Assembly (NCBI RefSeq): GCF_902388705.1
Contig: NZ_CABMQJ010000001.1
Span: 78,454 to 142,453 of the forward strand
Source: an uncultured Alistipes sp.
GTDB taxonomy: Bacteria > Bacteroidota > Bacteroidia > Bacteroidales > Rikenellaceae
DNA length: 64,000 nucleotides
Direction of reading: 5' to 3'
Shown here: positions 1 through 64,000 of the stretch, piece after piece
Position numbering within the stretch: position 1 is the stretch's first letter
How the letters are laid out: each line of letters opens with the position of its first letter
Program-made: the position numbers and the translations under genes
Notes under the pieces: model-generated
The model's database searches: none
Told to the model about the DNA's origin: nothing
Seen by the model: only the letters and a program-made list of their open reading frames with translations

Positions 1-255
1 TCCGACCATGGTGATACCGAGCGTGTAGTCGCCCGCTTCGGGGGCTTTGAGGGAAAAGCGGCCATCGGCGTCGGCGGCCGCTGCGGCCACGACGGTGGTC
101 GAGTCGCGCAGGAGCGATACGGTTGCATAACCTACGGCATTGCCGGAAGCCGCGTCGGTGACCGTACCGGTCAGGGTGTTTGTTTGTTGTGCGGCAGCCG
201 GATGCAGACACAGGAGCAAAACTGCCGACAGCAGGAGATAGTGGATTTTTTGCAT
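1..255 (-). CDS. N-terminal fragment (continues past the window edge) of a TonB-dependent receptor-like outer-membrane protein with a signal peptide and a carboxypeptidase-regulatory-like (CarbopepD_reg) domain
   Basis: ATG at 253-255 on the minus strand. Manual translation gives MQKIHYLLLSAVLLLCLHPAAAQQTNTLTGTVTDAASGNAVGYATVSLL...ADGRFSL..AGDYTL, which is a signal peptide followed by the G.V.D..G.P..GA.V motif seen at the N-terminus of SusC-type receptors. The ORF is open to the window edge. Confidence 0.5.
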   Translation of the reverse strand, partial: MQKIHYLLLSAVLLLCLHPAAAQQTNTLTGTVTDAASGNAVGYATVSLLRDSTTVVAAAAADADGRFSLKAPEAGDYTLGITMVG

Positions 256-497
256 GTCAGAGCACGTTGAGGTTTCACAAATATGAGGTTTGTTTCGCTA
301 TTTTCCAAATTTGCGGAAGAGGATTACCCCCCCCCATGTGTCGTCTGACGTAATGTGTTGCATGATAGGTAATTACCCGCTGTCAAAAAAATGTAAAAAA
401 ATTTTGTCGGCACACTGCCATAATAAACGTAATTCGGTGGTTTTTATTGCCGTAGTGATAAAATTGGTTATATTTGTATTCCGAAAAGCCACTTTGC

Positions 498-2924
498 ATG
501 TCCCCGAAATACGGTTGCCTGCTGCTCTGCCTGTTCGCCGTATGCGGCGCTGCGGCCCAGCAGCCTGACGACGAATACTATCCCTATGCCCCCGTGCAGG
601 AGGAGCGCATGCCCCTCCTGCTCACCGATTCCACGCTTTTCTACCGTGCCGTGCAGGCCATGCCCGACCTTTATGCCGAATATACCGCTTTCAACCTGCC
701 GTACGTGGCTGTAAAACGCCGCGGGCAGGATTACCGTGCCGAGGCGGCCACGGTCGACGGACTCGGCATCCCGTCGCGCTATTTCCCGGCGTTGCGGCTG
801 CTCGGTGCGCAGGAGGAGTCCTCCGCAGGCGTTGTCCCCGTTGCCGGCATTACGGGCCGGACGGGCGGTATCCGTATGTTCCGGTTTCCGGACGAGTTCG
901 TGCAGGCGGCCCGCCGCGTATCCGTTCATTTTACCGACCGCAACTACCTGGCCGGGACGAAGCTGGCCGTCGCGCGGCCGCTGGGCCGGGGATGGAGCGG
1001 AGCCGCCGCCGTCGATGCCCGCACGGGGCGCGACATGCATGTCGAGGGTGTTTTTACACATGCGCTGACCGCAGGTTTCCGGGTCGCAAAACGCTTCGGT
1101 GACGGCCACGGCCTGCATCTGCTGCTTATCGTTCCGCCGTCGGTGCGGGGCACGCGCCTCTCCTCGGCCGAAGAGGCATTCCGGCTCACGGGCGACAACC
1201 TGTATAATCCCGCCTGGGGATTCCAGGACGGCCGGGTGCGCAATTCGCGCGTGCGGCGCGAGTTCGTACCGCTGGCCGCCGTCTCGTACCGGGTGCGGTT
1301 GTCGCCGGCGACTTCGCTCGCTGCGGCTTTCGGGGCCGAATGCGGTATCCGGAAATACAGTGCCCTGGGGTGGTACGACGCCCGTACGCCGATGCCCGAC
1401 AATTACCGCTACCTGCCCTCCTATACCGGCGACCGTGCAACGGAAGAGGCGTGGCGGGCGAACGAGCCGCATTACACGCAGATACGGTGGGACGAGTTGA
1501 TTGCGCAGAACCGCATGGCGGGCGGCCATGCAGTCTATGCGCTGGAAGACCGCGCCGAGCGCATCCGCAACCTCGGGTTCGATGCCCTGTTTACCTCGGA
1601 GGTCGACGAGCGCCTGACGCTTTATTACGGCTTCTCGTACCGCCATGCCCGGACGCGCAGCTACAAGCAGGTGCGCGACCTGCTGGGGGCGGAATATATC
1701 ACCGACATCGACCAGTACCTCGTGGACGACGACACGTACGGCAACCTGCTGCAAAACGACCTGCGGCACCCCGGCCGTAGAGTCCGCGAAGGCGACCGCT
1801 TCGGCTACGATTACCTGCTGTCGACGCGCGAAGCGGAGGCCCGCCTGCATGCCGAATACCGTGCCGACCGGTTCCGCGCCGACATAGCCCTTTCGCTGTG
1901 CGATGCCGCCGTCTTCCGCGACGGCCGTTATGAAAAGGAGCTTTTCCCCGGGACGCAGTCCTACGGACGCTCCCGGCGAATGCGGTTCACGCCCTATGCC
2001 GTGAAACTGCTTGCCGGATGGGCTTTCTCGCCCCGCAGTTACCTCGAAGCTTCGGCAGCCGCAGGTGCGCAGGCGCCCGCTGCCGCCGACCTCTTCTACC
2101 AGCCGCAGTACAACAACCGCACGGTGGACGCCCCCGTGGCTGCGGGCTTTTATGCCGCCGAACTCAATTACAGCCTTACGGGCGACCGCCTGACGCTGCG
2201 TTTGTCGGCCTTCGCTGCGGCGACGCTCGACGGCACCGAAACCCGCCGCTATTTCGACGATATGGCGGGCCTGTTCTGCGATATGGCCGTGACGGGCATC
2301 GGACGCATGGCCCTCGGTGCGGAAGCTGCCGCCGACATCCGCCTCGCGTACCGTTGGAGCCTGTCGCTCGCAGCCTCGGCCGGACGCTATAAATACATTC
2401 GCAACCCGCGTGTCACGGTGCTTTCCGATGTCGACAATTCGGTCGTCGACACCTGTGCCGAAAGTTATATGGGCGGCTGTGAAACGGGCGGTGCACCCGG
2501 CCTGACGGCTTGCGTGGGTGTTGCCTACTTCGGGCCGAAAGGGTGGGGATTCCGGGCCTCTGCAGGGTATGCCGGGAGGCGCTATGTCGAACCGATGCCC
2601 CTGCGTCGTACCGCGCGTATCGCGCGGCAGGGCGGCATTACGCCCGAGGCATTCGACGAGTTTACCCGGCAGCAGCGGCTCGGCGACGCCTTTACGCTCG
2701 ACGCCTCGCTTTTCAAATCCTTTTATTTCGGCCGTTCGCGGCTGACGGCTTCGCTGATGCTGCGCAACCTGACGGGCGGCAGCAATACGGTTTACAGCGG
2801 TTACGAATCCCTGCGCGTGCGGCGTATCAGTTCGGGCGACGCCCTCTTTTATACGCCGCATGCCACCCGTTACACCTATACCTATCCCCGTTCGTTCTAT
2901 CTTACAATCTCTTATAAATTTTGA
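498..2924 (+). CDS. hypothetical outer-membrane beta-barrel protein (secreted, about 808 aa, C-terminal Phe)
   Basis: Long ORF. The first ATG at 498 gives MSPKYGCLLLCLFAVCGAAAQQ, a signal peptide; the track start at 474 is a TTG. The protein is Tyr/Arg/Gly-rich with alternating beta-strand-like segments and ends ...SFYLTISYKF (terminal aromatic residue typical of OMPs). No specific family was recognised. Confidence 0.5.
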   Translation: MSPKYGCLLLCLFAVCGAAAQQPDDEYYPYAPVQEERMPLLLTDSTLFYRAVQAMPDLYAEYTAFNLPYVAVKRRGQDYRAEAATVDGLGIPSRYFPALRLLGAQEESSAGVVPVAGITGRTGGIRMFRFPDEFVQAARRVSVHFTDRNYLAGTKLAVARPLGRGWSGAAAVDARTGRDMHVEGVFTHALTAGFRVAKRFGDGHGLHLLLIVPPSVRGTRLSSAEEAFRLTGDNLYNPAWGFQDGRVRNSRVRREFVPLAAVSYRVRLSPATSLAAAFGAECGIRKYSALGWYDARTPMPDNYRYLPSYTGDRATEEAWRANEPHYTQIRWDELIAQNRMAGGHAVYALEDRAERIRNLGFDALFTSEVDERLTLYYGFSYRHARTRSYKQVRDLLGAEYITDIDQYLVDDDTYGNLLQNDLRHPGRRVREGDRFGYDYLLSTREAEARLHAEYRADRFRADIALSLCDAAVFRDGRYEKELFPGTQSYGRSRRMRFTPYAVKLLAGWAFSPRSYLEASAAAGAQAPAAADLFYQPQYNNRTVDAPVAAGFYAAELNYSLTGDRLTLRLSAFAAATLDGTETRRYFDDMAGLFCDMAVTGIGRMALGAEAAADIRLAYRWSLSLAASAGRYKYIRNPRVTVLSDVDNSVVDTCAESYMGGCETGGAPGLTACVGVAYFGPKGWGFRASAGYAGRRYVEPMPLRRTARIARQGGITPEAFDEFTRQQRLGDAFTLDASLFKSFYFGRSRLTASLMLRNLTGGSNTVYSGYESLRVRRISSGDALFYTPHATRYTYTYPRSFYLTISYKF

Positions 2925-3015
2925 TGCGGGTGTAAAAAATCGCCGGATTTTTTTGGAATTCGATGTGAAATTCGTACTTTAATAGGCGAAAAAACCTTTA
3001 AAACTTCAAAAATCC

Positions 3016-4122
3016 ATGATTATCGGTATTCCAAAAGAGATTAAGAACAACGAAAACCGTGTTGCTCTTACCCCCGCGGGCGCCCAGGAGCTGGTCAAAC
3101 GGGGCCATAAAGTTTATGTGCAGGCTACGGCCGGTGTGAACAGCGGTTTTGCCGATGATGCCTACACGGCGGTAGGGGCGGAGATGCTTCCCACAATCGA
3201 GGAGGTCTATGCCCGTGCCGAGATGATTATCAAAGTCAAGGAGCCGATTGCTCCCGAGTATAAACTTATCCGCAAAGACCAGTTGGTCTTCACGTTCTTC
3301 CATTTCGCCAGCAGCGAGCCCCTGACGCATGCCATGATCGACAGCGGGGCGGTGTGCTGCGCCTACGAAACCGTCGAGCGGGCCGACCGTTCGCTGCCGC
3401 TGCTGATTCCGATGTCGGAGGTTGCGGGCCGCATGTCGACGCAGGAGGGGCGTTACTTCCTCGAGAAGCCCCGCGGCGGCAAAGGCAAGTTGCTGGGCGG
3501 CGTGCCGGGCGTGAAGCCGGCCAAGGTCTTCGTCATCGGCGCCGGAGTTGTCGGAACCGCCGCTGCGCGTACGGCAGCCGGAACGGGAGCCGACGTGACG
3601 ATTTGCGACATTTCGCTGCAACGCCTTACCTACCTTGCCGACGTGATGCCCAAGAACGTCAAAACCCTGATGTCGTCGGAATACAACATCCGCGAGGAGC
3701 TCAAACATGCCGACTTGGTGATCGGCTCGGTGCTTATTCCGGGCGCCAAAGCCCCGAAGCTCGTTACGCGCGACATGCTCAAAGAGATGGAACCCGGCTC
3801 GGTGATGGTCGACGTGGCCATCGACCAGGGCGGCTGTTTCGAAACGTCGCGTCCCACGACGCACGAAGACCCCGTTTATTATGTCGACGGCATCCTGCAT
3901 TACTGCGTGGCCAATATCCCCGGCGCCGTGCCTTACTCCTCGACGCTGGCGCTCACCAACGCCACGCTTCCCTATGTCGTCCAGTTGGCCGACAAGGGCT
4001 GGCAGCGCGCCTGCAAGGAGAACCGCGAGCTGGAACTGGGGCTCAATATCGTGCAGGGCAAGGTGGTCTACCGGCCCGTTGCCGAGGCCTGGGGGCTTCC
4101 CTACGAGCCGCTGGCGCTGTAA
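3016..4122 (+). CDS. ald: alanine dehydrogenase
   Basis: [40 protein letters not shown]..., with the Rossmann motif [28 protein letters not shown]. Full-length Ald/PNT family at 368 aa. Confidence 0.9.
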
Positions 4123-4137
4123 TATCCCGGTAAATAA

Positions 4138-4171
4138 AAGGGCGGAGGGTCGTGACTTTCCGCCTTTTTTC
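4138..4171 (+). terminator. rho-independent terminator of ald
   Basis: GGCGGA (4141-4146), an 11-nt loop, TCCGCC (4159-4164), then TTTTTTT (4165-4171). It overlaps the GTG used as ORF start in the six-frame track at 4152. Confidence 0.45.
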
Positions 4172-4184
4172 ATATCTTTGGGCA

Positions 4185-4505
4185 ATGGCCCGCAAACTCC
4201 TGCTCATACTTCGTTTCTATTACTCGACCATGTTCTATTTCTGCACGGCCGTGAGTATCGGGTTTGCCTGGGTGGTTAAAAACCACGGGCCGGAAACCAT
4301 CCCGTGGTGCATGCTCGGCAAGGCGGTGATCTATCCCCTGTACCTCTATGTCTGGATTGTCCAGCGCTACGGCGATGAATTTTTCTACTACCGCAACCTG
4401 GGCATCCGGCGCCGCGCGCTGCTGGGCGTCAGCTGCGCTGCGGATTTTATCTGGTGTTACCTGCTGCTGAAACTGACGGCTGTTTTCCTGTATGGGCTAC
4501 TCTGA
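4185..4505 (+). CDS. small polytopic membrane protein (about 106 aa, about 3 TM), probable partner of the downstream ABC ATPase
   Basis: MARKLLLILRFYYSTMFYFCTAVSIGFAWVV...VIYPLYLYVWIVQRY...LLLKLTAVFLYGLL. I chose the first ATG at 4185 because the GTG at 4152 lies inside the ald terminator hairpin. It overlaps the next gene by 14 nt. Confidence 0.4.
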   Translation: MARKLLLILRFYYSTMFYFCTAVSIGFAWVVKNHGPETIPWCMLGKAVIYPLYLYVWIVQRYGDEFFYYRNLGIRRRALLGVSCAADFIWCYLLLKLTAVFLYGLL

Positions 4506-5157
4506 ACAACATCTCCTCGAGATCGATTCCGTCGAACTGTCGTTCGGCGACCGGCGCATCCTTTCGGGCGTCTACCTCGCCGTCGAAACGGGCGGCGTTA
4601 CGGCCGTGCTCGGCCGTAACGGCTGCGGTAAAAGCTGTCTGATGAAGATACTTTGCGGTTCGCTGCGTGCTGATTTCCGCTCGATGCGCATCGACGGTGT
4701 GTGGCACGCGCACTTCCGGGCCGACGAAGTGCGCTACTTAACGCAGCAGGGGTCTATTCCGGGCTGGATGAGCGTCGACCGCGTGCTGCGCGATTTCGGC
4801 CTGCCGTGGGACGACCTGCTGGCGTGGTTCCCGCTTTTCGGCGACCTGCACGACACGAAAATCCACTCCATGTCGGGCGGCGAGCGGCGGTTGCTGGAAT
4901 GCTACCTGATCCTGCGCAGCCCGGCGCAGTTCGTCATGCTCGACGAGCCGTTCTCGCAGGTTGCGCCGCTGCACGTTGCAACCCTGAAAGAACTTATCCG
5001 GCAGGAGAAAGCCTCGAAAGGCATTCTGCTGACGGATCATATGCACCGTCATGTCACCGATATAGCCGACCGCCTCTATGTGATGGCCGATGGCCAGACC
5101 TACCTGACGCACGGCCCGGAGGATTTGATCCGCTACGGCTATCTTGCACGCTTATAA
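4492..5157 (+). CDS. ABC transporter ATP-binding protein (stand-alone ATPase, 221 aa)
   Basis: Walker A GRNGCGKS, signature MSGGERRLLE, Walker B FVMLDEP, H-loop TDHM. Confidence 0.8.
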   Translation: MGYSEQHLLEIDSVELSFGDRRILSGVYLAVETGGVTAVLGRNGCGKSCLMKILCGSLRADFRSMRIDGVWHAHFRADEVRYLTQQGSIPGWMSVDRVLRDFGLPWDDLLAWFPLFGDLHDTKIHSMSGGERRLLECYLILRSPAQFVMLDEPFSQVAPLHVATLKELIRQEKASKGILLTDHMHRHVTDIADRLYVMADGQTYLTHGPEDLIRYGYLARL

Positions 5158-5182
5158 TTCCGTCCGGAATTGAGCCCGAAAA

Positions 5183-5938
5183 TCACCCCGTGACCCATTT
5201 TTTGAATTCGGCCGCCCGGTTTTTGCTCAGGAAAACGGGTTCGGGCGTTTCCACGTCCATGGTAATCAGCAACCGGCTGTTCGACCATACGACGATATTT
5301 TGGATATGTTGCTTGGCGATAACGTATTGCTTGTTGACCCGGCAGAACGACAGGGGATTCATGTCGTCGCATATGCTGTCGAGCGTCTTGTTATAGGGGT
5401 AACTCTTGCCGTCGGCAAGGTATACCTTCGAGGTTTCCTTCGTCGAGTAGAAGAAGGATATGCGTTCCGTCGGGATGGGCAATAATTGGTTTCGGTAAGC
5501 GATCAGGATGTTCTTATGGCTGTTTGTCCGCTGTTGTGCGAACATCTCGTAGAGCCGGTTCAGGTCGGGAACGGCCGGCTGCCGGTTGAGTTTCCGGAAT
5601 TTTGCCAGTGCATGCTTCATCTCTTCGACGCAGATCGGTTTGAGCAGGTAGTCGATTGCATTGACCTTGAATGCGTGGATGGCATATTCGTCGTAGGCGG
5701 TCGTGAAAATGACGGGCGATTCGACGGACGTGTGTTTGAATATTTCGAATGCCGAGCCGTCCGATAAGTGTATATCCATGAATATCAGGTCGGGGGCGGG
5801 ATTCCGGTCCAGCCACGAAACTGTCTGCATGATGCTTTCCGTCGTCCCTGCAACCTCTATGTCGGGGGCCACTTCCGTCAGGATGCTGCTCATGTCGTCG
5901 AGTGCTCCTGCTTCGTCTTCTATGATCAGTACCTTCAT
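5183..5938 (-). CDS. LytR/AlgR-family response regulator (receiver plus LytTR DNA-binding domain)
   Basis: MKVLIIEDE...DLIFMDIHLSDGSAFEIF (receiver, phospho-acceptor Asp). The C-terminal LytTR-like region is ...ISFFYSTKETSKVYLADGKSYPYNKTLDSI. Confidence 0.85.
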   Translation of the reverse strand: MKVLIIEDEAGALDDMSSILTEVAPDIEVAGTTESIMQTVSWLDRNPAPDLIFMDIHLSDGSAFEIFKHTSVESPVIFTTAYDEYAIHAFKVNAIDYLLKPICVEEMKHALAKFRKLNRQPAVPDLNRLYEMFAQQRTNSHKNILIAYRNQLLPIPTERISFFYSTKETSKVYLADGKSYPYNKTLDSICDDMNPLSFCRVNKQYVIAKQHIQNIVVWSNSRLLITMDVETPEPVFLSKNRAAEFKKWVTG

Positions 5939-6954
5939 TTGGATTGTTTAAAATTCATTTCCACCATCGGCAGGAAGACCTTGAAATCTTCTCCCCCCCC
6001 CTCGGCTTTCTCGATGCGGATTTCCTTGCCCAGTAGCAGCCTGTATCTGTTGCGCAGGTTGGTGAGCCCGATGCCGTTCGATTCGGGCGGCGTGAGTCGG
6101 GGATAGACCGGGTTGGCGACGGCCAGTTCGTTGCGTTCGTTGAACGAGATCGTAATACGCATGTGGTGTTCGCTGTCGATGACGTTGTGCTTGACGATGT
6201 TTTCGAACAGCGGCAGCAGTGAAAGGCTGGGCATGCGCATGTTGAGCGCCTGCTGCGGGACGTCGATCCGGCAGCTGTAGTTTTGGGCGAAACGTACGTC
6301 CATCAACTGCCGGTAAGAGGTGATGAAATTGAGTTCCTCGCCCAACGTGGTCAGCGAGGGGCCTTTGAACCGGATGATGTAGCGGAATACGCCCGACAGG
6401 TTACCGATGTATTCGAGGCTTTCCTGTTTTTTATTGCTGCGTATCAGCGATGAAAGGTTGCTCAGCGCGTTGAAGAAAAAATGGGGGCTTATCTGGTTTG
6501 CGATGGCGTTGTACTGGCTGCTGAGGTTTTCCAGCCGGAGCATCTCGATCTCTTTTTCGTGCTGGCGTTCTTTATTTATCATCAATACGATACTCCCGAT
6601 TAGCAGGCATATCGTGTAGGTGATAATCAGGTATCCGAATTCGTCGTATCCGAGCGAGAGCCATGCGTGCTCCGACTGGAAATGGATGATGGCCATGGCG
6701 GTGAAGGCTACCCCCGCGATGACGGCTGCACCCAGCAGGCAGCGCATCAGGAAAGAGAGACGCCTGTTCAGGAATATCTTCAGCATGACGATGGTTGCCA
6801 TCCAGAGGAAGCAGAACCACGCGACCGATACCGAGGCGCGTTTCGACCACCATGTAATGGTCACCAGCGTAGCCCAATATTGGCTCAATTGAATCAGGAA
6901 TGCCGCCATCGGAATGGCCCAACGTGAGCGAACGGCCTGTTTTAAATAGCCCAT
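5935..6954 (-). CDS. LytS/YehU-type sensor histidine kinase (membrane domain plus His_kinase/HATPase)
   Basis: About 5 N-terminal TM helices, then ISPHFFFNALSNLSSLI (the conserved H-box of the LytS-type His_kinase family) and a C-terminal ATPase with GIGLTNLRNRYRLL. It overlaps the RR start by 4 nt, so the two are an operon. Confidence 0.8.
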   Translation of the reverse strand: MGYLKQAVRSRWAIPMAAFLIQLSQYWATLVTITWWSKRASVSVAWFCFLWMATIVMLKIFLNRRLSFLMRCLLGAAVIAGVAFTAMAIIHFQSEHAWLSLGYDEFGYLIITYTICLLIGSIVLMINKERQHEKEIEMLRLENLSSQYNAIANQISPHFFFNALSNLSSLIRSNKKQESLEYIGNLSGVFRYIIRFKGPSLTTLGEELNFITSYRQLMDVRFAQNYSCRIDVPQQALNMRMPSLSLLPLFENIVKHNVIDSEHHMRITISFNERNELAVANPVYPRLTPPESNGIGLTNLRNRYRLLLGKEIRIEKAEGGGEDFKVFLPMVEMNFKQSK

Positions 6955-7236
6955 GTGTGTTGTGTGCGTAGTAAGCGGGTGTGACGTTTCCGGACAAAAA
7001 TAATAAAAAAATGCAACAATCGGGCATTCCCGATTGGCGCCGGTTTTTTCCCGATTAGACGCCTGATTCGCCTTTTTAGCGTATTATGAGGACTTTGATG
7101 TGTGCTTTGTGACGATATTTACGAAAACCGATTCAGTTGTTCCATACCCATTTCTGGCAATCTTTTACGGGGTTTACACGCTTTGAATCAGCAGGTTGAT
7201 GAGATTTTGCAGCAAATTTTTTAACTTTTTCAGCTT

Positions 7237-8532
7237 ATGAAGAAAAAATTACTCTTTCTGACTTTTTTAGTATCGGGTACTCTCCTTGCAGGCTGCTCGG
7301 ATGACGAGAAACCCGTGGACCCGGTAGCTTTGGACACCCCTGTCCTGGCAGAGGGTGTTGTGACACAGGTGTCGCTTGGCGTAGTATGGGATGCCGTGGC
7401 AAATGCGGCCTCTTACGTATGTACGCTCGATGACGGCGCCGCAACTCCCGTAACCCAGCCCGAGGTGCTGTTCGACGGGCTGGAACCCGGTCGCAGCTAT
7501 ACCGTGAAGGTGAAGGCGGTGGCGGGGCAGAAACAATACCTGGATTCGGAATTCGCCGGCATCACCGTGGCGACCCTGCCTGCCACCCGGCTTGCCGCTC
7601 CTGTGCTGACGGCGGGCGACGTGACCGAGAGTTCCGTTGCGATTGTCTGGGAAAAGGTTCCCGATGCGACGTCCTATGTCTATACGGTCGACGGCGGTGC
7701 GGAACAGGAAACCTCCGCTCTGACGGCTGTCGTTTCGGGACTGGAACCCGGTATGCCGGTTACGGTGCGGGTGCGGGCCGTTTCCGAGCTGGTTCAGCAC
7801 CTCGATTCGGAAGTCGCCGAATTGACTGTCGCTGCGGCTATGGAGCAGGAGTCCTTCACGCTTTCGCTCACGGATACCGGGATGAACAGCATTTCCGTAT
7901 CCGTTTCTCCTAAAAGTCAGACACGCACCTATTACTGCGGTTATGCGCTGAAATCCGATTTCGACAAATACGCTTCGCAGGACGAGTTCATCGTTGCGGT
8001 GCGCCGCAAGCTCAACGCCTCGGCTCTGTTTGCAGGGGTGAGCTTCGAGGAATATCTGGCCGCGCAACTCGTACAGGGCGACCATCCTTTCGAATTCACC
8101 GGCCTGAAACCCGAAACCGACTACGTCGTTTATGCAGTGGGGTGGTATGCCCCGGGCGACCTGCTCACGACCCGCCTCATGTCGGTACCCGCCACGACCC
8201 TTCCCGATGCGTCGGGCGAGGTGGCCGTAGCCATCGAGAACGTCACTGCCAACGGGTTCGACGTCGTCTGCACGCCCGATGTCGCCATCGAGAAGTACTA
8301 TGTCTATGTCACAAAGACCTCTTCGTTGGGTATGGAAGTATTGATGGCCGGTGGAATGAATGCGTTCAAGGAGCAGGTGATGCCTACCAAGGACGAGTAT
8401 ACCGGGACGCAGACCATCAGTAAGAGCGGACTGGCTGCCGGAACCGCCTATTCGGTCTGTGTGCTGGGCATCAGCAAGAGCGGATCCGATTTCTGGATTG
8501 AGAAGACGCAGAAGACCGCAAAGGCCGAATAA
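7237..8532 (+). CDS. surface lipoprotein with tandem fibronectin-III-like repeats
   Basis: Lipobox MKKKLLFLTFLVSGTLLAGCSDDE. Two clearly homologous repeats of about 85 aa each (..VLAEGVVTQVSLGVVWDAVANAASYVCTLDDG..LEPGRSYTVKVKAV.. and ..VLTAGDVTESSVAIVWEKVPDATSYVYTVDGG..LEPGMPVTVRVRAV..), plus two more degenerate FN3-like modules. Confidence 0.6.
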   Translation: MKKKLLFLTFLVSGTLLAGCSDDEKPVDPVALDTPVLAEGVVTQVSLGVVWDAVANAASYVCTLDDGAATPVTQPEVLFDGLEPGRSYTVKVKAVAGQKQYLDSEFAGITVATLPATRLAAPVLTAGDVTESSVAIVWEKVPDATSYVYTVDGGAEQETSALTAVVSGLEPGMPVTVRVRAVSELVQHLDSEVAELTVAAAMEQESFTLSLTDTGMNSISVSVSPKSQTRTYYCGYALKSDFDKYASQDEFIVAVRRKLNASALFAGVSFEEYLAAQLVQGDHPFEFTGLKPETDYVVYAVGWYAPGDLLTTRLMSVPATTLPDASGEVAVAIENVTANGFDVVCTPDVAIEKYYVYVTKTSSLGMEVLMAGGMNAFKEQVMPTKDEYTGTQTISKSGLAAGTAYSVCVLGISKSGSDFWIEKTQKTAKAE

Positions 8533-8563
8533 AATCACGAATAATTTTATAACGATAAATACA

Positions 8564-9553
8564 ATGAAAAAGATCAGCAGAATTTTGATGTGCGCTTTCC
8601 TGTTGCTGGGATTTGCCGCTTGCAGTGATTCCGACGACGACGGGGACAATGGAAACAACAACGGGAATAACAACGGGACGCAGCTCGCCGCCCCTGTCCT
8701 GGCCAAGGGAACGGTCGAGGAGGAGGCTTTCGTCGTGACCTGGCAGCCCGTCGAACACGCGGATTTATATATCTATTCGCTCAACGGAGGCGCCCAGTCC
8801 AGCACATCGGGCACATCCGCCCGTTTCGAGGAACTGGAGCCCGGAACCGAATATACGGTTGCGGTCAAAGCGCTTTCGAGCGGTTCGGAGTACACGACTT
8901 CCGAGGCGGCCGAGATTAAAGTCACCACGCTCGAAGAGGATACTTCCGGAATGATTCAGTCGGCCGAGTTCGACGCCCTCGTCGGTTCATGGGTCGGCAA
9001 GCAGACCGTAAAATACGCTACGGGCATCGATGTTGCCGGGGGCGGTTTCTTCTACCAGACCGAGGAGTGGACATTCGATGTCGACATCGTGGCGCAGGTC
9101 GGATCGCGGAAATTCCGCAAGGAGAACTACCTCGTCTGTCAGGGACTCGGTGACTTCAAGAAAGAGGGCAGCGCCCGAACCTATGAAGCGCTTATCAAGG
9201 AGGGCTTTACCGAAGAGCTGGCCGTTGAAGGATTCGGCCCCAAATGGTTCCTTCAGCTCAAGGAAGACGGTTCGATTGTCGTCGATGCGACCACCAAGTT
9301 CAATGTGATGAGCTGGTTTGCTACCGATGAACTCGGCCCGTACTACCTGCTCGGCGGTGCTGACGACAAGACTTTCTCCGATTGCGAATGCGAACTTCCC
9401 GTCACGATAAACGGCGACGAACTGCGTGTGGGGTCGACCGTCATCTCCAACAAAACCTGGACGCCCTCCATCTTCCAGTGGAATCCCAAGCAGGGGGCCT
9501 ATGCCCGTTACTACCTCGGTGAGTCCGACATCGTGCTGACGCGCAAGAAATAA
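8564..9553 (+). CDS. lipoprotein with one FN3-like repeat paralogous to the upstream gene, an Asp/Asn/Gly-rich linker and a C-terminal domain of unknown function
   Basis: ATG at 8564 gives MKKISRILMCAFLLLGFAACSDSDDDGDNGNNNGNNNG. After that, ..VLAKGTVEEEAFVVTWQPVEHADLYIYSLNGG..LEPGTEYTVAVKAL.. aligns with the repeats of the previous gene. The track ORF start at 8459 has no start signal. Confidence 0.6.
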   Translation: MKKISRILMCAFLLLGFAACSDSDDDGDNGNNNGNNNGTQLAAPVLAKGTVEEEAFVVTWQPVEHADLYIYSLNGGAQSSTSGTSARFEELEPGTEYTVAVKALSSGSEYTTSEAAEIKVTTLEEDTSGMIQSAEFDALVGSWVGKQTVKYATGIDVAGGGFFYQTEEWTFDVDIVAQVGSRKFRKENYLVCQGLGDFKKEGSARTYEALIKEGFTEELAVEGFGPKWFLQLKEDGSIVVDATTKFNVMSWFATDELGPYYLLGGADDKTFSDCECELPVTINGDELRVGSTVISNKTWTPSIFQWNPKQGAYARYYLGESDIVLTRKK

Positions 9554-9571
9554 GCCGGTTCCCGGTGATCA

Positions 9572-9603
9572 GGGCGCCCGTGGAAACCACGGGCGCTTTT
9601 TTA
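9572..9603 (+). terminator. rho-independent terminator after the lipoprotein pair
   Basis: GCGCCCGTGG (9574-9583), loop AAA, CCACGGGCGC (9587-9596), then TTTTTT. Confidence 0.55.
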
Positions 9604-9744
9604 TCGCCGCAAAGTGCGAGGACGCCCGCTGTCCGGGAATATCGCTTCCCGGGGTGCCTTGCCGGAAGATGCGGCCGGGCAATTTCCAAATAAATTTGGT
9701 TCTCCCCCCGGCTTGCACTATCTTTGCACCTTAAACAGTAAGGT

Positions 9745-10758
9745 ATGGCAGGATCTAACTTTGTAGATTACGTAAAGATATTTGCCCGTTCGGGACACGG
9801 AGGGGCCGGATCGGCGCATTTCCGCCGTGAGAAATTCGTGGCGTTCGGCGGCCCCGACGGTGGCGACGGCGGCAAGGGCGGCAGTATCGTCCTGCAGGGC
9901 GACAGCCAGTACTGGACGCTCATCCACCTCAAATACCAGCGCCACCAGTTTGCCGAGGATGGCCAGAACGGTTCCGGCGCCCGGTCGTCGGGTAAGGATG
10001 CCAAAGATATTGTCATTCCCGTGCCGCTGGGCACGGTCGCCCGGCGCATCGTCGAGCTGGAGGACGGTACCACAGCCCTGGAGGATGTAGGCGAGGTTAC
10101 GGCCGACGGCGAGCAGCTGGTGCTGCTGCAGGGCGGGCGCGGCGGCCTCGGAAACTGGCATTTCAAAAGCGCCACGAACCAGACGCCCCGCTATGCACAG
10201 CCGGGTGAGGAGGGCGACGAGGGGGCTTTTATCCTCGAACTGAAAGTGCTGGCAGACGTGGGGCTGGTCGGTTTCCCCAATGCGGGCAAGAGCACGCTGC
10301 TGTCGGTGGTTTCCGCCGCCAAACCCAAGATTGCCAACTATGCCTTTACGACGCTCGAGCCCAACCTCGGCATCGTCGAAGTCCGCGACCACAAGTCGTT
10401 CGTCATGGCCGATATTCCCGGCATTATCGAGGGGGCGCACGAGGGCCGGGGCCTGGGAACCCGCTTCCTGCGCCATATCGAACGCAATTCGGTGCTGTTG
10501 TTCATGATTCCCGCCGACAGCGATGACATCCGGCACGATTACGAGGTGCTGCTGGGCGAACTGACGCAGTATAATCCCGAGTTGCTCGACAAACAGCGCC
10601 TGCTGGCCGTCACGAAGTGCGATATGTTGGACGACGAATTGATCGGGCAGATGAAGTCCCATCTTCCGGAGGGAGTGCCGTCGGTGTTTATCTCGTCGGT
10701 TTCGGGACTGAACATCATACAGCTCAAGGATATGCTGTGGGAAGCCCTGCACCGGTAG
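9745..10758 (+). CDS. obg: GTPase Obg
   Basis: N-terminal Obg fold [46 protein letters not shown]1 [10 protein letters not shown]3 [10 protein letters not shown]4 TKCD. Confidence 0.9.
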
Positions 10759-11563
10759 CGAAGTCGATTTCGCGGTTGGTGACGCGGAGCGTGTATTTCC
10801 CGTTGAAATAATCGATTACACCATATATGGAGCCTGTACCCTGCGGTACGGGCTCCGTTGCGTATGTGCAGGTGCCTGACGTCCGCACCGGGAGTGTGCG
10901 GCCGGTGCCGTCGGCCAGCAGCCGTTCGGTCGTCACGGGACGGCCGGTTTCCGGGTCGGTGTCGCACCAGTTGCCCGTTTCGGCGAAATGCACGCCGTTG
11001 AAATATACGTAAGTGTCGATATGCCGGGGGCCGATTTCGCCGAACGTGAGTGCCGCGGGACGCAGGGGATTTTCCCCGTCGCCGCTCACCCGGAGATAAC
11101 GACCCAGTTCCGCACGGGGAATGCGTCCTGCGCCGTATGCGTCCGCAGGAGTTGTGCCGAGCTGTACTTTCCCTCCGTAGTCGCACAACGTCAGTCCGTT
11201 GCAGTAGACGGTCACGGCCGCGCCGACCGGATAATCGACATAGAGTTCCGCGCCGTCGACGGCGATGCAGATTCCGCCGCTTTCATCCTGTATGACGAGT
11301 GTCTTGTGGAATTCGCCGTACAAATTGTTGGCCGTGACCACGCCCCCGACGGTAATGTCTGCGGTTACGGGGGTGCATTCGCCCGTACAGAGGGATTTGA
11401 GTCGTGCAATCGTACTTGTCGCCTCTTCCCCGCCTTCGTTTCCGAAGCGGGGCTCCGACGACTTGTCGCAGGCCGGCAGTGTCAGTGCCAGCGCTGCGGC
11501 CATCGCCGCCGATACGGCCCGTGCCGTCAGCAGGAGCCGTTTAATGCGTGCAGTCGTTTTCAT
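10724..11563 (-). CDS. hypothetical lipoprotein (paralog 1 of a tandem pair)
   Basis: ATG at 11563 gives [33 protein letters not shown] (lipobox). The conserved block IARLKSL..G...[36 protein letters not shown] is shared with the next gene. Its 3' end overlaps the obg stop by 35 nt, in a convergent arrangement. Confidence 0.5.
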
Positions 11564-12302
11564 CGCGCAGTTTGAGGATGTAACGGCCGTCACCGGCATC
11601 GTCGTATTGCAGAATCCCCGTAAGCGTACAGCGCCCGACGGGCACTTCGTCGCCTGCAAACCGGGCATAGTTGCGTACGTACGTGTGGACTTCGGCCCCG
11701 TTGTCGTCCGTAAAACGCTTGTATCCGGCCCACGTGCCGGGCGTGAGGTCTTCCGGAGTGTACCGGAGCGCTTCGAGCCGCACCAGCGTGCCGCATCGCT
11801 CGGGTGTCAGTTCGCGAATCGTCAGCAGGGTGGGCACGAGTGGATGCAGCTGCTCTCCGTTGCGTGTGAGCGCAGCGTCCAGAGCCGGTTTCGAGCCGAT
11901 GTAATCCGTTACGAAACCGCTTCCGGCGGCGGGTGTGCGTCCGGCCTGCAATATGCCGCGGCTTTCGCCCAGCGCCAGCCCCTTAAGCCGCAGTGTGACC
12001 CGGCATCCCATCGGGAAATCGTTGTGCAGTTGGTCGATGCCGGCCATGATTTCCATGCCGGCGCCCTCGTCCTCGATGCAGAGCGTGCGGTAAAAGTTTC
12101 CGCCGAGGTCACTGGTGTTCACCCGGCCCGAAACCACAATATCCCCGGTCACCGGGAATGTCGTGCCCGCATATTTTGCGCGCAGCTCGCCGATGGTCGT
12201 CGTGACGGGTTCCGGCGGTGTATCCCCGCCGGGTTTTCCGAACCGGGAGTCGTAACACCCGGCCAGCAATATCACGGCGCAAAGCAGCGGAAGGCGGCGC
12301 AT
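11541..12302 (-). CDS. hypothetical lipoprotein (paralog 2 of a tandem pair)
   Basis: ATG at 12302 gives MRRLPLLCAVILLAGCYDS. IGELRAKYAGTTFPVTGDIVVSGRVNTSDLGGNFYRTLCIEDEGAGMEIMAG aligns with paralog 1. From memory this may correspond to a Bacteroidota-specific DUF; that was not checked. Confidence 0.5.
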   Translation of the reverse strand: MRRLPLLCAVILLAGCYDSRFGKPGGDTPPEPVTTTIGELRAKYAGTTFPVTGDIVVSGRVNTSDLGGNFYRTLCIEDEGAGMEIMAGIDQLHNDFPMGCRVTLRLKGLALGESRGILQAGRTPAAGSGFVTDYIGSKPALDAALTRNGEQLHPLVPTLLTIRELTPERCGTLVRLEALRYTPEDLTPGTWAGYKRFTDDNGAEVHTYVRNYARFAGDEVPVGRCTLTGILQYDDAGDGRYILKLRDENDCTH

Positions 12303-12306
12303 ACGG

Positions 12307-13530
12307 CTATTGTTCGATGCGGGAATCCTTGAGGCCGAGGAAGTAGAGGATACCGTCCAGGCCGATGGTCGAGATGGACTGGCGTGCCGTCGCTTTGACT
12401 TTGGGCTTGGCGTGGAACGCAATCCCGAGGCCTGCGAGGTTGAGCATCGGCAGGTCGTTGGCGCCGTCGCCGACGGCTACCGACTGGGCGATGTTGATCT
12501 CTTCGAACTGGCACAGCAGGCGCAGCAATTCGGCTTTGCGGCGTCCGTCGACCACCTCGCCGACGTAGCGGCCCGTGAGTTTGCCGTCCTCGATTTCCAG
12601 TTCGTTGGCGTAAACGTAGTCGAAACCGTATTTTTGGCGCAGGTAGTTGCCGAAATAGGTGAAGCCGCCCGAGAGGATGGCCGTCTTGTATCCCACGCGC
12701 TTGAGGATGGTCATCATGCGCTCCAGCCCCTCGGTGATGGGCAGGTTGCGGGCAATCTCCTCCATGACCGACACGTCGAGTCCTTTCAAAAGGGCCACGC
12801 GCTGCGTGAAACTTTCGCGAAAGTCGATTTCGCCCCGCATGGCGCGTGCCGTGATTTCGCGCACTTCGTCGCCGACCCCGGCGCGCTCGGCCAGTTCGTC
12901 GATTACTTCGGTTTCGATCAGCGTCGAGTCCATGTCGAAGCAAATCAGCCGGCGGCTGCGGCGGTAGATGTCGTCTTTCTGGAACGATACGTCGAGTCCG
13001 ATTTCCGAGAGGTTCATGAAGCCCGCCTGCATGGTGCTGCGGTCTTCGTCCGTGAGCGAGCCGCGTACCGAGAGTTCGATGCAGGCCTTGGCCGCGCGGT
13101 CGTCCTCGCACAGGGGCATGCGGCCCGTGAGGCGTTTTATGGCGTCGATATTCAGGTCGTGCTGCGCCACGACTTTGGTCACTTCGGCGATGTGGCGCGC
13201 CGTGACGGTGCGGCCCAGCAGGGTGATGATGTAGCGGTTCTTGCCTTGGCGGCCCACCCAGTCATCGTATTTCTGTTCCGAAATCGGTGTGAAGCGAATC
13301 ATCACGCCCAGTTCCGATGCCTTGAACAACAGCTCTTTCATGATGTTTCCCGACTTGTCGGAAGTGGTCTTGAACAGGATGCCGAGTGTCAGCGACTGGT
13401 GGATATTGGCCTGTCCGATGTCGAGGATGAAAGCGTCGTAACGCGCGAGTATTTCGGTGAGTGTGGAGGTCATTCCCGGCTTGTCTTCGCCGGAGATGTT
13501 GATTTGGATAATCTCAACGTTGTTCTGCAT
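12307..13530 (-). CDS. serB: phosphoserine phosphatase SerB with N-terminal ACT-type domains
   Basis: ATG at 13530 gives MQNNVEIIQINISGEDKPGMT... (ACT). HAD motifs: I LICFDMDSTLIETEVID, II ILSGGF, III GDGANDLPML. The 742-aa track ORF reading further upstream is a read-through that runs antisense to mscS. Confidence 0.85.
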   Translation of the reverse strand: MQNNVEIIQINISGEDKPGMTSTLTEILARYDAFILDIGQANIHQSLTLGILFKTTSDKSGNIMKELLFKASELGVMIRFTPISEQKYDDWVGRQGKNRYIITLLGRTVTARHIAEVTKVVAQHDLNIDAIKRLTGRMPLCEDDRAAKACIELSVRGSLTDEDRSTMQAGFMNLSEIGLDVSFQKDDIYRRSRRLICFDMDSTLIETEVIDELAERAGVGDEVREITARAMRGEIDFRESFTQRVALLKGLDVSVMEEIARNLPITEGLERMMTILKRVGYKTAILSGGFTYFGNYLRQKYGFDYVYANELEIEDGKLTGRYVGEVVDGRRKAELLRLLCQFEEINIAQSVAVGDGANDLPMLNLAGLGIAFHAKPKVKATARQSISTIGLDGILYFLGLKDSRIEQ

Positions 13531-13598
13531 TGTATGTCGTTTTTCCTGTTTCCTTTCCGTAAATTCGTTGACAAAGTTAGTAAACTTCTCTTTTTTTT

Positions 13599-13606
13599 GG
13601 TTAATT
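13599..13606 (+). promoter_or_regulatory. Bacteroidota-type -7 promoter element TAATTTTG upstream of mscS
   Basis: Matches the TAnnTTTG consensus 30 nt upstream of the ATG at 13636, in the divergent serB/mscS intergenic region. Confidence 0.3.
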
Positions 13607-13635
13607 TTGCACTCAAACTTTAAATATTGAACTTT

Positions 13636-14550
13636 ATGTGGCCTCTTTTTACCGGTGCCGGTGATACGGCGCCGCTGATGCTGCCCGACAGCGTCCAGAA
13701 AGCCAACCTTGCCGAAGCAGTCAACAAAATCGCGAACATGGACTTCGAACAGGTGCTGCAGAATATGCTGTCGGAGTCTATCTGGATTTTGTTGAAGATT
13801 GTCCTCGCGCTGGCGATTTACTTCGTCGGCCGCTGGGTGCTGCGCCGTATCGTGAAACTGCTCGATTTGGCGCTGGAGCACCGCCACGTCGATATTTCGC
13901 TCCGGTCTTTCATGCGCAATACCGTGCGGGTAGTCTTCACGCTGTTGCTGGTGCTGATCGTCGTGTCGACGCTGGGCGTCAACGTCACGTCGCTCATCGC
14001 CGTCTTCTCGGCCGCCACGCTGGCCATCGGTATGGCTTTGAGCGGTACGGCCCAGAACTTCGCGGGCGGCGTGATGATTCTGCTGATGAAACCCTATCGT
14101 GTCGGCGATTTCATCTCGGCGCAGGGACAGTCGGGCACGGTACGTGAGATTAAACTCTTCTCCACGGTCATCACCACGGGAGATAACCAAACAATTTACA
14201 TTCCGAACAACGCGATTGCCACGGCGATTATCGACAATTACTCGACCTCCGAACTGCGCCGCGTGGACTGGTCGGTCGGAATCTCCTACGGCGACGACGT
14301 GGATGTGGCCCGCAAGGCGATCCTCGACATTCTCGCCGCCGACAGCCGTGTGCTGAAAGACCCTGCGCCCGTGGTATGGGTCGCGGCGCTTGCCGACAGT
14401 TCGGTGAACCTCTCCGCCCGCGCGTGGGTGAACAATGCCGATTACTGGAATGTATTCTTCGAGAACAACGAGAAATTTTACAAACAACTGCCCGAAAAGG
14501 GGATTAATTTCCCGTTCCCGCAGATGGATGTACACGTGAAAAATAATTAA
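13636..14550 (+). CDS. mscS: small-conductance mechanosensitive channel (MscS family)
   Basis: 3 TM helices then the MscS beta domain ..GDFISAQGQSGTVREIKLFSTVITTGDNQTIYIPNNAI... The first ATG is at 13636; the track uses a TTG at 13627. Confidence 0.85.
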   Translation: MWPLFTGAGDTAPLMLPDSVQKANLAEAVNKIANMDFEQVLQNMLSESIWILLKIVLALAIYFVGRWVLRRIVKLLDLALEHRHVDISLRSFMRNTVRVVFTLLLVLIVVSTLGVNVTSLIAVFSAATLAIGMALSGTAQNFAGGVMILLMKPYRVGDFISAQGQSGTVREIKLFSTVITTGDNQTIYIPNNAIATAIIDNYSTSELRRVDWSVGISYGDDVDVARKAILDILAADSRVLKDPAPVVWVAALADSSVNLSARAWVNNADYWNVFFENNEKFYKQLPEKGINFPFPQMDVHVKNN

Positions 14551-14564
14551 CCGAGAAAATCAAG

Positions 14565-14984
14565 ATGAAAAAGCTGTTATTACTGATTGCCGCAGCCTGC
14601 TGCATGGCGGCCTGCAACAAAGAGTTGGGCCCGGAGTACAGGACCCCCCCCCAACTCGGTGAGGTTACCTATACGCCGACGGACGTGCAGGCAGACAATG
14701 TGGTTACCGTACGTGTCCCCATAACGAGCACCTACGGGCTGTACAGCGGATGGATCGTGTACTGGCTGGGCGAGGACCAGGAGAATGCGAAGTCGACCAC
14801 GCCTTATTTCTATACCAAATCCGATACGTCGGTAATCTTCGAGGGGAAAATACCTGCCCAGGAAGCCGGCTCAAAGGTATCTTTCGTGGTCGCCGCCATG
14901 AATCCCTACAGCGTGCTCGCTTCGACGCAGGTGTATAATTATACGGTAGCGGGTGGTTCCGAACCCGAACCGGACGAGAATTAA
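14565..14984 (+). CDS. small hypothetical lipoprotein
   Basis: MKKLLLLIAAACCMAACNKE (lipobox). No recognisable domain. Confidence 0.45.
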   Translation: MKKLLLLIAAACCMAACNKELGPEYRTPPQLGEVTYTPTDVQADNVVTVRVPITSTYGLYSGWIVYWLGEDQENAKSTTPYFYTKSDTSVIFEGKIPAQEAGSKVSFVVAAMNPYSVLASTQVYNYTVAGGSEPEPDEN

Positions 14985-15005
14985 TTTACCAGATATAAGA
15001 TAAAT

Positions 15006-15410
15006 ATGGAATTGAAAGAAATCCTGGCCATTTCGGGCCAGCCCGGACTTTATAAGTATGTCGCGCAGTCTACGAACGGCGTGATTGTCGAATCGCTGCT
15101 CGACGGCAGGCGGATGAATGCCTCCGCCTCCTCGAAAGTGAGCTCCCTGACCGAAATATCGATGTTCACCGAGGGCGACGACATTCCGCTGGCCGATGTA
15201 TTCACGAAGATTTATGCCCACACGGGCGGCAAGGAGGCCATCAGTCCGAAAGAGGCGCCCGAGAAACTGAAAGCGTATTTCGCCGAGGTGCTTCCCGAAT
15301 ACGACCGCGACCGGGTGCACGTGTCCGACATGAAAAAGTGCTTCGCGTGGTATAACACGCTGGTAAATGCCGGCTTTACGGAGTTCAAACTTCCTGCCGA
15401 AAACGAGTAA
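15006..15410 (+). CDS. conserved hypothetical cytoplasmic protein (134 aa)
   Basis: Clean ORF in a coding-dense context. [19 protein letters not shown]...; no family assigned. Confidence 0.45.
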
Positions 15411-15529
15411 TGCGACAGTCCCGCCCCGGCGGGACTTTTTTGTGTTACATCCCGGTTAAATTCACCGGCTTTCCTTGCCGTTGTTACCGGGTTTATGCTA
15501 TCTTTGTTCGAGGAAAAACAATTTGCGTT

Positions 15530-16024
15530 ATGGATAAGAAGACAAAAGTACTGGCATTGGTCGCCCACGACAATATGAAACGCGATTTGGCCGAATGGGT
15601 CGACTGGAACAGCATGAAATTATGCCGCCACCACCTCGTATGTACGGGTACGACCGGCAAGATGGTCGAGAAGACGCTGCGCGACCACAAGGAGGAGCAT
15701 GAAATCGGGGAGGAACATGGTGAGGTGCTCGACCTGAAGATTACGTTGCTCAAATCGGGCCCGCTGGGCGGTGACCAGCAATTGGGCTCGCTGATTGCCG
15801 ACGGCAAAATCAACGCCCTGATTTTCTTTTGGGATCCCATGTCGGCGCAGCCGCACGATGTCGATGTCAAGGCCCTGTTGCGCCTCGCGACGCTTTATAA
15901 CATTCCGACGGCCATCAACCGTTCCTCGGCCGACTTCCTGATATCCTCGCCGCTTTTCGAGGACGACGATTACGAACCCGTCGTAAAGGATTACAAAGCC
16001 TACATCGAGCGCGTGCTGAAATAG
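15530..16024 (+). CDS. mgsA: methylglyoxal synthase
   Basis: ATG at 15530 gives [24 protein letters not shown]...[10 protein letters not shown]...ALIFFWDP, which is typical MgsA. The longer track ORF from 15410 has no support. Confidence 0.85.
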
Positions 16025-16044
16025 GGTAGTGCGGGATAGGATTT

Positions 16045-16072
16045 AAAGGGGCTGTCGAAAACAGCCCCTTTA
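16045..16072. terminator. bidirectional terminator between mgsA (+) and dus (-)
   Basis: AAAGGGGCTGT, loop CGAAA, ACAGCCCCTTT, flanked by an A-run and a T-run. Confidence 0.55.
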
Positions 16073-16123
16073 TCGTATCTCGGAACTGCCAATCCGGTAT
16101 GGCGGAGGTTTCCCGCCCTGTTA

Positions 16124-17146
16124 CTATAAGTCGTGTGAAAGCGGAGCCGGAACGGTGCCGCTCACGTCGAAGTCGCCCCAACGCTGGGCAATCGAGTCGA
16201 GTGTCGCGAACAGCTCCTCAATGTCGAGCGACGTGACGAGTTTCAGGCGTGTTTGCTTGAAATCGGGCAGTCCCTTGAAATAGTTCGACATGTGGCGGCG
16301 CATCTCGAGGATGCCGACGAATTCACCTTTTATTTCGAGCGATTTGCGCAGGTGCTCCTTGGCAATCTCCACCCGTTCGCAGACCGACGGCTGGGGCATC
16401 ACCTCGCCCGTTGCGAGGTAGTGCTTCACTTCGCGGAATATCCACGGACGTCCGTAGGTCGCCCGTCCGATCATTACGCCGTCCACGCCGTAGCGGTCGA
16501 ACATTTCGGCCGCTTTCGGCCCCGAGTCCACGTCGCCGTTGCCGATAATCGGAATATGAATCTGCGGGTTGTTTTTCACCTTGCCGATTAACGTCCAGTC
16601 CGCCTCGCCGCGGTACATCTGCGACCGCGTGCGGCCGTGTATGGTCAGTGCCGCGATGCCCATGTCCTGCAACCGCAGGGCGATTTCTTCGATATTCTTC
16701 GACTCTTCGTCCCAGCCCAGGCGGGTTTTCACCGTCACGGGCGTCTTCACCGTCGCAACGATTTGCCGTGTCATCTCGACCATCAGCGGCACGTCGCGCA
16801 TCATGCCCGACCCGGCGCCGCGCCCGGCGATCTTCTTGACCGGACAGCCGAAGTTGATGTCGATGATGTCCGGGCCGGCCGCTTCGGCCATGCGTGCCGC
16901 CTCGACCATCGGTTCGATCAGGTGCCCGTAGAGCTGAATGCCCACGGGGCGTTCAGCATCGTCTATTTCGAGCTTTTTGAGCGACTTCGCCGCGTCGCGT
17001 ATCAACCCGTCCGACGAGATGAATTCCGTGTAGACCACGTCGGCGCCGAAGCGCTTGCACATGTAGCGGAACGACGGGTCGGTCACGTCCTCCATCGGCG
17101 CCAGCAGCAGGGGTTTCTCCCCGAGTTCTATATCGGCTATCTTCAT
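16124..17146 (-). CDS. dus: tRNA-dihydrouridine synthase (DusB-like)
   Basis: ATG at 17146 gives MKIADIELGEKPLLLAPMEDVTDPSFRYMCKRFGADVVYTEF...IDINFGCP...IHGRTR, a TIM-barrel Dus. The upstream extension in the track ORF overlaps the preceding gene and is rejected. Confidence 0.85.
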   Translation of the reverse strand: MKIADIELGEKPLLLAPMEDVTDPSFRYMCKRFGADVVYTEFISSDGLIRDAAKSLKKLEIDDAERPVGIQLYGHLIEPMVEAARMAEAAGPDIIDINFGCPVKKIAGRGAGSGMMRDVPLMVEMTRQIVATVKTPVTVKTRLGWDEESKNIEEIALRLQDMGIAALTIHGRTRSQMYRGEADWTLIGKVKNNPQIHIPIIGNGDVDSGPKAAEMFDRYGVDGVMIGRATYGRPWIFREVKHYLATGEVMPQPSVCERVEIAKEHLRKSLEIKGEFVGILEMRRHMSNYFKGLPDFKQTRLKLVTSLDIEELFATLDSIAQRWGDFDVSGTVPAPLSHDL

Positions 17147-18420
17147 GATGCGCTTTCCATGTCGTGTGTTACCAGTATCTTGTCGATGCGTACGCCGTCC
17201 ATGTCGACGATTTCGAGCTCGAACCCGTTCCATCGTAGCTTTTCGCCCGTGGCGGGGATATGCTTCAGCTGGTCGAGCACCAGGCCGCTGATTGTGTTGT
17301 AGGCGTTGCGCGGAAAGGTGTTCTCGGCTCCGAAGAACGCCAGAAAATCGTAGAACGGGCACTGTCCGTCGATAAGGTAGCTGCCGTCCTCGCGCCGTAT
17401 GATGTCGGGCTCCTCGTAGCTGTCGGGGATTTCACCCACCAGCGCCTCGAAAATGTCTTTCAGGGTGATGATGCCGCGCGTCACTCCGAACTCGTCGCAC
17501 ACGATGCCGTAGCCGAGCTGTTCGCTGCGCAGCTGCTCCAGCGCGCTGTAAACTTCGAATCCCTCGTGGAAGAATTTTGCCGGCGAAAGGCATTTGCGGA
17601 TGTCGAATTCCGGGTCGTCGATTTGACGGAACAGGTCTTTCAGGTAGACCACGCCGATGAGTTTGTCGAGGCTTCCCTCGCCCACGGGATAACGGTTGTG
17701 GGGCTCGCGGGCGACCCGTTCGCGGATTTGCTCCGGAGTCATCGCTGCGTCTATCCAGACCAGTTCGCTGCGGAAGGTCATGATGGATTCGACCGTCCGG
17801 TCGCCCAGCGAGAATACGCGGCCCATGATTTTCTGCTCCACCTCCTGCACTTCGCCGTCCTCCGTGCCCTCCTGGATGATGGAGCGTATCTCCTCCTCGG
17901 TCACTTTCGAATCCGATTTTTTGAGTCCCAGCAGGCGGGTTACGCCTGCCGTGCTGCGCGACAGGAGCCATACGAACGGCGAGGCCAGCAGCGAGAGCAG
18001 GCGCATGGGGCGCGCCACGAACTTGGCGATTTTCTCCGCCGAGTTCATGCCGATACGCTTGGGTACGAGTTCCCCGAAGATGAGGGTCAGGTAGGTGACG
18101 ACGATGACGATTGTAATCTGCGCCACAATTGTCGCCGTGCGCAGGGATATGCCGAGCGCAGCGAGCTCCCTGCCGAATTTTGTCGCCAATGCATCGCCCG
18201 AGTAGATACCCGTGAGGATGCCTATCAGCGTGATGCCGATTTGTATGGTCGAGAGGAATTCGTCCGGATCTTCGATGAGCTTCTGTGCCTGCCGCGCCCC
18301 TGCGTCGCCCTGCCGGGCCTGCATCTCGAGGTTGGAGCGGCGCGCCGAAATCATGGCGATTTCCGACATGGCGAAAAAGCCGTTGAGAACTATCAATAAC
18401 AGAATAATAAGGAACTCCAT
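17143..18420 (-). CDS. hemolysin-family / CNNM (DUF21-CBS-CorC_HlyC) membrane protein
   Basis: N-terminal DUF21 TM region MEFLIILLLIVLNGFFAMSEIAMISAR, a CBS pair, and a C-terminal CorC transporter-associated domain. 4-nt overlap with the dus start. Confidence 0.85.
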   Translation of the reverse strand: MEFLIILLLIVLNGFFAMSEIAMISARRSNLEMQARQGDAGARQAQKLIEDPDEFLSTIQIGITLIGILTGIYSGDALATKFGRELAALGISLRTATIVAQITIVIVVTYLTLIFGELVPKRIGMNSAEKIAKFVARPMRLLSLLASPFVWLLSRSTAGVTRLLGLKKSDSKVTEEEIRSIIQEGTEDGEVQEVEQKIMGRVFSLGDRTVESIMTFRSELVWIDAAMTPEQIRERVAREPHNRYPVGEGSLDKLIGVVYLKDLFRQIDDPEFDIRKCLSPAKFFHEGFEVYSALEQLRSEQLGYGIVCDEFGVTRGIITLKDIFEALVGEIPDSYEEPDIIRREDGSYLIDGQCPFYDFLAFFGAENTFPRNAYNTISGLVLDQLKHIPATGEKLRWNGFELEIVDMDGVRIDKILVTHDMESAS

Positions 18421-18607
18421 GTATGTGGGGTTTGTTTGCCTGCAAAGATAGCATATGGCAGGGGGAATGCCAAATTTATTTGCGTGCTGCGGGAACCTGC
18501 GGCAACTCTGCGGCGTGCCGCTTCCGCCCGGTTTGAAGAATATGGGCCCTGGAAATTGAATTATTCGCTGAAAAACATTAAATTTGCAGGCAAATTCGAC
18601 AAAAATT

Positions 18608-20389
18608 ATGAATATTGAAAACTTTATTTCGGATGCAGTCCTCCGTTGTGTGGAGGCACTTTACGGCCCGTTGGACGGCGAACAGTTGCAGATTCAGAAA
18701 ACCCGCAAGGAGTTCGAGGGCGATTATACGCTCGTGACGTTCCCGCTGCTGCGACGAAGCCGCAAATCGCCCGAGGCCACGGCAGCCGAAATAGGGGAGT
18801 ATATGACGGCCAATGTCGCGGAAATCAAGTCGTTCAACGTTATCAAAGGGTTTCTGAACCTGGTGCTCGACAGTGCTTTCTGGGCTGCGCGCTTCGCCGA
18901 GCTCGCCGCCGACGAAAATTTCGGACAGGCTCCGGCCACGGGCCGTACGGTGATGGTCGAATATTCGTCGCCCAACACCAACAAGCCCCTGCACCTCGGT
19001 CATATCCGCAACAACCTGCTGGGTTATTCCGTAGCACAGATACTCGGGGCCAACGGACACAATGTCATCAAGGTCAACCTGGTGAACGACCGCGGTATTC
19101 ATATCTGCAAATCGATGCTGGCGTGGAAACTCTACGGCAACGGCGAAACGCCCGCATCGTCGGGCATGAAGGGTGACCACCTCGTGGGCAAGTATTACGT
19201 CGAATTCGACAAGCACTACAAGGCGCAGATCAAGGAGCTGATGGCGCAGGGACAAAGCGAGGACGAGGCCAAGAAAAACGCTCCGGTGATGCTCGAAGCG
19301 CAGGAGATGCTGCGCAGGTGGGAGGCCAAAGACCCCGAGGTCTATTCGCTCTGGGAAACGATGAACGGCTGGGTTTACGAGGGCTTCGACGTGACATACA
19401 AGGCGCTGGGCGTCGATTTCGATAAAATATACTACGAGTCGCAGACCTACCTGCTGGGCAAAAGCCTCGTCGAGGAGGGGCTCAAAAAGGGCGTTTTCTA
19501 CCGCCGTCCGGACAACTCGGTCTGGATTGACCTCACGGCCGACGGGCTGGACGAAAAACTGTTGCTGCGCGGTGACGGCACATCGGTCTACATGACGCAG
19601 GATCTCGGCACGGCCTACCGCCGTTTCGAAGAGAATAAGCTCGACGACATGATTTATGTCGTGGGCAACGAGCAGAACTACCATTTCCAGGTGCTCAAGC
19701 TGGTGCTCAAAAAGCTGGGCTACGCCGACTGGAGCGACCACATCACACACCTGTCGTACGGCATGGTGGAACTGCCCGAGGGCAAAATGAAGTCGCGCGA
19801 GGGTACGGTGGTCGACGCCGACGATTTAATCGCGGGCATGGTAGCCACGGCCCGCGAAATGTCGGACGAACTGGGCAAGCTCGACGGCTGCACAGAGGCG
19901 GAGGCCGATGCCGTTTCGACGATGGTCGGACTGGGAGCGCTCAAATACTTCATCCTCAAGGTCGACCCCAAGAAGACGATGCTGTTCGACCCCCGCGAGT
20001 CGATCGACTTCAACGGCAATACGGGCCCGTTCATCCAGTATACGCACGCACGTATCTGCTCGATTCTGCGCAAGGCTGCGGAAGCGGGCATCGATTTCTC
20101 CGGTGAGGTGCAGGCGGATTACCTGCCCGAGGAGATCGATTTGGTCAAGTCGCTCACGGAGTATCCCGCCGTAGTCAGGGCTGCGGGCGAGAGTTTCGCC
20201 CCCTCGATTGTCGGTGCCTACGTATACGAACTGGCAAAGCAGTTCAACGGGTACTACCACGACCACTCGATTCTCAAGGAGGAGAACGCCGAAACCCGTA
20301 AAATGCGCCTCCGGCTGGCCGAACAGGTCGCCCGCGTTATCCGCAGCGGCATGAAGCTGCTCGGCATCGACGTGCCGGAGCGGATGTAA
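18608..20389 (+). CDS. argS: arginine--tRNA ligase
   Basis: ATG at 18608 gives MNIENFIS.... Class I motifs SSPNTNKPLHLGHIRNN (HIGH) and the anticodon-binding C-terminus. Confidence 0.9.
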   Translation: MNIENFISDAVLRCVEALYGPLDGEQLQIQKTRKEFEGDYTLVTFPLLRRSRKSPEATAAEIGEYMTANVAEIKSFNVIKGFLNLVLDSAFWAARFAELAADENFGQAPATGRTVMVEYSSPNTNKPLHLGHIRNNLLGYSVAQILGANGHNVIKVNLVNDRGIHICKSMLAWKLYGNGETPASSGMKGDHLVGKYYVEFDKHYKAQIKELMAQGQSEDEAKKNAPVMLEAQEMLRRWEAKDPEVYSLWETMNGWVYEGFDVTYKALGVDFDKIYYESQTYLLGKSLVEEGLKKGVFYRRPDNSVWIDLTADGLDEKLLLRGDGTSVYMTQDLGTAYRRFEENKLDDMIYVVGNEQNYHFQVLKLVLKKLGYADWSDHITHLSYGMVELPEGKMKSREGTVVDADDLIAGMVATAREMSDELGKLDGCTEAEADAVSTMVGLGALKYFILKVDPKKTMLFDPRESIDFNGNTGPFIQYTHARICSILRKAAEAGIDFSGEVQADYLPEEIDLVKSLTEYPAVVRAAGESFAPSIVGAYVYELAKQFNGYYHDHSILKEENAETRKMRLRLAEQVARVIRSGMKLLGIDVPERM

Positions 20390-20427
20390 TGCCGCCGTAT
20401 CCGTAAATATCTGATATTACAGACCGT

Positions 20428-20458
20428 AAAGGCCGGACTTCATCGAAGTCCGGCCTTT
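20428..20458. terminator. bidirectional terminator between argS (+) and the SPFH gene (-)
   Basis: AAAGGCCGGACTT, loop CATCG, AAGTCCGGCCTTT. Confidence 0.6.
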
Positions 20459-20531
20459 ACAGTTGCCCCTTCCCGGGTGCGGTTTATCGTCTTTCGGGTG
20501 TGCCGGGTTTTCCGGAATTGCTCTGCAGCCG

Positions 20532-21398
20532 TTATTTCCCGCCGATGTTGATGAACGGCATCGCTCCGCCGCCGCTGTAGGTCGGGAGTTTGCCGTCCCA
20601 CTTGTTTACGGCGTCCTGCTGCACGAGCAGTGCGCTCAACGACTGTGCAACGACCCGGTTGTAGTAGGCTTCGCCGTCGCCCTTGATGCGCAGGGCCTGC
20701 GCCTCGCCCTGTGCCTTGGCGATCTCTATCTTCGCGTTCGCTTCGGCCTCCTTGACCTTGTTCTCCGCTTTCAGCGCATTCTGCACGGCTTCGTTCTTGG
20801 CATTGATGGCTTCGGCCAGCGACTGCGGCGGCGTAATCTGCGAGGTGAACTCCTCGACGATAAATCCTTCCGCCGAAAGGCTGACTTCGAGCCGCTTGCG
20901 CACTTCCGATTCGAATTCCCCGCGGTGCGACATCAGGTAATCCGACGTATATTGGTTGGCGCAGGTGCGGTAAGCCTCGTATATGCAGGTGCGGATGTAG
21001 CCGTCCTCGATTTCGCCGAGGGTCTTGCGGTATTTGGTGAATACGTCGGTCGCCTTGTCCGGGTCGAGCCGGTAGGCGATTGTCGGGTCCATCGTGAATT
21101 CCGAGGCGTCTTTGGCATTGACACGGAACGGCTCGTAGGTCTTGCGCTGCACATAGACTGGGTATTCGAATATGTTCTGCGTGATGGGATTGAACCAGAC
21201 CCAGCCCTTGCAGGTGCCGAGTACGCCGCCGTACTGGCTGGCGTCGGACGACCATTTCTTGAAGCGGATGCCGACCGAGCCGCTGTCGATTGTTTTGCAA
21301 CTCATAAATGCGATTCCCAGCAGTAGCAGGGGAATGATTGCGAACAGCAGGTGACGCGGTTTGACCTGCTGGATTTTGGGATTGTCGAGAAGATCCAT
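20532..21398 (-). CDS. SPFH/band-7 (prohibitin/HflC-like) membrane protein
   Basis: N-terminal TM FAIIPLLLLGIAFMSC, then SPFH domain ..IDSGSVGIRFKKW.., then a C-terminal coiled-coil rich in A/K/E. The overlapping 330-aa track ORF in another frame is rejected. Confidence 0.8.
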   Translation of the reverse strand: MDLLDNPKIQQVKPRHLLFAIIPLLLLGIAFMSCKTIDSGSVGIRFKKWSSDASQYGGVLGTCKGWVWFNPITQNIFEYPVYVQRKTYEPFRVNAKDASEFTMDPTIAYRLDPDKATDVFTKYRKTLGEIEDGYIRTCIYEAYRTCANQYTSDYLMSHRGEFESEVRKRLEVSLSAEGFIVEEFTSQITPPQSLAEAINAKNEAVQNALKAENKVKEAEANAKIEIAKAQGEAQALRIKGDGEAYYNRVVAQSLSALLVQQDAVNKWDGKLPTYSGGGAMPFINIGGK

Positions 21399-21682
21399 GT
21401 CCGGATAATTTTAATGGTAAATACGGTTTCACAAATATAGGAAAAAATCCGTATTTGCTTCCGTATACCGGTATTTACTGCGGTCGGCATCCCGCAATGG
21501 CGTTGCAGGCCGATGCGGTCGCTGTGCGGAAGCGGTCGGTATATATTTGTGCCGTCTTGTGTATTGCCGTAGCCGTTGCTGCCCGCGAATAGCCGTTGCA
21601 GGCCCCAAAGTATATGAAATTGCCGGATACGACTGTCCGGATTGCCGGGTGAAACGGCTGGTTCTCTGGTACGAATCTTGCG

Positions 21683-22696
21683 ATGTTGGTGGCGAGAATT
21701 AACCAACACAATTTTTGCGTGAAAACAATCTTTACAACATTCGCTCTATCTCTTGCGTTGTGTGCCGCTGCCGGAGCGACGGCCCAGGTCAGGAGCGCGG
21801 CACCGGTGCCTGCGGCCGATACCGTGATGCTTTCGGAGACTACCGACGGCGATTACCTTGTCCGCAGGTTCATCGTGAAGCGCCAGGACGATACGGATTA
21901 TAGGATTCGCTATCAAATCAACCTGGCAAAGCTCTCCTCGAAACTCGACGGCAATACACGGGAACTCGACGGGCTGAACAACTTCGTCGCCAACCTGATG
22001 CAGGATACGCTGATGAATGTCAAATCGGTCGAAATCACAGGTTATTCGTCGCCCGACGGTCCGGTGAAATTCAACCGGACGCTGGCTGAAAACCGGGCTG
22101 CGGACTTCAGGAATTATGTGGACAAGAAGTATGGTTTCTCGAAGAAATACGATGTGACGGTGAATTCCGTGGCCGAAGACTGGGAGATGTGCCGCGCACT
22201 GGTCGCGCAGTCGGCCGTTCCGGACAAGCAGGCCGTGCTGAACATTCTCGACGGCAGTCAGTCGCCCGATGCCAAAGAGCAGGCGCTGAAAAAGATGCCG
22301 TCGGCCTGGGAATATATGGTAAAGAATATCCTGCCGCCGCTGCGCCGGGTCGAGCTGACAATCAACTACGGCGCGGGCAATATCGTCGAGCAGCGTACGA
22401 TGATTCCCAAACCCAAAGTGGTGCCGCAGCCCGAACAGGCCTGCGAGCCCTGCAGGTGCGAAGTGGTCGATGAAACGATCACGGGCATCATCGTCGAGAT
22501 GCCCGGGTCGGATGTCGATTTCCGGAAAGATATGCGGGATGCCGGCAGCTACTCGAAAAAGGAGCTCCGCGAAGCGGGACGGATTGCAAGGGAGCAGGAG
22601 CGTGCCGCCCGCAAGATAGCCAAAAAGGAGGCCAAGGCCGCCATGAAAGCCGAAAACGCCGCTAAAAAGAGTTACAGGGAGCTTGAAAAAATGTAA
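21683..22696 (+). CDS. secreted protein with an OmpA-like peptidoglycan-binding-type segment and a Lys/Ala-rich C-terminal tail
   Basis: Signal peptide VKTIFTTFALSLALCAAAGATAQ; the true start may be the GTG at 21716. The segment VEITGYSSPDGPVKFNRTLAENRAADFRNYV resembles the OmpA C-terminal motif. The tail is ..REQERAARKIAKKEAKAAMKAENAAKK. Confidence 0.4.
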   Translation: MLVARINQHNFCVKTIFTTFALSLALCAAAGATAQVRSAAPVPAADTVMLSETTDGDYLVRRFIVKRQDDTDYRIRYQINLAKLSSKLDGNTRELDGLNNFVANLMQDTLMNVKSVEITGYSSPDGPVKFNRTLAENRAADFRNYVDKKYGFSKKYDVTVNSVAEDWEMCRALVAQSAVPDKQAVLNILDGSQSPDAKEQALKKMPSAWEYMVKNILPPLRRVELTINYGAGNIVEQRTMIPKPKVVPQPEQACEPCRCEVVDETITGIIVEMPGSDVDFRKDMRDAGSYSKKELREAGRIAREQERAARKIAKKEAKAAMKAENAAKKSYRELEKM

Positions 22697-22842
22697 CCGG
22701 CGCCACATATACAGGAAAGGGATTCCCGGCGAGGGAATCCTTTTCTTTTTTTGAGTTCATCGTGCCCCGGGCTTGAATATATTTGATAATCCGAAACGTT
22801 TTATTACCTTTGTCGGAGCATATTTTAAAAATACACGATAAT

Positions 22843-23130
22843 ATGGCAAATTTAAGGAACCTGAAGAAAGAGATCGATTACCGTCTTGAAGAGGTGGTTT
22901 TCGACTGCGATATGGCTATTTGTTTCCAGCCGTCGAAAGAAAACGAGATTTTCGAAGTGATGCAGGAGGCCGTCGCCGTTCGCAACGACCTTTTCGCCAA
23001 GGCCAACAATCCCGCCGAGCCGCATAATCCCTCGCTCGTGCGCAAGCACTATGCGGCTTTGCGTGCCGAGATGATCGGGGCATACGACAAACTTTTCGAG
23101 AAGTTGAGCAAAATCAACGAAACGAAATAG
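22843..23130 (+). CDS. small conserved hypothetical protein (about 95 aa)
   Basis: The ATG giving MANLRNLKKEIDYRLEEVVFDCDMAICFQP... is preferred over the track start at 22783. Followed by a terminator. Confidence 0.4.
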   Translation: MANLRNLKKEIDYRLEEVVFDCDMAICFQPSKENEIFEVMQEAVAVRNDLFAKANNPAEPHNPSLVRKHYAALRAEMIGAYDKLFEKLSKINETK

Positions 23131-23185
23131 GGCAGCCCTGTCCGGCTTGAAGACGGTTTCCGTTTCCAAAACACCGTCTCGCAAA

Positions 23186-23218
23186 TAAAAAAACCACTCT
23201 TCGGAGCGGTTTTTTTTG
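23186..23218 (+). terminator. rho-independent terminator flanked by an A-run and a T-run
   Basis: AAAAAAACC-ACTC-TTCG-GAGC-GG-TTTTTTTT. The stem is short with one mismatch or wobble. Confidence 0.5.
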
Positions 23219-23260
23219 TTGCCTTTCTGTCACTTTCTTTTGGATATTCCGAAAAGTTTG

Positions 23261-23268
23261 TATATTTG
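23261..23268 (+). promoter_or_regulatory. candidate -7 promoter element TATATTTG upstream of the MFS gene
   Basis: Matches TAnnTTTG 79 nt upstream of the ATG at 23347. Confidence 0.25.
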
Positions 23269-23346
23269 TTGAGCTGCAAAAGGAAATAAGTATATTTCAT
23301 TTTAAAATCCTTTTGTTTGCTTTGTCAGTAAAAAACCAAACTACGC

Positions 23347-24579
23347 ATGAACCAAACTGTTTTTGACAAGATCGGCCTGCCCAAACACCTCGCATGGGCT
23401 TATCTGGGTATCCTTATTTTTATGATGGGCGACGGCATCGAGCAAGGGTGGTTGAGTCCCTATCTTGTCGGGCGTGGACTCTCTCTGGAGCAGTCTGCCG
23501 GGCTTTTCACCATGTACGGTGTTACTATTGCCATATCCGCCTGGTTTTCGGGCGTTCTGGCCGAGGCCTATGGGGTGAAACGCACCATGTTCGCCGGACT
23601 TGTCATGTACCTGCTGGGAACCTGCGGTTTCGTCGGGCTGTCGCTGCCCGGGCTGGATTATCCGATGATGCTCGTCACGTACGCCCTGCGCGGGTTCGGT
23701 TATCCGCTGTTTGCCTATTCGTTCCTCGTATGGATTGCCTACGCCGCGCCGAAAGAGGGGTTGGGGAAAGCCGTCGGATGGTTCTGGTTCGTATTTACGG
23801 GCGGCCTGAACGTTCTTGGCGCCTACTATTCCAGCTGGGCCATCGAGCGGATTGGCAATATCAATACGCTGTGGACATCCGTGTTCTGGGCTTTGCTGGG
23901 GGCGTTCTTCGCGCTGGTGATGAATAGGTCGCAGAACCGCCCCTCGGTTGCCGGAGGCACCCGGGAAAAGATGAAGGAACTGCTGAAAGGCATCACCATA
24001 ATGAAAGAGGAGCCCAAGGTGCTGCTGGGCGGTATCGTCCGTGTGATTAATACGACGGCCCAGTTCGCTTTTCCCGTTTTCCTGCCCATGTACATGGCGG
24101 AGTACGGTTTTACGACGACGGAATGGCTCCAGATTTGGGGTACCATCTTTACGGCCAACATTGTTTTCAACCTTATATTCGGATTTGTCGGCGATAAAGT
24201 GGGGTGGCGCAATACCATCATCTGGTTCGGCGGCGTGGGCTGCGGCATTACGACGCTCCTGTTCTACTATTCGCCGCAGTTTTCGGCGGGTAACTTTTGG
24301 GTGGTCATGGCCGCCGGCATACTCTGGGGCGCTTTGCTCGCAGGCTATGTCCCCCTGTCGGCGCTGATGCCGTCGCTCGTCAAAAAGGATAAGGGGGCTG
24401 CCGTTTCGGTGCTGAACCTCGGCGCCGGGCTTCCGGTTTTCGTCGGGCCCGCCATCGTCGGCCTGTTCTATCAGCTGGTCGGGGGCGAGGGTGTCGTGTG
24501 GATACTCGCGGGACTCTATTTCTTCGGGGCTTTCCTGACCAGGTTCATCACCCTTCCGGGAAACGCCAAAACCGCGTAA
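23347..24579 (+). CDS. MFS transporter (12 TM)
   Basis: 410 aa, hydrophobic throughout. The MFS-like motif GRGLSLEQSAGLFTMYG sits between TM2 and TM3. Confidence 0.75.
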   Translation: MNQTVFDKIGLPKHLAWAYLGILIFMMGDGIEQGWLSPYLVGRGLSLEQSAGLFTMYGVTIAISAWFSGVLAEAYGVKRTMFAGLVMYLLGTCGFVGLSLPGLDYPMMLVTYALRGFGYPLFAYSFLVWIAYAAPKEGLGKAVGWFWFVFTGGLNVLGAYYSSWAIERIGNINTLWTSVFWALLGAFFALVMNRSQNRPSVAGGTREKMKELLKGITIMKEEPKVLLGGIVRVINTTAQFAFPVFLPMYMAEYGFTTTEWLQIWGTIFTANIVFNLIFGFVGDKVGWRNTIIWFGGVGCGITTLLFYYSPQFSAGNFWVVMAAGILWGALLAGYVPLSALMPSLVKKDKGAAVSVLNLGAGLPVFVGPAIVGLFYQLVGGEGVVWILAGLYFFGAFLTRFITLPGNAKTA

Positions 24580-24598
24580 GCGGCGGCTTGCCGGCCGT

Positions 24599-25369
24599 TT
24601 ATTCGTGGTCGCGGCAGCAATCTCCCGGATGGTGCTCCAGCACGGTGTGGGGGATATGCCCGTGCGATACGATTTGGATAGGACAGTCGTAATTGCGCAG
24701 CTGTTCCTCGGTTATTACGTTCGAATGGTGGCGGTGAACGCGGCGGTTGACGCAGACAATCTCCTTTACGACGCTGGTGATTGTGCCGATATCGTGCGAA
24801 ACCATCACGATTGCCATGCGGCGGTTCAATTCATGCAGCGTACGGTATAGTTCGTTCTCGAACTTGTTGTCCACGAAGTTCGCAGGTTCGTCCAGTATCA
24901 GCAGTTTCGGATCGGAAATCACAGCCCTGCACAGCAGTGCCCGCTGCATCTGGCCGCCCGACACTTCGCCGATCGGTTTATGTGCCGTATCTTCTATGCC
25001 CGATGCCGCGAGCAGCCCGAGGACTTTTACCCGGTCGGCTTTCGTGTAACGGGATACGAAGCCCTTGCGGCCCTGCAAACCCGACAATACCACCTCGAGT
25101 ACCGAGATGGGAAATGCCCGGTCGAAATCCGAAATCTGGGGCATGTAGCCGATCAGCCGCTCTTTGCCGCAGAACAGTTCCGGGGCCAGTTTTACCTCGC
25201 CCGTGTGCGGTACCGTGCCGAGTATGGCCTTTACGAGCGTCGTTTTTCCGCCTCCGTTGGGGCCGATAATCCCCAGGAAATCGTCCGGTGCGATGTCCAG
25301 GTTAACCCCGGCCAGCGCTTCGTAACCGTCGTAGGATACGCCGACGTTGCGTAATGTCACCAGGTTCAT
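24599..25369 (-). CDS. znuC: zinc/manganese ABC transporter ATP-binding protein
   Basis: Walker A GPNGGGKTT, signature VSGGQMQRALL, Walker B LLILDEP. The C-terminal tail HGHIPHTVLEHHPGDCCRDHE is His/Cys-rich. Confidence 0.8.
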   Translation of the reverse strand: MNLVTLRNVGVSYDGYEALAGVNLDIAPDDFLGIIGPNGGGKTTLVKAILGTVPHTGEVKLAPELFCGKERLIGYMPQISDFDRAFPISVLEVVLSGLQGRKGFVSRYTKADRVKVLGLLAASGIEDTAHKPIGEVSGGQMQRALLCRAVISDPKLLILDEPANFVDNKFENELYRTLHELNRRMAIVMVSHDIGTITSVVKEIVCVNRRVHRHHSNVITEEQLRNYDCPIQIVSHGHIPHTVLEHHPGDCCRDHE

Positions 25370-26217
25370 TTGCTTGTAATTATACCGGTTATGCCGTCGA
25401 TATTGGCGATTACGTCTTCGCGCAGCGGGTCTATCTCCACGTATTCGGCGTCGATGTCGCGTGCGATGACCTCCACGGTCGATGCCGGAAACTGGTTCTG
25501 GTAGAGAATGCGCCGCACGCCGTCCTCACGGGCCTGCCGGATGATTTGCGTCAGCTGCCTGGCCGAGGGTTCCTTGCCGTCGGCCTCGATGGCCACTTGG
25601 CGCAGACCGTAATCCCGGGCATAGTAGGTGAGGGCCGGGTGGTAAATGATGAAGTATTCCACGCCGCTTTCTGCTATTTGCTCCTTCGTCCGCTTGTCGA
25701 GAGCTTGTAATTCCTGCTGCAGGTGCCGGTAGTTGGTTTCGTACTTCACCGAGTCGGGGTATGCGCTGCGAATGGCTTCGTATGCGTTTTCCGCCATTTT
25801 CTGCAGGGCTTTGGGCGATGTCCAGACATGGGGGTCGACGCCGTGGGCATGCGTATGGCCGTGGCTGCAATGCGAACAGGAGCCGGCAATCAGTTCGATG
25901 CCGTGGCTTAAGTCCACGACTTTTTCCTGCTCTTCGACTTTGGACAGCAGCGTGGTTTCGAAGTCGATAAGTCCGACGTTAAAAATCATGCGGGCTTTGT
26001 TCAGGCCGACGAATTGCCGGGGCGTCGGCTCGAAGGTTTCGGGGCTTGCACCCGGCGGTACGAGCACCTCGATGTCGAAATCATCGCCGACGATACCCTG
26101 TACAAGGCTTCGAAGCGGCAGTATCGAAACGTACAACGTCTTCTCCTCCGTTTGCCGGCGGGGTGTACAGGCGCAGGTCAGCGCAACTGCGAGCAGGACG
26201 ATACAGATTTTACGCAT
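25366..26217 (-). CDS. znuA: zinc ABC transporter substrate-binding lipoprotein
   Basis: Lipobox MRKICIVLLAVALTCAC. Cluster-9 (TroA-like) SBP fold with a His-rich loop GSCSHCSHGHTHAHGVDPHVW. 4-nt overlap with znuC. Confidence 0.8.
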   Translation of the reverse strand: MRKICIVLLAVALTCACTPRRQTEEKTLYVSILPLRSLVQGIVGDDFDIEVLVPPGASPETFEPTPRQFVGLNKARMIFNVGLIDFETTLLSKVEEQEKVVDLSHGIELIAGSCSHCSHGHTHAHGVDPHVWTSPKALQKMAENAYEAIRSAYPDSVKYETNYRHLQQELQALDKRTKEQIAESGVEYFIIYHPALTYYARDYGLRQVAIEADGKEPSARQLTQIIRQAREDGVRRILYQNQFPASTVEVIARDIDAEYVEIDPLREDVIANIDGITGIITSK

Positions 26218-27007
26218 TTTGTATTCTGTTGTAAATTAATGTTTTATAAGTGATGCAGTAGGGTAGTCCCCTTTTCTTCTTATAAGCAACAGTCAGGCCG
26301 ATGGCAAGTGCTATTGTGCACAATCGCAGCGCATTGGCCCAGACATCGCCGACGGAGCCGGTCGTACTTACGCGAAACAGGATCCACGGCAGGTTCATCA
26401 GCGTGTGGAGCCAGATGACGCTCCACAGGTTGTAATTCCATTCGACATAGAGCCAGCTGAAGAAGAAGCTTCCCAGGGCGGTAATGCCGAACGCGGAGAG
26501 TGCGGACAGCAGGTCGTGGCCCTGATAGAGGTGGAGCGAGCCGAATGCCAGCGCCGTCAGCAGGGCCGCAGGCAGGAAACCCCACGCGGCGTAGCGGAAC
26601 AACTGTCCGAAAACAAATCCCCTGTATATCAGCTCTTCGAAAAATCCGGCGACGAATATCCACGTAACTGCCGCGTCTATCGAAATTTCCCGGTCGAACG
26701 TTCCGATAACGGCGTAGCCGGTGAGCATCGGCAGTACCGTAAGTAGGGCAAAAAGCAGACCTATGCCGAATCCGTGTGCGAGTCCCATCGAGGCTGCGAT
26801 GTCGCGGCGTTTGTGCAGCAGGAACAGCGTTCCGAGCGGAATAAGCCCCGCCAGTAGATAGTTTGTTGTGTAATGTGTTGATTTATATATAATTAATGCA
26901 TTGCCGAATGCCTGCGTGGGAAGATTGAAATACCATAATACGAAAAACAGCCCGAATGCGGCCAGGATAATCAGCGTGCGTATTATATAACGGTCATTTT
27001 CAACCAT
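26210..27007 (-). CDS. CPBP-family intramembrane metalloprotease (CAAX protease / Abi-like)
   Basis: About 7 TM. Motif 1 FFEELIYRGFVF. Candidate motif 2 FGSLH and motif 3 HTLMN. It is the first gene of the znu operon, with an 8-nt overlap with znuA. Confidence 0.75.
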   Translation of the reverse strand: MVENDRYIIRTLIILAAFGLFFVLWYFNLPTQAFGNALIIYKSTHYTTNYLLAGLIPLGTLFLLHKRRDIAASMGLAHGFGIGLLFALLTVLPMLTGYAVIGTFDREISIDAAVTWIFVAGFFEELIYRGFVFGQLFRYAAWGFLPAALLTALAFGSLHLYQGHDLLSALSAFGITALGSFFFSWLYVEWNYNLWSVIWLHTLMNLPWILFRVSTTGSVGDVWANALRLCTIALAIGLTVAYKKKRGLPYCITYKTLIYNRIQNA

Positions 27008-27026
27008 TTGTTCGGATTTAATGCTA

Positions 27027-27034
27027 CAAAATTA
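27027..27034 (-). promoter_or_regulatory. -7 promoter element TAATTTTG for the CPBP-znuA-znuC operon
   Basis: The plus-strand CAAAATTA is TAATTTTG on the minus strand, 19 nt upstream of the CPBP ATG (27007). Confidence 0.35.
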
Positions 27035-27099
27035 GCAAAAAATCAGATAAGTTTGATGTCGCCGTCACTTGCGATAGCTTTTGTTTTTTATAATGTACT

Positions 27100-27195
27100 G
27101 AATAGTAGTGTCTTATAATCGTAATATTTATAATCACAATTATAATTTAACATAATGGTAATATTATTTCATAACTTGTAATTGGTATTGGTTCA
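27100..27195. promoter_or_regulatory. AT-rich array of short palindromes (AATTATAATT, TAATATTA) with about 11-12 bp phased ATAAT repeats upstream of the znu operon, a possible metalloregulator operator
   Basis: cttATAATcgtaatatttATAATcacaattATAATttaacATAATggtaatattatt. AATTATAATT and TAATATTA are perfect palindromes. The composition resembles AT-rich Zur-type boxes. Confidence 0.25.
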
Positions 27196-27511
27196 CTCCA
27201 AACCGTCAAAAACCGCTTAAACTTATGATTTCAAACCCTATAACCACATCCCGAGCAAAAACCCTGCCTTGTTCGGGCACACCTCCGAAAGCTGAACGAA
27301 TATTTCAGCCGCATGCAAGGATGTTCATTTCCCTCATTGGCTGGCCCGGAAAATTTCCCGGATAAATTGAACCGGATTTCCCTTGCGGGTCAAAGCAATT
27401 TTTTTTGAAAATTTCTATCTTTGCATGGGCTGTGTATCCGATGTTGTGCAACCGGCATGATTTGCCGAATATACAGTGCGGTAGTAAAACGACAGAATAA
27501 AATCGAACGAT

Positions 27512-28006
27512 ATGAAGAGGATAACGAATCCCTGGCGCGGCATGGAGGGTTACCATTGCTACGGCTGCGATCCGAACAGTCCGCAGGGGCTGCGCATGGA
27601 GTTTTACGAAGACGGTGACGAAATCGTGAGCCTCTGGCGTCCCCGTCCCGAATATCAGGGCTGGGTAAATACGCTGCACGGAGGTATTCAGGCGACCTTG
27701 GCCGATGAAATCAGCAGTTGGGTCATATTCCGCAAGTTCCAGACGAGCGGTGTAACCTCGAAAATGGAAGTCCGCTATCATAGGCCGATTCATACGACAG
27801 ACGACCATATTGTCCTCCGCGCTGCCGTGTTGCGGCAGCGGCGCAATATCGTCGATATCGGAGTTCGTATCTATGATTTGAATGGCGAATTATGTACCGA
27901 GGCCGTGTGTGTCTATTTTATGTTTCCACAGGAAAAAGCGCACTCCGACTTCCATTTCTGCGAATGCGGCGTCGAAGCGGAGGAGGCGAATCCTTTCGGG
28001 AAGTAG
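27512..28006 (+). CDS. hotdog-fold thioesterase (PaaI-like)
   Basis: 164 aa. ..GWVNTLHGGIQATLADEISSWVIF... is the HGG...D signature of 4HBT/PaaI-type thioesterases. Confidence 0.55.
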   Translation: MKRITNPWRGMEGYHCYGCDPNSPQGLRMEFYEDGDEIVSLWRPRPEYQGWVNTLHGGIQATLADEISSWVIFRKFQTSGVTSKMEVRYHRPIHTTDDHIVLRAAVLRQRRNIVDIGVRIYDLNGELCTEAVCVYFMFPQEKAHSDFHFCECGVEAEEANPFGK

Positions 28007-28031
28007 GTGCTCTAAAGGTGATATGGCAAGG

Positions 28032-28066
28032 CAGGTTCGAACGACCTGCTTTATACGTTTTTATAT
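28032..28066 (+). terminator. terminator hairpin after the thioesterase gene
   Basis: GCAGGT, loop TCGAACG, ACCTGC, then TTTATACGTTTTTA. Confidence 0.4.
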
Positions 28067-28331
28067 AAAATAGGTATTTCCGCTTTTTTGACGATACCGG
28101 TCTTGGGGCTGATATGCCTCGGGGAGGGAGAATCGCACCGGTTCATATCGTTCGCCGGAATCCTGCGAAATGGTCGTATTTGTTGTCTGCTGTCCGAATG
28201 CCTGCGTTCTATGCGGAATCCCGGTGGAGAATTGCCCGATGGCAGGCTGCGCTGCGTCGGATTCCTGAGTTGTCGTTGAATTTATCCCGTTGAGAATCGA
28301 ATATTTCGGACTGGCCCCCGCGCGGAATTTT

Positions 28332-28805
28332 TTAGCGCATTGTCGGCGTGAAACTTTCGAATGTCTGGTCGTCGTAAAGCACGATGATTCGTTTGACATT
28401 TGCCTTGTCCGTCAACAGAGCGGATGAGATTTGCGAAGCCGCGTCCTTGGGTGGGTGTGCCGGTTCCCTGTCGTTCGATTTTTCTCCGTCCTGGAGTTTG
28501 CCGGAGACGACTGTGCCGAAAAGGTCGGCACCGGATGCTGCTGTTTGCGATGCCGGGGATACGGCGGATGGCTGTCCGGATTGCATTGCCGACCCGTCAC
28601 GGTACATCTTATCTGAATCGAGTAGCAACCAATCCGGATTGATTCGGGGGAACCTCTTGAGAATCTTTTGGAGCATATCGAAGCCCGGTTTGTTTCGTCC
28701 GGCAAGAATATGGGAGATTCCGGCGGGATTGATTTCGAGCAGTTCTGCGAGCTGGCTCGGCTTCAATCCCTCGTTTTTCATCAAATCGAGCAATTTTTCC
28801 CTCAT
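28332..28805 (-). CDS. helix-turn-helix DNA-binding protein (XRE-like HTH, low-complexity C-terminal half)
   Basis: MREKLLDLMKNEGLKPSQLAELLEINPAGISHILAGRNKPGFDMLQKILKRFPRINPDWLLL is an HTH_3-type motif, as in a small DNA-binding protein family common in Bacteroidota. The rest is Ser/Ala/Gln-rich. Confidence 0.7.
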   Translation of the reverse strand: MREKLLDLMKNEGLKPSQLAELLEINPAGISHILAGRNKPGFDMLQKILKRFPRINPDWLLLDSDKMYRDGSAMQSGQPSAVSPASQTAASGADLFGTVVSGKLQDGEKSNDREPAHPPKDAASQISSALLTDKANVKRIIVLYDDQTFESFTPTMR

Positions 28806-28820
28806 TTGTGTAATTTTTTA

Positions 28821-28828
28821 CAAATATA
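28821..28828 (-). promoter_or_regulatory. -7 promoter element TATATTTG of the HTH gene
   Basis: The plus-strand CAAATATA is TATATTTG on the minus strand, 15 nt upstream of the ATG (28805). It is flanked by the inverted repeat TTACAAA...TTTGTAA (28818-28846). Confidence 0.4.
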
Positions 28829-28860
28829 AATATTTTTCTTTTGTAAAACAAGAAAAATCT

Positions 28861-29290
28861 ACATTTGTAAAATGTTAATAGTTGTTGAAAAAGTTTACAT
28901 CTGTAATTTAGTTAATATTGTTAAAACTTACCAGATAAGCTTTGTTGAATCTAAAGTTTATATGGATATATGTATATAACTGATTATTAATCTATAATTA
29001 CATTTAATGCGGGCTGTGGCAGTCCTTATGGCGAGTTGTCACTACCCCACGACCTATGTGCTGAAATTATTTTGTAGGTAATCGCTGTAAATAGCTGGAT
29101 TATAGTACTTCGTTTTGTATTTGTTTAATCGTTTAACCGGCTGCGGACTGTATGTGAAACGCATTTTATCCGCACTCGCTCCCTGTTTTACAAATGGATT
29201 AATTAACAGCTCTACCAACGATTGTTAATTTACATATGTAATTACAAATGGAAATACAAGGGCAGATGGATGTTTACAATTGTAAATCCA
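28861..29290. promoter_or_regulatory. cluster of TTTACA-N2-TGTAA(A/T) palindromes and TGTAA half-sites in a 660-bp AT-rich leader
   Basis: Palindromes: ACATTTGTAAAATGT (28861-28875), TTTACAtcTGTAAT (28894-28907), TTTACAtaTGTAAT (29229-29242), and TTTACAATTGTAAA (29273-29286), which is a perfect 14-mer. There are at least 12 TTTGTAA/TTACAAA half-sites in total. Confidence 0.35.
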
Positions 29291-29387
29291 CCACCCTATT
29301 AAGTAAAAATTTCAGACTTTTTCTAATATTTCGAACTGTTGACAGACTAATTTATTAACAGCCCGATATTTCCTATGTATTATGTTA

Positions 29388-29428
29388 AATAAAAAAGAAC
29401 GGATAGTGTTAATAACCCACTATCCGTT
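29388..29428 (-). terminator. rho-independent terminator of the HIT gene
   Basis: 11-bp perfect stem AACGGATAGTG/CACTATCCGTT (29399-29409 and 29418-29428) with an 8-nt loop. On the minus strand it is followed by the U-run from plus AAATAAAAAAG. Confidence 0.7.
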
Positions 29429-29464
29429 TGTAATTCAAACGATTGTATTTTTGTAAACAGCCTT

Positions 29465-29851
29465 CTATTCAGAGAGTTTCGTTGCGATTTCCCGGAACTC
29501 ATCCGGCGTTAATTTAAGCTTTTCGCGGCGGAAATCCACGTCATTTTCGCTTTGAATGGGGATTAAATGGATATGTGCATGGGGAACTTCGAGGCCTAAA
29601 ACGACCACAGCTACCCTTGCGCATGCTATTTCCTGTTTGATTTTAGCTGCTACACGTTTCGCAAAGAGCATCATGCCCGCCAGTGTCTGGTCGTCGAGAT
29701 CGAAAATGTAGTCGATTTCTTTCTTGGGGACAACCAATGTGTGCCCTTTTGTCAGCGGATTGATGTCGAGGAATGCATAGTAGTTCTCGTCTTCGGCGAT
29801 TTTATAGGACGGAATTTCGCCGGCAATGATGCGTGAGAAAATGGATGCCAT
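29465..29851 (-). CDS. HIT-family (histidine triad, Hint-like) nucleotide hydrolase
   Basis: MASIFSRIIAGEIPSYKIAEDENYYAFLDINPLTKGHTLVVPK...HAHIHLIP (HxHxHxx triad). Confidence 0.85.
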   Translation of the reverse strand: MASIFSRIIAGEIPSYKIAEDENYYAFLDINPLTKGHTLVVPKKEIDYIFDLDDQTLAGMMLFAKRVAAKIKQEIACARVAVVVLGLEVPHAHIHLIPIQSENDVDFRREKLKLTPDEFREIATKLSE

Positions 29852-29868
29852 ATTTTATCGTTTTTAAT

Positions 29869-30162
29869 TTAGTGTAAATTATTCGTAGGATGCGGGCCTG
29901 TGCTGGTCGTTGACTTTCGGCCTGCTGCAATGCGCCTGCCCTCCATGACCTGTTTGACAGCGGCGGCGCAGTTGATAATAATCGTTATCAGGAAGAGGCT
30001 GTCCGTGAACGAAAACTTCCTGTCGGGTGCCGTGAAGAGGCATATAAGCCATGCGATAGCGAGCAGGCACCAGCATCCCAGTGCGAGATAGCCTCGTTTG
30101 GCCTGTTTCTGCGCCTCCTGCCGGTGGTATTCCGCCAGCCATTGTTCTTCTTCGGGTGTCAT
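29869..30162 (-). CDS. mini membrane protein, paralog A (about 97 aa, 2 TM, N-terminus MTPEEEQW)
   Basis: ATG at 30162 in the context ttcttcgggtgtcat. MTPEEEQWLAEYHRQEAQKQAKRGYLALGCWCLLAIAWLICLF...FLITIIINCAAAVKQ... is homologous to paralog B. Confidence 0.45.
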   Translation of the reverse strand: MTPEEEQWLAEYHRQEAQKQAKRGYLALGCWCLLAIAWLICLFTAPDRKFSFTDSLFLITIIINCAAAVKQVMEGRRIAAGRKSTTSTGPHPTNNLH

Positions 30163-30214
30163 ATGTCTGTCGTCTAAAGGTTGATTTCCCGGAAGCGGGG
30201 CTTTTATACCGGGA

Positions 30215-30472
30215 TCAGATGTCGCCCCACGGTTTTTTGCCCGCCAAAACACGTTTGTTGTTGACAATGCCCAGAACCACGATTATAAATCCGCACACCA
30301 AGGTGATTATCGATGCCCAGCCGGGTATTTCCCTGTTCAGGCATATGAGTACGACCAAACCCAGCGTCAGGACGCTCCAGCATCCGAGTAGGATATACTG
30401 CAGTTTTAAGTTCCGTTTTATTTTTTCCGGATTGCAGGCGCTTGCCCGCCAACGCACTTCTTCGGGTGTCAT
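30215..30472 (-). CDS. mini membrane protein, paralog B (about 85 aa, 2 TM, N-terminus MTPEEVRW)
   Basis: ATG at 30472 in the same context cttcttcgggtgtcat. MTPEEVRWRASACNPEKIKRNLKLQYILLGCWSVLTLGLVVLICL...IITLVCGFIIVVLGIVNNKRVLAGKK. An alternative start MERPM lies 4 codons upstream. Confidence 0.45.
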   Translation of the reverse strand: MTPEEVRWRASACNPEKIKRNLKLQYILLGCWSVLTLGLVVLICLNREIPGWASIITLVCGFIIVVLGIVNNKRVLAGKKPWGDI

Positions 30473-30498
30473 CGGTCGTTCCATCGGAATTCGGGACG

Positions 30499-30972
30499 TT
30501 ATTCGTCGAATTTGGGCTTGAGTATCTCCGAGTATATAACGGCCTTGCGCAGGTCGAAATCCTCCGTAATTTCCGCTGCTGCGTCCTCTGTGGCCTCGGC
30601 ATGGGCCCGGGCAGCCCGTCCCGCAGCGGACGAGCCTTGCGCGGTCATTGTGGTGCTGTTGGGGGCAAGGCGTTCGGACTGCATGAAATCGGTCGCTTTG
30701 CCCGTTGTTTCTCCGAAACCCTCCGAGGGGACGGTCGGTGCCGGTACAGGACGTAATTCGGCTCTTTTCGCGCTCCTGGCGGCTTCTTCGGCTGCCGGAC
30801 GCTGCATATCGGCCGATGTCTGGGCATCCCACGAGGGCCATGCCTCGTTCCCGGCGTGTTTACCGGATTGTCCGGCGTGCTTTTTCGCCTGTTTGCGGGC
30901 CTGCGATACTCCGTTGAATACCATGGCCGCAACGATTGCGATGATCCATATTACGGTCGAGAAGTCTTCCAT
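30499..30972 (-). CDS. hypothetical protein with an N-terminal TM anchor and a low-complexity Ala/Lys-rich body
   Basis: MEDFSTVIWIIAIVAAMVFNGV (TM) then ..AKKHAGQSGKHAGNEAW... and a C-terminus DFDLRKAVIYSEILKPKFDE. Its start is 2 nt after the relA stop. Confidence 0.45.
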   Translation of the reverse strand: MEDFSTVIWIIAIVAAMVFNGVSQARKQAKKHAGQSGKHAGNEAWPSWDAQTSADMQRPAAEEAARSAKRAELRPVPAPTVPSEGFGETTGKATDFMQSERLAPNSTTMTAQGSSAAGRAARAHAEATEDAAAEITEDFDLRKAVIYSEILKPKFDE

Positions 30973-30973
30973 A

Positions 30974-33190
30974 TCAGCTTAAGGTTCGTTTAACGCTTTC
31001 AATGCCTTTTATCTTGCGCAGCTTGTCCATGACGTCATGCAGGCCCTCGGCATCCTTCACGTAGAGGCTTATGCTGCCTTCGAAGATGCCGTCGTGGCTG
31101 TGGATGCTGACCTCGCGGATGTTGATGCTGAAATCGCCGCTTACGACTTTCGCCAGGTCGAGCAGGATGCCCATGCGGTCGATGCCGCGCAGGTCGACTG
31201 TCACCAGGTACGACATGGCCTTGTGCTGCGACCATTTGATCTCTTCCTTGACGATGTTTTTGCCGAATTGCGCCGCGAGCCTGTCCAGCTCGTCGCAGCT
31301 GGCCTTGTGTACGATGATATTGCCCGTCGCAGGGTCGCGGTAGCCTACCACCTTGTCGCCGGGAATCGGCTTGCAGCATTCGGCGATTTCGAACTGCGGT
31401 TCCGGCGGAACCTCCCCGGTCGGGGCGATTTCACCCGGAAGGGCCGTGTCGTCGCCCTCTTCCTCCTCCTTTTTGGGGATGAAGAGCGTCCAGAACTTGA
31501 GTATCTTGCTTTTGGAATTGACTTTCAACGCCTTGTCCAAATCGTCGAGCTTGATGATGCCGGCGCCGATTTTGCTGTACAGTTCCTCCTTGTTGTTGCT
31601 TTCGTAGATGGGGACGATTTTGCGCAGTACGCGGCCGCTCAATTTGATATTCAGCGACTTCATCTTCTCGTCGAGCATCTGCATACCCCGCTCGATATTG
31701 TTTTGCCGCTCGCGCTTGAGGAAACTCTTAATCGACTGCTTGGCTTTGGCCGTGGTCACGACCTCGAGCCATTCGGGCTTGGGGCGCGCATTGTCGGCCG
31801 TGATGATTTCAATCTGGTCGCCGCTGTTGATGCGCGTAGTGATCGGCTCGAGTTTGTGGTTTATTTTGGCGCTGATGGCGCTGTTGCCTATTTTCGAGTG
31901 GATGTCGTATGCGAAGTCTAACGCCGTGGCGCCGAACGGCATTTTGCGGGCTTCTCCCTTTGGTGTAAATACAACTATTTCAGATGTATATAGCGACAAC
32001 TTGAAGTTGTCCAGGAAGTCGACCGCATTTTCCGTCGGGCTGTTCAGCGCCGCGCGTATCTGTTTCAGCCACTTGTCGAATTCATCCTCGTCCTGCGAGA
32101 TGGTAGCGTGCTTGTATTTCCAGTGCGCCGCGAAACCCCGCTCGGCGATGTCCTCCATGCGCTGGGTACGGATTTGCACCTCGACCCACACGCCGTCGGG
32201 CCCCATCACGGTCGAATGCAGGGCCTCGTAGCCGTTGGCCTTGGGCATCGAAATCCAGTCGCGCAGGCGGTCGGGCTTGGGGGTGTATATGTCCGTAATC
32301 GTGGAATATACCTGCCAGCACTGCGTTTTTTCGGATGGAAACGGCAGGGGTTTGAATACGATGCGGATAGCGAACAGGTCGTAAATCTCCTCGAAAGGAA
32401 TCTGTTTGCGCTGCATCTTGCTCCATATCGAGTAGACGCTTTTGACGCGGCCCGAGATTTCGTAATTGATGTTGTCGCGGTTGAGCGAGGCGATGATCGG
32501 GGCGTTGAACTTGTTGATGAACTCCCGGCGCGAAGCCTCTGTTTCGTTGAGTTTCTGGGTGATTTCGGCGTATTGCTGCGGGAAGCGGTACTTCATGCAG
32601 AGGTCTTCCAGCTCGCTTTTAATCGAGTAGAGGCCCAGCCTGTATGCCAGCGGGGCGAACAGGTAGATTGTTTCGCCCGTGATTTTAATCTGTTTGTTCA
32701 TCGGCATCGCTCCCAGCGTGCGCATGTTGTGCAGGCGGTCGGCGATTTTGATGAGGATGACCCGCACGTCGTCCGAAAGGGTCAGCAGTACTTTGCGGAA
32801 GTATTCGGCCTGCTCCGAGGTTTCGGCATTGAAAACACCCGACATCTTCGTAAGGCCGTCGACCATCGAGGCGATTTTCGGCCCGAAGATGCGTTCCATG
32901 TCCTCCACGGTGTACTCCGTGTCCTCCACGACGTCGTGCAGCAGCGCCGCCACGACCGATTTCACACCCAGTCCGATTTCCTCGATGACAATCTTGGCTA
33001 CTGCAATAGGATGCAGGAGGTACGGCTCGCCGGAGCGGCGCCTTACCCCCTGATGGGCCTCTTTGGCCAGGAAAAAAGCACGTTTGATGAAATTCCAGTC
33101 CTCGTCGTTCTTGCATATCTTGGTGCACGAGAGGAGCAGGTCGTCCCACTTTTCCTTGATTATGATTTCATCCTCGGCAGTATAATCCAT
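30974..33190 (-). CDS. relA: bifunctional (p)ppGpp synthetase/hydrolase RelA/SpoT
   Basis: HD hydrolase domain (..LHDVVEDT..), synthetase domain (YSIWSKMQRK, ..DLFAIRIV..), then TGS and a C-terminal ACT domain. 738 aa. Confidence 0.9.
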   Translation of the reverse strand: MDYTAEDEIIIKEKWDDLLLSCTKICKNDEDWNFIKRAFFLAKEAHQGVRRRSGEPYLLHPIAVAKIVIEEIGLGVKSVVAALLHDVVEDTEYTVEDMERIFGPKIASMVDGLTKMSGVFNAETSEQAEYFRKVLLTLSDDVRVILIKIADRLHNMRTLGAMPMNKQIKITGETIYLFAPLAYRLGLYSIKSELEDLCMKYRFPQQYAEITQKLNETEASRREFINKFNAPIIASLNRDNINYEISGRVKSVYSIWSKMQRKQIPFEEIYDLFAIRIVFKPLPFPSEKTQCWQVYSTITDIYTPKPDRLRDWISMPKANGYEALHSTVMGPDGVWVEVQIRTQRMEDIAERGFAAHWKYKHATISQDEDEFDKWLKQIRAALNSPTENAVDFLDNFKLSLYTSEIVVFTPKGEARKMPFGATALDFAYDIHSKIGNSAISAKINHKLEPITTRINSGDQIEIITADNARPKPEWLEVVTTAKAKQSIKSFLKRERQNNIERGMQMLDEKMKSLNIKLSGRVLRKIVPIYESNNKEELYSKIGAGIIKLDDLDKALKVNSKSKILKFWTLFIPKKEEEEGDDTALPGEIAPTGEVPPEPQFEIAECCKPIPGDKVVGYRDPATGNIIVHKASCDELDRLAAQFGKNIVKEEIKWSQHKAMSYLVTVDLRGIDRMGILLDLAKVVSGDFSINIREVSIHSHDGIFEGSISLYVKDAEGLHDVMDKLRKIKGIESVKRTLS

Positions 33191-33193
33191 ACC

Positions 33194-34207
33194 TTATGCT
33201 TTAGGGTTCTTCATGGCCTCGCGTACCTTGGCCTCGATTTCGCTGCGGAGCTCCCCGTCGTTTTTCAGCAGTTCCTTGACCGCGTCGCGCCCCTGTCCTA
33301 TCTTCCTGTCGCCGTACGAGAACCAGGAACCGGCTTTCTTGAGTACGCCGTAGTCGACGCCCAGATCAACAATCTCGCCGATTTTCGAGATGCCTTCGCC
33401 GAACATGATGTCGAATTCCGCGCGTTTGAACGGCGGTGCCACCTTGTTTTTCACCACCTTGACCTTGGTGCGGGTGCCTAACTGGTCTTCGCCGTCCTTG
33501 ATGACCGACATGCGGCGGATGTCGATACGCACACTGGCGTAGAACTTCAGCGCATTACCGCCCGTCGTGGTTTCGGGGTTGCCGTATACGATGCCGATTT
33601 TGTCGCGCAACTGGTTGATGAAGATGCAGACCGTCTTGGTTTTCGAGATGCTCGAGGTGAGTTTGCGCAGCGCCTGCGACATCAGCCGGGCCTGCAGACC
33701 CATTTTCGAGTCGCCCATCTCGCCTTCGATTTCGGCCTTGGGCGTCAGCGCCGCTACCGAGTCGATAACGATGATGTCGATGGCGCTCGAACGAATCAGC
33801 GAGTCGGCGATTTCCAGCGCCTGCTCGCCGTTGTCGGGCTGCGAAATCAGCAGGTTGTCGACGTCTACGCCTAACTTCTGTGCGTAGAAACTGTCGAAAG
33901 CATGCTCGGCGTCGATAAACGCCGCGATGCCGCCCGCTTTCTGGGCTTCGGCGATGGCGTGGATGGCGAGGGTCGTTTTACCCGATGATTCGGGACCGTA
34001 AATTTCCACGACGCGGCCTTTGGGATAGCCGCCTACGCCGAGGGCCATGTCGAGGGTGATCGACCCTGTCGGGATAACCGGCACGTCGTTCACCTCCTGC
34101 GAGTTCATGCGCATGATCGAACCTTTGCCGAAGTCCTTTTCTATTTTTTCCATTACTGCGTTAAGCACTTTGAGCTTATCCGCGTTTACCTGTACTTTTT
34201 CTGCCAT
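33194..34207 (-). CDS. recA: recombinase RecA
   Basis: Walker [12 protein letters not shown], and the ..[19 protein letters not shown].. block. Full length at 337 aa. Confidence 0.95.
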
Positions 34208-34239
34208 TGTTTTGGTTGTTATTTTCTTTTATTTTACGC

Positions 34240-34797
34240 TTATCTGCCTTGCCGCCGCATCCTGTCGAGGGCTTTCATCTGGTCGGTGCGTTTGTCCGCC
34301 CGTGCGTCGCGCGGAACGGGGAAGCGTATCGTCCGGGCGTCCAGCGCACGATCCTGAAAAGGACTCCAGTTGTCGACCGAAGTGTTGCCGATGCTCATCC
34401 GCCAAGAGCCGACCTCTTTGTTCAGGTCGCGCTTCTGCGTGTGCCGGTGTGCTTTTATCACCGACTCCTGCGTCATGGCGCGGTGCTGCATCTCCTCTCT
34501 TATCTTGCGGCGGGCCCGCTGTATCGGGTCGACCTCCTCGCGCAGCCATTGGAGGCTGAACTCTTCGGGCGGGAGCATCCGCAGTTCGCGGGCCGCGGCA
34601 TGCGCCTTGGCCGCGAAATCAGCCGGGAATTCCTGCTGCGGTGCCGCCGGCCGTTCTGCTGCTACTCCCGCAGGGAGTTCCTGTGCGGGGTGCTTCGGAG
34701 AGCCCTGCGCCGGTTCCGCCGGGAGCTGCCTTGCATGCGACTGCAAGGTGCCGAACAGGCAGCCTGCTGCCAGTAATATGCTCCCGAACCGTTTCAT
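34240..34797 (-). CDS. hypothetical secreted protein (signal peptide, Pro/Ala-rich N-terminus, basic C-terminus)
   Basis: MKRFGSILLAAGCLFGTLQSHARQ (signal). Sits between bcp and recA on the same strand. Confidence 0.45.
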   Translation of the reverse strand: MKRFGSILLAAGCLFGTLQSHARQLPAEPAQGSPKHPAQELPAGVAAERPAAPQQEFPADFAAKAHAAARELRMLPPEEFSLQWLREEVDPIQRARRKIREEMQHRAMTQESVIKAHRHTQKRDLNKEVGSWRMSIGNTSVDNWSPFQDRALDARTIRFPVPRDARADKRTDQMKALDRMRRQGR

Positions 34798-34801
34798 TCG
34801 C

Positions 34802-35263
34802 CTATTTGTATGCGTCCAGAATCTGCTGGTAATGGTTTGCGGTGTTTACCTTCGTAAACAATTTCTCGATACGCCCCTCGGCGTCGATAACGAACGTCGT
34901 GCGCAGTACGCCCATGTATTTGCGGCCGTACATCGATTTCTCGGCCCAGACCCCGTAGGCTTCGCAGACGCTGTGGTCGGTGTCGGACAGCAGCGTGAAA
35001 TTCAGGTCGTGCTTCGCACAGAAGTTTTTGTGCGACTTTTCGCTGTCGGGGCTCACGCCGATAATGCGGAATCCCATCCGCGCTAACTCTGCCTTGCCGT
35101 CGCGCAGGCTTTTGGCCTCGAGCGTGCAGCCCGACGTGTTGTCCTTGGGATAAAAATAGAGTATCGTGCGCTGTCCTTTCAGGTCGGCAAGCGACAGGGG
35201 CTCACCGTCTTGTGTCGTGGACTTGAAATCGGGGGCCATATCCCCTACCTGCAACTGTGTCAT
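34802..35263 (-). CDS. bcp: thioredoxin-dependent peroxiredoxin Bcp
   Basis: ..GQRTILYFYPKDNTSGCTLEA.. carries the peroxidatic Cys in the P..T/SxxC motif. 153 aa. Confidence 0.9.
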   Translation of the reverse strand: MTQLQVGDMAPDFKSTTQDGEPLSLADLKGQRTILYFYPKDNTSGCTLEAKSLRDGKAELARMGFRIIGVSPDSEKSHKNFCAKHDLNFTLLSDTDHSVCEAYGVWAEKSMYGRKYMGVLRTTFVIDAEGRIEKLFTKVNTANHYQQILDAYK

Positions 35264-35417
35264 CGGTTTGCGAAAAATTGTTTTTTGTTTCCTTAAAAAT
35301 AGTACGTGCCGTGCGCCGCGCCGATTTTTCGGCGTAATGCCCGGGCAGGGCGTATTTTGTGTAAAGATATAAATTTTCCGTGGATTTCTGCGCCTCCCGC
35401 GCCCACTTTTTTGCGGC

Positions 35418-35630
35418 TCAATCCCACATGTAGGTCACCTCTATCTGTTCGTTGAACTCCTCCTTCGAGGTGTTGAGTTTTTTCAGGCATGCCGGACACC
35501 GGATCGCCGTTTCTGTTTCGACGTATTCGCCGCATCCCACGCACATCGGCAGCATGCCGTAGCCGGGCTGCATGTAGTGCTCGAACTGCGCTCCGCAGTG
35601 CTTGCACCTGATTTTGTAAGCTGTTCCCAT
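35418..35630 (-). CDS. small zinc-ribbon protein (70 aa, three CxxC pairs)
   Basis: ATG at 35630 gives MGTAYKIRCKHCGAQFEHYMQPGYGMLPMCVGCGEYVETETAIRCPACLKK... The longer track ORF from 35726 lacks support. Confidence 0.45.
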   Translation of the reverse strand: MGTAYKIRCKHCGAQFEHYMQPGYGMLPMCVGCGEYVETETAIRCPACLKKLNTSKEEFNEQIEVTYMWD

Positions 35631-35753
35631 AATTGTTTTCTTTTTAGGTTCACGATACAAAGGAACGGCTCTGTTGTGACAACTTGTGACACACAAAGAA
35701 AAAACGTATGTTTTTTCGGAAAACATACGTTTTTTTCGGGAAAGCCGGGCGGC

Positions 35754-36284
35754 CTAATGATGGTGTTCGGCCTCCATGGCCTCCTGCTGGGTCTTGTGCA
35801 CGGTGCCGTGGGGATGCTCTGCGGGGGCGTAAATCGAGTAGATTTTCAGCGGCGTGTTCCCCTTGTTGACGATGTTGTGCCATTTCCCGGCGGGAACGAA
35901 AATCGCGAAATCGTCCGAGGCTTCCCGCACGAAGTCGAGGTTGTCCTCGCTGTCGCCCATCATCACCTGTGCCGTACCCTGTTCGATGCGCAGGAACTGG
36001 TCGATGTCATGGTGCTGTTCCAGCCCGACGTCACAGCCGACGGGAATCGCCATTACCGTGACCTGCAGGTTATTGCCCGTCCAGAGCGTAGTCCTGAAAT
36101 TCTCGTTCGACAGCGTATAGTCTTCGATGTTCAGCACGGTCGGCCCGGCTCCGTAATCTTTGAATACGACCTCTCCGGTCGTTTTTGCGCCGGGCGTTTC
36201 CGGTGCCGGGGCCTGCCGGCAGCAGGAGCCGGTCGCAAGTGCCGTGCACAGCACTCCCAGCATTATTGCGGTGTTTGTTTTCAT
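35754..36284 (-). CDS. cupin-domain lipoprotein
   Basis: ATG at 36284 gives MKTNTAIMLGVLCTALATGSCC (lipobox). A cupin beta-barrel follows with ..FAIFVPAGKWHNIVNKGNTPLKIYSIYAP.. and a His-rich C-terminus EAEHHH. The 319-aa track ORF upstream extension is rejected. Confidence 0.6.
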   Translation of the reverse strand: MKTNTAIMLGVLCTALATGSCCRQAPAPETPGAKTTGEVVFKDYGAGPTVLNIEDYTLSNENFRTTLWTGNNLQVTVMAIPVGCDVGLEQHHDIDQFLRIEQGTAQVMMGDSEDNLDFVREASDDFAIFVPAGKWHNIVNKGNTPLKIYSIYAPAEHPHGTVHKTQQEAMEAEHHH

Positions 36285-36328
36285 GGTGTCGGTGTTTTGT
36301 TTTACACAAATATAATGAAAAAACCGTG

Positions 36329-37225
36329 CTAAAAAATGTTCGCGTCGATATATTCGCGGATATATTTCGCCAGTCCCGGCGAATCGACGATGCGGATGTC
36401 GTCCAGCAGTCCCACGACGAAGCGTCCCACTCCGGCGTATCCTGCGACCTCCGTGTCGAGCAGCCAGCGTCCCCGGCCCGACGGCCGGACGTCGCGCTCG
36501 GCCAGCGGATACTCCTCGCACAGCAGGTTGTAGGCCAGTAATCCCAGTTCCAATTGTACCCGGTGGCGTGTTTGTCCGTGCATGCGGAAAACGTCGATGA
36601 ATCCCTCGCAGTGCTCCTTCCCGTGCTCCCATGCGGCTTCGGTAAGTTCCACCGCTCCGATGCGCGAAGTCTTGAATAACTTGCAGGCGCCGGCTTCCGG
36701 GTCGTAACACCACACCTGCACATAGTTGGTGGTAAAGGCGAACGGCTCTACCCTGCGGTCGCGGACTTCGCCGCCGTGTGCCGACTGGTAGCTGTGCAGG
36801 ACGACCTGCCGCTGCTCGCCGATGGCCTCGATCAGCGTGCGGATGTTCGGGGCGTTCTTGCCCCTGACCACCGTGTCGGCCAGCGTTTTGTTGTCGTAGA
36901 CCGAGTAGAGTTTGCGCTTGAGGTTCTGCTTCAGCATGTTCGTGTCGTCGATGTTCTCGATGGCGCTTTTCAGGATTACGGCCTCTTCTTCGGTGAAATG
37001 TACCAGCTGCGAGATGTCGCGGAAATGCGGCGATTCCTTGTCGAGGCGGATGCAGTCGCCCGATTTTTTGATGACGAAGCCCGCCTCGCGGAACGTGTCG
37101 ATATAGCGGTATACCGTGCGGCGCGACATGTCGAGCCGTTCGGCCAGCTGGTCGATGTTGTACGTGGTATTCGCCGTCAGCAGCTTCATCAGCCGCAGCA
37201 GGCGTTCGAGTTTGGGTTGGTCCAT
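36329..37225 (-). CDS. WYL-domain transcriptional regulator (N-terminal HTH, WYL, then a C-terminal WCX-like extension)
   Basis: HTH: LERLLRLMKLLTANTTYNIDQLAERLDMSRRTVYRYIDTFREAGFVI. WYL domain region: ..VVLHSYQSAHGGEVRDRRVEPFAFTTNYVQVWCYDPEAGACKLFKTSRIG.... 298 aa. Confidence 0.75.
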   Translation of the reverse strand: MDQPKLERLLRLMKLLTANTTYNIDQLAERLDMSRRTVYRYIDTFREAGFVIKKSGDCIRLDKESPHFRDISQLVHFTEEEAVILKSAIENIDDTNMLKQNLKRKLYSVYDNKTLADTVVRGKNAPNIRTLIEAIGEQRQVVLHSYQSAHGGEVRDRRVEPFAFTTNYVQVWCYDPEAGACKLFKTSRIGAVELTEAAWEHGKEHCEGFIDVFRMHGQTRHRVQLELGLLAYNLLCEEYPLAERDVRPSGRGRWLLDTEVAGYAGVGRFVVGLLDDIRIVDSPGLAKYIREYIDANIF

Positions 37226-37229
37226 ACTG

Positions 37230-37745
37230 TTATTGTCCGTATTTTTCGAGGTATCGGCAAAGCGTTTTGTATAGTTCGTTGCGTTGGCAGCTGATTAAAT
37301 CCGGCGAGATGTTTATCGCGGATCCCGTCAGGCTGCGGTTCCATTTGGTCAGTCGCATGCGAAACCGGTTGCGTTCCTGCCTGGCCTCTTCCGGGATTTC
37401 ATACGTGACGACTGCGATAAAAGACTGGCTCTGGAGTCGGATTTCATTGAAAACCCGGATCTCGCTCCATTTCAGGTCGTATTGTTTCCCGTTTGGCTGG
37501 CGTATTGTGATTTTTTCCGGTGTGAGTATCAGGGCTTCGCTGTTGCGTGACAATTGTCGGAGAATGCCGAGTCCGTAGATGAAACAGGCTCCGAAGAAAA
37601 GGCTCCCCAGACACCCGATTATCCAGATAAGCGGATTTTGCGGCCGCAGGCGGATGAGCAGCACTCCGCATGCGACGAATGCCGGAGCGCACAGCAGCAG
37701 CAATGCTGCCATCCGCAGAACCTTGAAACGATAGATTCTTTTCAT
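37230..37745 (-). CDS. membrane protein with two N-terminal TM helices and a bacterial PH-like domain
   Basis: MKRIYRFKVLRMAALLLLCAPAFVACGVLL..IWIIGCLGSLFFGACFIYGL (2 TM) then ..ALILTPEKITIRQPNGKQYDLKWSEIRVFNE.. (YcxB/bPH_2-like). Confidence 0.45.
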   Translation of the reverse strand: MKRIYRFKVLRMAALLLLCAPAFVACGVLLIRLRPQNPLIWIIGCLGSLFFGACFIYGLGILRQLSRNSEALILTPEKITIRQPNGKQYDLKWSEIRVFNEIRLQSQSFIAVVTYEIPEEARQERNRFRMRLTKWNRSLTGSAINISPDLISCQRNELYKTLCRYLEKYGQ

Positions 37746-37857
37746 GGAGACAAAGATATAAAAAAAGCCGTGACAAAACCTGTCACGGCTCCCTGTTTGG
37801 GTATTACGGTATGCAAAGGCGCGCAGCTTTTCGGAAGATTTCCGTCTTCCGCGAAGC

Positions 37858-39270
37858 TTACTGCGCCAGTACTTTCTTTTCTATTTCTTCGACCTGGCGG
37901 CGGAATGCCTTGTCGGTTTCAATCAGGTTCGATACGGCCTTGCACGAGTGGAGTACGGTCGCGTGGTTGCGCCCTCCGATTGCCGAACCGATGGTCGTGA
38001 GCGGCGCCTTGGTGTGCTGCTTCGAGAGGTACATCGCGATTTGGCGGGCCTGCGCGATTTCCCGTGTGCGCTCGGTGGAGTTGAAGCGGGCGAAATCGAG
38101 GTTCAGGTATTCGCATACGACCTTGATGATATGGTCGATCGTGATTTCCTTCTGGTAGAGCTGGACATACACTTTGAGTATCTCCTTTGCCAGCGATGTG
38201 GTGATTTTGCGGCCGAGGAACGAAGCGTTCGCCACCAGCGACGAGAGCGCACCCTCGATTTCGCGCACGTTGGCCGAGATATTGTCGGCCAGGTAGGCCA
38301 CGACGTCGTCCGAAATCTGCGCCCCGAGTTTCTGCGCCTTGACGCGGATAATCTTGAGTTTCGTATCGTAGTCCGGCGTATTGAGCTGTGCCGAAAGTCC
38401 CCACTTGAAGCGGGTCAGCAGCCGCTGCTCGATGTCTTTCAGCTCCACGGGCGGCTTGTCCGAAGTGAGAATCAGTTGTTTGCCCGCCAGCTGCAGGTGG
38501 TTGAAGATATTGAAGAACGCGTTCTGCGTACCCGTCTTCCCGGTCAGCTCCTGAATGTCGTCGATGATCAGTACGTCGATCATCTGGTAGAAGTGGATGA
38601 AATCGGGGATTTCACCGTTCTTGTAGGCGGTCTGGAACTGTGCCTGGAACTTGTTCATCGACACGTACAGCACCTGCAGTTCGGGGTGGCGCTGGCGCAC
38701 CTCGTGGCCGATGGCCTGCACGATATGGGTTTTGCCCAGTCCCGAATCCCCGTATATATATAAGGGGTTGAACGGATTGTTGCCCGGATTCACCGCGACG
38801 GACATGCCCGCCGAGCGTGCCAGCCGGTTGCACTCGCCCTCGATGAAAGTCGCGAACGTGAGGCCCGGATTGAGCTGCGGGTCGATAATTATCTTTTTGA
38901 GTCCCGGAATAACGAAAGGATTCTTTATATTTGCCGTGTTGGTCTGCGTGTTGAAACGCGAGATGGCCGTGGTGTCGGCGTCGGCGGTAACGGGTACGAC
39001 CGGAGTGACCGAGCGGGGCACGGCATAGTGCAGCCGGGTCTGTTGCCCGTAGAGTTGCGAGATGATCGGGCGCAGGAACGGAATGTAGTTCTTCTCGATC
39101 TGGTGTACGTAACTTTCGTTGGGGACACGCAGGCGCAGGTTGGTGCCGTCGAATTCGAGCGGTACGATAGGCTGGAACCACTTCGCGAACTCCTCTTCGG
39201 AAGTCTGTGCCTTGATGCGGTCAAGGCAGTTCTGCCACATATCGCTATATGTCTGCGTGTTGTTTAACAT
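37858..39270 (-). CDS. dnaA: chromosomal replication initiator DnaA
   Basis: ATG at 39270 gives MLNNTQTYSDMWQNCLDRIKAQTSEEEFAKWF.... AAA+ Walker A GDSGLGKTH, then ..VLIIDDIQ.., and the C-terminal DNA-binding domain ..IGSAIGGRNHATVLHSCKAV... Confidence 0.92.
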   Translation of the reverse strand: MLNNTQTYSDMWQNCLDRIKAQTSEEEFAKWFQPIVPLEFDGTNLRLRVPNESYVHQIEKNYIPFLRPIISQLYGQQTRLHYAVPRSVTPVVPVTADADTTAISRFNTQTNTANIKNPFVIPGLKKIIIDPQLNPGLTFATFIEGECNRLARSAGMSVAVNPGNNPFNPLYIYGDSGLGKTHIVQAIGHEVRQRHPELQVLYVSMNKFQAQFQTAYKNGEIPDFIHFYQMIDVLIIDDIQELTGKTGTQNAFFNIFNHLQLAGKQLILTSDKPPVELKDIEQRLLTRFKWGLSAQLNTPDYDTKLKIIRVKAQKLGAQISDDVVAYLADNISANVREIEGALSSLVANASFLGRKITTSLAKEILKVYVQLYQKEITIDHIIKVVCEYLNLDFARFNSTERTREIAQARQIAMYLSKQHTKAPLTTIGSAIGGRNHATVLHSCKAVSNLIETDKAFRRQVEEIEKKVLAQ

Positions 39271-39497
39271 GATAAGGGTTGCACTGTTTTTGATGTGACA
39301 AAGTTGTGAATAATTTTGCAAAAAGATTTCCGAAAATATGTTGCAATTTCACTTTTTTTATATATAGAAAAACAACGGTTTCCGGATGGTCGATTTTAAC
39401 TCCCTGATATTGAATAATCGAAATATATTTTATATATTTGCATATAAATTTTTTGAATCATCTTATAACTAAATTATAAATAAAACTAATAAGACTT
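39271..39497. promoter_or_regulatory. AT-rich divergent intergenic region between dnaA and the phosphohexomutase gene; candidate dnaA promoter and possibly a DNA-unwinding element
   Basis: 227 bp at about 25% GC. There is one near-consensus DnaA box, TGTGAATAA (39306-39314). No clear box array. Confidence 0.3.
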
Positions 39498-41240
39498 ATG
39501 GCTAACGAATTGGAGCAAATGGTGCTGAAAAAAGCACAGACATGGCTTGACGGCCACTACGATGAAGCCACTAAAAAACAGGTTAAGTACCTGATGGATA
39601 ACGATATGAAAGAGCTTGTCGAAAGCTTTTACAAAGACCTCGAATTCGGCACGGGCGGCCTGCGCGGCATCATGGGTGTGGGTTCCAACCGCATGAATGT
39701 CTATACCGTAGGCGCTGCGACACAGGGGCTTGCGAACTACCTCAAGAAGAACTTCGCGGGCGAGCAGATCCGGGTTGCGATCGGGCACGACAGCCGCAAT
39801 AATTCGCGTATGTTCGCCGAGCGTGTCGCCGACATTTTCGCCTCGAACGGATTTACCGTTTTCCTGTTCGACGCCCTGCGTCCGACGCCCGAATTGAGCT
39901 TCGCCATCCGCGAGTTGAAATGCCATTCGGGCGTGGTGGTTACCGCCTCGCACAACCCCAAGGAGTACAACGGTTACAAGGCCTATTGGACGGACGGTTC
40001 GCAGGTCACTGCGCCGCACGACAAGAACATCATCGCCGAGGTGGAGAAGATTACCGACGTGAACATGATTCTAACGGGCAGGAATCCGGAGAACATTCAG
40101 GTGCTCGACGAGAAATTCGACGAAATCTATTTAAATAAGGTACACGAACTGTCGCTCTCGCCCGAAAGCGTGAAGAAGTACCACGACATGAAGATTGTCT
40201 ACTCCCCGATGCACGGTGCGGGCGTCCGCCTGGTTCCTGCGTCGCTGAAGAAGTTTGGTTTCACGAACGTAATCATGGTTCCCGAGCAGTCCGTCATCGA
40301 CGGCAACTTCCCCACCGTCGAGTCGCCCAATCCCGAGGAGCGCAAAACCATGTCGATGGCTATCGACCTCGCAGCGAAGCAGGGCGCCGACCTCGTGCTG
40401 GCCACCGACCCCGATTCCGACCGGATCGGCGTGGCGCTTCGCAACAAGAAAGGCGAATACGTGCTGCTGAACGGCAACCAGACCCTCGTGCTGCTGTTGA
40501 GCTACCAGCTGACCCGCTGGGCCGAGCGCGGCGAGCTGGACGGCAACCAGTATGTCGTGAAGACCATCGTTACCTCGCAGATGGCCAACGCCGTGGCCGA
40601 TTATTTCAAGGTGAAGTGCTACGACTGCCTCACGGGTTTCAAGTACATCGCCAAGATTATCCGCGAGAACGAAGGCAAGGCCAAGTATATCGGCGGCGGC
40701 GAGGAGTCGTTCGGCTACCTTGCGGGCGACTACGTGCGCGACAAGGATGCCGTGTCGGCCTGCTCGCTGGCAGCCGAGGCAGCCGCATGGGCCATGGATA
40801 CGATGGGCCTGACGCTCTACGAGTGGCTGCAGGAACTCTATGTGAAGTACGGTTTCTACCGCGAGGGCCTCGTTTCGGTCGTCCGCAAGGGCAAGGAGGG
40901 CGCCGAGCTGATTCAGAAGATGATGGTCGACTTCCGCGAAAACCCGCCCAAAACGATTCTCGGTTCGCCCGTAGTGAAAATCAACGACTTCCTTTCGCTC
41001 GAGCAGACCGATGTGAAGAGCGGCGCCAAGACCCCAATCGTGCAGGATCAGAGCAATGTGCTCCAGTGGTTTACCGAGGACGGAACGCTCGTTTCTGTTC
41101 GCCCGTCGGGTACGGAGCCGAAAATCAAGTTCTATTTCGGCGTGAAGGCTCCCCTGCAATCGGTCGCGGACTTCGAGCGGGTGTTGGGCGAACTCGACGC
41201 CAAAATCGAGGGTATCAAGAAAGACCTCAAACTGGAGTAG
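39498..41240 (+). CDS. pgm: phosphoglucomutase/phosphomannomutase family (alpha-D-phosphohexomutase)
   Basis: Active-site loop GVVVTASHNPKEYNGYK, metal-binding ..ATDPDSDR.., sugar-binding GGGEESFGY. 580 aa. Confidence 0.85.
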   Translation: MANELEQMVLKKAQTWLDGHYDEATKKQVKYLMDNDMKELVESFYKDLEFGTGGLRGIMGVGSNRMNVYTVGAATQGLANYLKKNFAGEQIRVAIGHDSRNNSRMFAERVADIFASNGFTVFLFDALRPTPELSFAIRELKCHSGVVVTASHNPKEYNGYKAYWTDGSQVTAPHDKNIIAEVEKITDVNMILTGRNPENIQVLDEKFDEIYLNKVHELSLSPESVKKYHDMKIVYSPMHGAGVRLVPASLKKFGFTNVIMVPEQSVIDGNFPTVESPNPEERKTMSMAIDLAAKQGADLVLATDPDSDRIGVALRNKKGEYVLLNGNQTLVLLLSYQLTRWAERGELDGNQYVVKTIVTSQMANAVADYFKVKCYDCLTGFKYIAKIIRENEGKAKYIGGGEESFGYLAGDYVRDKDAVSACSLAAEAAAWAMDTMGLTLYEWLQELYVKYGFYREGLVSVVRKGKEGAELIQKMMVDFRENPPKTILGSPVVKINDFLSLEQTDVKSGAKTPIVQDQSNVLQWFTEDGTLVSVRPSGTEPKIKFYFGVKAPLQSVADFERVLGELDAKIEGIKKDLKLE

Positions 41241-41263
41241 TCGCTACCCTGCCGTGTTTCTGA

Positions 41264-41300
41264 AAAACGTCCCGGACTCATACGAGTTCGGGACGTTGTC
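41264..41300 (+). terminator. possible terminator hairpin after pgm
   Basis: AACGTCCCGGACT, loop CATACG, AGTTCGGGACGTT (one bulge). The T-tail is weak. Confidence 0.35.
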
Positions 41301-41494
41301 GTTCCGCAGGTTTCAAGGCGTCTATCCCTGCGCTTCACTTCCGCATACTGCTCTTGCCCTGCCTCCATGCGCTGCTGTCATACTCCTGCTGCCGGTTTTT
41401 CCGTTCCGGCAGCGGCTGTGCCCGGGGAGTCGCGTCGACGATCGTTTCGGGAATTGTTGTTGCCGGCGTGTTATTACCCACAGAAATTTGCACA

Positions 41495-41532
41495 TCTAAA
41501 TTTTTAGTTCTATTTTTACTAAAATTTTAGTA
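41495..41532 (+). promoter_or_regulatory. two adjacent palindromic operator-like sites (CTAAATTTTTAG and the perfect 16-mer TACTAAAATTTTAGTA) directly upstream of the secreted-protein gene
   Basis: Both share the core ACTAA/CTAAA-N2-4-TTTAG/TTAGT with the sites upstream of blaI (42574-42636). They end 9 nt before the ATG at 41541. Confidence 0.45.
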
Positions 41533-41540
41533 ACAGACGT

Positions 41541-42452
41541 ATGAAAAATGTCTTTATCCGGACAGCGGCCCTTGCGGGCGCTTGCATGGCGATAGCCGGG
41601 GTGTCGGCCCAGGAACCGCAGAAACCCGAGGCGCAACTTCGTTTCGATCAGGCGCAGCGCGAGGAGGTGGCCGATCAGGCACCCTACTCCGACCTTGCAG
41701 CTGCGGCTGCCGGACGGCCGTTTGCCTATAAGCTCAACAAAAAACGCACTACGGAGGCCGTAGCCTACGATGCCGTAACCTTGTGGAACGTGCGCAAGGT
41801 ACGGGTTAAGAACCGCCGCATGCGGCTTTCGGATACGACACGGCGTGAAAAGGTACGGTTGCTGAAATTTTTCACCGAACGCAGCCGTAAAAAGGGGGTG
41901 CGTCCTCACCTGCTCGGCAATGTTGCGGGCTACAACTGGTTCGGGGGCGAGCAGTACGACCCGAAGAGCCGCAAAATGCGCTATGTCCCGAAATATATTG
42001 GGTCGTACACCCTGCGCGACGAATACGAAGCGGCGCGCAAGGCGCTCGGGAACGAACTGATGTTCAAGGTGCCCGACGAACTGTGGCGCGAGTTGTCCGA
42101 CAAGGCCGTCTATGAGCTCGACGGCGTGCGTGTTCCGGGCAGTATTTTTCAGTTTATCGACGGATTGGTGCTGCGCACGCTCGAGATACATACCGACGAT
42201 GAAACGATGGCCCGCTACGGCACGGACCAGGGAGTCGTTATCGGGGATATTTATCCCGATCGCCGGCCGCTCGTGATTTTCGACGGTGAATTCTCCACCC
42301 TCGAATCGTGGCTGAAGATGTGCCATACCAACGCATTTTCGATGGCAGCGGCAGTTCCTATGCGCTATTTCTACATGCTGCCCGTCGAAGCGGTGCAAAA
42401 GTACGGCAGGCCGGGAAAATACGGCGCGATATGTATCGAACTTGCCGAGTAG
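41541..42452 (+). CDS. hypothetical secreted protein (303 aa)
   Basis: Signal peptide MKNVFIRTAALAGACMAIAGVSAQE. No recognised domain. A strong terminator follows. Confidence 0.5.
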   Translation: MKNVFIRTAALAGACMAIAGVSAQEPQKPEAQLRFDQAQREEVADQAPYSDLAAAAAGRPFAYKLNKKRTTEAVAYDAVTLWNVRKVRVKNRRMRLSDTTRREKVRLLKFFTERSRKKGVRPHLLGNVAGYNWFGGEQYDPKSRKMRYVPKYIGSYTLRDEYEAARKALGNELMFKVPDELWRELSDKAVYELDGVRVPGSIFQFIDGLVLRTLEIHTDDETMARYGTDQGVVIGDIYPDRRPLVIFDGEFSTLESWLKMCHTNAFSMAAAVPMRYFYMLPVEAVQKYGRPGKYGAICIELAE

Positions 42453-42513
42453 CGATTCCGGCCGCGTACGATTGCCTGTCCTTCCGGAATGACTCCTTAC
42501 CGAATAGGTGCTA

Positions 42514-42547
42514 CCCTGCTCTCAAGCCGTTGAGAGCGGGTTTTTTA
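42514..42547 (+). terminator. rho-independent terminator
   Basis: GCTCTCAA, loop GCCG, TTGAGAGC with a flanking CCC/GGG, then TTTTTTT. Confidence 0.7.
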
Positions 42548-42573
42548 CTTTTCCGGAAAAATAATTAAAAAAA

Positions 42574-42636
42574 TAGTTGTATAACTAATATTTTAGTTTT
42601 ACCTTCGTGTCAGGATAATCAACTAAATATATAGTT
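42574..42636 (+). promoter_or_regulatory. palindromic operator-like sites upstream of blaI (AACTAATATTTTAGTT at 42583-42598; AACTAAATATATAGTT at 42621-42636, abutting the ATG)
   Basis: Inverted-repeat arms AACTAA/TTAGTT. The same core appears in the palindromes at 41495-41532. Confidence 0.45.
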
Positions 42637-43020
42637 ATGGCAGAAACAGCGAAGAGCCGACCGCAGGAACTGACCCGTGCAGAACTGGAAATCATGCAGG
42701 TTTTATGGGCCAAAGGAGCCGTCGTCGTACACGATATTCTCGACGAGATGGACGAACCCAAACCGGCCTACAACACCGTTTCGACAATTGTCCGCATTCT
42801 CGAAAAGAAAGGTTTCGTGTCGCACAAGGCCTATGGCAAGACCCACGAATATTACCCCCTTATCTCGAAAGACGACTATGCGCGCCGTTATATGGATACC
42901 GTGCTGAACAACTTCTTCGGCGGTTCCGTGAGCCGGCTGGTGTCGTTCTTCTCCGAAAACAAGGCGATTTCGCTGGAGGAAACCGATGCTATCCTGGACA
43001 TGCTCAAAAAACGCAAGTGA
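42637..43020 (+). CDS. blaI: BlaI/MecI/CopY-family transcriptional repressor
   Basis: MAETAKSRPQELTRAELEIMQVLWAKGAVVVHDILDEMDEPKPAYNTVSTIVRILEKKGFV is a winged helix of the penicillinase-repressor family. 127 aa. Confidence 0.85.
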   Translation: MAETAKSRPQELTRAELEIMQVLWAKGAVVVHDILDEMDEPKPAYNTVSTIVRILEKKGFVSHKAYGKTHEYYPLISKDDYARRYMDTVLNNFFGGSVSRLVSFFSENKAISLEETDAILDMLKKRK

Positions 43021-45251
43021 TGAAATCCCCGGCCCTTTACCTGCTTGAAGTGCTTTTTTGCAGCGGTTTGCTGCTGGCTTTTTACCGCCTGCTGCTCGTC
43101 CGCAAGGTTTCCTATGCGGCCTGCCGCCGTTATCTGGTGTTCGCTGTGTGGCTCTCCGTCGTGATTCCGGCACTCAACATTCCCCTCTACCCTGCCCGCA
43201 CGGTGGTTTATCCGCTGCCGCTGATTGCAGCCGTGCCTGCGGCGGAGTTGCCGGAGCCTGACGGCATCGGTGTCGGGACGATGGCGGAAATAAGGGTGCC
43301 GGACGAATTTACGGCTCCGGCTGTCGATTGGGGACATGTCGCCCGCGTCGCACTCCTTGTATTGTATGTGCTGACTGCGGCCGTGTCGCTGGGAATCCTC
43401 GCTGTGCGCATCGCCGGTATCCGGCGCCTGCGCCGCCGTTCCCGGATTACCGAGTGCGGGGAATATGCGGTTGCGGAGAATCAGCAGGTCGAAACACCCT
43501 TTTCATTCTTTCGTACGGTCTTTCTCGGCGAGGGCTACGAGGGGCGCAGGCGCGGAATCGTGCTTTGCCACGAGGCGAGCCACATTCGCCATCGCCACAC
43601 CTGCGAGCGTATAGCCGTCGAATCGGTGCGCTGTATCTTCTGGTTCAATCCATTCGTGTGGATAGCTGCACGCTGGCTCTCCGAGGTGCAGGAGTGGGAA
43701 GCCGACCGCGACGTGCTCGACGCGGGATACGACCTTACCGAATACAGAACGATTATTTTCCGTCAACTCTTCGGTTATAATCCGGATATAGCCTGCGGGT
43801 TGAATCATTCACTCACTAAAAACCGATTTGCCATGATGACACAATTCCGAATGCGCCGATTCGCGTTCCTGCGCCTCGGTGCAGCCGTCCCGATAGTGGC
43901 GGGAATGATACTCCTTTGCAGTTTTACGACCCGGACGCCCGATGCCGAAGCCCCTGACGGAACATCCGTCCATATCGGCGAAAACGGCGCCATCACCCTG
44001 AACGGGCGTTCCGTTACCCGCGACGAGCTGTCCGGCTATGTGGCTGCGCAGCGCGAAATCCTTTCCGGCGCCGGCCGGGAGGCTATGCAGCAGCTGCCTG
44101 CGGACGAAGTTTCCGGTAATCCGGCGACCGCCGTAAACAAAACGGTGACATTCGGCTCTTCGGGCCTGCTGGAGGTGCTCTGTGCCGACAGGGTCTATCC
44201 GTCCGATGTACAAACGATGATATTCGCCGGCAACGTGCGTGTCCGTTTCAGGGACGATTCGCCCGACCCGACGATGAAAGACGGCTTGACGGAAATAACC
44301 TGCGACAGCCTGATTGTGAACAGCGCCGACCGGAGTTTCGAATGCTTCGATGCCTTGTTGCGGAATACTGTGAGGCTCTCGGTGGGTGACTGGTACCGCA
44401 TTTCCGCCAATAGTTACGGGAACTGGAACCGGGAGATGAAAAATGTGGTGGAAACTTCGCTGAATACTGTCCTTATACAGGTTTCTTCCGACGGGAACAT
44501 ACTGCTGAACGGCGAGCCTGCAACGACCGCCGGATTGAAAGAACGGCTTATCGCGTGGCGCAGTGAGCGTCCCTCTGCCGATGTCGGAGCATGGATTATG
44601 GCCCGGAAAAATACGAGTATGGGCGTTGTGACCGACGTGAAACAGGCTTTGCGTGCCGCCGGCATACTGCGTGTGCTGTATGACGGAACCGACGACCGTG
44701 CGGTCGTGCGCATGCTGCCGCCGGATACGACGGTACAGCCGGTCGACGGAAGGATAAATGTCACCGATGTGACATCCTCCGGCAACGATTTCAGAATCAA
44801 GGAGCGCAATCTGTTTCTGGTGCTGGTCAACGGCTCGGGCAAGGTGATGGCCGGGACTGCCGGCCGGCAGGAGGTGATTGATGCCGGGGAACTTACGGCG
44901 CGTGTCAAGGCGTTCGTGCTCAACCCGTCCAACGATTCCGGGTTTTCCGAGAGGTCGGATGCCGAATTCGACCTTCCCGGCGGCGGTAAGATGAGTTATC
45001 CGGTGAGCCAGGGCGTCGTATCGCTGCAAATGGCCCGCGATGCCTCCTACGGTCGCTATCGCGAAGTGCAGAGCCGCATTGCGCAGGCGTTCGACGATGT
45101 CCGCGCCGGGTTGGCGCTGCGGCAGTTCGGAAAAGCCTTTGATGAACTGTCCGACGCACAGCGGCAGGTGGTGATGCGGGCCGTGCCGCTGAAAGTTTCC
45201 GAGGCCGAACCGCACACGCTGGCCGAACCCCGCACGCTTCCCCGGCGATAA
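43020..45251 (+). CDS. BlaR1-like M56-family membrane metalloprotease/signal transducer with a long C-terminal ExbD/TolR-like extracytoplasmic region
   Basis: ATG at 43020 overlaps the blaI TGA (gTGATG). 4 TM. HEXXH zinc motif LCHEASHIRHRH. The C-terminal roughly 480 aa contain ExbD-like segments, for example LIQVSSDGNILLNGEPATTAGLKERL....VVTDVKQALRAAGILRV, in place of a penicillin-binding sensor domain. Confidence 0.75.
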   Translation: MKSPALYLLEVLFCSGLLLAFYRLLLVRKVSYAACRRYLVFAVWLSVVIPALNIPLYPARTVVYPLPLIAAVPAAELPEPDGIGVGTMAEIRVPDEFTAPAVDWGHVARVALLVLYVLTAAVSLGILAVRIAGIRRLRRRSRITECGEYAVAENQQVETPFSFFRTVFLGEGYEGRRRGIVLCHEASHIRHRHTCERIAVESVRCIFWFNPFVWIAARWLSEVQEWEADRDVLDAGYDLTEYRTIIFRQLFGYNPDIACGLNHSLTKNRFAMMTQFRMRRFAFLRLGAAVPIVAGMILLCSFTTRTPDAEAPDGTSVHIGENGAITLNGRSVTRDELSGYVAAQREILSGAGREAMQQLPADEVSGNPATAVNKTVTFGSSGLLEVLCADRVYPSDVQTMIFAGNVRVRFRDDSPDPTMKDGLTEITCDSLIVNSADRSFECFDALLRNTVRLSVGDWYRISANSYGNWNREMKNVVETSLNTVLIQVSSDGNILLNGEPATTAGLKERLIAWRSERPSADVGAWIMARKNTSMGVVTDVKQALRAAGILRVLYDGTDDRAVVRMLPPDTTVQPVDGRINVTDVTSSGNDFRIKERNLFLVLVNGSGKVMAGTAGRQEVIDAGELTARVKAFVLNPSNDSGFSERSDAEFDLPGGGKMSYPVSQGVVSLQMARDASYGRYREVQSRIAQAFDDVRAGLALRQFGKAFDELSDAQRQVVMRAVPLKVSEAEPHTLAEPRTLPRR

Positions 45252-45289
45252 CCGGCATATCCGGTTCTCTCCGGTGCTTTCTCGATGCA

Positions 45290-45334
45290 AACATCCCGCA
45301 CAGCGGCTTCCGGCCCTGTGCGGGATGTTTTTTC
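45290..45334 (+). terminator. strong rho-independent terminator of the blaI-blaR operon
   Basis: 12-bp perfect stem CATCCCGCACAG/CTGTGCGGGATG with a 12-nt loop, then TTTTTT. Confidence 0.75.
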
Positions 45335-45455
45335 GTATCAGACTTTCCGTATTCGTATCGGGTTTTTAAACCCGGCGCAACATTCTTTGCCTTTCCCCGG
45401 CCATTTCTTACGGGGCGTGTCTCGTATCCGGCCTTGTGCGTCCGGCTTGCATCTA

Positions 45456-45776
45456 TCAGAGTTTCGGATTGTTTTTATGCCGTTCCCTGTCGCGGGAGGT
45501 TTTCTTGGCGAAGTTCGCTTCCATGGCAGCCGTGAGGTCTACGCCCGTTTGGTTGGCAAGGCACGTCAATACCCACAGCACGTCGGCCATTTCGTCCGCG
45601 AGGTTGCATTTCTCTCCCTCTTTGAACGACTGGTCGCCGTATTTGCGCGCCATGATGCGCGCCAGCTCCCCCACCTCTTCCGTGAGTACGGCCATATTCG
45701 TCAGTTCGCTGAAGTAACGCACGCCGTACTCCTTGATCCATGCGTCGACACGTTCCTGTAATTCTTTGATTTCCAT
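45456..45776 (-). CDS. MazG-like nucleotide pyrophosphohydrolase (small single-domain type)
   Basis: ..MAVLTEEVGELARIMARKYGDQSF...EMADVLWVLTCLANQTGVDL.. gives the EExxE and E..D MazG helices. 106 aa. Confidence 0.7.
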   Translation of the reverse strand: MEIKELQERVDAWIKEYGVRYFSELTNMAVLTEEVGELARIMARKYGDQSFKEGEKCNLADEMADVLWVLTCLANQTGVDLTAAMEANFAKKTSRDRERHKNNPKL

Positions 45777-45777
45777 C

Positions 45778-46425
45778 TTATTTTATGCGTATCAGGTTCA
45801 GGCCGTCGCGCAACGGGACGATTACGTTTTCGACCCGCGGGTCTTCGACGACCATGCGGTTGAATTCCACGAGCGCCTGTGTGTGGCGGTCGTTGTGTGC
45901 GACGGGCTGCACGACTTTCCCCGACCAGAGGATATTGTCTGCAATCAGCACCGATCCGCTGTGCACCAGCGGTTTGCCGCCGTCGTCGCCCATCAGCATC
46001 CGGTAGTAGTCCGGATACTCGCGCTTGTCGCCGTCGATGAATACGAGGTCGAACTCTATGCCCAGCGCCGGAGCGATGGCGAGCGCCGAACCGATGTGCA
46101 GCCGGATTTTGGAGCCGTGGGCGCTGCGGTCGAAGAACGACTGCGCCAGCTCTTCCAGCTCGTCTTCCACTTCGACGGTATGCAGTTCGGCCTCCCCGTC
46201 CAGCCCTGCTGCCATGCAGAGCGCCGAATAACCCGTAAACGTACCTATTTCGAGGACGCGCCGCGGCCGGAGCATCCGCACGAGCATTTCCAAAAGGCGT
46301 CCTTGGATATGCCCCGAAAGCATGCGGGGCTGCACGACACGCAGGTTGGTTTCGCGGTCGAGCTCGTGCAGCAATGCCTCTTCGGGCGAGGTGTGGGCGC
46401 GGATGTATTGTTCGAGGGCCTCCAT
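45778..46425 (-). CDS. class I SAM-dependent O-methyltransferase (caffeoyl-CoA OMT / TrmR-like)
   Basis: ATG at 46425. ..RVLEIGTFTGYSALCMAAGL.. (motif I), ..FDLVFIDGDKREY... The 334-aa track ORF extends antisense into the DJ-1 gene and is rejected. Confidence 0.75.
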   Translation of the reverse strand: MEALEQYIRAHTSPEEALLHELDRETNLRVVQPRMLSGHIQGRLLEMLVRMLRPRRVLEIGTFTGYSALCMAAGLDGEAELHTVEVEDELEELAQSFFDRSAHGSKIRLHIGSALAIAPALGIEFDLVFIDGDKREYPDYYRMLMGDDGGKPLVHSGSVLIADNILWSGKVVQPVAHNDRHTQALVEFNRMVVEDPRVENVIVPLRDGLNLIRIK

Positions 46426-47021
46426 TACGCCTTGCAGAAACCGTGTTTGTTGAACTTGTACGACGCATCGACCGCCTCGGGCGTGTCGGCGCCGAGGGCA
46501 AGCAGGCATTCGCGGGTGAATTCGAGGCAGCCGGTGCCGTTGGCCGTCACGATGTTGCCGTCGCGCACGGCCTGCCGCTCTTCGTAGAGCGCCTGGCCCG
46601 TGTAGCGCTCCCCGCCCCACTTTTTCAGCATTTCGACAGTGTTGCCCGTGTGCCGTACGCCGTTCAGGAACCCGTGTGCGGCCAGGAACGACGCAGCGTT
46701 GCAGATGGCCCCGACGAGCACTCCGCGCGCGAGTGCCTCCTCGACGAGCGGCACAATCCGCAGCGCCTCGTCCGACTGCCACCGCATGCCGCCGACAAGA
46801 ATCACTCCCGCACAGTTGCCGGGAAGCGCCGATGCGTCGCAGTCGGGCGTTACCTGCATCCCGCCCAGCGAGCGGACGGCTTTTCCGTCGGGTGTCATGT
46901 ATTTCGTGCCGCAGAATGGCGTGTGTCCCGGCATTACGCCCGTACGCAGCGCCGGGGCGAGGAATGCCGCCTCCCAGTCTGCAAAATCGTCGAGCAGGAC
47001 GATTACAATCTCTTTTTCCAT
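46425..47021 (-). CDS. DJ-1/PfpI-family protein (class I glutamine amidotransferase-like fold)
   Basis: ..VILVGGMRWQSDEALRIVPLVEEALARGVLVGAICNAASFLAAHGFLNG.. contains the nucleophile-elbow Cys. 198 aa. Confidence 0.65.
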   Translation of the reverse strand: MEKEIVIVLLDDFADWEAAFLAPALRTGVMPGHTPFCGTKYMTPDGKAVRSLGGMQVTPDCDASALPGNCAGVILVGGMRWQSDEALRIVPLVEEALARGVLVGAICNAASFLAAHGFLNGVRHTGNTVEMLKKWGGERYTGQALYEERQAVRDGNIVTANGTGCLEFTRECLLALGADTPEAVDASYKFNKHGFCKA

Positions 47022-47026
47022 ATCCT

Positions 47027-48241
47027 TTATTTATAGATAAGCCTCGACATGCCGGAAAAAACCTCTTCGGCCACCTCCGTCAACTGCGATGCGGTCAGCG
47101 TGCGCACCTTGGCATAAACCTGTTCCATCGTGTCCACGTCGTCGTGGGTCAGGAAACTCTTGCCCGCGCCGAGCATGTACCCTTCGTTGCTCTCGCTCGA
47201 GATGGCCAGCTGGGCGATGAACTGTTTTTTTGCCATCGAGAGCTGGCGTGCCGTGAGCGGCGCGGTGCGAAGCTTGCGCAACTCGCCTTCAATCAGTTCG
47301 ATGCACTGCGCCGTATTGCCGTTCTCGGAACTGAAATAGATGGCCACGATGCCCGTGTCGCTGTACGGCGTGTAGCTTGCCTCGATGTTGTACGACAGTC
47401 CGTTTTTCTCGCGTACCACGACGTTCAGCAGCGAATTGGCGCACGGTCCGCCGAGGATATTCACCAAAAGGGCCAGCGGCAGGCGCTTTTCCTCGCCGAT
47501 GCCGTAGGCGCGGTTGCCGATGATGCAATGCGTTTGGTGGGTGTGTTTTACTACGGTTTTCTCGAAAGCCGTGCAGGGAGCGGGCGCCGCGCGGTCGAAG
47601 CTGCGTGTTGCCGTGATCTGTTCCGCGAAGTAACGCGCGGCGACCGCTTCGGCGGTCTTGGCCGTGAAGTTGCCGATGGATGAAAAGACCATCTGGTCGG
47701 TGGTATGCGTGCGGCCCGTGAAGGCGCGGATGGCGTCGCCGTTATAGCGTGCCAGCGCGTTTTTGCGGCCCAGGATGTTGTGCCCCAGCTCCGACCCCGC
47801 GAAGAGCATGTCTTCGAACGTGTCGTAAATCAGGTCGGCGGGCGAATCCTTGTAGGTGTTGATTTCGTCGACGATTACCTCCTTCTCCCGCTCCAGTTCC
47901 CGATCGGGGAACGTCGAGCGGAATGCGATGTCGGCAATCAGTTCGGCCGCCTTGGGGAAGTCCCCGCGCAGCGTCGTGGCGTGGATGGTCGTATCCTCCT
48001 TGGTGGTAAAGGCGTTCAGCTCGCCGCCGAGGTTTTCCAGCCGGCAGTTGACCTGCCAGGCGCGGCGGCGCTGCGTGCCCTTGAAAAATGCGTGTTCGGT
48101 GAAATGCGCCAGCCCGTATTGCTCCGGGTGTTCGTCGCGGCTTCCGGCATTGACGACCAGCGCGCAGTGCGCCACGTTGCTTTTCACCTGCCGGTGGATG
48201 CCCCGTATGCCGTTGGGGAGTCTGTATGTGAAGAATTCCAT
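47027..48241 (-). CDS. M16-family (pitrilysin/insulinase-like) zinc peptidase
   Basis: Inverted zinc motif HFTEHAFFKGT (HxxEH), then ..NAFTTKEDT.. 404 aa. Confidence 0.8.
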   Translation of the reverse strand: MEFFTYRLPNGIRGIHRQVKSNVAHCALVVNAGSRDEHPEQYGLAHFTEHAFFKGTQRRRAWQVNCRLENLGGELNAFTTKEDTTIHATTLRGDFPKAAELIADIAFRSTFPDRELEREKEVIVDEINTYKDSPADLIYDTFEDMLFAGSELGHNILGRKNALARYNGDAIRAFTGRTHTTDQMVFSSIGNFTAKTAEAVAARYFAEQITATRSFDRAAPAPCTAFEKTVVKHTHQTHCIIGNRAYGIGEEKRLPLALLVNILGGPCANSLLNVVVREKNGLSYNIEASYTPYSDTGIVAIYFSSENGNTAQCIELIEGELRKLRTAPLTARQLSMAKKQFIAQLAISSESNEGYMLGAGKSFLTHDDVDTMEQVYAKVRTLTASQLTEVAEEVFSGMSRLIYK

Positions 48242-48291
48242 TGTGTTGTCGCTTGTCCGGGGATTTCCGCCCTTTCCGGGGCGGGGTTACG

Positions 48292-51081
48292 TTATAATTT
48301 CGTACGCAGGCGGAGGTATTGGCCCGTGTGGCTCGCCGGGCATTGCTCCAGGTTGCGGGGCGTGCCCTCGAATACGACGTTGCCGCCGCCCGTGCCCGCC
48401 TCGGGCCCCAGGTCGACGACCCAGTCGGCGCATTTGATGACGTCCATGTTGTGCTCCACGACGACGATTGTGTGTCCCCGTTCGATCAGGGCGTTGAATG
48501 CCGCCAGCAACTTGTTGATGTCGTGGAAATGGAGTCCTGTCGTGGGTTCGTCGAAGATGAACATTACGCCGCCCTGCGCGCTGTCCTTGGTGAGGAACGA
48601 CGCCAGTTTCACGCGCTGGCTCTCGCCGCCCGAAAGGGTCGACGACGACTGTCCGAGCTTGATGTAGCCCAGCCCCACGTCCTGCAGCGGTTTGAGCCGT
48701 TCGACGATGCGCTTGCAGGTCGAGTCCTTCCTGTCTTCACCGAAGAACGCGATTGCGTCGTCGACGGTCATCTCCAGCACGTCGTAGATTGACTTGCCGC
48801 GGTATTTCACCTCGAGGATTTCGTCGCGGAAACGCCTGCCCCCGCACGCTTCGCAGACCAGTTCGACATCGGCCATGAACTGCATCGAAACCTTGATCAC
48901 ACCCTCGCCCTGGCACTCCTCGCAGCGTCCTCCTGCGATGTTGAACGAGAACGACGAAGCCCCGAGTCCCGTATGTTGGGCGTAAGGTTGGTCGGCGAAC
49001 AGTTTGCGGATTTCGTCGTAAGCCTTGATGTAGGTCACCGGGTTCGAGCGCGACGATTTGCCGATGGGATTCTGGTCGATCATCTCCACCGATTTGAGCA
49101 GCTGCACGTTCCCCGTGATGCCGTCGAAATCGCCCGGCTTGACGCCCGTGTCGAAAAGCATGCGCCGCAGCGCCGGGTAGAGGATGCCCTTTGCAAGCGA
49201 CGATTTGCCGCTTCCGCTGACGCCCGTGATGCAGGTCATCACCCCCAGCGGAATCCGTACGTCGATGTTCCGGAGGTTATTTTCGCGGGCTCCTTCGATT
49301 GTGATCGAGTTGCTCCAGCCGCGTTCGGTCGCGGGAGGCGTTATCGAGCGGCGACCGGTCAGGTAGTCGGCCGTCAGGCTCTTCCTGCTTTCGAGCAGCT
49401 GGGGCAGCGTGCCGCTGAAAACCACTTCGCCGCCGTTGTAGCCCGCCTTGGGGCCGATGTCGACGATGTAGTCGGCGGCGCGGATTACCTCCTCCTCGTG
49501 CTCGACGACGATGACCGTATTGCCCAGGTCGCGCAGTTGCTTGAGTACCTTGATGAGCCGGTTGGTGTCGCGCGGATGCAGGCCGATCGAGGGCTCGTCG
49601 AGGATGTAGAGCGAGCCCGTGAGGTTGCTGCCCAGCGAGGTCGAAAGGTTGATGCGCTGGCTTTCGCCGCCCGAGAGGGTCGACGAAAGGCGGTCGAGCG
49701 TCAGGTAACCCAACCCTACGTCGGCCAGGTATTGCAGGCGGTTGCGTATCTCGACCAGGATGCGCGCCGCGGTCTTCGCGTCGTGCTCGTCGAGTTCCAG
49801 TCCGTTGAAGAACGGAATCAGTTCGTCGACCGGCATTATCACCAAATCGGCAATGGTTTTCCCGCCGACACGTACGTACAGCGCCTCTTTGCGCAGGCGG
49901 CTGCCGCCGCATTCGGGGCAGGCGGTCTTGCCCGTATAGCGGGCCTTCATCACGCGGAACTGGATTTTGCGCCGCTCCGAGTCGATGTAGGCGAAGAAGT
50001 CGTCCAGTCCGTGGAAATATTCGTTGCCGCGCCACAGCAGCCGTTTCTGCTCCTGCGTCAGCTCATGGAACGGGGTGTGTATCGGGAAATCGAACTTGTA
50101 GGCATTCTCCACGAGGCGCTCTTTCCATTTGCGCATCGTTTCGCCGCGCCAGCAGGCTATGGCGTCCTCGTAGATGGTTTTGCTCTTGTCGGGGATTACC
50201 AGGTCTTCGTCGATGCCGATTACCTTGCCGTAGCCCTCGCAGCGGGGACATGCCCCCAGCGGGTTGTTGAAACTGAACAGGTGCTCCGTCGGCGGTTCGA
50301 ACTCGATGCCGTCGGCTTCGAAGCGCGACGAAAATTCAGCCGTGCCCCTGTCGCTTATGACCGTGCAGATGCCCTCGCCGTAGGAGAATGCGCGGGCAAT
50401 CGAATCGCGCAGGCGAGTCTGTGTGTCGTCGTCCGCCGCGATACGCGCACGATCCACGACCACGAGGATTTCTCCGGCGTCGGTCTTGTCGTCGATGCCG
50501 GGCAGGATGTCCTCGATAAGGCGGGTTTCGCCGCCCGTCCGGACGCGCATCAGGCCGTCGGAGAGCAGCAGCGTGAGTTTCTCGATGATGCCCTGCCCCG
50601 GGCTCAGTACGAGCGGTGCGGCGATGACGACGCGGCTGCCCTCGCCCAGCCCTTGGATGTAGGCCGCCACGTCGTCCACGCTGTAACAGCGCACCTCCTG
50701 TCCCGATACGGGCGAATAGGTGTGGCCGGTGCGGGCGAACAGCAGTTTCAGGTAGTCGTATATCTCGGTCGTGGTGCCTACCGTCGAACGGGGATTGCGC
50801 GTGTTGACTTTCTGCTCGATGGCGATGGCCGGCGCAATGCCCGAGATGATGTCCACGTCGGGTTTGTTGATTTTCCCGAGGAACTGGCGGGCATATGCCG
50901 AGAGGCTCTCGACATAGCGGCGCTGTCCTTCGGCGAAGATCGTGTCGAAAGCCAGCGTAGACTTTCCCGAGCCCGAGAGGCCCGTGACGACGACCAGTTT
51001 GTCGTGCGGAATTTCCACCTCGATGTTCTTGAGGTTGTGAACCCGCGCACCTTTGATATATATCGAATTTTCGTGTGCCAT
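48292..51081 (-). CDS. uvrA: excinuclease ABC subunit A
   Basis: Two ABC modules ([23 protein letters not shown]...; [11 protein letters not shown]..), zinc fingers [14 protein letters not shown] and CEECQGEG. 929 aa. Confidence 0.95.
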
Positions 51082-51686
51082 TATTCGTTTTCGGGGAGCG
51101 AGCCCCCGGCTTTTTTCAGTTTTTCAATCAGTCCCGCGGCGCGGCTCTCGCGGATGGTGAGCACCATCGTGCAGAGGTTGTCGAACTCCTGCGATACGAT
51201 TTTGGGCTGCTCGTCTTTGATAACGCGCATGATGTCGTTCATGACGATGTAGGGAAAATCCACCCGGACGGTACGGTCGACGGTACGCCGTACAACCTCG
51301 GCCGCAGCGATTGCTTCGGCCGCCGACTCCTTGTAGGCCGCAATCAGCCCCGGGACGCCGAGCTTCGTGCCGCCGAAGTAGCGGACGACGACGATGAGGC
51401 AGTCCGTCAAATCGTTCGACAGGAGCTGCCCGAGGATCGGCCTGCCCGCCGTGCCCGAAGGCTCCCCGTCGTCGTTGGCGCGGAAACTTGCGCCTGCGGG
51501 CCCCAGCCGCCATGCATAGCAGTGGTGTGTGGCGTCGTAGTACTTTTTGCGCAGGCCGTCGAGTATTTCGCGTATCTGCCCTTCGCACTGCACGGGATAG
51601 GCAAAGGAGAGGAATTTGCTGCTCCGCTCCCTCGATGCCGCCTCGGCCGCCGCCGCGATTGTCAGATAGCTGTCCTCGGCCTCCAC
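51081..51686 (-). CDS. yigZ: YigZ / IMPACT-family protein (UPF0029)
   Basis: ..YDATHHCYAWRLG..DDGEPSGTAGRPIL... is the conserved YigZ core. I propose a GTG start at 51686, 2 nt after the lepB stop. The track ORF start at 51749 would overlap lepB by 62 nt. Confidence 0.6.
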   Translation of the reverse strand: MEAEDSYLTIAAAAEAASRERSSKFLSFAYPVQCEGQIREILDGLRKKYYDATHHCYAWRLGPAGASFRANDDGEPSGTAGRPILGQLLSNDLTDCLIVVVRYFGGTKLGVPGLIAAYKESAAEAIAAAEVVRRTVDRTVRVDFPYIVMNDIMRVIKDEQPKIVSQEFDNLCTMVLTIRESRAAGLIEKLKKAGGSLPENE

Positions 51687-51687
51687 C

Positions 51688-53040
51688 CTACCGTACCTTT
51701 TTGAAAAGACGATCCCAGCGAATATTCGACGGGAACGACTTGTTCGCATCGAGGGACAGCCATACGAACGAAGCCTTGCCCACGATGTGGTCTTCGGGTA
51801 CGAAGCCCCAGAACCGCGAGTCGGCCGAGTTGTGGCGGTTGTCGCCCATCATCCAGTAGTAGTCCATGGCGAACGTATAGCTGTCGGCCTCGGTGCCGTC
51901 GATGTAGATTTTGCCGTCGCGCTCCGCCAGATCGTGTCCCTCGTAAGCTTCGATGATGCGGCGGTAGAGCGGCAGGTTTTCCGTGGTCAGGGCCACCGTG
52001 GCGCCCTTTTGCGGAATCCAGATCGGCCCGTAGTTGTCCTGGCTCCAGCGCGGCTCCGCCCACTGCGGGAATACGTCCGTGTTGGGGGTGAAGATATAGC
52101 GGCGCAACGAGATCACGTTGTCCAGCGCCTTGACCTTTTCGGCCGCCTCGTCGGTGAGGAACATGTAGTATACCGAGCCGTTGCCGGTGTATTCCGTGAT
52201 GCCGAGGTTGTCGATGGCGTATTGCGAGAGCGGCGACGATACCTGCACGATGTACTGGTATTGCTTGCCCGGGATGGGTTCCTGCGGCGATCCGTTCACC
52301 CACACCTGTCCGTCGCGCACCTCGAGCGAATCGCCCGGGACGGCGACGCAGCGCTTGATGTAGTTCTCACGCTTGTCCACGGGGCGGCTGACGATGGTGT
52401 ATTTCTCGGCGAGGCGCTTGCGCCCCTCCTCCCTGCCGAACGACTCCTCGTAGCCGCGCAGCACGTCGTAGTAGGTCACGGCCTGGTTTTCGAGCAGTAC
52501 GGTATCCCCGGCCGGGAAGTTGAATACGACCACGTCGTTGCGTTTGATTTTGCGCAGCCCCTTGAGCCGGTGGTACGGCCATTTGACCGCTTCGGAGAAC
52601 GATTTTTTCGTCTGCGAGAACGGCATCGTGTGGTGCACGAACGGGAACGACAGCGGCGTGTTGGGCATCTGCGGCCCGTAGGTCACCTTGCTCACGTAGA
52701 GGTAGTCGCCTATGAGCAGCGACTTTTCCATCGACGAGGTCGGGATGACGTACATCTGGAACACGAAAATGTGCACCAGCGACGCCACGACCGTGGCGAA
52801 AATGATGGCGTTGACCCACTCGTAGACGGTTTTGTAGGTCTTGCTCCGCTGGCAGAGGCGCACGTTGTGGCACCAGACGTAGCGGTAGAAGAATTTCGAG
52901 ATGTAGAGGTCGAAAATCACGACGAGGCCCAACAGCAGCCAGAGGTTGCCCGTCCATACGACGAACCACAGCGTGTAGAGCAGCGAGGCGAGCGCGAAGC
53001 CGACCCATTTGTTTCGGAAGAATGCTTTGATCTTACCCAT
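51688..53040 (-). CDS. lepB: signal peptidase I (long Bacteroidota type)
   Basis: Catalytic Ser box ..IPTSSMEKSLLIGDYLYV.. and Lys box, plus the C-terminal ..MMGDNRHNSADSRFWGFVP... 450 aa. Confidence 0.85.
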   Translation of the reverse strand: MGKIKAFFRNKWVGFALASLLYTLWFVVWTGNLWLLLGLVVIFDLYISKFFYRYVWCHNVRLCQRSKTYKTVYEWVNAIIFATVVASLVHIFVFQMYVIPTSSMEKSLLIGDYLYVSKVTYGPQMPNTPLSFPFVHHTMPFSQTKKSFSEAVKWPYHRLKGLRKIKRNDVVVFNFPAGDTVLLENQAVTYYDVLRGYEESFGREEGRKRLAEKYTIVSRPVDKRENYIKRCVAVPGDSLEVRDGQVWVNGSPQEPIPGKQYQYIVQVSSPLSQYAIDNLGITEYTGNGSVYYMFLTDEAAEKVKALDNVISLRRYIFTPNTDVFPQWAEPRWSQDNYGPIWIPQKGATVALTTENLPLYRRIIEAYEGHDLAERDGKIYIDGTEADSYTFAMDYYWMMGDNRHNSADSRFWGFVPEDHIVGKASFVWLSLDANKSFPSNIRWDRLFKKVR

Positions 53041-53049
53041 ATTCGTATC

Positions 53050-53805
53050 TTATTTCAGCAGGTCGTCCATCGAGTAGACGCCCTGTTTGCCGCAAAGGAA
53101 TTCGGCAGCTATTACAGCTCCCATTGCTAACGTACGGCGGTTCTTAATCGTATGTTTGAGCTCGAGAATATCGTCCGCCGATTCGTAGGTCACGGTGTGG
53201 ATACCCGGTACCATGCCCTCGCGTACGGAGCCGATTACGACCTGTTCCGCCGCCGCGTTGGCAGGTTCCCCGATTCGGTTGGTCGCATGTTCGATGCCCG
53301 GGGCGTAGTTCACCCAGGCCGTTTTGTCGTGCAGGCCGTCGATGACGCCCTCGGCCAGCGTGATGGCCGTACCGCTCGGCGCGTCTTTTTTCTGGGTGTG
53401 GTGCACCTCTTCGATGCGTACGCCGTAGCCGCCCACGCGGTCGATCATCTCCGCCAGCTGGCGGTTGAGGCGGAACATCAGGTTGACGCCCAGGCAATAG
53501 TTCGAGGCGTAGAACAGCGCTCCGCCCTTTTCGCGGCACAGCTCCTGCAACTCCTGCAGGCGGTCCGTCCAGCCCGTCGTGCCGCTCACCACGGGAGTGG
53601 CGTTCTCGATGCAGGTGCGGATATTGCCGTAGGCCGTCGTGGGCATGGTGAATTCCAGTGCCACGTCTACGCCGGCGAGATTCGCGGCGTTCAGGTCGGC
53701 CGTATTGTCGTTGTCGATTACGAGTGCAACGCTGTGGCCGCGTTCGAGGAGTATCTTCTCGATTTCGCGGCCCATCTTGCCGTAACCTATGATAGCTGCT
53801 TTCAT
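53050..53805 (-). CDS. dapB: 4-hydroxy-tetrahydrodipicolinate reductase
   Basis: ATG at 53805 gives MKAAIIGYGKMGREIEKILLERGH.. (Rossmann) and ..EEVHHTQKKDAPSGTA.. (DapB signature). The upstream extension of the track ORF is rejected. Confidence 0.9.
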   Translation of the reverse strand: MKAAIIGYGKMGREIEKILLERGHSVALVIDNDNTADLNAANLAGVDVALEFTMPTTAYGNIRTCIENATPVVSGTTGWTDRLQELQELCREKGGALFYASNYCLGVNLMFRLNRQLAEMIDRVGGYGVRIEEVHHTQKKDAPSGTAITLAEGVIDGLHDKTAWVNYAPGIEHATNRIGEPANAAAEQVVIGSVREGMVPGIHTVTYESADDILELKHTIKNRRTLAMGAVIAAEFLCGKQGVYSMDDLLK

Positions 53806-54228
53806 GATTTTTCCGGATTTTATAGTCGTGCAAATTCGTACAAAGATAATACAACGCGCGCGCACTGCCAAATTTATTTGATTCCGGCCGGACAGTCCGT
53901 TTATTTTCTGTAAGAAAATAGGATTTCCGGGTTCGGTGCTTCCTCCTGATATTCCGCCTGTCCTGCCGCTATCCAATCCTGCTTCGCCGGTTCTCTATAC
54001 GGTGCTTGCGGCCAGCCCTGCTCCGTGCTGTTCCGTCCGTCTGTCCTGATGCACCTCTCACCGGCCTGCCCGCGGATTCGGTTTCGCACCGGATGCCGGA
54101 AAAAGATGTGATTTCGGCACGAAAATGCGAAATACTTCTTTATTTGGAAAATAATCGTTAACTTTCTGGTGCTTTCGTGTTATGAACCGGAATACAAACA
54201 AGCCATAAACTTTAATATTGTAAGCGAT

Positions 54229-55659
54229 ATGAAAAAAGAACCACAGAAAACACGCACCGAATGCGACCTGATAGGCTGCATCGAAGTGCCGGACGATGTG
54301 CTGTACGGCGTACAGACCATGCGCGGACTGGAGAATTTCCCCATCAGCAAGTTCCGCCTGTGCGAGTACCCGCTATTTATCGAGGGGCTCGCAACCGTGA
54401 AACTGGGCGCTGCCATCGCCAACCACGACATGGGGCTGCTCTCCGACGAGTTGTTCGATGCGATTTCGCAGGCCTGCCGCGAAATCATGGCCGGGAAATT
54501 CCACGAATTCTTTCCCGTGGACATGATTCAGGGCGGCGCAGGGACTACGACCAACATGAACGCCAACGAGGTCATTGCCAACCGGGCGCTGGAAATCATG
54601 GGGCACCGTCGCGGCGAATACCAGTACTGCTCGCCCAACGATCACGTCAACTGCTCGCAGTCGACCAACGACGCCTATCCGTCGGCCATCCACCTCGGGC
54701 TTTACGCTACGCACCTCGAACTGCGAAAACATCTCGAAGAACTGATTGCGGCTTTCGCGCGTAAGGGCGACGAGTTTGCCGGCGTACTCAAGATGGGGCG
54801 TACGCAGCTGCAGGACGCCGTGCCGATGACCCTCGGGCAGACGTTCCACGGTTTTGCGAGCGTCCTGCGGGGCGAAGTCGACAATCTCGACCATGCGGCG
54901 CAGGAGTTCCTGTCGATTAATATGGGCGCTACGGCCATCGGTACGGGCATCTGCGCCGAACCGGGATATGCCGAGCGCTGTACGACAGCCATCAGGGAGA
55001 TTACCGGCTGGGACGTGAAGCTGGCCGAAGACCTCGTGGGCGCCACATCCGACACGGTATGCATGGTCGGGTACTCTTCCGCCATGAAGCGCATCGCGTC
55101 GAAGATGAACAAGATATGCAACGACTTGCGGCTGCTGTCTTCGGGCCCCCGCTGCGGCTTGGGCGAATTCAACCTTCCGGCGCGCCAGCCCGGTTCGTCG
55201 ATTATGCCCGGCAAGGTCAATCCCGTGATTCCCGAGGTGATGAACCAGATTGCATTCAAGGTCATCGGCAACGAGCTTTGCGTGACGATGGCCGACGAGG
55301 CGGCGCAGATGGAGCTGAACGCCATGGAACCGGTGATGGCGCAATGCTGTTTCGAGTCGGCGGAACTGCTCATTAACGGGTTCGATACGCTGCGCATACG
55401 TTGTGTCGAGGGTATCACGGCCAACGGGGAGAAGTGCCTGCAATACGTTCACAACAGCATCGGCGTGGTGACGGCGCTCAACCCGATTATCGGTTACAAG
55501 AATTCTACGAAAATAGCCAAGGAGGCGCTGGAAACCGGCCGAGGCGTTTACGAACTGGTGCTCGAGCATGGAATATTGAGCCGGGAGGAACTCGACGAGG
55601 TGCTCAAGCCCGAGAATATGATTCGTCCCGTGAAACTCGACATAAAACCGCGCCATTAA
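54229..55659 (+). CDS. aspA: aspartate ammonia-lyase
   Basis: ATG at 54229 gives MKKEPQKTRTECDLIGCIEVPDDVLYGVQTMRGLENF... The signature GSSIMPGKVNPVIPEV is aspartase-type, not fumarase-type. KMGRTQLQDAVPMTLGQ is also present. Confidence 0.9.
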   Translation: MKKEPQKTRTECDLIGCIEVPDDVLYGVQTMRGLENFPISKFRLCEYPLFIEGLATVKLGAAIANHDMGLLSDELFDAISQACREIMAGKFHEFFPVDMIQGGAGTTTNMNANEVIANRALEIMGHRRGEYQYCSPNDHVNCSQSTNDAYPSAIHLGLYATHLELRKHLEELIAAFARKGDEFAGVLKMGRTQLQDAVPMTLGQTFHGFASVLRGEVDNLDHAAQEFLSINMGATAIGTGICAEPGYAERCTTAIREITGWDVKLAEDLVGATSDTVCMVGYSSAMKRIASKMNKICNDLRLLSSGPRCGLGEFNLPARQPGSSIMPGKVNPVIPEVMNQIAFKVIGNELCVTMADEAAQMELNAMEPVMAQCCFESAELLINGFDTLRIRCVEGITANGEKCLQYVHNSIGVVTALNPIIGYKNSTKIAKEALETGRGVYELVLEHGILSREELDEVLKPENMIRPVKLDIKPRH

Positions 55660-55700
55660 TTCGATTTTTTTGTATTTTTGCGCAAACCTCTTTTGTCGCG

Positions 55701-56465
55701 ATGCGTTATTTCCTGGAACTTCGATACAACGGAGCTGCCTACTGCGGTTGGCAGCGGCAGCCCGACATGCCGTCGGTGCAGCAGACGCTCGAGCAGGCGC
55801 TCTCTACCCTGCTGCGCGAGCAGATCGAAGTGACGGGGGCGGGACGCACCGATACGGGCGTGAACGCTTCTTACTACGTGGCGCATTTCGATTGCCGTGA
55901 GCCTGTGTCCGATACGGCGCAGCTGATCTACAAGCTGAATTTCCTGCTTCCGGGCGACATCGCCGCGGGGAGCCTGACGCCTGTGGACGACGGTTCCCAC
56001 GCCCGTTTCGGCGCCCGGGAGCGTGAATACCGCTATTTCGTCGAACCGCGCAAGAATCCCTTTACGCGGGGTACGACGTGGCAGTATTACGTGCCGCTGG
56101 ATGTCGGGCGGATGAACGAAGCGGCCGCAGCGTTGCGGGAGTACGACGATTTCACGTCGTTCGCCAAGCTCAATTCGAATAACAAGACCAATATCTGCCG
56201 CGTGATGCATGCCGCATGGTCGGTCGACGCACACGGCGTGTTATGCTTTACGATTCGCGCCGACCGCTTCCTGCGCAATATGGTGCGCGCCGTGGTCGGC
56301 ACGCTGGTCGACGTGGGGCGCGGGCGTTACACCCCGCAGCAGTTCCGGGAGATTGTCGAAAGCCGCGATTTATCGCGGTCGAGCGGCGGCGCTCCGGCGC
56401 AGGGGCTCTTTTTGAGCGACGTGGTGTATCCGGCGGAGGTTTTCGAACGAAAAATGTTTTACTAA
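55701..56465 (+). CDS. truA: tRNA pseudouridine(38-40) synthase TruA
   Basis: ATG at 55701 gives MRYFLELRYNGAAYCGWQRQP....VTGAGRTDTGVNAS, which includes the catalytic Asp. The track ORF start at 55401 overlaps aspA and is rejected. Confidence 0.9.
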   Translation: MRYFLELRYNGAAYCGWQRQPDMPSVQQTLEQALSTLLREQIEVTGAGRTDTGVNASYYVAHFDCREPVSDTAQLIYKLNFLLPGDIAAGSLTPVDDGSHARFGAREREYRYFVEPRKNPFTRGTTWQYYVPLDVGRMNEAAAALREYDDFTSFAKLNSNNKTNICRVMHAAWSVDAHGVLCFTIRADRFLRNMVRAVVGTLVDVGRGRYTPQQFREIVESRDLSRSSGGAPAQGLFLSDVVYPAEVFERKMFY

Positions 56466-56485
56466 CTTTAAAAATATTTAAGGCT

Positions 56486-56674
56486 ATGATTGGAACTATT
56501 ATTTGGCTGATCGGTGTCGCTTGTGCGATTTGGTGTGTGATGGACATCTTCAAGAAGAACATCTCGACTGCCGGCAAGATTATCGCTTCGCTCGTGGTAT
56601 TGCTGACCAGTTGGCTGGGCCTTGCCGTTTATTATTTCTACGCCAAGGATCACCTGCAGGAGTGGTTTAAGTGA
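56486..56674 (+). CDS. small membrane protein (62 aa, 2 TM, PLD-nuclease N-terminal-domain-like)
   Basis: ATG at 56486 gives MIGTIIWLIGVACAIWCVMDIFKKNISTAGKIIASLVVLLTSWLGLAVYYFYAKDH. The W..DI..K..S...K..W...V motif resembles the PLDc_N family. Confidence 0.45.
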   Translation: MIGTIIWLIGVACAIWCVMDIFKKNISTAGKIIASLVVLLTSWLGLAVYYFYAKDHLQEWFK

Positions 56675-56778
56675 GAATTGAAAAGAATTGAAACGAGGAA
56701 GGTTCCGTTGCGGGCCTTCCTTTTTTATTTTGATATTGGGAATTAAATGTCTATATTTGATAGCCAATTCCAACTTGT

Positions 56779-58815
56779 ATGAAAAAATCCCTGTGGACGC
56801 TGCTGGCTGTCGGATGGATAGCCGCTGCTTCCGCGACACCTCCGGCACATCTCGTAGATTCGCTGAAATCCGCTTACGAAGCGGAGCCGGATGCCCGCAA
56901 ACGTGTCGATATCCTGCTGAATCTGAAAGATCTGAACGACTCGTCGAAAGACGAACTGTATTACAGCCGCAAACTGTTCGGCGAAGCGGTCGCCGCCGGC
57001 GACGGATTTGCCGTCGGGGCGTCGTTGGGGTCGCTGGCCGCGCATTACATCTCGTCGCCCGGTGCCGGGGATTCGCTCGCCCGGGTGCTCTCGCAGGCCG
57101 AGCCGCTGATGCGGGGCAGCGGCATGGAGGGGCTGGCGGCCTATTACCGCATGGTGGAGTTTGCGCGCCGGATTCAGGTCGCGGGGACGGAGAAATCCGT
57201 GGAGTTGTGCCGTGAATACATCGACTCGGTGCGCACGTTGCCGCCGGGCGACGTGTATGAGGAGGCATCGCGGCTCTTTCTCAAGGGCATAGCCGCATAC
57301 AGGCTGGCATCGGCCGAGGGCAACCTGCAGATGGAACGCGGGCTGCCTTTCTGGAACGACGAGCTTGCGCTTCTGGAGCGGATGCGTCCCACAGCGCGCC
57401 GGAACTTCCATGCCAACCTGATTACCTGCTTGATTGCGGCTTACAGCAGTGTGAAAGATCAGGGCGGATTGGTGCATGCGGCCGACGCCTACCTCGCGAT
57501 GCTCGACGAGTATTACCGCGATCCGGAGATCGTGCGCCGCAGGCCCTATATTTCCAAAGAGATGTCCTACCTGGTCTGTTACTATACGATGTGCACGTCG
57601 CCGCTGCTCGACCGGCGCAACTCGCAGGCATATTACGAGCGTTACCGCCGTTTCGTGGATTCCGCGGCGGCGGATGCCGGCAATATCCTGACAAACAGGC
57701 AGGGATTCTATACGATCAGCGCCGAATATTACAAGCGCCGGGGCGATTACGCCAATGCGCTGGCCTATACCGATTCGCTGATTATGCAGTTGCATCCCGG
57801 CGGCGTTTCGTCGCAGCTGGTGACGATTTGCAGCAACCGGGCCAAGATTCTCGAGCGCATGGGGCGCTACAAGGAGGCATGCGGGGTTTATAACGACGTA
57901 ATCGGCCTGCGCGACTCGCTCTCGTCACACAGGTACGCCGAAAAGGTCGGCGAGCTGGAAGTGCAGTACGGACTGGACAAGGCGGAGCGCGACAAGGCGC
58001 TGCTGCTGGCCGAGAAACGGCAGAATTCGCTCTATTTCGCCCTGATTATCCTGATACTGGCCATCGTCGCCGTCATCTATCTGTGGCGCAACCTGCTGCA
58101 TATCAAACACCTGCAGCGCAATTTGGCTGTCGAGTCGCGGCGCGCGCAGGAGAGCGAGCGGCTCAAACGGGACTTCATGGGGTCGATGAGCCACGAAATA
58201 CGCACGCCGCTGAATGCAATAAGCGGCTTTGCCGAACTGATTGCCGGGGAGGATATTTCGGAGGAGGAACGCCGGGAGTTCGCACAGATTATCCGGGACA
58301 ATACCCAGCTGTTCACCTCGCTGATTAACGATATGCTCGAAGTGTCGCAGTTGGATAACACGAGTGCCGAATTGCCCCGGAAACTGCTCGACATCAGCCA
58401 GATTATCCGTACCGAAATGGAGCATCTGCCCGTGAAGGAGGGCGTCGAATACCGGTTGGAGCTTGCGGAGCCGGAAATCGTCTTTCCGCTGCACCGGAGT
58501 TACGTGTCGCTGCTTGTCCGCGAGCTGCTGAAGAATGCCGTCAAGTTCACCGATCGGGGTTCCGTGACGGTCGAATGCGGCCTGACCGGGCCGGATACGC
58601 TGACCCTGTCGGTCACCGATACGGGCTGCGGTGTTGAACCCGAATTGGCGGAAAAGGTTTTCGAGCGCTTCTACAAGGGCGATCCTTTTGCGCAGGGGCT
58701 GGGACTGGGATTGAGCCTTTGCCGGCTGATTGTGGAGAAATCGGGCGGTACGCTTCGGCTCGATACGACTTATACCGGGGGAGCCCGGTTCGTGGTGTCG
58801 CTCCGGGATGCGTGA
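56779..58815 (+). CDS. sensor histidine kinase with a periplasmic/TPR-like N-terminal region, one TM, and HisKA plus HATPase_c
   Basis: Signal MKKSLWTLLAVGWIAAASA. TM LYFALIILILAIVAVIYLW. H-box MSHEIRTPLNAISGFAELI. G-boxes DTGCGV and GLGLGLSLCRLIV. No cognate response regulator is adjacent. Confidence 0.8.
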   Translation: MKKSLWTLLAVGWIAAASATPPAHLVDSLKSAYEAEPDARKRVDILLNLKDLNDSSKDELYYSRKLFGEAVAAGDGFAVGASLGSLAAHYISSPGAGDSLARVLSQAEPLMRGSGMEGLAAYYRMVEFARRIQVAGTEKSVELCREYIDSVRTLPPGDVYEEASRLFLKGIAAYRLASAEGNLQMERGLPFWNDELALLERMRPTARRNFHANLITCLIAAYSSVKDQGGLVHAADAYLAMLDEYYRDPEIVRRRPYISKEMSYLVCYYTMCTSPLLDRRNSQAYYERYRRFVDSAAADAGNILTNRQGFYTISAEYYKRRGDYANALAYTDSLIMQLHPGGVSSQLVTICSNRAKILERMGRYKEACGVYNDVIGLRDSLSSHRYAEKVGELEVQYGLDKAERDKALLLAEKRQNSLYFALIILILAIVAVIYLWRNLLHIKHLQRNLAVESRRAQESERLKRDFMGSMSHEIRTPLNAISGFAELIAGEDISEEERREFAQIIRDNTQLFTSLINDMLEVSQLDNTSAELPRKLLDISQIIRTEMEHLPVKEGVEYRLELAEPEIVFPLHRSYVSLLVRELLKNAVKFTDRGSVTVECGLTGPDTLTLSVTDTGCGVEPELAEKVFERFYKGDPFAQGLGLGLSLCRLIVEKSGGTLRLDTTYTGGARFVVSLRDA

Positions 58816-58903
58816 CCTGCGGTTCCCGGAACGGCCTTTGGTGCACGGCGTCTGTGAAACCTGTGGCCGGCTGGCTATACGTCCTGTGTGAAAGTAACGT
58901 CAT

Positions 58904-58940
58904 AATAAAACGCCTCTCGGTTCACGAGAGGCGTTTTTAT
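58904..58940. terminator. bidirectional rho-independent terminator between the histidine kinase (+) and lpd (-)
   Basis: AAAACGCCTCTCG, loop GTTCAC, GAGAGGCGTTTTT, with a preceding A-run. Confidence 0.7.
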
Positions 58941-58953
58941 TTGGCAGGCGGGT

Positions 58954-60330
58954 TCAGAGGTGGATTGCCTGCCCGAGAGCCGCTTCCGCCGCCTCCATGA
59001 TACCCTCGTTCATGGTCGGGTGCGAATGAATCGTGCGGGCGATATGGTGCGCCGTTGCGCCCAGCATCCGTGCCAGCGTCGGCTCCGCAATCATTTCGGT
59101 GACGTTCATGCCGACCATGTGGGCGCCCAGCAGCGTGTCGTCCTCGGCGAAGAGGAGTTTTACGAAGCCGTCGCGGTCGCCGGCGGCCGTCGCCTTGCCC
59201 GAAGCCGTGAACGGGAAGCGCCCGACCTTGTAGGCGATACCCCGCTCCTGCGCCTGCTGTTCGGTCATGCCGACCGAAGCGACCTCGGGCGAGGTAAAGA
59301 CGCACGACGGGATGGTCGAATAGTCCACCGGAGCGGGATTCAGCCCGCAGATGGCCTCCACGCAGCAGATGCCTTCGGCCGAGGCCACGTGCGCCAGCGC
59401 CGGGCCGCCGACAATGTCGCCGATGGCGTAGATGCCCGGTACGTTGGTGCGGTAGAACTGGTCGACCAGCACTTTGTCGCGTTCGACGGCGATGCCCAGC
59501 TCCCCGAGGCCGATCCCCTCGATGTTGGATTTGATGCCCACGGCCGACAGCACGATGTCCGCCGTCAGGGTTTCGGGGCCTTTTTTGCCCTCTACCTCCA
59601 CTTCGCAGCGTCCTTCGGCGTTGACCTTTACCGATTTGACGGTCGTCGAGGTCATTACCGCCGCACGCAGTTTGCGGAACGCGCGCTCCATGGTTTTCGA
59701 CACCTCCTCGTCCTCGAGCGGCATCATGCGGGGCATGTATTCCACGACGGTGACTTTTACGCCCAGTGCGGCATAGAACCATGCGAACTCGCTGCCGATG
59801 GCGCCCGAGCCCACGACAACCATCGATTCGGGCAGTTCGGTGAGCGTCAGGGCCTGCCGCGACGAGAGGATATGCCGGCCGTCGACGGGCATGAAAGGCA
59901 TTTCGCGCGGACGCGCTCCCGTGGCGAGGATGATGTGGTCGGCTTCGTATTCCGTGCCATCCACATCGAGTTTTCCGGGGGCTGTAAGCCGTCCGAACCC
60001 GGGAATAAGGTCGATGTTGTTCTTCTTGAGCAGGAACTGTACCCCCTTGCTCATGGTTTCGGCGACGCCGCGCGAACGCGCCACGATTTTTTCCAGGTCG
60101 GGCGTTACCTCGCCCGCGAGGTCGAGTCCGTAGTGTGCGGCCGATTTGCAGTAGGTGTAGACCTGTGCGCTTTTCAGCAGCGCCTTGGTCGGGATGCAGC
60201 CCCAGTTGAGGCATACGCCGCCCGCCTCGGCACGTTCCACAAGTGCCGTTTTCTTACCCAGCTGCGATGCCCGGATGGCGGCAACATAGCCGCCCGGGCC
60301 GCTTCCCACGACGATAATATCGTATTTCAT
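58954..60330 (-). CDS. lpd: dihydrolipoyl dehydrogenase
   Basis: MKYDIIVVGSGPGGYVAAIRASQLGKKTALVE...GGVCLNWGCIPTK (redox-active disulfide), plus the NAD and interface domains. 458 aa. Confidence 0.9.
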   Translation of the reverse strand: MKYDIIVVGSGPGGYVAAIRASQLGKKTALVERAEAGGVCLNWGCIPTKALLKSAQVYTYCKSAAHYGLDLAGEVTPDLEKIVARSRGVAETMSKGVQFLLKKNNIDLIPGFGRLTAPGKLDVDGTEYEADHIILATGARPREMPFMPVDGRHILSSRQALTLTELPESMVVVGSGAIGSEFAWFYAALGVKVTVVEYMPRMMPLEDEEVSKTMERAFRKLRAAVMTSTTVKSVKVNAEGRCEVEVEGKKGPETLTADIVLSAVGIKSNIEGIGLGELGIAVERDKVLVDQFYRTNVPGIYAIGDIVGGPALAHVASAEGICCVEAICGLNPAPVDYSTIPSCVFTSPEVASVGMTEQQAQERGIAYKVGRFPFTASGKATAAGDRDGFVKLLFAEDDTLLGAHMVGMNVTEMIAEPTLARMLGATAHHIARTIHSHPTMNEGIMEAAEAALGQAIHL

Positions 60331-60443
60331 AATCCGATCGAATGTTGTTTGTCTGCTGTTGTCCGGCCCCTCGGCGCAGCTTGCTACCTTGCCGGTTTTC
60401 TCCCGCTCCGGCCAGTCCGCAGCGGAAATCCGGGGCCCGTAAA

Positions 60444-62186
60444 TTATTTTACCACTTTCAGTATTTCGCCGTTATCCTTGGCTACGGCGCGTTTCCATTT
60501 TTCGTTGTAGCCCGGGAACTGGATTTTGCCGGGAATTTTTTTGCCGTTGCCGTTGTCCACGAAGTGCGTCGAGCCGCGGAGGATGGGTCTATTACCGTCG
60601 ATGGTGTCCAGGTGGAAGATGATTTTTTCACCGTCGAGGAATTCCAGTACGCCGGCATGTTCGCTCTTGACGTTCCCGTCCATGTATTTCACCAACAGGT
60701 ATTTGTCGAGCCGCGACCAGCGGTCGAACAGCTGTTTGGCCGTGGCGACGCTGAATTTGCCGAGCCGCTTTTGGCGCGCTTTCGGCGAAAGCTCCATGAC
60801 CTCGTTGTCGATTGCGCGCACCTTCTCAAGCATGTCGTTCTCCCACTTGTCCGTCACCTTGCGAATGTCGGCCGAAATCATGTCGTAGCGCATGTAGGCG
60901 AAATTCGTAACGCGGTTGAAAAGCCAGAATGCCGAGGTCGGCGAATAGTCGAGCATCGAGCCGTTGCCCTCGCGCAAGCAGGCGGGAACCTCCTGCGTGC
61001 AGCAGTAAATCGGCGTCAGGCACGAGGTCGCCGCGTCGTCCACGCCGAACCAGAGGATGCCCATGTCGTCCTTCACGTCGGGACGGGCCTGTGCCACGAA
61101 CCAGAATCCGGTTTGCTGCGTGGCCGTCGCGCGTTCGTTGCAGTACTCCACGCCGTCGACCTCGAAATACATTGGACGCCAGCGGTAGGGACATGCGCTG
61201 CCCCCGGCGCCGATGTCGGTGGTCATGTCCATCGGGGTACCTTCGTAGTGGTCGCGCATGCAGTCGAAGACCACTTTGGGCGACACTTTAGCGCGGGGTT
61301 TTACCCACAGGGGCATGCGGTTGTCGGGGTTATGTCCCATCGCATAGTCCACATATTTGTCCATGTCGTCGGCCACGGTGCGGAAGAATGCCCATACACG
61401 GGCTTCGCAGCCGCGCAGGGCGCCGAAATCCGCAGGGGCGTAAGCCTCGCAGAAACTGAAATCCTCGTCCGGGCCTTCGTAGTAGCCCATTTCGCGGGCG
61501 AACGAAACCACGTCGGGCGAGTAAAGGCAATTTTCGGGGTCGTTCTTCGGGAAGGTCGTGATGCGCGCCTGGTTGGCGTGTGCCGAAATGTAGCCGTCGG
61601 GAATGCGGCGCGCCACCCAGACGATACCCTTGCGGGCGTTGCCTCCCTTGCCGTCGTCCTTGTACCCTTTGCCGATCAGCTCCATAATCCACGCTTCGTC
61701 GGGGTCGACGATCGAGAACGACTCGCCGCTCGACGCATAACCGTGGGTGTTGGCCAGTTCCGCGATTGTGGCGATGGCCTCGCGTGCGGTCCTGGCGCGC
61801 TGGAGCGTAATGTAAATCAGCGAGCCGTAGTCGATCCGGCCTGTCGAGTCCTCCAGTTCCGGGCGGCCCCCGTAGGTCGTTTCGCCGATGATGAGCGAAT
61901 GCTCGTTCATGTTGCCGATGGTCGACCATGTTTTGTTTACTTGGGGGATGTCCGTGAGGTAACGGCCGGTGTCCCATTCGTAGACGGGCAGCATGGTCCC
62001 GGCCTTGAATTTACCCCCGGGGGTATGGTACAGCGCACCGTAGAGGGCGTGCGAGTCGGCGGCGTAGGAAACCATTGCGGAGCCGTCGGTCGATGCTCCT
62101 TTCGTTACGATGAAATTGGTGCAGGCCGCTGCCGCTCCGTAGGCGAAGAGGGCTGCCGCTGCAAGACAATACTGGAGTTTTTTCAT
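60444..62186 (-). CDS. C69-family dipeptidase (secreted)
   Basis: ATG at 62186 gives MKKLQYCLAAAALFAYGAAAACTNFIVTKGAS.... The catalytic Cys immediately follows the signal peptide, as in Ntn-hydrolase C69. About 580 aa. Confidence 0.8.
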   Translation of the reverse strand: MKKLQYCLAAAALFAYGAAAACTNFIVTKGASTDGSAMVSYAADSHALYGALYHTPGGKFKAGTMLPVYEWDTGRYLTDIPQVNKTWSTIGNMNEHSLIIGETTYGGRPELEDSTGRIDYGSLIYITLQRARTAREAIATIAELANTHGYASSGESFSIVDPDEAWIMELIGKGYKDDGKGGNARKGIVWVARRIPDGYISAHANQARITTFPKNDPENCLYSPDVVSFAREMGYYEGPDEDFSFCEAYAPADFGALRGCEARVWAFFRTVADDMDKYVDYAMGHNPDNRMPLWVKPRAKVSPKVVFDCMRDHYEGTPMDMTTDIGAGGSACPYRWRPMYFEVDGVEYCNERATATQQTGFWFVAQARPDVKDDMGILWFGVDDAATSCLTPIYCCTQEVPACLREGNGSMLDYSPTSAFWLFNRVTNFAYMRYDMISADIRKVTDKWENDMLEKVRAIDNEVMELSPKARQKRLGKFSVATAKQLFDRWSRLDKYLLVKYMDGNVKSEHAGVLEFLDGEKIIFHLDTIDGNRPILRGSTHFVDNGNGKKIPGKIQFPGYNEKWKRAVAKDNGEILKVVK

Positions 62187-62379
62187 AGATTTTTCGGGTT
62201 TTGCAAACAAATGTACGAAACAAATCCCAAACGGCAAAGAGCGCACCTGCATATATGTCTGTTTTTATTTGGATATGCCCGGCGGTTTTGTTATCTTTAC
62301 AGCGATTGCAAACGGATCGCATTCCGGCGGATATCTCTCCCCCGCTTCGAGGTATATGATTGATAGTTCGTGTTTTTAT

Positions 62380-63648
62380 ATGAAGAAAACTTTATTTTTG
62401 CTCCTGCTCGTCCTGCTCGGGGTTTCCTTTTGTGCGTGTAATTCGGACGACGGGGAGCAGACGCCTTTCGTTACCGATGTGGAAATGCCCTCCGAGGCGG
62501 AGGTTTTCGCACCCGGCGACGAGGTGGTTGTCAAGGCGCGCGGTTTCGAGGCCGACGACGATATCATGCTCTGCATTACGTGGCCGCTTTCGCTCAAAGA
62601 GGTGGCTGAGGGCTCTGCCGACGGCGTATGGGCCGTTGTGACGGGCCGCACGGAGTCGAGCATCACGTTCCTCGCGCCCGGCGGTTATCCGGCGGGAACG
62701 ACCGAGGTGAAGTTGTTCCGCCGCGGCAGAGCCATGCCGCTGGGAAAAATAGCCGTATCGGACGGCCTGCCTCCCGAGGAGTATTCGCTCTACGGCATTA
62801 CGAACTACGATTCGGACGAAACGTCTGTCGATCGTATCGACATGGCCACGGGCGATGTGACCCGTATCACGACGCTCGGTGTCGGGCAGGGTGTCCGGTG
62901 TGCGGTGAACGATCCCGGTACGAACCGGATTTACTGTGTGACTTCTGATGAAAATTACGGTTCGGCGGCATTTTACGACCTTACGATGCGTTATTACCGG
63001 AACTCGGGATTCGGGGGTGTCGTGACGGCGGGAGTGACGACCGGTCAGGACGTCGCGTTCTTCCGGTATGTGGACGAGCGTTTCCTGATGATGAACCTGG
63101 GGGCGGTGACCCGCACCAGTCCCGTGCCGTCCGTTTACTGGCAGCTGCCTGACGGGATGAAGCCCGAAATGTTTTCCGAATATCCCTTTGTGATGGTTAC
63201 CGGCGGGTATTTCCTGCTTTCGGCGCATAATGCCGACGGGGATTATGTTCCCGTGGTATTCGACGCTCGTTCCGCGAACCGGGTTGCAATGGCGGGCGAC
63301 GCCGTTCGGGCGGATGCCATGATGCCGTTCCGTATCCTCGTATCCAAGGAGGGGCAGGCGGAACCCGTTTATAGTATGGTCGGCGGCTATGCCGTAGCGA
63401 AGGACGGGGTGACCGAACTGCGCCTGTTCGATCCGGCAACGGGGACTTTCGGGGAGACGCTGGCCGAAATTCCGGCTGCCGTTTCATCCCTTGCCGTGCA
63501 TGTTGCGGACGTTGACCGGCAGACGGTTTACATGCTTTGCGGAGCGGAGGGTGCCGAAAAGCATCTCCGAACCTGGGAGGTGAAATCCGGGGCGCAGCAT
63601 ACGCTTCCCGGTACGGTTTATTGTTCCGAAATCGTGCTGGCGCGGTAG
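62380..63648 (+). CDS. hypothetical lipoprotein (422 aa)
   Basis: ATG at 62380 gives MKKTLFLLLLVLLGVSFCACNSDDGE (lipobox). No family recognised. The track ORF start at 62269 is unsupported. Confidence 0.5.
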   Translation: MKKTLFLLLLVLLGVSFCACNSDDGEQTPFVTDVEMPSEAEVFAPGDEVVVKARGFEADDDIMLCITWPLSLKEVAEGSADGVWAVVTGRTESSITFLAPGGYPAGTTEVKLFRRGRAMPLGKIAVSDGLPPEEYSLYGITNYDSDETSVDRIDMATGDVTRITTLGVGQGVRCAVNDPGTNRIYCVTSDENYGSAAFYDLTMRYYRNSGFGGVVTAGVTTGQDVAFFRYVDERFLMMNLGAVTRTSPVPSVYWQLPDGMKPEMFSEYPFVMVTGGYFLLSAHNADGDYVPVVFDARSANRVAMAGDAVRADAMMPFRILVSKEGQAEPVYSMVGGYAVAKDGVTELRLFDPATGTFGETLAEIPAAVSSLAVHVADVDRQTVYMLCGAEGAEKHLRTWEVKSGAQHTLPGTVYCSEIVLAR

Positions 63649-63759
63649 CTGTCCGGGATTTCGGCCGGATAAAAACGGTATGCAGGCCCGGATTTTTTCC
63701 GGGCTTGTTTCGTCTTGTACGAATTTTGCGTATTTTTACAGACCAAAATCAAGCTAATT

Positions 63760-64000
63760 ATGTCGATAGCATATCAATTGTCGTTCGTGCGCAGCACGCT
63801 GCCCGAGGATGTCACGCTGGTCGCGGTGTCGAAAACACACCCCGTGGAGGCGATACGCGAAGCCTATGACGCCGGACACCGCATCTTCGGCGAGAGCCGG
63901 CCGCAGGAGCTGCGTGAAAAATACGAAGTGCTGCCCAAGGACATCGAGTGGCACATGATCGGCCATTTACAGACCAACAAGGTTAAGTATATCGCCCCGT
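63760..64000 (+). CDS. yggS: YggS-family pyridoxal-phosphate homeostasis protein (5' part only; the gene runs past the window end)
   Basis: ATG at 63760 gives MSIAYQLSFVRSTLPEDVTLVAVSKTHPVEAIREAYDAGHRIFGESRPQE..., containing the PLP-binding Lys (VSKT). Confidence 0.75.
   Translation, partial: MSIAYQLSFVRSTLPEDVTLVAVSKTHPVEAIREAYDAGHRIFGESRPQELREKYEVLPKDIEWHMIGHLQTNKVKYIAP

What the first reader, a model, noticed from the sequence alone, without database searches (positions are those of the whole stretch)
28806..29464. 660-bp AT-rich leader full of TTTACA-N2-TGTAAA palindromes upstream of an XRE-type HTH gene
Between the HIT gene terminator and the HTH gene start the GC content drops to about 35%, against about 60% locally. 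The region contains three palindromes of the form TTTACA-NN-TGTAA(A/T): 28894-28907, 29229-29242, and 29273-29286, which is a perfect 14-mer TTTACAATTGTAAA. There is also ACATTTGTAAAATGT (28861-28875) and an inverted repeat TTACAAA...TTTGTAA bracketing a consensus -7 box TATATTTG (28821-28828). At least 12 TGTAAA/TTTACA half-sites occur in total. This looks like a multi-operator region for a dimeric DNA-binding protein, possibly the adjacent HTH protein autoregulating. It could also be a replication- or partition-type iteron-like region, or the host of a small RNA, given the GC-richer core at 29005-29200.
Basis: seen in the sequence. Interest (0 to 1): 0.55.

Follow-up and report, generated by a model that had tools for sequence, protein, structure and literature searches.

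The report
Conserved operator array upstream of repressor
The AT-rich 660-bp spacer is a deeply conserved array of about seven palindromic protein-binding sites in front of an XRE-type regulator gene of Alistipes, most likely the regulator's own operators, and the same palindrome recurs in small single-stranded-DNA prophages that integrate at a dif-like site 1.2 kb beyond the gene.

Summary
The spacer 28806-29464 has 30% G+C against 57% for the window. It holds 3 exact TTACAnnTGTAA palindromes (0.004 expected) and 6 with at most one mismatch (0.14 expected). There are none elsewhere in the 64 kb.

Comparison with more than 100 related loci shows the sites are functional. Spacer length (650-668 bp) and site positions (-478, -434, -392, -101, -68, -24 from the ATG) are kept across Alistipes and relatives. 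Half-sites are conserved, the central NN is not, and the intervening DNA has diverged.

The proximal site overlaps the gene's -7 promoter box, which lies 15 nt from the ATG, so the spacer is upstream control DNA and not a leader.

The same motif sits upstream of homologous regulator genes in other Bacteroidota that have unrelated neighbours.

Nothing supports a replication origin, a known or structured RNA, or a conserved ORF.

Best reading: a distal plus proximal operator array for the adjacent XRE protein, giving autorepression and possibly a loop. Binding is inferred, not shown. A BlaI/CopY-type binder is not excluded.

Unexpected: a dif-like site at 27145-27174 is a microvirus integration hot spot, a lone XerD-type arm lies inside the spacer, and the prophages carry the same palindrome about 100-fold above chance.

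The parts
29465..29851 (-). HIT-family (HinT-like) gene, upstream neighbour
   Evidence: Pfam HIT E=2e-21. It is syntenic in all Rikenellaceae-like loci.
29391..29428 (-). Intrinsic terminator of the HIT gene: 11-bp stem, 9-nt loop, T-run
   Evidence: Read from the sequence. The stem sequence differs between species while the pairing is kept (alignment).
29379..29390 (-). Block 1: ATTTAACATAAT, a lone XerD-type dif arm. It is an exact reverse complement of the E. coli dif XerD arm TTATGTTAAAT. No second arm follows.
   Evidence: The exact 11-mer occurs only here and at 27145 in the window. It sits at -582 to -587 from the ATG in nearly all Rikenellaceae-like loci, and the sequence after it is not conserved.
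29291..29297 (-). Conserved block AGGGTAG (AGGGTGG in this genome), 5-8 bp upstream of site A
   Evidence: At least 75% conserved in 39 lineages. Also present in L104. Function unknown.
29274..29285 (.). Operator site A, TTACAATTGTAA (distal cluster)
   Evidence: Perfect in 30 of 39 lineages. Half-sites 1.85 bits per column; centre 0.90 bits (AA 18, TT 14, AT 5).
29242..29253 (.). Operator site B, TTCCATTTGTAA. It is imperfect, is conserved as imperfect, and abuts site C.
   Evidence: One mismatch in 18 of 39 lineages. The B/C pair resembles the tandem pairs in microvirus prophages (32 bp at 87.5% identity to L124).
29230..29241 (.). Operator site C, TTACATATGTAA
   Evidence: 0-1 mismatch in 32 of 39 lineages. 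Half-sites 1.51 bits.
29188..29199 (.). Operator site D. Degenerate in this genome (ATCCATTTGTAA); TTACAnnTGTAA in relatives. Preceded by the conserved block CTGTTAAT at 29201-29208.
   Evidence: 0-1 mismatch in 18 of 39 lineages.
29122..29137 (-). Conserved block GTTAAAcgATTAAACA inside the otherwise diverged 293-bp spacer between the two clusters
   Evidence: It belongs to a second over-represented word, TTAACA/TGTTAA (4.2 copies against 1.0 expected). Function unknown.
28914..28926 (-). Conserved block TTTTAAC(C)ATATT upstream of site E
   Evidence: At least 90% conserved. Function unknown.
28895..28906 (.). Operator site E, TTACAGATGTAA (proximal cluster, -101)
   Evidence: Perfect in 30 of 39 lineages. 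Half-sites 1.86 bits; centre 0.59 bits (AT 12, CT 12, GA 5, and others).
28859..28870 (.). Operator site F, TTACAAATGTAG (-68). On the + strand it reads as a -7-like box, TACATTTG.
   Evidence: One mismatch in 27 of 39 lineages. The -7-like reading on the opposite strand is kept in 11 of 14 species, but its -33 spacing is only 16 nt (sequence).
28818..28853 (-). Promoter of the HTH gene, with operator site P over the -7 box.
- -33 cTTG at 28849-28852.
- Half-site TTTACA at 28842-28847.
- -7 box TATATTTG at 28821-28828.
- Operator site P, TTATATTTGTAA, at 28818-28829.
   Evidence: Nearly invariant in 39 lineages. The Bacteroidetes promoter consensus (-33 TTTG, -7 TAnnTTTG) comes from established knowledge (Bayley et al. 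2000). In distant lineages the same position holds a perfect TTACATTTGTAA.
28332..28805 (-). XRE-type regulator gene (157 aa).
- HTH domain, residues 1-70.
- Disordered linker with a [DG]LF motif.
- C-terminal beta-hairpin, RIIVLYDDQTFESF.
   Evidence: Pfam HTH_3 E=4e-8. AlphaFold model. The family has 5928 cluster representatives. Linker motif.
27145..27174 (+). Full dif-like site ATTTAACATAAT-GGTAAT-ATTATTTCATAA, an integration hot spot for microviruses and other elements
   Evidence: L008 homology to the window ends at 27142 and microvirus genes follow. L007 carries a 2.2-kb insert at the same point.

Best explanation
The 660-bp spacer is the cis-regulatory region of the XRE-type gene at 28332-28805. 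It is not a transcribed leader.

It holds about seven 12-bp palindromic operators (consensus TTACA-NN-TGTAA, often TTTACAnnTGTAAA) in two clusters.
- The proximal cluster has sites E, F and P, at -101, -68 and -24 from the ATG. Site P lies over the -7 promoter box.
- The distal cluster has sites A, B, C and D, at -478 to -392.

The most likely binder is a dimer of the adjacent XRE protein itself. Occupancy of site P would exclude RNA polymerase and give negative autoregulation. The other sites would add cooperativity. The distal and proximal clusters may be bridged by a DNA loop of about 290-450 bp.

Shown: the sites, their enrichment, their positional conservation, and their link to this gene family.
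Inferred: which protein binds, the repression, and the looping.
For: - Enrichment is far beyond chance and is specific to this spacer.
- The HIT-HTH spacer is 650-668 bp in 13 other Alistipes species whose HTH proteins are only 45-63% identical. The palindromes sit at the same offsets.
- In 39 non-redundant lineages the half-sites carry 1.5-1.9 bits per column. The central NN carries 0.6-0.9 bits and the background 0.68 bits. This is the footprint of a symmetric dimer.
- At sites A and E the centre flips between AA, TT, AT and CT, so these sites are not directional -7 boxes.
- TGTAAA/TTTACA is the most over-represented hexamer: 8.6 copies against 1.0 expected.
- Perfect sites occur at 3.1 per kb in HTH upstream regions, against 0.03 per kb in the other 520 kb of fetched loci.
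- The motif follows the gene family. Homologues with other neighbours (SDF symporter with pyrK/pyrD; several unidentified) still carry sites at about -27 (on the -7 box), -50, -74 to -100 and -370 to -416. More distant queA/pyrD-linked homologues keep at most 1-mismatch sites. All of these homologues have long AT-rich upstream spacers of 0.54-1.67 kb.
- The residues of the recognition helix (ISHxLxGRNKP) are invariant across the family, which matches the invariant half-site.
- Twenty-one ordinary promoter boxes in the window do not resemble the palindrome.
- The one clade that lost the palindromes (L030, L105, L106) also has a changed residue next to the recognition helix (APN instead of PSG/PAG) and a shortened spacer.
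Against: - No binding data exist. Nothing here shows which protein occupies the sites.
- The core TACAnnTGTA, and even the 16-bp form RNYKACANNTGTMRNY, is the published operator of BlaI/MecI/CopY winged-helix repressors (PMC7253601). The genome encodes that family (42637-43020).
- The covariation argument rests on one clade. Another variant (GASNISH, L064 type) keeps the sites.
- Very distant homologues (L108, L110) keep the long spacer but few or no palindromes.
- Centre-to-centre distances are only partly integral in helical turns: A-B 3.05, C-D 4.0, D-E 27.9, F-P 3.9, but E-F 3.4 and E-P 7.3. Looping is therefore weakly supported.
- The near absence of indels across 300 bp of diverged spacer, and the other conserved blocks (AGGGTAG, TTAAC(C)AT words, the XerD-type arm), are not explained by simple autoregulation.
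Confidence: 0.6

Rival explanations
1. The palindromes are operators, but for a different regulator: a BlaI/MecI/CopY-type winged-helix repressor or another global factor. The XRE gene would be one of its targets.
For: - TACAnnTGTA is the known operator core of that family. Sites A, C and E also fit the extended consensus RNYKACANNTGTMRNY (PMC7253601; sequence).
- A Penicillinase_R repressor and a BlaR1-like sensor are encoded at 42637-45251.
- The same palindrome occurs in phage contigs that encode no homologue of the XRE protein.
Against: - The BlaI gene in the window has different palindromes upstream (TAGTT..AACTA) and no TACAnnTGTA.
- In 64 kb plus 520 kb of related loci the sites are almost confined to the XRE gene's upstream region and the adjacent prophages.
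- The motif stays with the XRE family when every neighbouring gene changes. Autoregulation explains that more simply.
Confidence: 0.15
2. The region is a chromosomal replication origin or another iteron-type replication or partition element.
For: - It is a long AT-rich spacer of conserved length with repeated, phased sites.
- dnaA lies 9 kb away (37858-39321).
- A DnaA-box-like 9-mer lies at -86 in many relatives. It is perfect (TTATCCACA) in L017 and L022.
Against: - Cumulative GC and AT skews rise or fall monotonically across the whole window, with no turning point at 29 kb.
- This genome has only one 1-mismatch DnaA box in the spacer, and it is not conserved. Relatives have at most two.
- Bacteroidetes origins carry clusters of canonical boxes and lie far from dnaA (PMC4755523).
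- In other lineages the module sits next to unrelated genes and always accompanies the HTH gene.
Confidence: 0.03
3. The spacer encodes a small RNA, a long structured 5' leader, or a small protein. The palindromes would be by-products of RNA structure or of promoters.
For: - Site F reads as a -7-like box on the opposite strand in 11 of 14 species.
- The HIT terminator could stop transcripts from both directions.
- The conserved spacer length is unexplained.
Against: - There is no Rfam match at gathering thresholds, and only chance-level matches (E at least 0.7) otherwise.
- RNAalifold finds only pairings between motif copies, and the covariation term is unfavourable.
- The folding z-score is +0.3 on both strands.
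- No ORF is conserved.
- The GC-richer core is the least conserved part.
- The gene's conserved promoter lies 15 nt from the ATG.
Confidence: 0.05
4. The module is a fixed remnant of an element that once integrated at dif by Xer recombination. The lone XerD-type arm at 29379-29390 would be the old attachment site and the XRE protein the element's repressor. The sites serve element control rather than host gene regulation.
For: - A lone XerD-type arm bounds the module at -585 in all Rikenellaceae-like lineages. A full dif-like site lies 0.6-2.6 kb beyond the gene.
- The protein is phage-repressor-like: a weak RstR match (E=6e-5, below the cutoff), PHROG repressor families, and the P2 C protein among the nearest solved structures.
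- Microvirus prophages at the same locus carry the same palindrome.
Against: - The gene family with its palindromes and long spacer is found across Bacteroidota with no dif-like arm nearby (L061, L071, L093, L108-L110).
- The two arms are in inverted orientation in most lineages, unlike the direct repeats left by integration.
- There is no extended similarity between the spacer and prophage DNA beyond the motif.
Confidence: 0.1

Closest known systems
Autoregulated Cro/CI-type (XRE, HTH_3) repressors with multiple operators, e.g. lambda CI at OR/OL and CTXphi RstR at ig-2
   Same: - An N-terminal five-helix HTH of the XRE class.
- Short palindromic operators with conserved half-sites.
- One operator over the gene's own promoter.
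- Several further operators, some far upstream, that could act cooperatively or by looping.
- Weak sequence similarity to phage repressors.
   Different: - It is a conserved chromosomal gene of a large Bacteroidota family (5928 cluster representatives), not a prophage gene.
- There is no divergent lytic promoter or partner gene.
- The control region is unusually long (0.5-1.7 kb) and its length is fixed.
- The C-terminal part is a disordered linker plus a 13-residue beta-hairpin, not a CI-type or peptidase domain.
- No binding has been shown.
BlaI/MecI/CopY operators (TACAnnTGTA; RNYKACANNTGTMRNY)
   Same: The sequence of the sites fits both the 10-bp core and the 16-bp consensus (PMC7253601).
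   Different: - The sites are not in front of a blaI-blaR1, mec or cop operon. The BlaI operon in this window lacks them.
- Seven sites spread over 470 bp is not the one or two dyads typical of that family.
dif/Xer sites and elements that integrate by Xer recombination; Bacteroidetes microvirus proviruses (Krupovic and Forterre 2011, PMC3091885)
   Same: - 27145-27174 is a 12-6-12 quasi-palindrome with a perfect XerD-type arm.
- Integrase-less microviruses insert exactly there.
- The spacer holds a second copy of the arm.
   Different: - The spacer copy has no second arm.
- Neither site lies at a GC-skew turning point.
- A regulator gene with its own operator array between two such arms has not been described, to my knowledge.
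Terminator-protein loci (E. coli tus/TerB, B. subtilis rtp/IR-I) (own knowledge)
   Same: A DNA-binding protein gene lies next to an array of its presumed sites, one over its promoter, close to a dif-like site.
   Different: - There is no skew turning point, so no evidence that this is the terminus.
- The sites are symmetric, whereas Ter sites are polar.
- The module occurs away from dif-like sites in other lineages.

Membership tests
XRE/Cro-CI-type autoregulated repressor locus | Protein has an HTH_3 (XRE) DNA-binding domain | tested here: met
   Pfam PF01381 E=4.1e-8, above the curated cutoff. The AlphaFold model gives five helices over residues 1-62 with pLDDT about 88.
XRE/Cro-CI-type autoregulated repressor locus | Palindromic operators with conserved half-sites, at least one overlapping the gene's own promoter | tested here: met
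   Seven sites. Half-sites carry 1.5-1.9 bits against 0.6-0.9 bits for the centre. Site P lies on the -7 box, and distant lineages have a perfect palindrome there.
XRE/Cro-CI-type autoregulated repressor locus | The encoded protein binds those operators | not testable with these tools
   Only indirect evidence: the motif and the gene family are inherited together, and the recognition helix is invariant.
XRE/Cro-CI-type autoregulated repressor locus | Oligomerisation module that allows cooperative binding or looping | tested here: inconclusive
   A confidently predicted C-terminal beta-hairpin (residues 140-152, pLDDT about 92) follows a 60-residue disordered linker. The monomer model says nothing about oligomers.
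BlaI/MecI/CopY operator | Core KACAnnTGTA and extended RNYKACANNTGTMRNY | tested here: met
   Sites A, C and E fit both forms (sequence; PMC7253601).
BlaI/MecI/CopY operator | Located at the promoter of the repressor's own operon (blaI-blaR1, mecI-mecR1, copY) | tested here: not met
   The Penicillinase_R/BlaR1 pair at 42637-45251 has no TACAnnTGTA upstream. All four copies in the window are in the XRE spacer.
Chromosomal replication origin (oriC) | Cluster of DnaA boxes | tested here: not met
   One non-conserved 1-mismatch box in the spacer. There are 15 such boxes scattered over 64 kb. Relatives have at most two.
Chromosomal replication origin (oriC) | Turning point of cumulative GC skew | tested here: not met
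   The cumulative GC skew rises and the AT skew falls monotonically through 1-64000. The replication component of the GC3 skew has the same sign on both sides.
Rfam RNA families / structured sRNA | Match to a covariance model, or conserved structure with covariation | tested here: not met
   No gathering-level match in the window. The best E-value is 0.7. RNAalifold gives a covariation term of +0.9. Folding z-scores are +0.3.
dif/Xer recombination site (for block 1, 29379-29390) | XerD-type arm | tested here: met
   ATTTAACATAA is the exact reverse complement of the E. coli XerD arm (own knowledge of dif). It is invariant in relatives.
dif/Xer recombination site (for block 1, 29379-29390) | Second arm in inverted orientation after a 6-8 bp centre | tested here: not met
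   The sequence after the arm is not conserved and shows no dyad. The site at 27145-27174 does have a second arm.
dif/Xer recombination site (for 27145-27174) | Used as an attachment site by integrase-less elements; located at the terminus skew shift | tested here: inconclusive
   Use by microviruses and other inserts is shown. There is no skew shift at 27 kb, so it may not be the chromosome dimer-resolution site.

The most novel reading that the evidence does not exclude
The chromosomal XRE protein may be a host-encoded repressor that temperate Bacteroidetes microviruses depend on. These phages encode neither an integrase nor a repressor.

They integrate by host Xer recombination at the dif-like site 1.2 kb beyond the gene. 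Their control regions carry the same TTACAnnTGTAA operators. These occur as tandem pairs 13 bp apart, about 45 to 420 bp from their dif-like arm, and as -7 boxes embedded in perfect palindromes.

The host protein would silence the prophage and perhaps modulate Xer recombination through the lone XerD-type arm in its own control region. Its long, fixed-length operator array would set the repressor level that decides between lysogeny and induction.
Probability: 0.2. Interest if true: 0.85.

Novelty: new member of a known kind. Interest (0 to 1): 0.6.

Why it matters
No transcription factor of this large Bacteroidota family (thousands of sequence clusters, present in common human-gut Alistipes) has a known operator or function. 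The comparison gives three concrete things to test.
- A consensus site.
- A map of seven sites.
- A clear prediction of autorepression at a -7 box.

The module is one of the more strongly constrained non-coding regions seen in these genomes. Its length is fixed over roughly family-level divergence.

If the link to the neighbouring dif-like site holds, it would explain how integrase-less and repressor-less microviruses keep lysogeny in Bacteroidetes. That question has been open since these proviruses were found in 2011. It would also give a handle on prophage induction in gut Alistipes.

Tried and rejected
- **Known RNA or tRNA.** Rfam over the whole window at gathering thresholds, a permissive scan of 28200-30000, and a tRNA/tmRNA scan found nothing.
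- **Structured RNA.** RNAalifold on 14 species and single-sequence folding of the core on both strands gave no support.
- **Small protein.** No ORF of 25 aa or more is conserved in position or sequence among 14 species.
- **oriC.** I tested DnaA boxes, GC/AT skew, GC3 skew by gene strand, and the literature on Bacteroidetes origins. The idea is rejected.
- **Sigma-70-type promoter and terminator scan.** Counts were at chance level. The tool does not model Bacteroidetes promoters.
- **Palindromes as ordinary -7 boxes.** Rejected. The centre NN at sites A and E is usually not TT, and 21 host promoter boxes look different.
- **The BlaI paralogue in the window as binder.** Its own upstream region lacks the motif. 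Other paralogues could not be examined.
- **Terminus / Ter-protein analogy.** There is no skew shift.
- **Extended homology between the spacer and prophage DNA.** Only motif-length matches were found.
- **HTH homologues encoded next to the tandem sites in large phage contigs.** None were found.
- **Named families for the protein.** NCBIfam, PADLOC, PHROGs and PDB sequence searches gave only generic XRE or phage-repressor hits.
- **The extra 1.1-1.4 kb between HIT and the module in the L064/L070 lineage.** It has no RNA family, no credible ORF, and only a 78-bp tandem repeat.
- **Genome-wide motif census.** Not possible.
Full report
**1. What is there**

- The window comes from an Alistipes species. 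Close relatives of its proteins are Alistipes genomes and MAGs.
- The finding lies between two minus-strand genes: a HIT-family gene (29465-29851) and an XRE-type HTH_3 gene (28332-28805).
- The 659-bp spacer has 30% G+C against 57% for the window.
- There are 10 exact TGTAAA/TTTACA hexamers, not at least 12.

**2. More than chance**

- In 5000 dinucleotide-preserving shuffles of the spacer, the expected numbers are 1.6 hexamer half-sites, 0.004 exact TTACAnnTGTAA, and 0.14 sites with at most one mismatch.
- The observed numbers are 10, 3 and 6. No shuffle reached them.
- About thirty other AT-rich stretches in the window contain no palindrome, even with one mismatch allowed.
- TACAnnTGTA occurs four times in 64 kb, all in this spacer.

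**3. Not a leader, RNA, ORF or origin**

Not a leader:
- On the minus strand the sequence just before the ATG reads cTTG-N20-TATATTTG-N15-ATG.
- This fits the Bacteroidetes promoter consensus (-33 TTTG, -7 TAnnTTTG; established knowledge, Bayley et al. 2000).
- It is almost invariant in 39 lineages.
- The transcript therefore starts about 8-10 nt before the ATG, and the spacer is upstream DNA.

Not a known or structured RNA, and no conserved ORF:
- Rfam finds nothing at gathering level, and only chance-level matches otherwise.
- There are no tRNA or tmRNA genes.
- RNAalifold on 14 species pairs only copies of the motif with one another, and the covariation term is unfavourable.
- The GC-richer core folds no better than shuffles on either strand (z = +0.3).
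- The core is the least conserved part of the spacer.
- No ORF is conserved.

Not an origin:
- dnaA lies 9 kb away (37858-39321), with recA and relA/spoT between.
- The cumulative GC skew rises and the AT skew falls monotonically through the whole window.
- There is no DnaA-box cluster.
- In Bacteroidetes, origins carry canonical boxes and usually lie far from dnaA (PMC4755523).

**4. Comparative evidence**

Spacer length and site positions:
- Ten contigs of the same species and twelve other Alistipes species have the same HIT-spacer-HTH order. Their HTH proteins are 45-63% identical to the window's.
- The spacer is 650-668 bp in all of them.
- The palindromes sit at the same offsets while the central dinucleotide changes.

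Information content, using eighty metagenomic loci reduced to 39 non-redundant Rikenellaceae-like spacers:
- Sites A and E are perfect in 30 of 39 spacers.
- Half-sites carry 1.85 bits per column. The centre carries 0.6-0.9 bits, no more than the background of 0.68 bits.
- This pattern is expected for a symmetric dimer that does not read the centre.
- It also rules out the idea that sites A and E are -7 boxes, which need TT at those two positions.

The seven sites in the window:

| Site | Coordinates | Note |
|---|---|---|
| A | 29274-29285 | distal cluster |
| B | 29242-29253 | distal cluster, abuts C |
| C | 29230-29241 | distal cluster |
| D | 29188-29199 | distal cluster, degenerate in this genome |
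| E | 28895-28906 | proximal cluster |
| F | 28859-28870 | proximal cluster |
| P | 28818-28829 | TTATATTTGTAA, overlaps the -7 box |

Other comparative facts:
- TGTAAA/TTTACA is the most over-represented hexamer in these spacers (8.6 copies against 1.0 expected).
- Other conserved blocks exist whose role I cannot assign: AGGGTAG before site A, and several TTAAC(C)AT words.

**5. The module belongs to the gene family, not to the neighbourhood**

- The protein family is large: 5928 cluster representatives at E at most 0.001.
- Its architecture is constant: an HTH of about 70 residues, a disordered linker, and a C-terminal motif RIxVLYxDxTFExFxP.
- AlphaFold models that motif as a confident beta-hairpin.
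- Homologues with other neighbours (SDF symporter with pyrK/pyrD in L061; several unidentified) still have TTACAnnTGTAA at about -27 (a perfect palindrome that contains the -7 box), at -50, at -74 to -100, and in a distal pair at -370 and -416.
- More distant queA/pyrD-linked homologues keep at most 1-mismatch sites, or none beyond the -7 box.
- All these lineages have long AT-rich upstream spacers of 544-1665 bp.
- Across all fetched loci, perfect sites occur at 3.1 per kb in the 700 bp upstream of the HTH gene. Elsewhere the rate is 0.03 per kb.
- The recognition-helix residues are invariant.
- One clade (L030, L105, L106) lacks the palindromes, has a shortened spacer, and has a changed residue next to the helix. 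This is weak covariation evidence, because another variant keeps its sites.

**6. Mechanism proposed**

- Dimers of the XRE protein bind the sites.
- Occupancy of site P blocks RNA polymerase, giving autorepression.
- Sites E and F and the distal cluster raise local concentration and cooperativity.
- A loop between the clusters is possible: D to E is 293 bp, or 27.9 turns.
- The phasing is only partly integral, so looping remains conjecture.
- The strict length conservation of a diverged spacer suggests a higher-order complex, but I cannot say which.

**7. Rival binder**

- TACAnnTGTA is the operator core of BlaI/MecI/CopY repressors. Sites A, C and E also fit the 16-bp consensus (PMC7253601).
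- The window encodes a Penicillinase_R repressor with a BlaR1-like partner.
- Its own upstream region has other palindromes (TAGTT..AACTA) and none of these sites.
- Other paralogues could not be checked.
- I keep this rival at 0.15.

**8. Unexpected finding: a dif-like site and microviruses**

The two Xer-type sequences:
- The most conserved block outside the promoter is ATTTAACATAAT at 29379-29390, directly after the HIT terminator. It is the exact reverse complement of the XerD arm of E. coli dif (own knowledge).
- The only other copy in the window is at 27145.
- There it forms a 12-6-12 quasi-palindrome, ATTTAACATAAT-GGTAAT-ATTATTTCATAA.
- That full site is conserved 0.6-2.6 kb beyond the HTH gene in nearly all Rikenellaceae-like loci. 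It lies in either orientation.
- The copy inside the spacer is always a lone arm at about -585.

The full site is an insertion hot spot:
- In L008 (same species) homology to the window ends at 27142 and microvirus genes follow.
- L007 carries a 2.2-kb insert at the same point.
- A scan of IMG/VR for the full site returned 24 contigs. At least 13 of them are microvirus-size prophages that abut the HTH, thioesterase, Rce1 or ZnuA genes of Alistipes-like hosts.
- This matches the report that Bacteroidetes microvirus proviruses lack an integrase and sit at dif-like sequences (PMC3091885).
- There is no skew shift at 27 kb, so this may not be the dimer-resolution site at the terminus.

**9. The prophages carry the same palindrome**

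- The prophage interiors were found through the dif-like site, not through the palindrome. They hold 15 perfect TTACAnnTGTAA against 0.15 expected, and 28 against 3.2 with one mismatch allowed.
- Counting related phages once still leaves about 13 perfect sites in 12 prophages.
- Some sites are -7 boxes in front of phage ORFs, embedded in a perfect palindrome (L120 position 4001).
- Others are tandem pairs 13 bp apart near the dif-like arm (L123, L124, L120). They resemble the abutting B/C pair of the host spacer (32 bp at 87.5% identity).
- Only 11 of 2.9 million viral contigs contain the tandem pattern. Seven of these are of microvirus size.
- Ordinary host promoters do not look like this.
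- No homologue of the XRE protein is encoded in these phage contigs.
- The most novel reading is that the host XRE protein represses these repressor-less prophages. This is a lead and has not been demonstrated. The same data would fit any host factor that binds the palindrome.

**10. Verdict**

- The thing is an uncharacterised member of a known kind: an autoregulated XRE repressor with a multi-operator control region.
- It is unusual in three ways: its length, its depth of conservation, and its tie to a dif-like microvirus integration site.

Noticed in passing
window 27145-27174 (+); L008 5640-5670; L007 5654-7876: A full dif-like site, ATTTAACATAAT-GGTAAT-ATTATTTCATAA, lies between the thioesterase and Rce1 genes. 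A microvirus prophage (L008) and a 2.2-kb four-ORF element without family matches (L007) are inserted exactly there in strains of the same species. The site is conserved beyond the HTH gene across Rikenellaceae-like loci, in either orientation. No GC-skew shift occurs at it.
   Followed up: yes
L120 3806-4012 and 9332-9356; L123 5540-5564; L124 5657-5681; L130 1346 and 6935; L138 1050-1090: Microvirus prophages and contigs with dif-like arms carry TTACAnnTGTAA palindromes about 100-fold above expectation. They often occur as tandem pairs 13 bp apart (a triple in L138), or as -7 boxes embedded in a perfect palindrome in front of phage ORFs.
   Followed up: partly
window 28332-28805 (-), residues about 90-100; family members P0001-P0367: The disordered linker of the XRE family holds a conserved short motif, [GN][DG]LF. 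It is present in 186 of 208 full-length members against about 8% expected. This suggests a docking site for an unknown partner.
   Followed up: partly
window 33194-39497: dnaA (37858-39321), a WYL-domain regulator, recA (33194-34207) and relA/spoT (30974-33190) all lie on the minus strand within 10 kb of the finding. The dnaA upstream spacer is only 176 bp, has no DnaA-box cluster, and shows no skew switch. dnaA is therefore probably far from the origin, as reported for Bacteroidetes.
   Followed up: partly
window 42560-45251: A BlaI-type repressor (42637-43020) and a BlaR1-M56/ExbD-like sensor (43017-45251) lie here. Their promoter region carries its own palindromes, TAGTTGTATAACTA and AACTAAATATATAGTT, which may be that repressor's operators.
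   Followed up: no
L061, L108, L109, L110: Outside Rikenellaceae the homologous HTH gene is followed by pyrD (with pyrK in L061). It is preceded by a long AT-rich spacer of 544-1665 bp, and queA is often divergent from it. The gap to pyrD is as short as 27-46 bp, which suggests co-transcription.
   Followed up: partly
L064, L065, L068, L070, L072, L073, L075-L078, L081 (e.g. L070 990-2417): In one lineage 1.1-1.4 kb of G+C-rich DNA lies between HIT and the lone XerD-type arm. It has no credible ORF, no RNA-family match, a 78-bp tandem repeat and a CA-rich microsatellite. The module itself keeps its length.
   Followed up: partly
L017 and L022 at -86 from the ATG; window 28882-28890: A DnaA-box-like 9-mer sits at a fixed place between sites E and F in many relatives. 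It reads TTATC[ACG]ACA, and is a perfect TTATCCACA in two species. It is degenerate in this genome (TTTTCAACA). A second copy lies at about -609 in other lineages.
   Followed up: partly
L030 1217-1664; L106 2210-2500; L105 1-152: One clade with the same RelA-HIT-HTH-ZnuA order has lost the palindromes. Its spacer is shortened to 291-445 bp, and its protein has APN instead of PSG/PAG before the recognition helix. Dif-arm-like sequences remain beyond the gene.
   Followed up: partly
L061, L071, L093 around 2395-2520: A short ORF with a conserved start, MKIIKxxLxKxCFKLCFQ, lies at the far end of the long spacer in the SDF/pyrD-linked lineage. Its length varies from 19 to more than 37 aa. It may be a small peptide gene, or just a conserved promoter region of the divergent symporter gene.
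   Followed up: no

Follow-up and report, generated by a model that had tools for sequence, protein, structure and literature searches.

The WYL-domain regulator encoded beside dnaA in the 64-kb stretch of Alistipes DNA analyzed here (the window) is best explained, when all the data are taken together, as a local switch for a neighbouring zinc-ribbon gene, ZR, on which it would act via a 17-bp operator, and we consider this explanation fairly probable. By analogy with characterized WYL proteins, the switch is probably gated by a nucleic acid, and ZR, judging from the sequence, is very probably the target of the regulator. The initial annotation had suggested a damage or oxidative-stress circuit in which the WYL regulator governs recA and bcp, a reading that loses most of its support in the present analysis. 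The unit proposed in its place consists of one 17-bp operator, one promoter and a single small target gene, and belongs to a genus common in the human gut. As WYL proteins that act locally or regulate defence systems have been described before, the finding adds incrementally to WYL biology.

Gene order and transcription units

The minus-strand order in the window is dnaA (37858-39270), a gene for a 171-aa STM3941-family membrane protein (37230-37745; NCBIfam NF041635, 1.4e-34), the WYL regulator gene (36329-37225; 298 aa), a cupin gene with a lipoprotein-type signal (35754-36284; Cupin_2, 1.6e-9), the putative target gene ZR encoding a 70-aa zinc ribbon (35418-35630), bcp (34802-35263; NF006960, 2.7e-52), a gene for a 185-aa protein with a signal-like N-terminus and without family match (34240-34797), recA (33194-34207; PF00154, 1e-138) and relA/spoT (30974-33190; TIGR00691, 4.7e-182). 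The intergenic gaps from dnaA to relA are 112, 4, 44, 123, 154, 4, 32 and 3 nt. Open reading frames and domain matches bore out this run, its strand and its coordinates as first annotated. The membrane protein, initially labelled PH-like, scores as a member of the STM3941 family. The order and strand of the co-directional run therefore stand, but it is not a single transcription unit, because intrinsic-terminator-like hairpins were found by a terminator scan 3' of dnaA (37762-37794) and of the cupin gene (35699-35735), and because STM3941, cupin, ZR and bcp are each preceded by their own Bacteroidota-type TAnnTTTG box, as read from the sequence. TAnnTTTG is the consensus of the Bacteroidota -7 promoter element. 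No RNA genes were detected by Rfam and tRNA scans (29-41.5 kb and 27-42 kb).

Domain structure and fold of the WYL regulator

The annotation of a WYL-domain HTH regulator was confirmed by Pfam domains and the predicted fold, which identify a genuine HTH-WYL-WCX protein. An N-terminal winged helix-turn-helix (PF08279 HTH_11, 6e-10, residues 8-54) is followed by a central WYL domain (PF13280, residues 127-193, 26.8 bits against a cut-off of 21.8), and a WCX domain (PF25583) is on record for close homologues. The AlphaFold model has a pLDDT of 76, with a beta-rich domain at residues 139-198 reaching 87-97. When the full-length model was compared with the PDB by Foldseek, the best matches were PafBC, DriD, BrxR and CapW, with E values from 6e-13 to 1e-7 and a probability of 1.00. 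A sequence search of the PDB with the WYL profile weakly returned PafC/PafBC alone (PafC, E 2.6e-5), DriD, BrxR and CapW being below significance in that search. The best PADLOC model was PDLC01457, 'WYL, CAS associated_signaling' (4.5e-23), and PDLC01652 matched at 4e-10.

The invariant residues Y146, S148, R157, Y168, K182 and R188 resemble, by eye, the set of Tyr, Ser, Arg and Lys residues with which DriD contacts single-stranded DNA (ssDNA). One of these, Y168, corresponds in an alignment made by eye to the invariant tyrosine of the WYL-motif 'NY[LVI]'. By analogy, the WYL/WCX part is expected to take a nucleic-acid ligand, most likely ssDNA.

The operator and the ZR promoter

A 17-bp near-palindrome, GTGWCA-N5-TGWCAC, has two matches in the 64-kb window against 0.18 expected, and both flank the WYL unit. 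Operator 1, GTGTCACAAGTTGTCAC, is located on the minus strand at 35676-35692 in the ZR promoter, where the -33 element would be, and the -7 type box of ZR, TTCCTTTG, was read from the sequence at 35658-35665 on the same strand. From the end of the operator it is 10 nt to this box and 14 nt to its TTTG. The spacing of 14 nt between operator and TTTG is found in 151 of 173 instances, and TTCCTTTG is the commonest 8-mer at the fixed -7 position, with 65 instances. The site overlaps an absent -35-type element at a fixed distance from the box, a position that a repressor could use as well. The operator 'GTTG' was considered as a -33 element and was ruled out by its spacing, the promoter consensus being taken from general knowledge.

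Essentially every sampled Alistipes/Rikenellaceae locus with ZR carries the operator upstream of it, the apparent misses being single-base variants, and the operator with its -7 box is present downstream of the WYL gene, on the same strand, in 129 of 161 loci. A palindromic operator stands in the promoter between regulator and cargo. It is likely to be a WYL-dimer site, and its 6-N5-6 palindrome suits a dimeric winged-helix protein. It is conceivable that a different factor binds the motif, or that the motif simply belongs to the promoters or terminators of this lineage, with the WYL gene unlinked to its neighbours; the copy upstream of the WYL gene, which doubles as a terminator stem and has variable spacing, would fit such an explanation. 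However, the motif stays with the WYL gene across protein identities of 44% to 100%, although the gene downstream is of at least five different types, and in several loci it overlaps the WYL stop. In a scan of the 64-kb window and of related loci with up to 10 kb of flanking sequence, the core pattern was enriched ~30-fold over shuffled sequence and did not occur elsewhere in 1.8 Mb of flanks. These observations, together with the fit of the palindrome to a dimeric protein, make an unlinked motif very improbable.

The zinc-ribbon protein

ZR is found downstream of the WYL gene in 61 of the 63 assessable loci, which have at least 3.5 kb downstream. Its family numbers 108 proteins, and all source names given are Alistipes. 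Searches of Pfam, NCBIfam, PHROGs and PADLOC gave generic zinc-ribbon matches below cut-off and nothing else, and the JGI label 'phage Mu Com' was reproduced by no model. The predicted model of ZR is poor (pLDDT 60), and a Foldseek comparison with the PDB returned insignificant look-alikes, such as ribosomal S27e and the MCM N-terminal domain, all with E > 0.5. ZR had been described as a triple-CxxC protein; the three motifs are present in the window sequence, but the middle one is unconserved across 58 homologues, in which C10, C13, C46 and C49 show little or no variation. The selection pattern is purifying, and the invariant Cys ligands and conserved termini point to a functional local WYL-ZR pair. 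In some species, a hydrophobic peptide of 24-33 aa adjoins ZR.

The second operator copy and the variable genes

Operator 2, with the core GTGACA-N5-TGTCAC at 37770-37786 on the minus strand, forms the stem of the dnaA terminator hairpin (37762-37794, minus strand), just upstream of the STM3941-WYL operon, whose -7 type box, TATCTTTG, was read from the sequence at 37751-37758 on the same strand. A GTATCTTTG box 3' of the hairpin is the same in related loci. The 6+6 stem bases are fixed in ~20 related species, in which the loop and the outer stem pairs vary, and one locus (L013) has the GTGTCA/TGACAC form of the stem. More distant Alistipes species have unrelated hairpin stems and no operator copy upstream of the WYL gene. 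In the clade nearest the window, these sequence features suggest that operator 2 probably serves autoregulation of the STM3941-WYL operon; the distance from the hairpin copy to the -7 box is variable (14-16 nt), and the copy may simply be a terminator stem.

In this strain the operon begins with STM3941, which is 4 nt from the WYL gene. Of 80 loci, 11 have this gene, at 26-66% identity, and other species have different genes in the slot. The cupin gene, inserted between the WYL gene and the operator, occurs in 9 of 80 loci, and it has its own promoter box, TATATTTG (36307-36314, minus strand), as well as the terminator at 35699-35735. A GNAT-like gene occupies its slot elsewhere, as do genes that by eye look like carbonic anhydrase, aspartase, fucosidase or phosphatase. 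By this distribution, cupin and STM3941 are to be read as lineage-specific inserted cargo; the small number of loci and the separate promoter box and terminator indicate that the cupin gene is cargo and no regulon member. Of the two regulon candidates originally proposed, ZR is thus retained, with its conserved operator and its presence in 61/63 loci, and the cupin gene, in 9/80 loci and without an operator, is not. The variable slots around the WYL gene were also considered as a mobile defence island, a proposal that was rejected as no identifiable cargo, mostly judged by eye, looks defence-related.

WYL relatives outside Alistipes

Relatives of the WYL protein at 44-62% identity are located in CRISPR-Cas or restriction-modification (R-M) loci; these distant contexts were taken from cluster look-ups, as the profile search mostly gave Alistipes-like sequences. 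Among the WYL loci retrieved from outside Alistipes, 64 are without dnaA and ZR, and none of these has a recA match; their WYL proteins are 46-62% identical to the window protein by tblastn. The operator-promoter cassette of the relatives lies just downstream of the WYL gene, at most 60 nt from its stop in most cases and ~270 nt in the R-M locus, and precedes HIRAN genes (23 loci), cas12a, Cas6-like genes or a cluster with type I R-M genes. The HIRAN protein heads cas operons in type I-B, Cas8c-type and II-C CRISPR loci. The CRISPR types of the relatives are I-B, Cas8c-type, II-C and V-A, and the context is backed by Cas6b, Cas8b, Cas8c, Cas1_II, Cas2_II and a 55-repeat array. The HIRAN domain is a binder of DNA 3' ends. 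In the part of the literature that was checked for a WYL-HIRAN link, text matches to 'HIRAN' were to the author name Hirano. The presence of this regulator-operator cassette at the head of Bacteroidales CRISPR-Cas loci, often by way of a HIRAN gene, is a useful lead on how CRISPR-Cas is controlled in this order.

Because the cassette is common to a wider Bacteroidales clade in such loci, the Alistipes WYL protein can be assigned by sequence to a CRISPR/defence-associated WYL lineage, at a non-CRISPR location. The 44-62% relatives are encoded immediately ahead of defence or CRISPR-Cas genes, unlike the window protein, and no cas genes or CRISPR arrays were found in the 64-kb window or in the Alistipes cargo slots. 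This ancestry raises the question of whether the true targets are distal, for example a CRISPR-Cas or defence locus as in the relatives, with ZR a minor or vestigial local target. The CAS-associated WYL family is the best PADLOC model, the relatives are embedded in CRISPR loci of four types, and the operator scan covered flanks of up to 10 kb. In addition, two species (L049 and L072) have an intact WYL gene beside dnaA without ZR or operator, from which it follows that the WYL protein may have other targets. However, retention of operator and ZR in 61/63 species, the purifying selection pattern of ZR with its invariant Cys ligands and conserved termini, and the lack of cas genes and arrays in the window and the cargo slots make distal targets rather unlikely as the main explanation.

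The bcp-recA unit and the damage-response explanation

The genes bcp, that for the 185-aa protein, recA and relA form a neighbouring unit (30974-35263, minus strand) that, judged by its cis elements, lies outside the WYL module and in which bcp lies upstream of recA on the same strand behind a common promoter box, TATCTTTA, at 35362-35369. All loci compared have a conserved TAnnTTTG box, and no operator, in front of bcp or, where bcp is missing, in front of recA. In B. fragilis, a bcp-type peroxidase gene is co-transcribed with recA in a three-gene operon for which neither a WYL gene nor ZR is described (PMC3025348), although the second gene differs, the window having the unrelated 185-aa protein there. 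The bcp-recA linkage is an older Bacteroidales feature that predates the WYL arrangement.

The order dnaA-WYL-ZR-(bcp)-recA is kept across Alistipes/Rikenellaceae, with ZR in 61/63 and recA in 61/63 loci, and the cultivable A. finegoldii, A. onderdonkii and A. timonensis are among the species with the locus; by its phylogenetic extent, the WYL-recA adjacency is an Alistipes-lineage synteny. Bacteroidales have no LexA orthologues (PMC8565304), and up to 2010 no SOS-like response had become known from B. fragilis (PMC3025348), which leaves the order with a missing DNA-damage regulator and makes a WYL protein beside recA a reasonable candidate. A LexA-independent regulator of damage or oxidative stress, PafBC- or DriD-like, would then govern recA and bcp, with cupin and ZR in its regulon. 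The position upstream of ZR and recA in 61/63 assessable Alistipes loci is consistent with this explanation, as are the fold, which is nearest to the ssDNA-sensing activators PafBC and DriD, and the usual target of the relatives, a protein with a domain generally known to bind DNA 3' ends. Moreover, the terminator scan and the comparison of loci revealed no terminator in the ZR-bcp interval, and read-through of the ZR transcript could carry WYL-dependent transcription into bcp-recA.

The distribution of the operator argues otherwise. Motif scans of the window and of ~160 related loci found no copy in front of bcp, recA, relA, cupin or uvrA. As far as the operator shows in these scans, no DNA repair gene was detected in the regulon. 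Furthermore, bcp/recA has a conserved promoter box of its own, the bcp-recA linkage is older and exists in B. fragilis without a described WYL gene, the non-Alistipes WYL loci have CRISPR-Cas or R-M genes instead of a recA match, and the cupin gene is found in only 9/80 loci. A recA/bcp damage or oxidative-stress circuit under WYL control is therefore not upheld, and we regard the corresponding explanation as unlikely.

Proposed mechanism and comparison with known WYL systems

In the local switch that we favour, a WYL dimer would bind GTGWCA-N5-TGWCAC, and the bound site, at a fixed 14 nt from TTTG, would take the place of the -33 element at the next conserved gene, which is ZR in Alistipes. 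Through the second copy in the dnaA hairpin, the WYL protein would act on its own STM3941-WYL operon in the clade nearest the window. Binding of a ligand, most likely ssDNA, to WYL/WCX would turn ZR on, either by activation in the style of DriD, PafBC and SiwR or by de-repression in the style of BrxR and CapW. The domain structure and fold, the motif with its conserved position and its occurrence solely with the WYL gene, the synteny counts and the variability of the cargo are observed, whereas binding of the motif by the WYL protein, the ligand, the sign of regulation and the role of ZR are parts of this scheme that we infer. A more speculative and unlikely extension is that an ssDNA-triggered cassette was recruited beside recA as a DriD/DidA-like checkpoint in the LexA-less Bacteroidales, so that ssDNA arising from damage would induce ZR, together with the 24-33-aa hydrophobic peptide in some species, and read-through would yield more bcp-recA-relA transcript.

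PafBC of actinobacteria, a WYL activator, binds ssDNA, controls recA directly and acts from a box that stands in place of the -35 element (PMC11804915). It is the best fold match and, via PafC, the sole sequence-level PDB match of the window protein. However, PafBC consists of two WYL proteins, paired as a heterodimer or fused, and is linked to the Pup-proteasome locus, whereas the window protein is one chain of 298 aa whose gene has neither paf genes nor another WYL gene nearby, and recA in the window lacks the operator. DriD of Caulobacter crescentus (PMC9186387, PMC13004042) shares the three-domain fold (Foldseek E ~7e-12) at 14-17% identity with the window WYL protein. Sites for DriD stand in for the -35 element and keep a constant distance to -10 (PMC13004042), similar to the palindrome over the missing -33 element at a fixed distance from the -7 box here, and in both cases a small protein is the principal target, DidA for DriD and, putatively, ZR in Alistipes. 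The two differ in that several damage genes belong to the regulon of DriD, while recA, bcp and uvrA in the window have no operator, and in that DidA is a membrane division inhibitor and ZR a soluble zinc ribbon.

CRISPR-associated WYL regulators were reportedly described by Makarova et al. in 2014. In these and in BrxR/CapW (PMC9122601), the regulator gene directly precedes exchangeable defence cargo and a palindromic operator lies between the two, as in the arrangement described here, but the window has no defence system, its cargo being a zinc-ribbon mini-protein between dnaA and recA, and the fold similarity of the window protein to BrxR/CapW is weaker than that to PafBC/DriD. SiwR of Mycobacterium smegmatis is a homodimeric local WYL activator that acts at -26 on adjacent genes and binds ssDNA via its WYL domain (PMC10693628). 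Although it belongs to another phylum, has no detectable sequence similarity to the window protein and targets DinB/YfiT-like enzymes rather than a zinc ribbon, it resembles the Alistipes regulator in its single-chain HTH-WYL architecture, its local action on an adjacent small operon and a site inside the core promoter.

Gene Organization and Synteny

The host is an Alistipes species, and domain searches agree with the minus-strand gene run from dnaA to relA described in the initial annotation. The gene of dnaA (37858-39270, Bac_DnaA domains) is followed by those of an STM3941-family membrane protein (37230-37745, NF041635), the HTH and WYL regulator (36329-37225), a cupin lipoprotein (35754-36284, Cupin_2), a 70-aa zinc ribbon, hereafter ZR (35418-35630, only generic Zn-ribbon matches), bcp (34802-35263, NF006960), a 185-aa protein with no family match (34240-34797), recA (33194-34207, PF00154), and relA/spoT (30974-33190, TIGR00691). 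The run is co-directional as proposed, but it is not a single transcription unit: a terminator scan detected terminator-like hairpins 3′ of dnaA and of cupin, and boxes of the TAnnTTTG type, the Bacteroidota promoter consensus, are read from the sequence 5′ of STM3941, cupin, ZR, and bcp. STM3941 and WYL, which are 4 nt apart, presumably form a single operon.

Downstream synteny was counted over 63 Alistipes/Rikenellaceae loci with at least 3.5 kb past WYL. ZR and recA each lie downstream in 61/63 loci, bcp in 48/63, and cupin in 8/63. STM3941 occurs in 9 of the 68 loci assessable upstream. Because the gene content of both the dnaA-WYL slot and the WYL-operator slot differs between species, cupin and STM3941 are regarded as inserted cargo. 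In some species, the putative operator described below immediately follows the WYL stop codon, which looks like the ancestral arrangement, and in two loci (L049 and L072) WYL is still beside dnaA while ZR and the operator are lost.

Both flanks of WYL are insertion hot spots (window 37746-37857, 36285-36328, and 35631-35753; loci L011-L090). Judged by eye in L011-L090, the cargo includes GNAT, carbonic-anhydrase, aspartase, fucosidase, sulfatase, sialidase, and thioredoxin-like genes (the last a lipoprotein), and no defence-like gene.

The WYL and Zinc-Ribbon Proteins

The window protein is a bona fide HTH-WYL-WCX regulator. HTH_11 and WYL both score above Pfam cut-offs, and the top PADLOC model is CRISPR-associated WYL (4.5e-23). 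Its AlphaFold model (pLDDT 76) gives full-length fold matches to PafBC, DriD, BrxR, and CapW (E 6e-13 to 1e-7, 12-20% identity), and PafC is the only PDB entry detectable from the sequence alone.

The ZR family comprises 108 proteins, whose source names, where given, are all Alistipes. C10, C13, C46, C49, and both termini are kept, whereas the middle CxxC is not. ZR evolves faster than WYL, with identities of 39-94% versus 69-91%. Domain searches assign it to no specific family beyond generic zinc-ribbon matches, and the fold search also gave no match. In ruminant-type Alistipes, a hydrophobic mini-ORF of 24-33 aa (e.g., MLFATLVFIGISAEVISYIFGGRSKL) lies within the ZR transcription unit, under the putative WYL operator, either between operator and ZR (L065 at about 3795-3875, L062, L067, L070, L075, L079, L087, and L088) or just past ZR (L064 and L088). 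This unannotated mini-ORF appears reminiscent of SidA and DidA, which are small damage-induced membrane peptides.

A Putative Operator Associated with WYL

When the sequences 5′ of ZR in 80 Alistipes/Rikenellaceae species were aligned, a conserved block emerged, tGTGTCAnAAgtTGtCAc-N10-TtccTTTG. Its near-palindrome, GTGWCA-N5-TGWCAC, occurs twice in the 64-kb window with one mismatch allowed (0.18 expected): 5′ of ZR (35676-35692), and within the dnaA terminator hairpin 5′ of the STM3941-WYL operon (37770-37786). Across loci the motif is confined to these two kinds of position, 5′ of ZR and 5′ of the WYL operon, and loci seemingly devoid of it carry single-base variants. Over 1.8 Mb of loci, the core pattern exceeds shuffled sequence about 30-fold, the operator lies 14 nt from the TTTG of the -7 promoter box in 151/173 instances, and operator plus box are found 3′ of WYL on the same strand in 129/161 loci. 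In the ZR promoter, the putative operator fills the place of the -33 element, which resembles DriD, whose sites also replace the upstream promoter element (-35) at a set distance from -10 (PMC13004042), and SiwR, which acts in a similar manner at -26 (PMC10693628).

The copy 5′ of WYL is a less certain case than the ZR copy. In the ~20 species closest to the window, its 6+6 stem bases are invariant but its loop and outer stem pairs are not, and locus L013 has the ZR-type variant. More distant species carry unrelated terminator stems, and the box lies at a variable distance of 14-16 nt.

The best-supported reading is that WYL would serve as a local ligand-gated switch for ZR, because the operator stays tied exclusively, and at a fixed position, to the WYL gene with cargo of many types; autoregulation of WYL is probable in the clade nearest the window. 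The ligand may be ssDNA, which, like the sign of regulation, is taken by analogy from DriD, PafBC, SiwR, and CapW (PMC9186387, PMC11804915, PMC10693628; PDB 9c5g). Local and defence-associated WYL regulators are of an already known kind; here, one is found with a well-defined operator and a novel, putative small target.

Relatives outside Alistipes

Neither dnaA nor recA was found near WYL relatives of 44-62% identity. In these relatives, the cassette of operator and box 3′ of WYL reads TGWCA-N5-TGTCAA-N9-10-TAnnTTTG and mostly lies within 60 nt past the WYL stop codon, at times overlapping it. It is followed by a HIRAN-domain protein gene of 105-135 aa in 23 loci (PF08797, 1.8e-15), by cas12a in L174 and L175, and by Cas6-like genes in L116 and L129; in L176, the cassette, ~270 nt 3′ of WYL, precedes a 518-aa gene and then type I R-M genes. 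The HIRAN genes head or lie within CRISPR-Cas loci, including contexts with Cas6b and Cas8b (type I-B) and with Cas8c/Csp2. The order in L140 is a 1540-aa protein, taken as a putative Cas9, then WYL, HIRAN, Cas1_II, Cas2_II, and 55 repeats of 47 nt. Since the relatives reside in CRISPR and R-M loci, the subfamily represents a WYL lineage associated with CRISPR and defence, which agrees with the concept of a BrxR family (PMC9122601). Within this lineage, the WYL of Alistipes is an offshoot at a non-CRISPR site, and the 64-kb window contains no CRISPR array or cas gene.

A stand-alone HIRAN gene is the first under the putative WYL operator in type I-B, Cas8c-type, and II-C loci of non-Alistipes Bacteroidales (L094, L099, L134, L138, L140, L151, and others). 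Its product also matches the PADLOC candidate PDC-M03B, and a limited look at the literature found no published WYL-HIRAN-cas association. In L176 (7170-7736), ~530 nt without a called gene separate operator and -7 box from the 518-aa gene and could be a long leader or non-coding RNA.

Implications for recA and bcp

The initial annotation envisaged a possible PafBC- or DriD-like damage or oxidative-stress circuit. The window scan revealed no operator 5′ of bcp, recA, relA, cupin, or uvrA (a 929-aa ORF at 48292-51081, assigned by its equal length to the UvrA-domain gene of L010), nor did related loci show one 5′ of recA or bcp. A conserved TAnnTTTG box lies 30-40 nt 5′ of bcp, or of recA when bcp is missing, in every species, and carries an operator in none of those compared; the bcp-recA linkage is independent of WYL. 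Neither cis-elements nor synteny outside the genus support the circuit, which would persist only as possible read-through from the ZR promoter toward bcp, no terminator having been found between ZR and bcp. Among the suggested regulon members, ZR is supported as a putative target by its conserved operator, whereas cupin is cargo lacking one. LexA is absent from Bacteroidales (PMC8565304), and the WYL locus makes a weak candidate for the controller of their damage response.

A conserved 'GCAAAAAAGTnG' element lies just past the ZR stop codon (window 35395-35420, same position in most loci), ~45 nt 5′ of the bcp -7 box, and could be a site for a different bcp-recA regulator.

Other Features

The interval between the MazG gene and a 303-aa gene holds a strain-variable insertion, a BlaI/BlaR-like pair (Penicillinase_R and Peptidase_M56; window ~42637-45251, plus strand), which L001-L005 and L007 share and L010 lacks at that place. 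Cumulative GC skew climbs monotonically over window 1-64000 with no inflection near dnaA, and thus the replication origin is not obviously beside dnaA. G-rich tandem repeats of variable length lie between the dnaA stop codon and the terminator hairpin in L019, L026, L043 (e.g., GAGACCCATGCGAAGGACCGAGAGCAGGGGGAGCAT units), and L047. Finally, window 28000-30000 is low in GC (0.43 vs ~0.57 elsewhere) and contains a 36-nt tandem repeat of 2.1 copies (28852-28926) downstream of the HIT gene.
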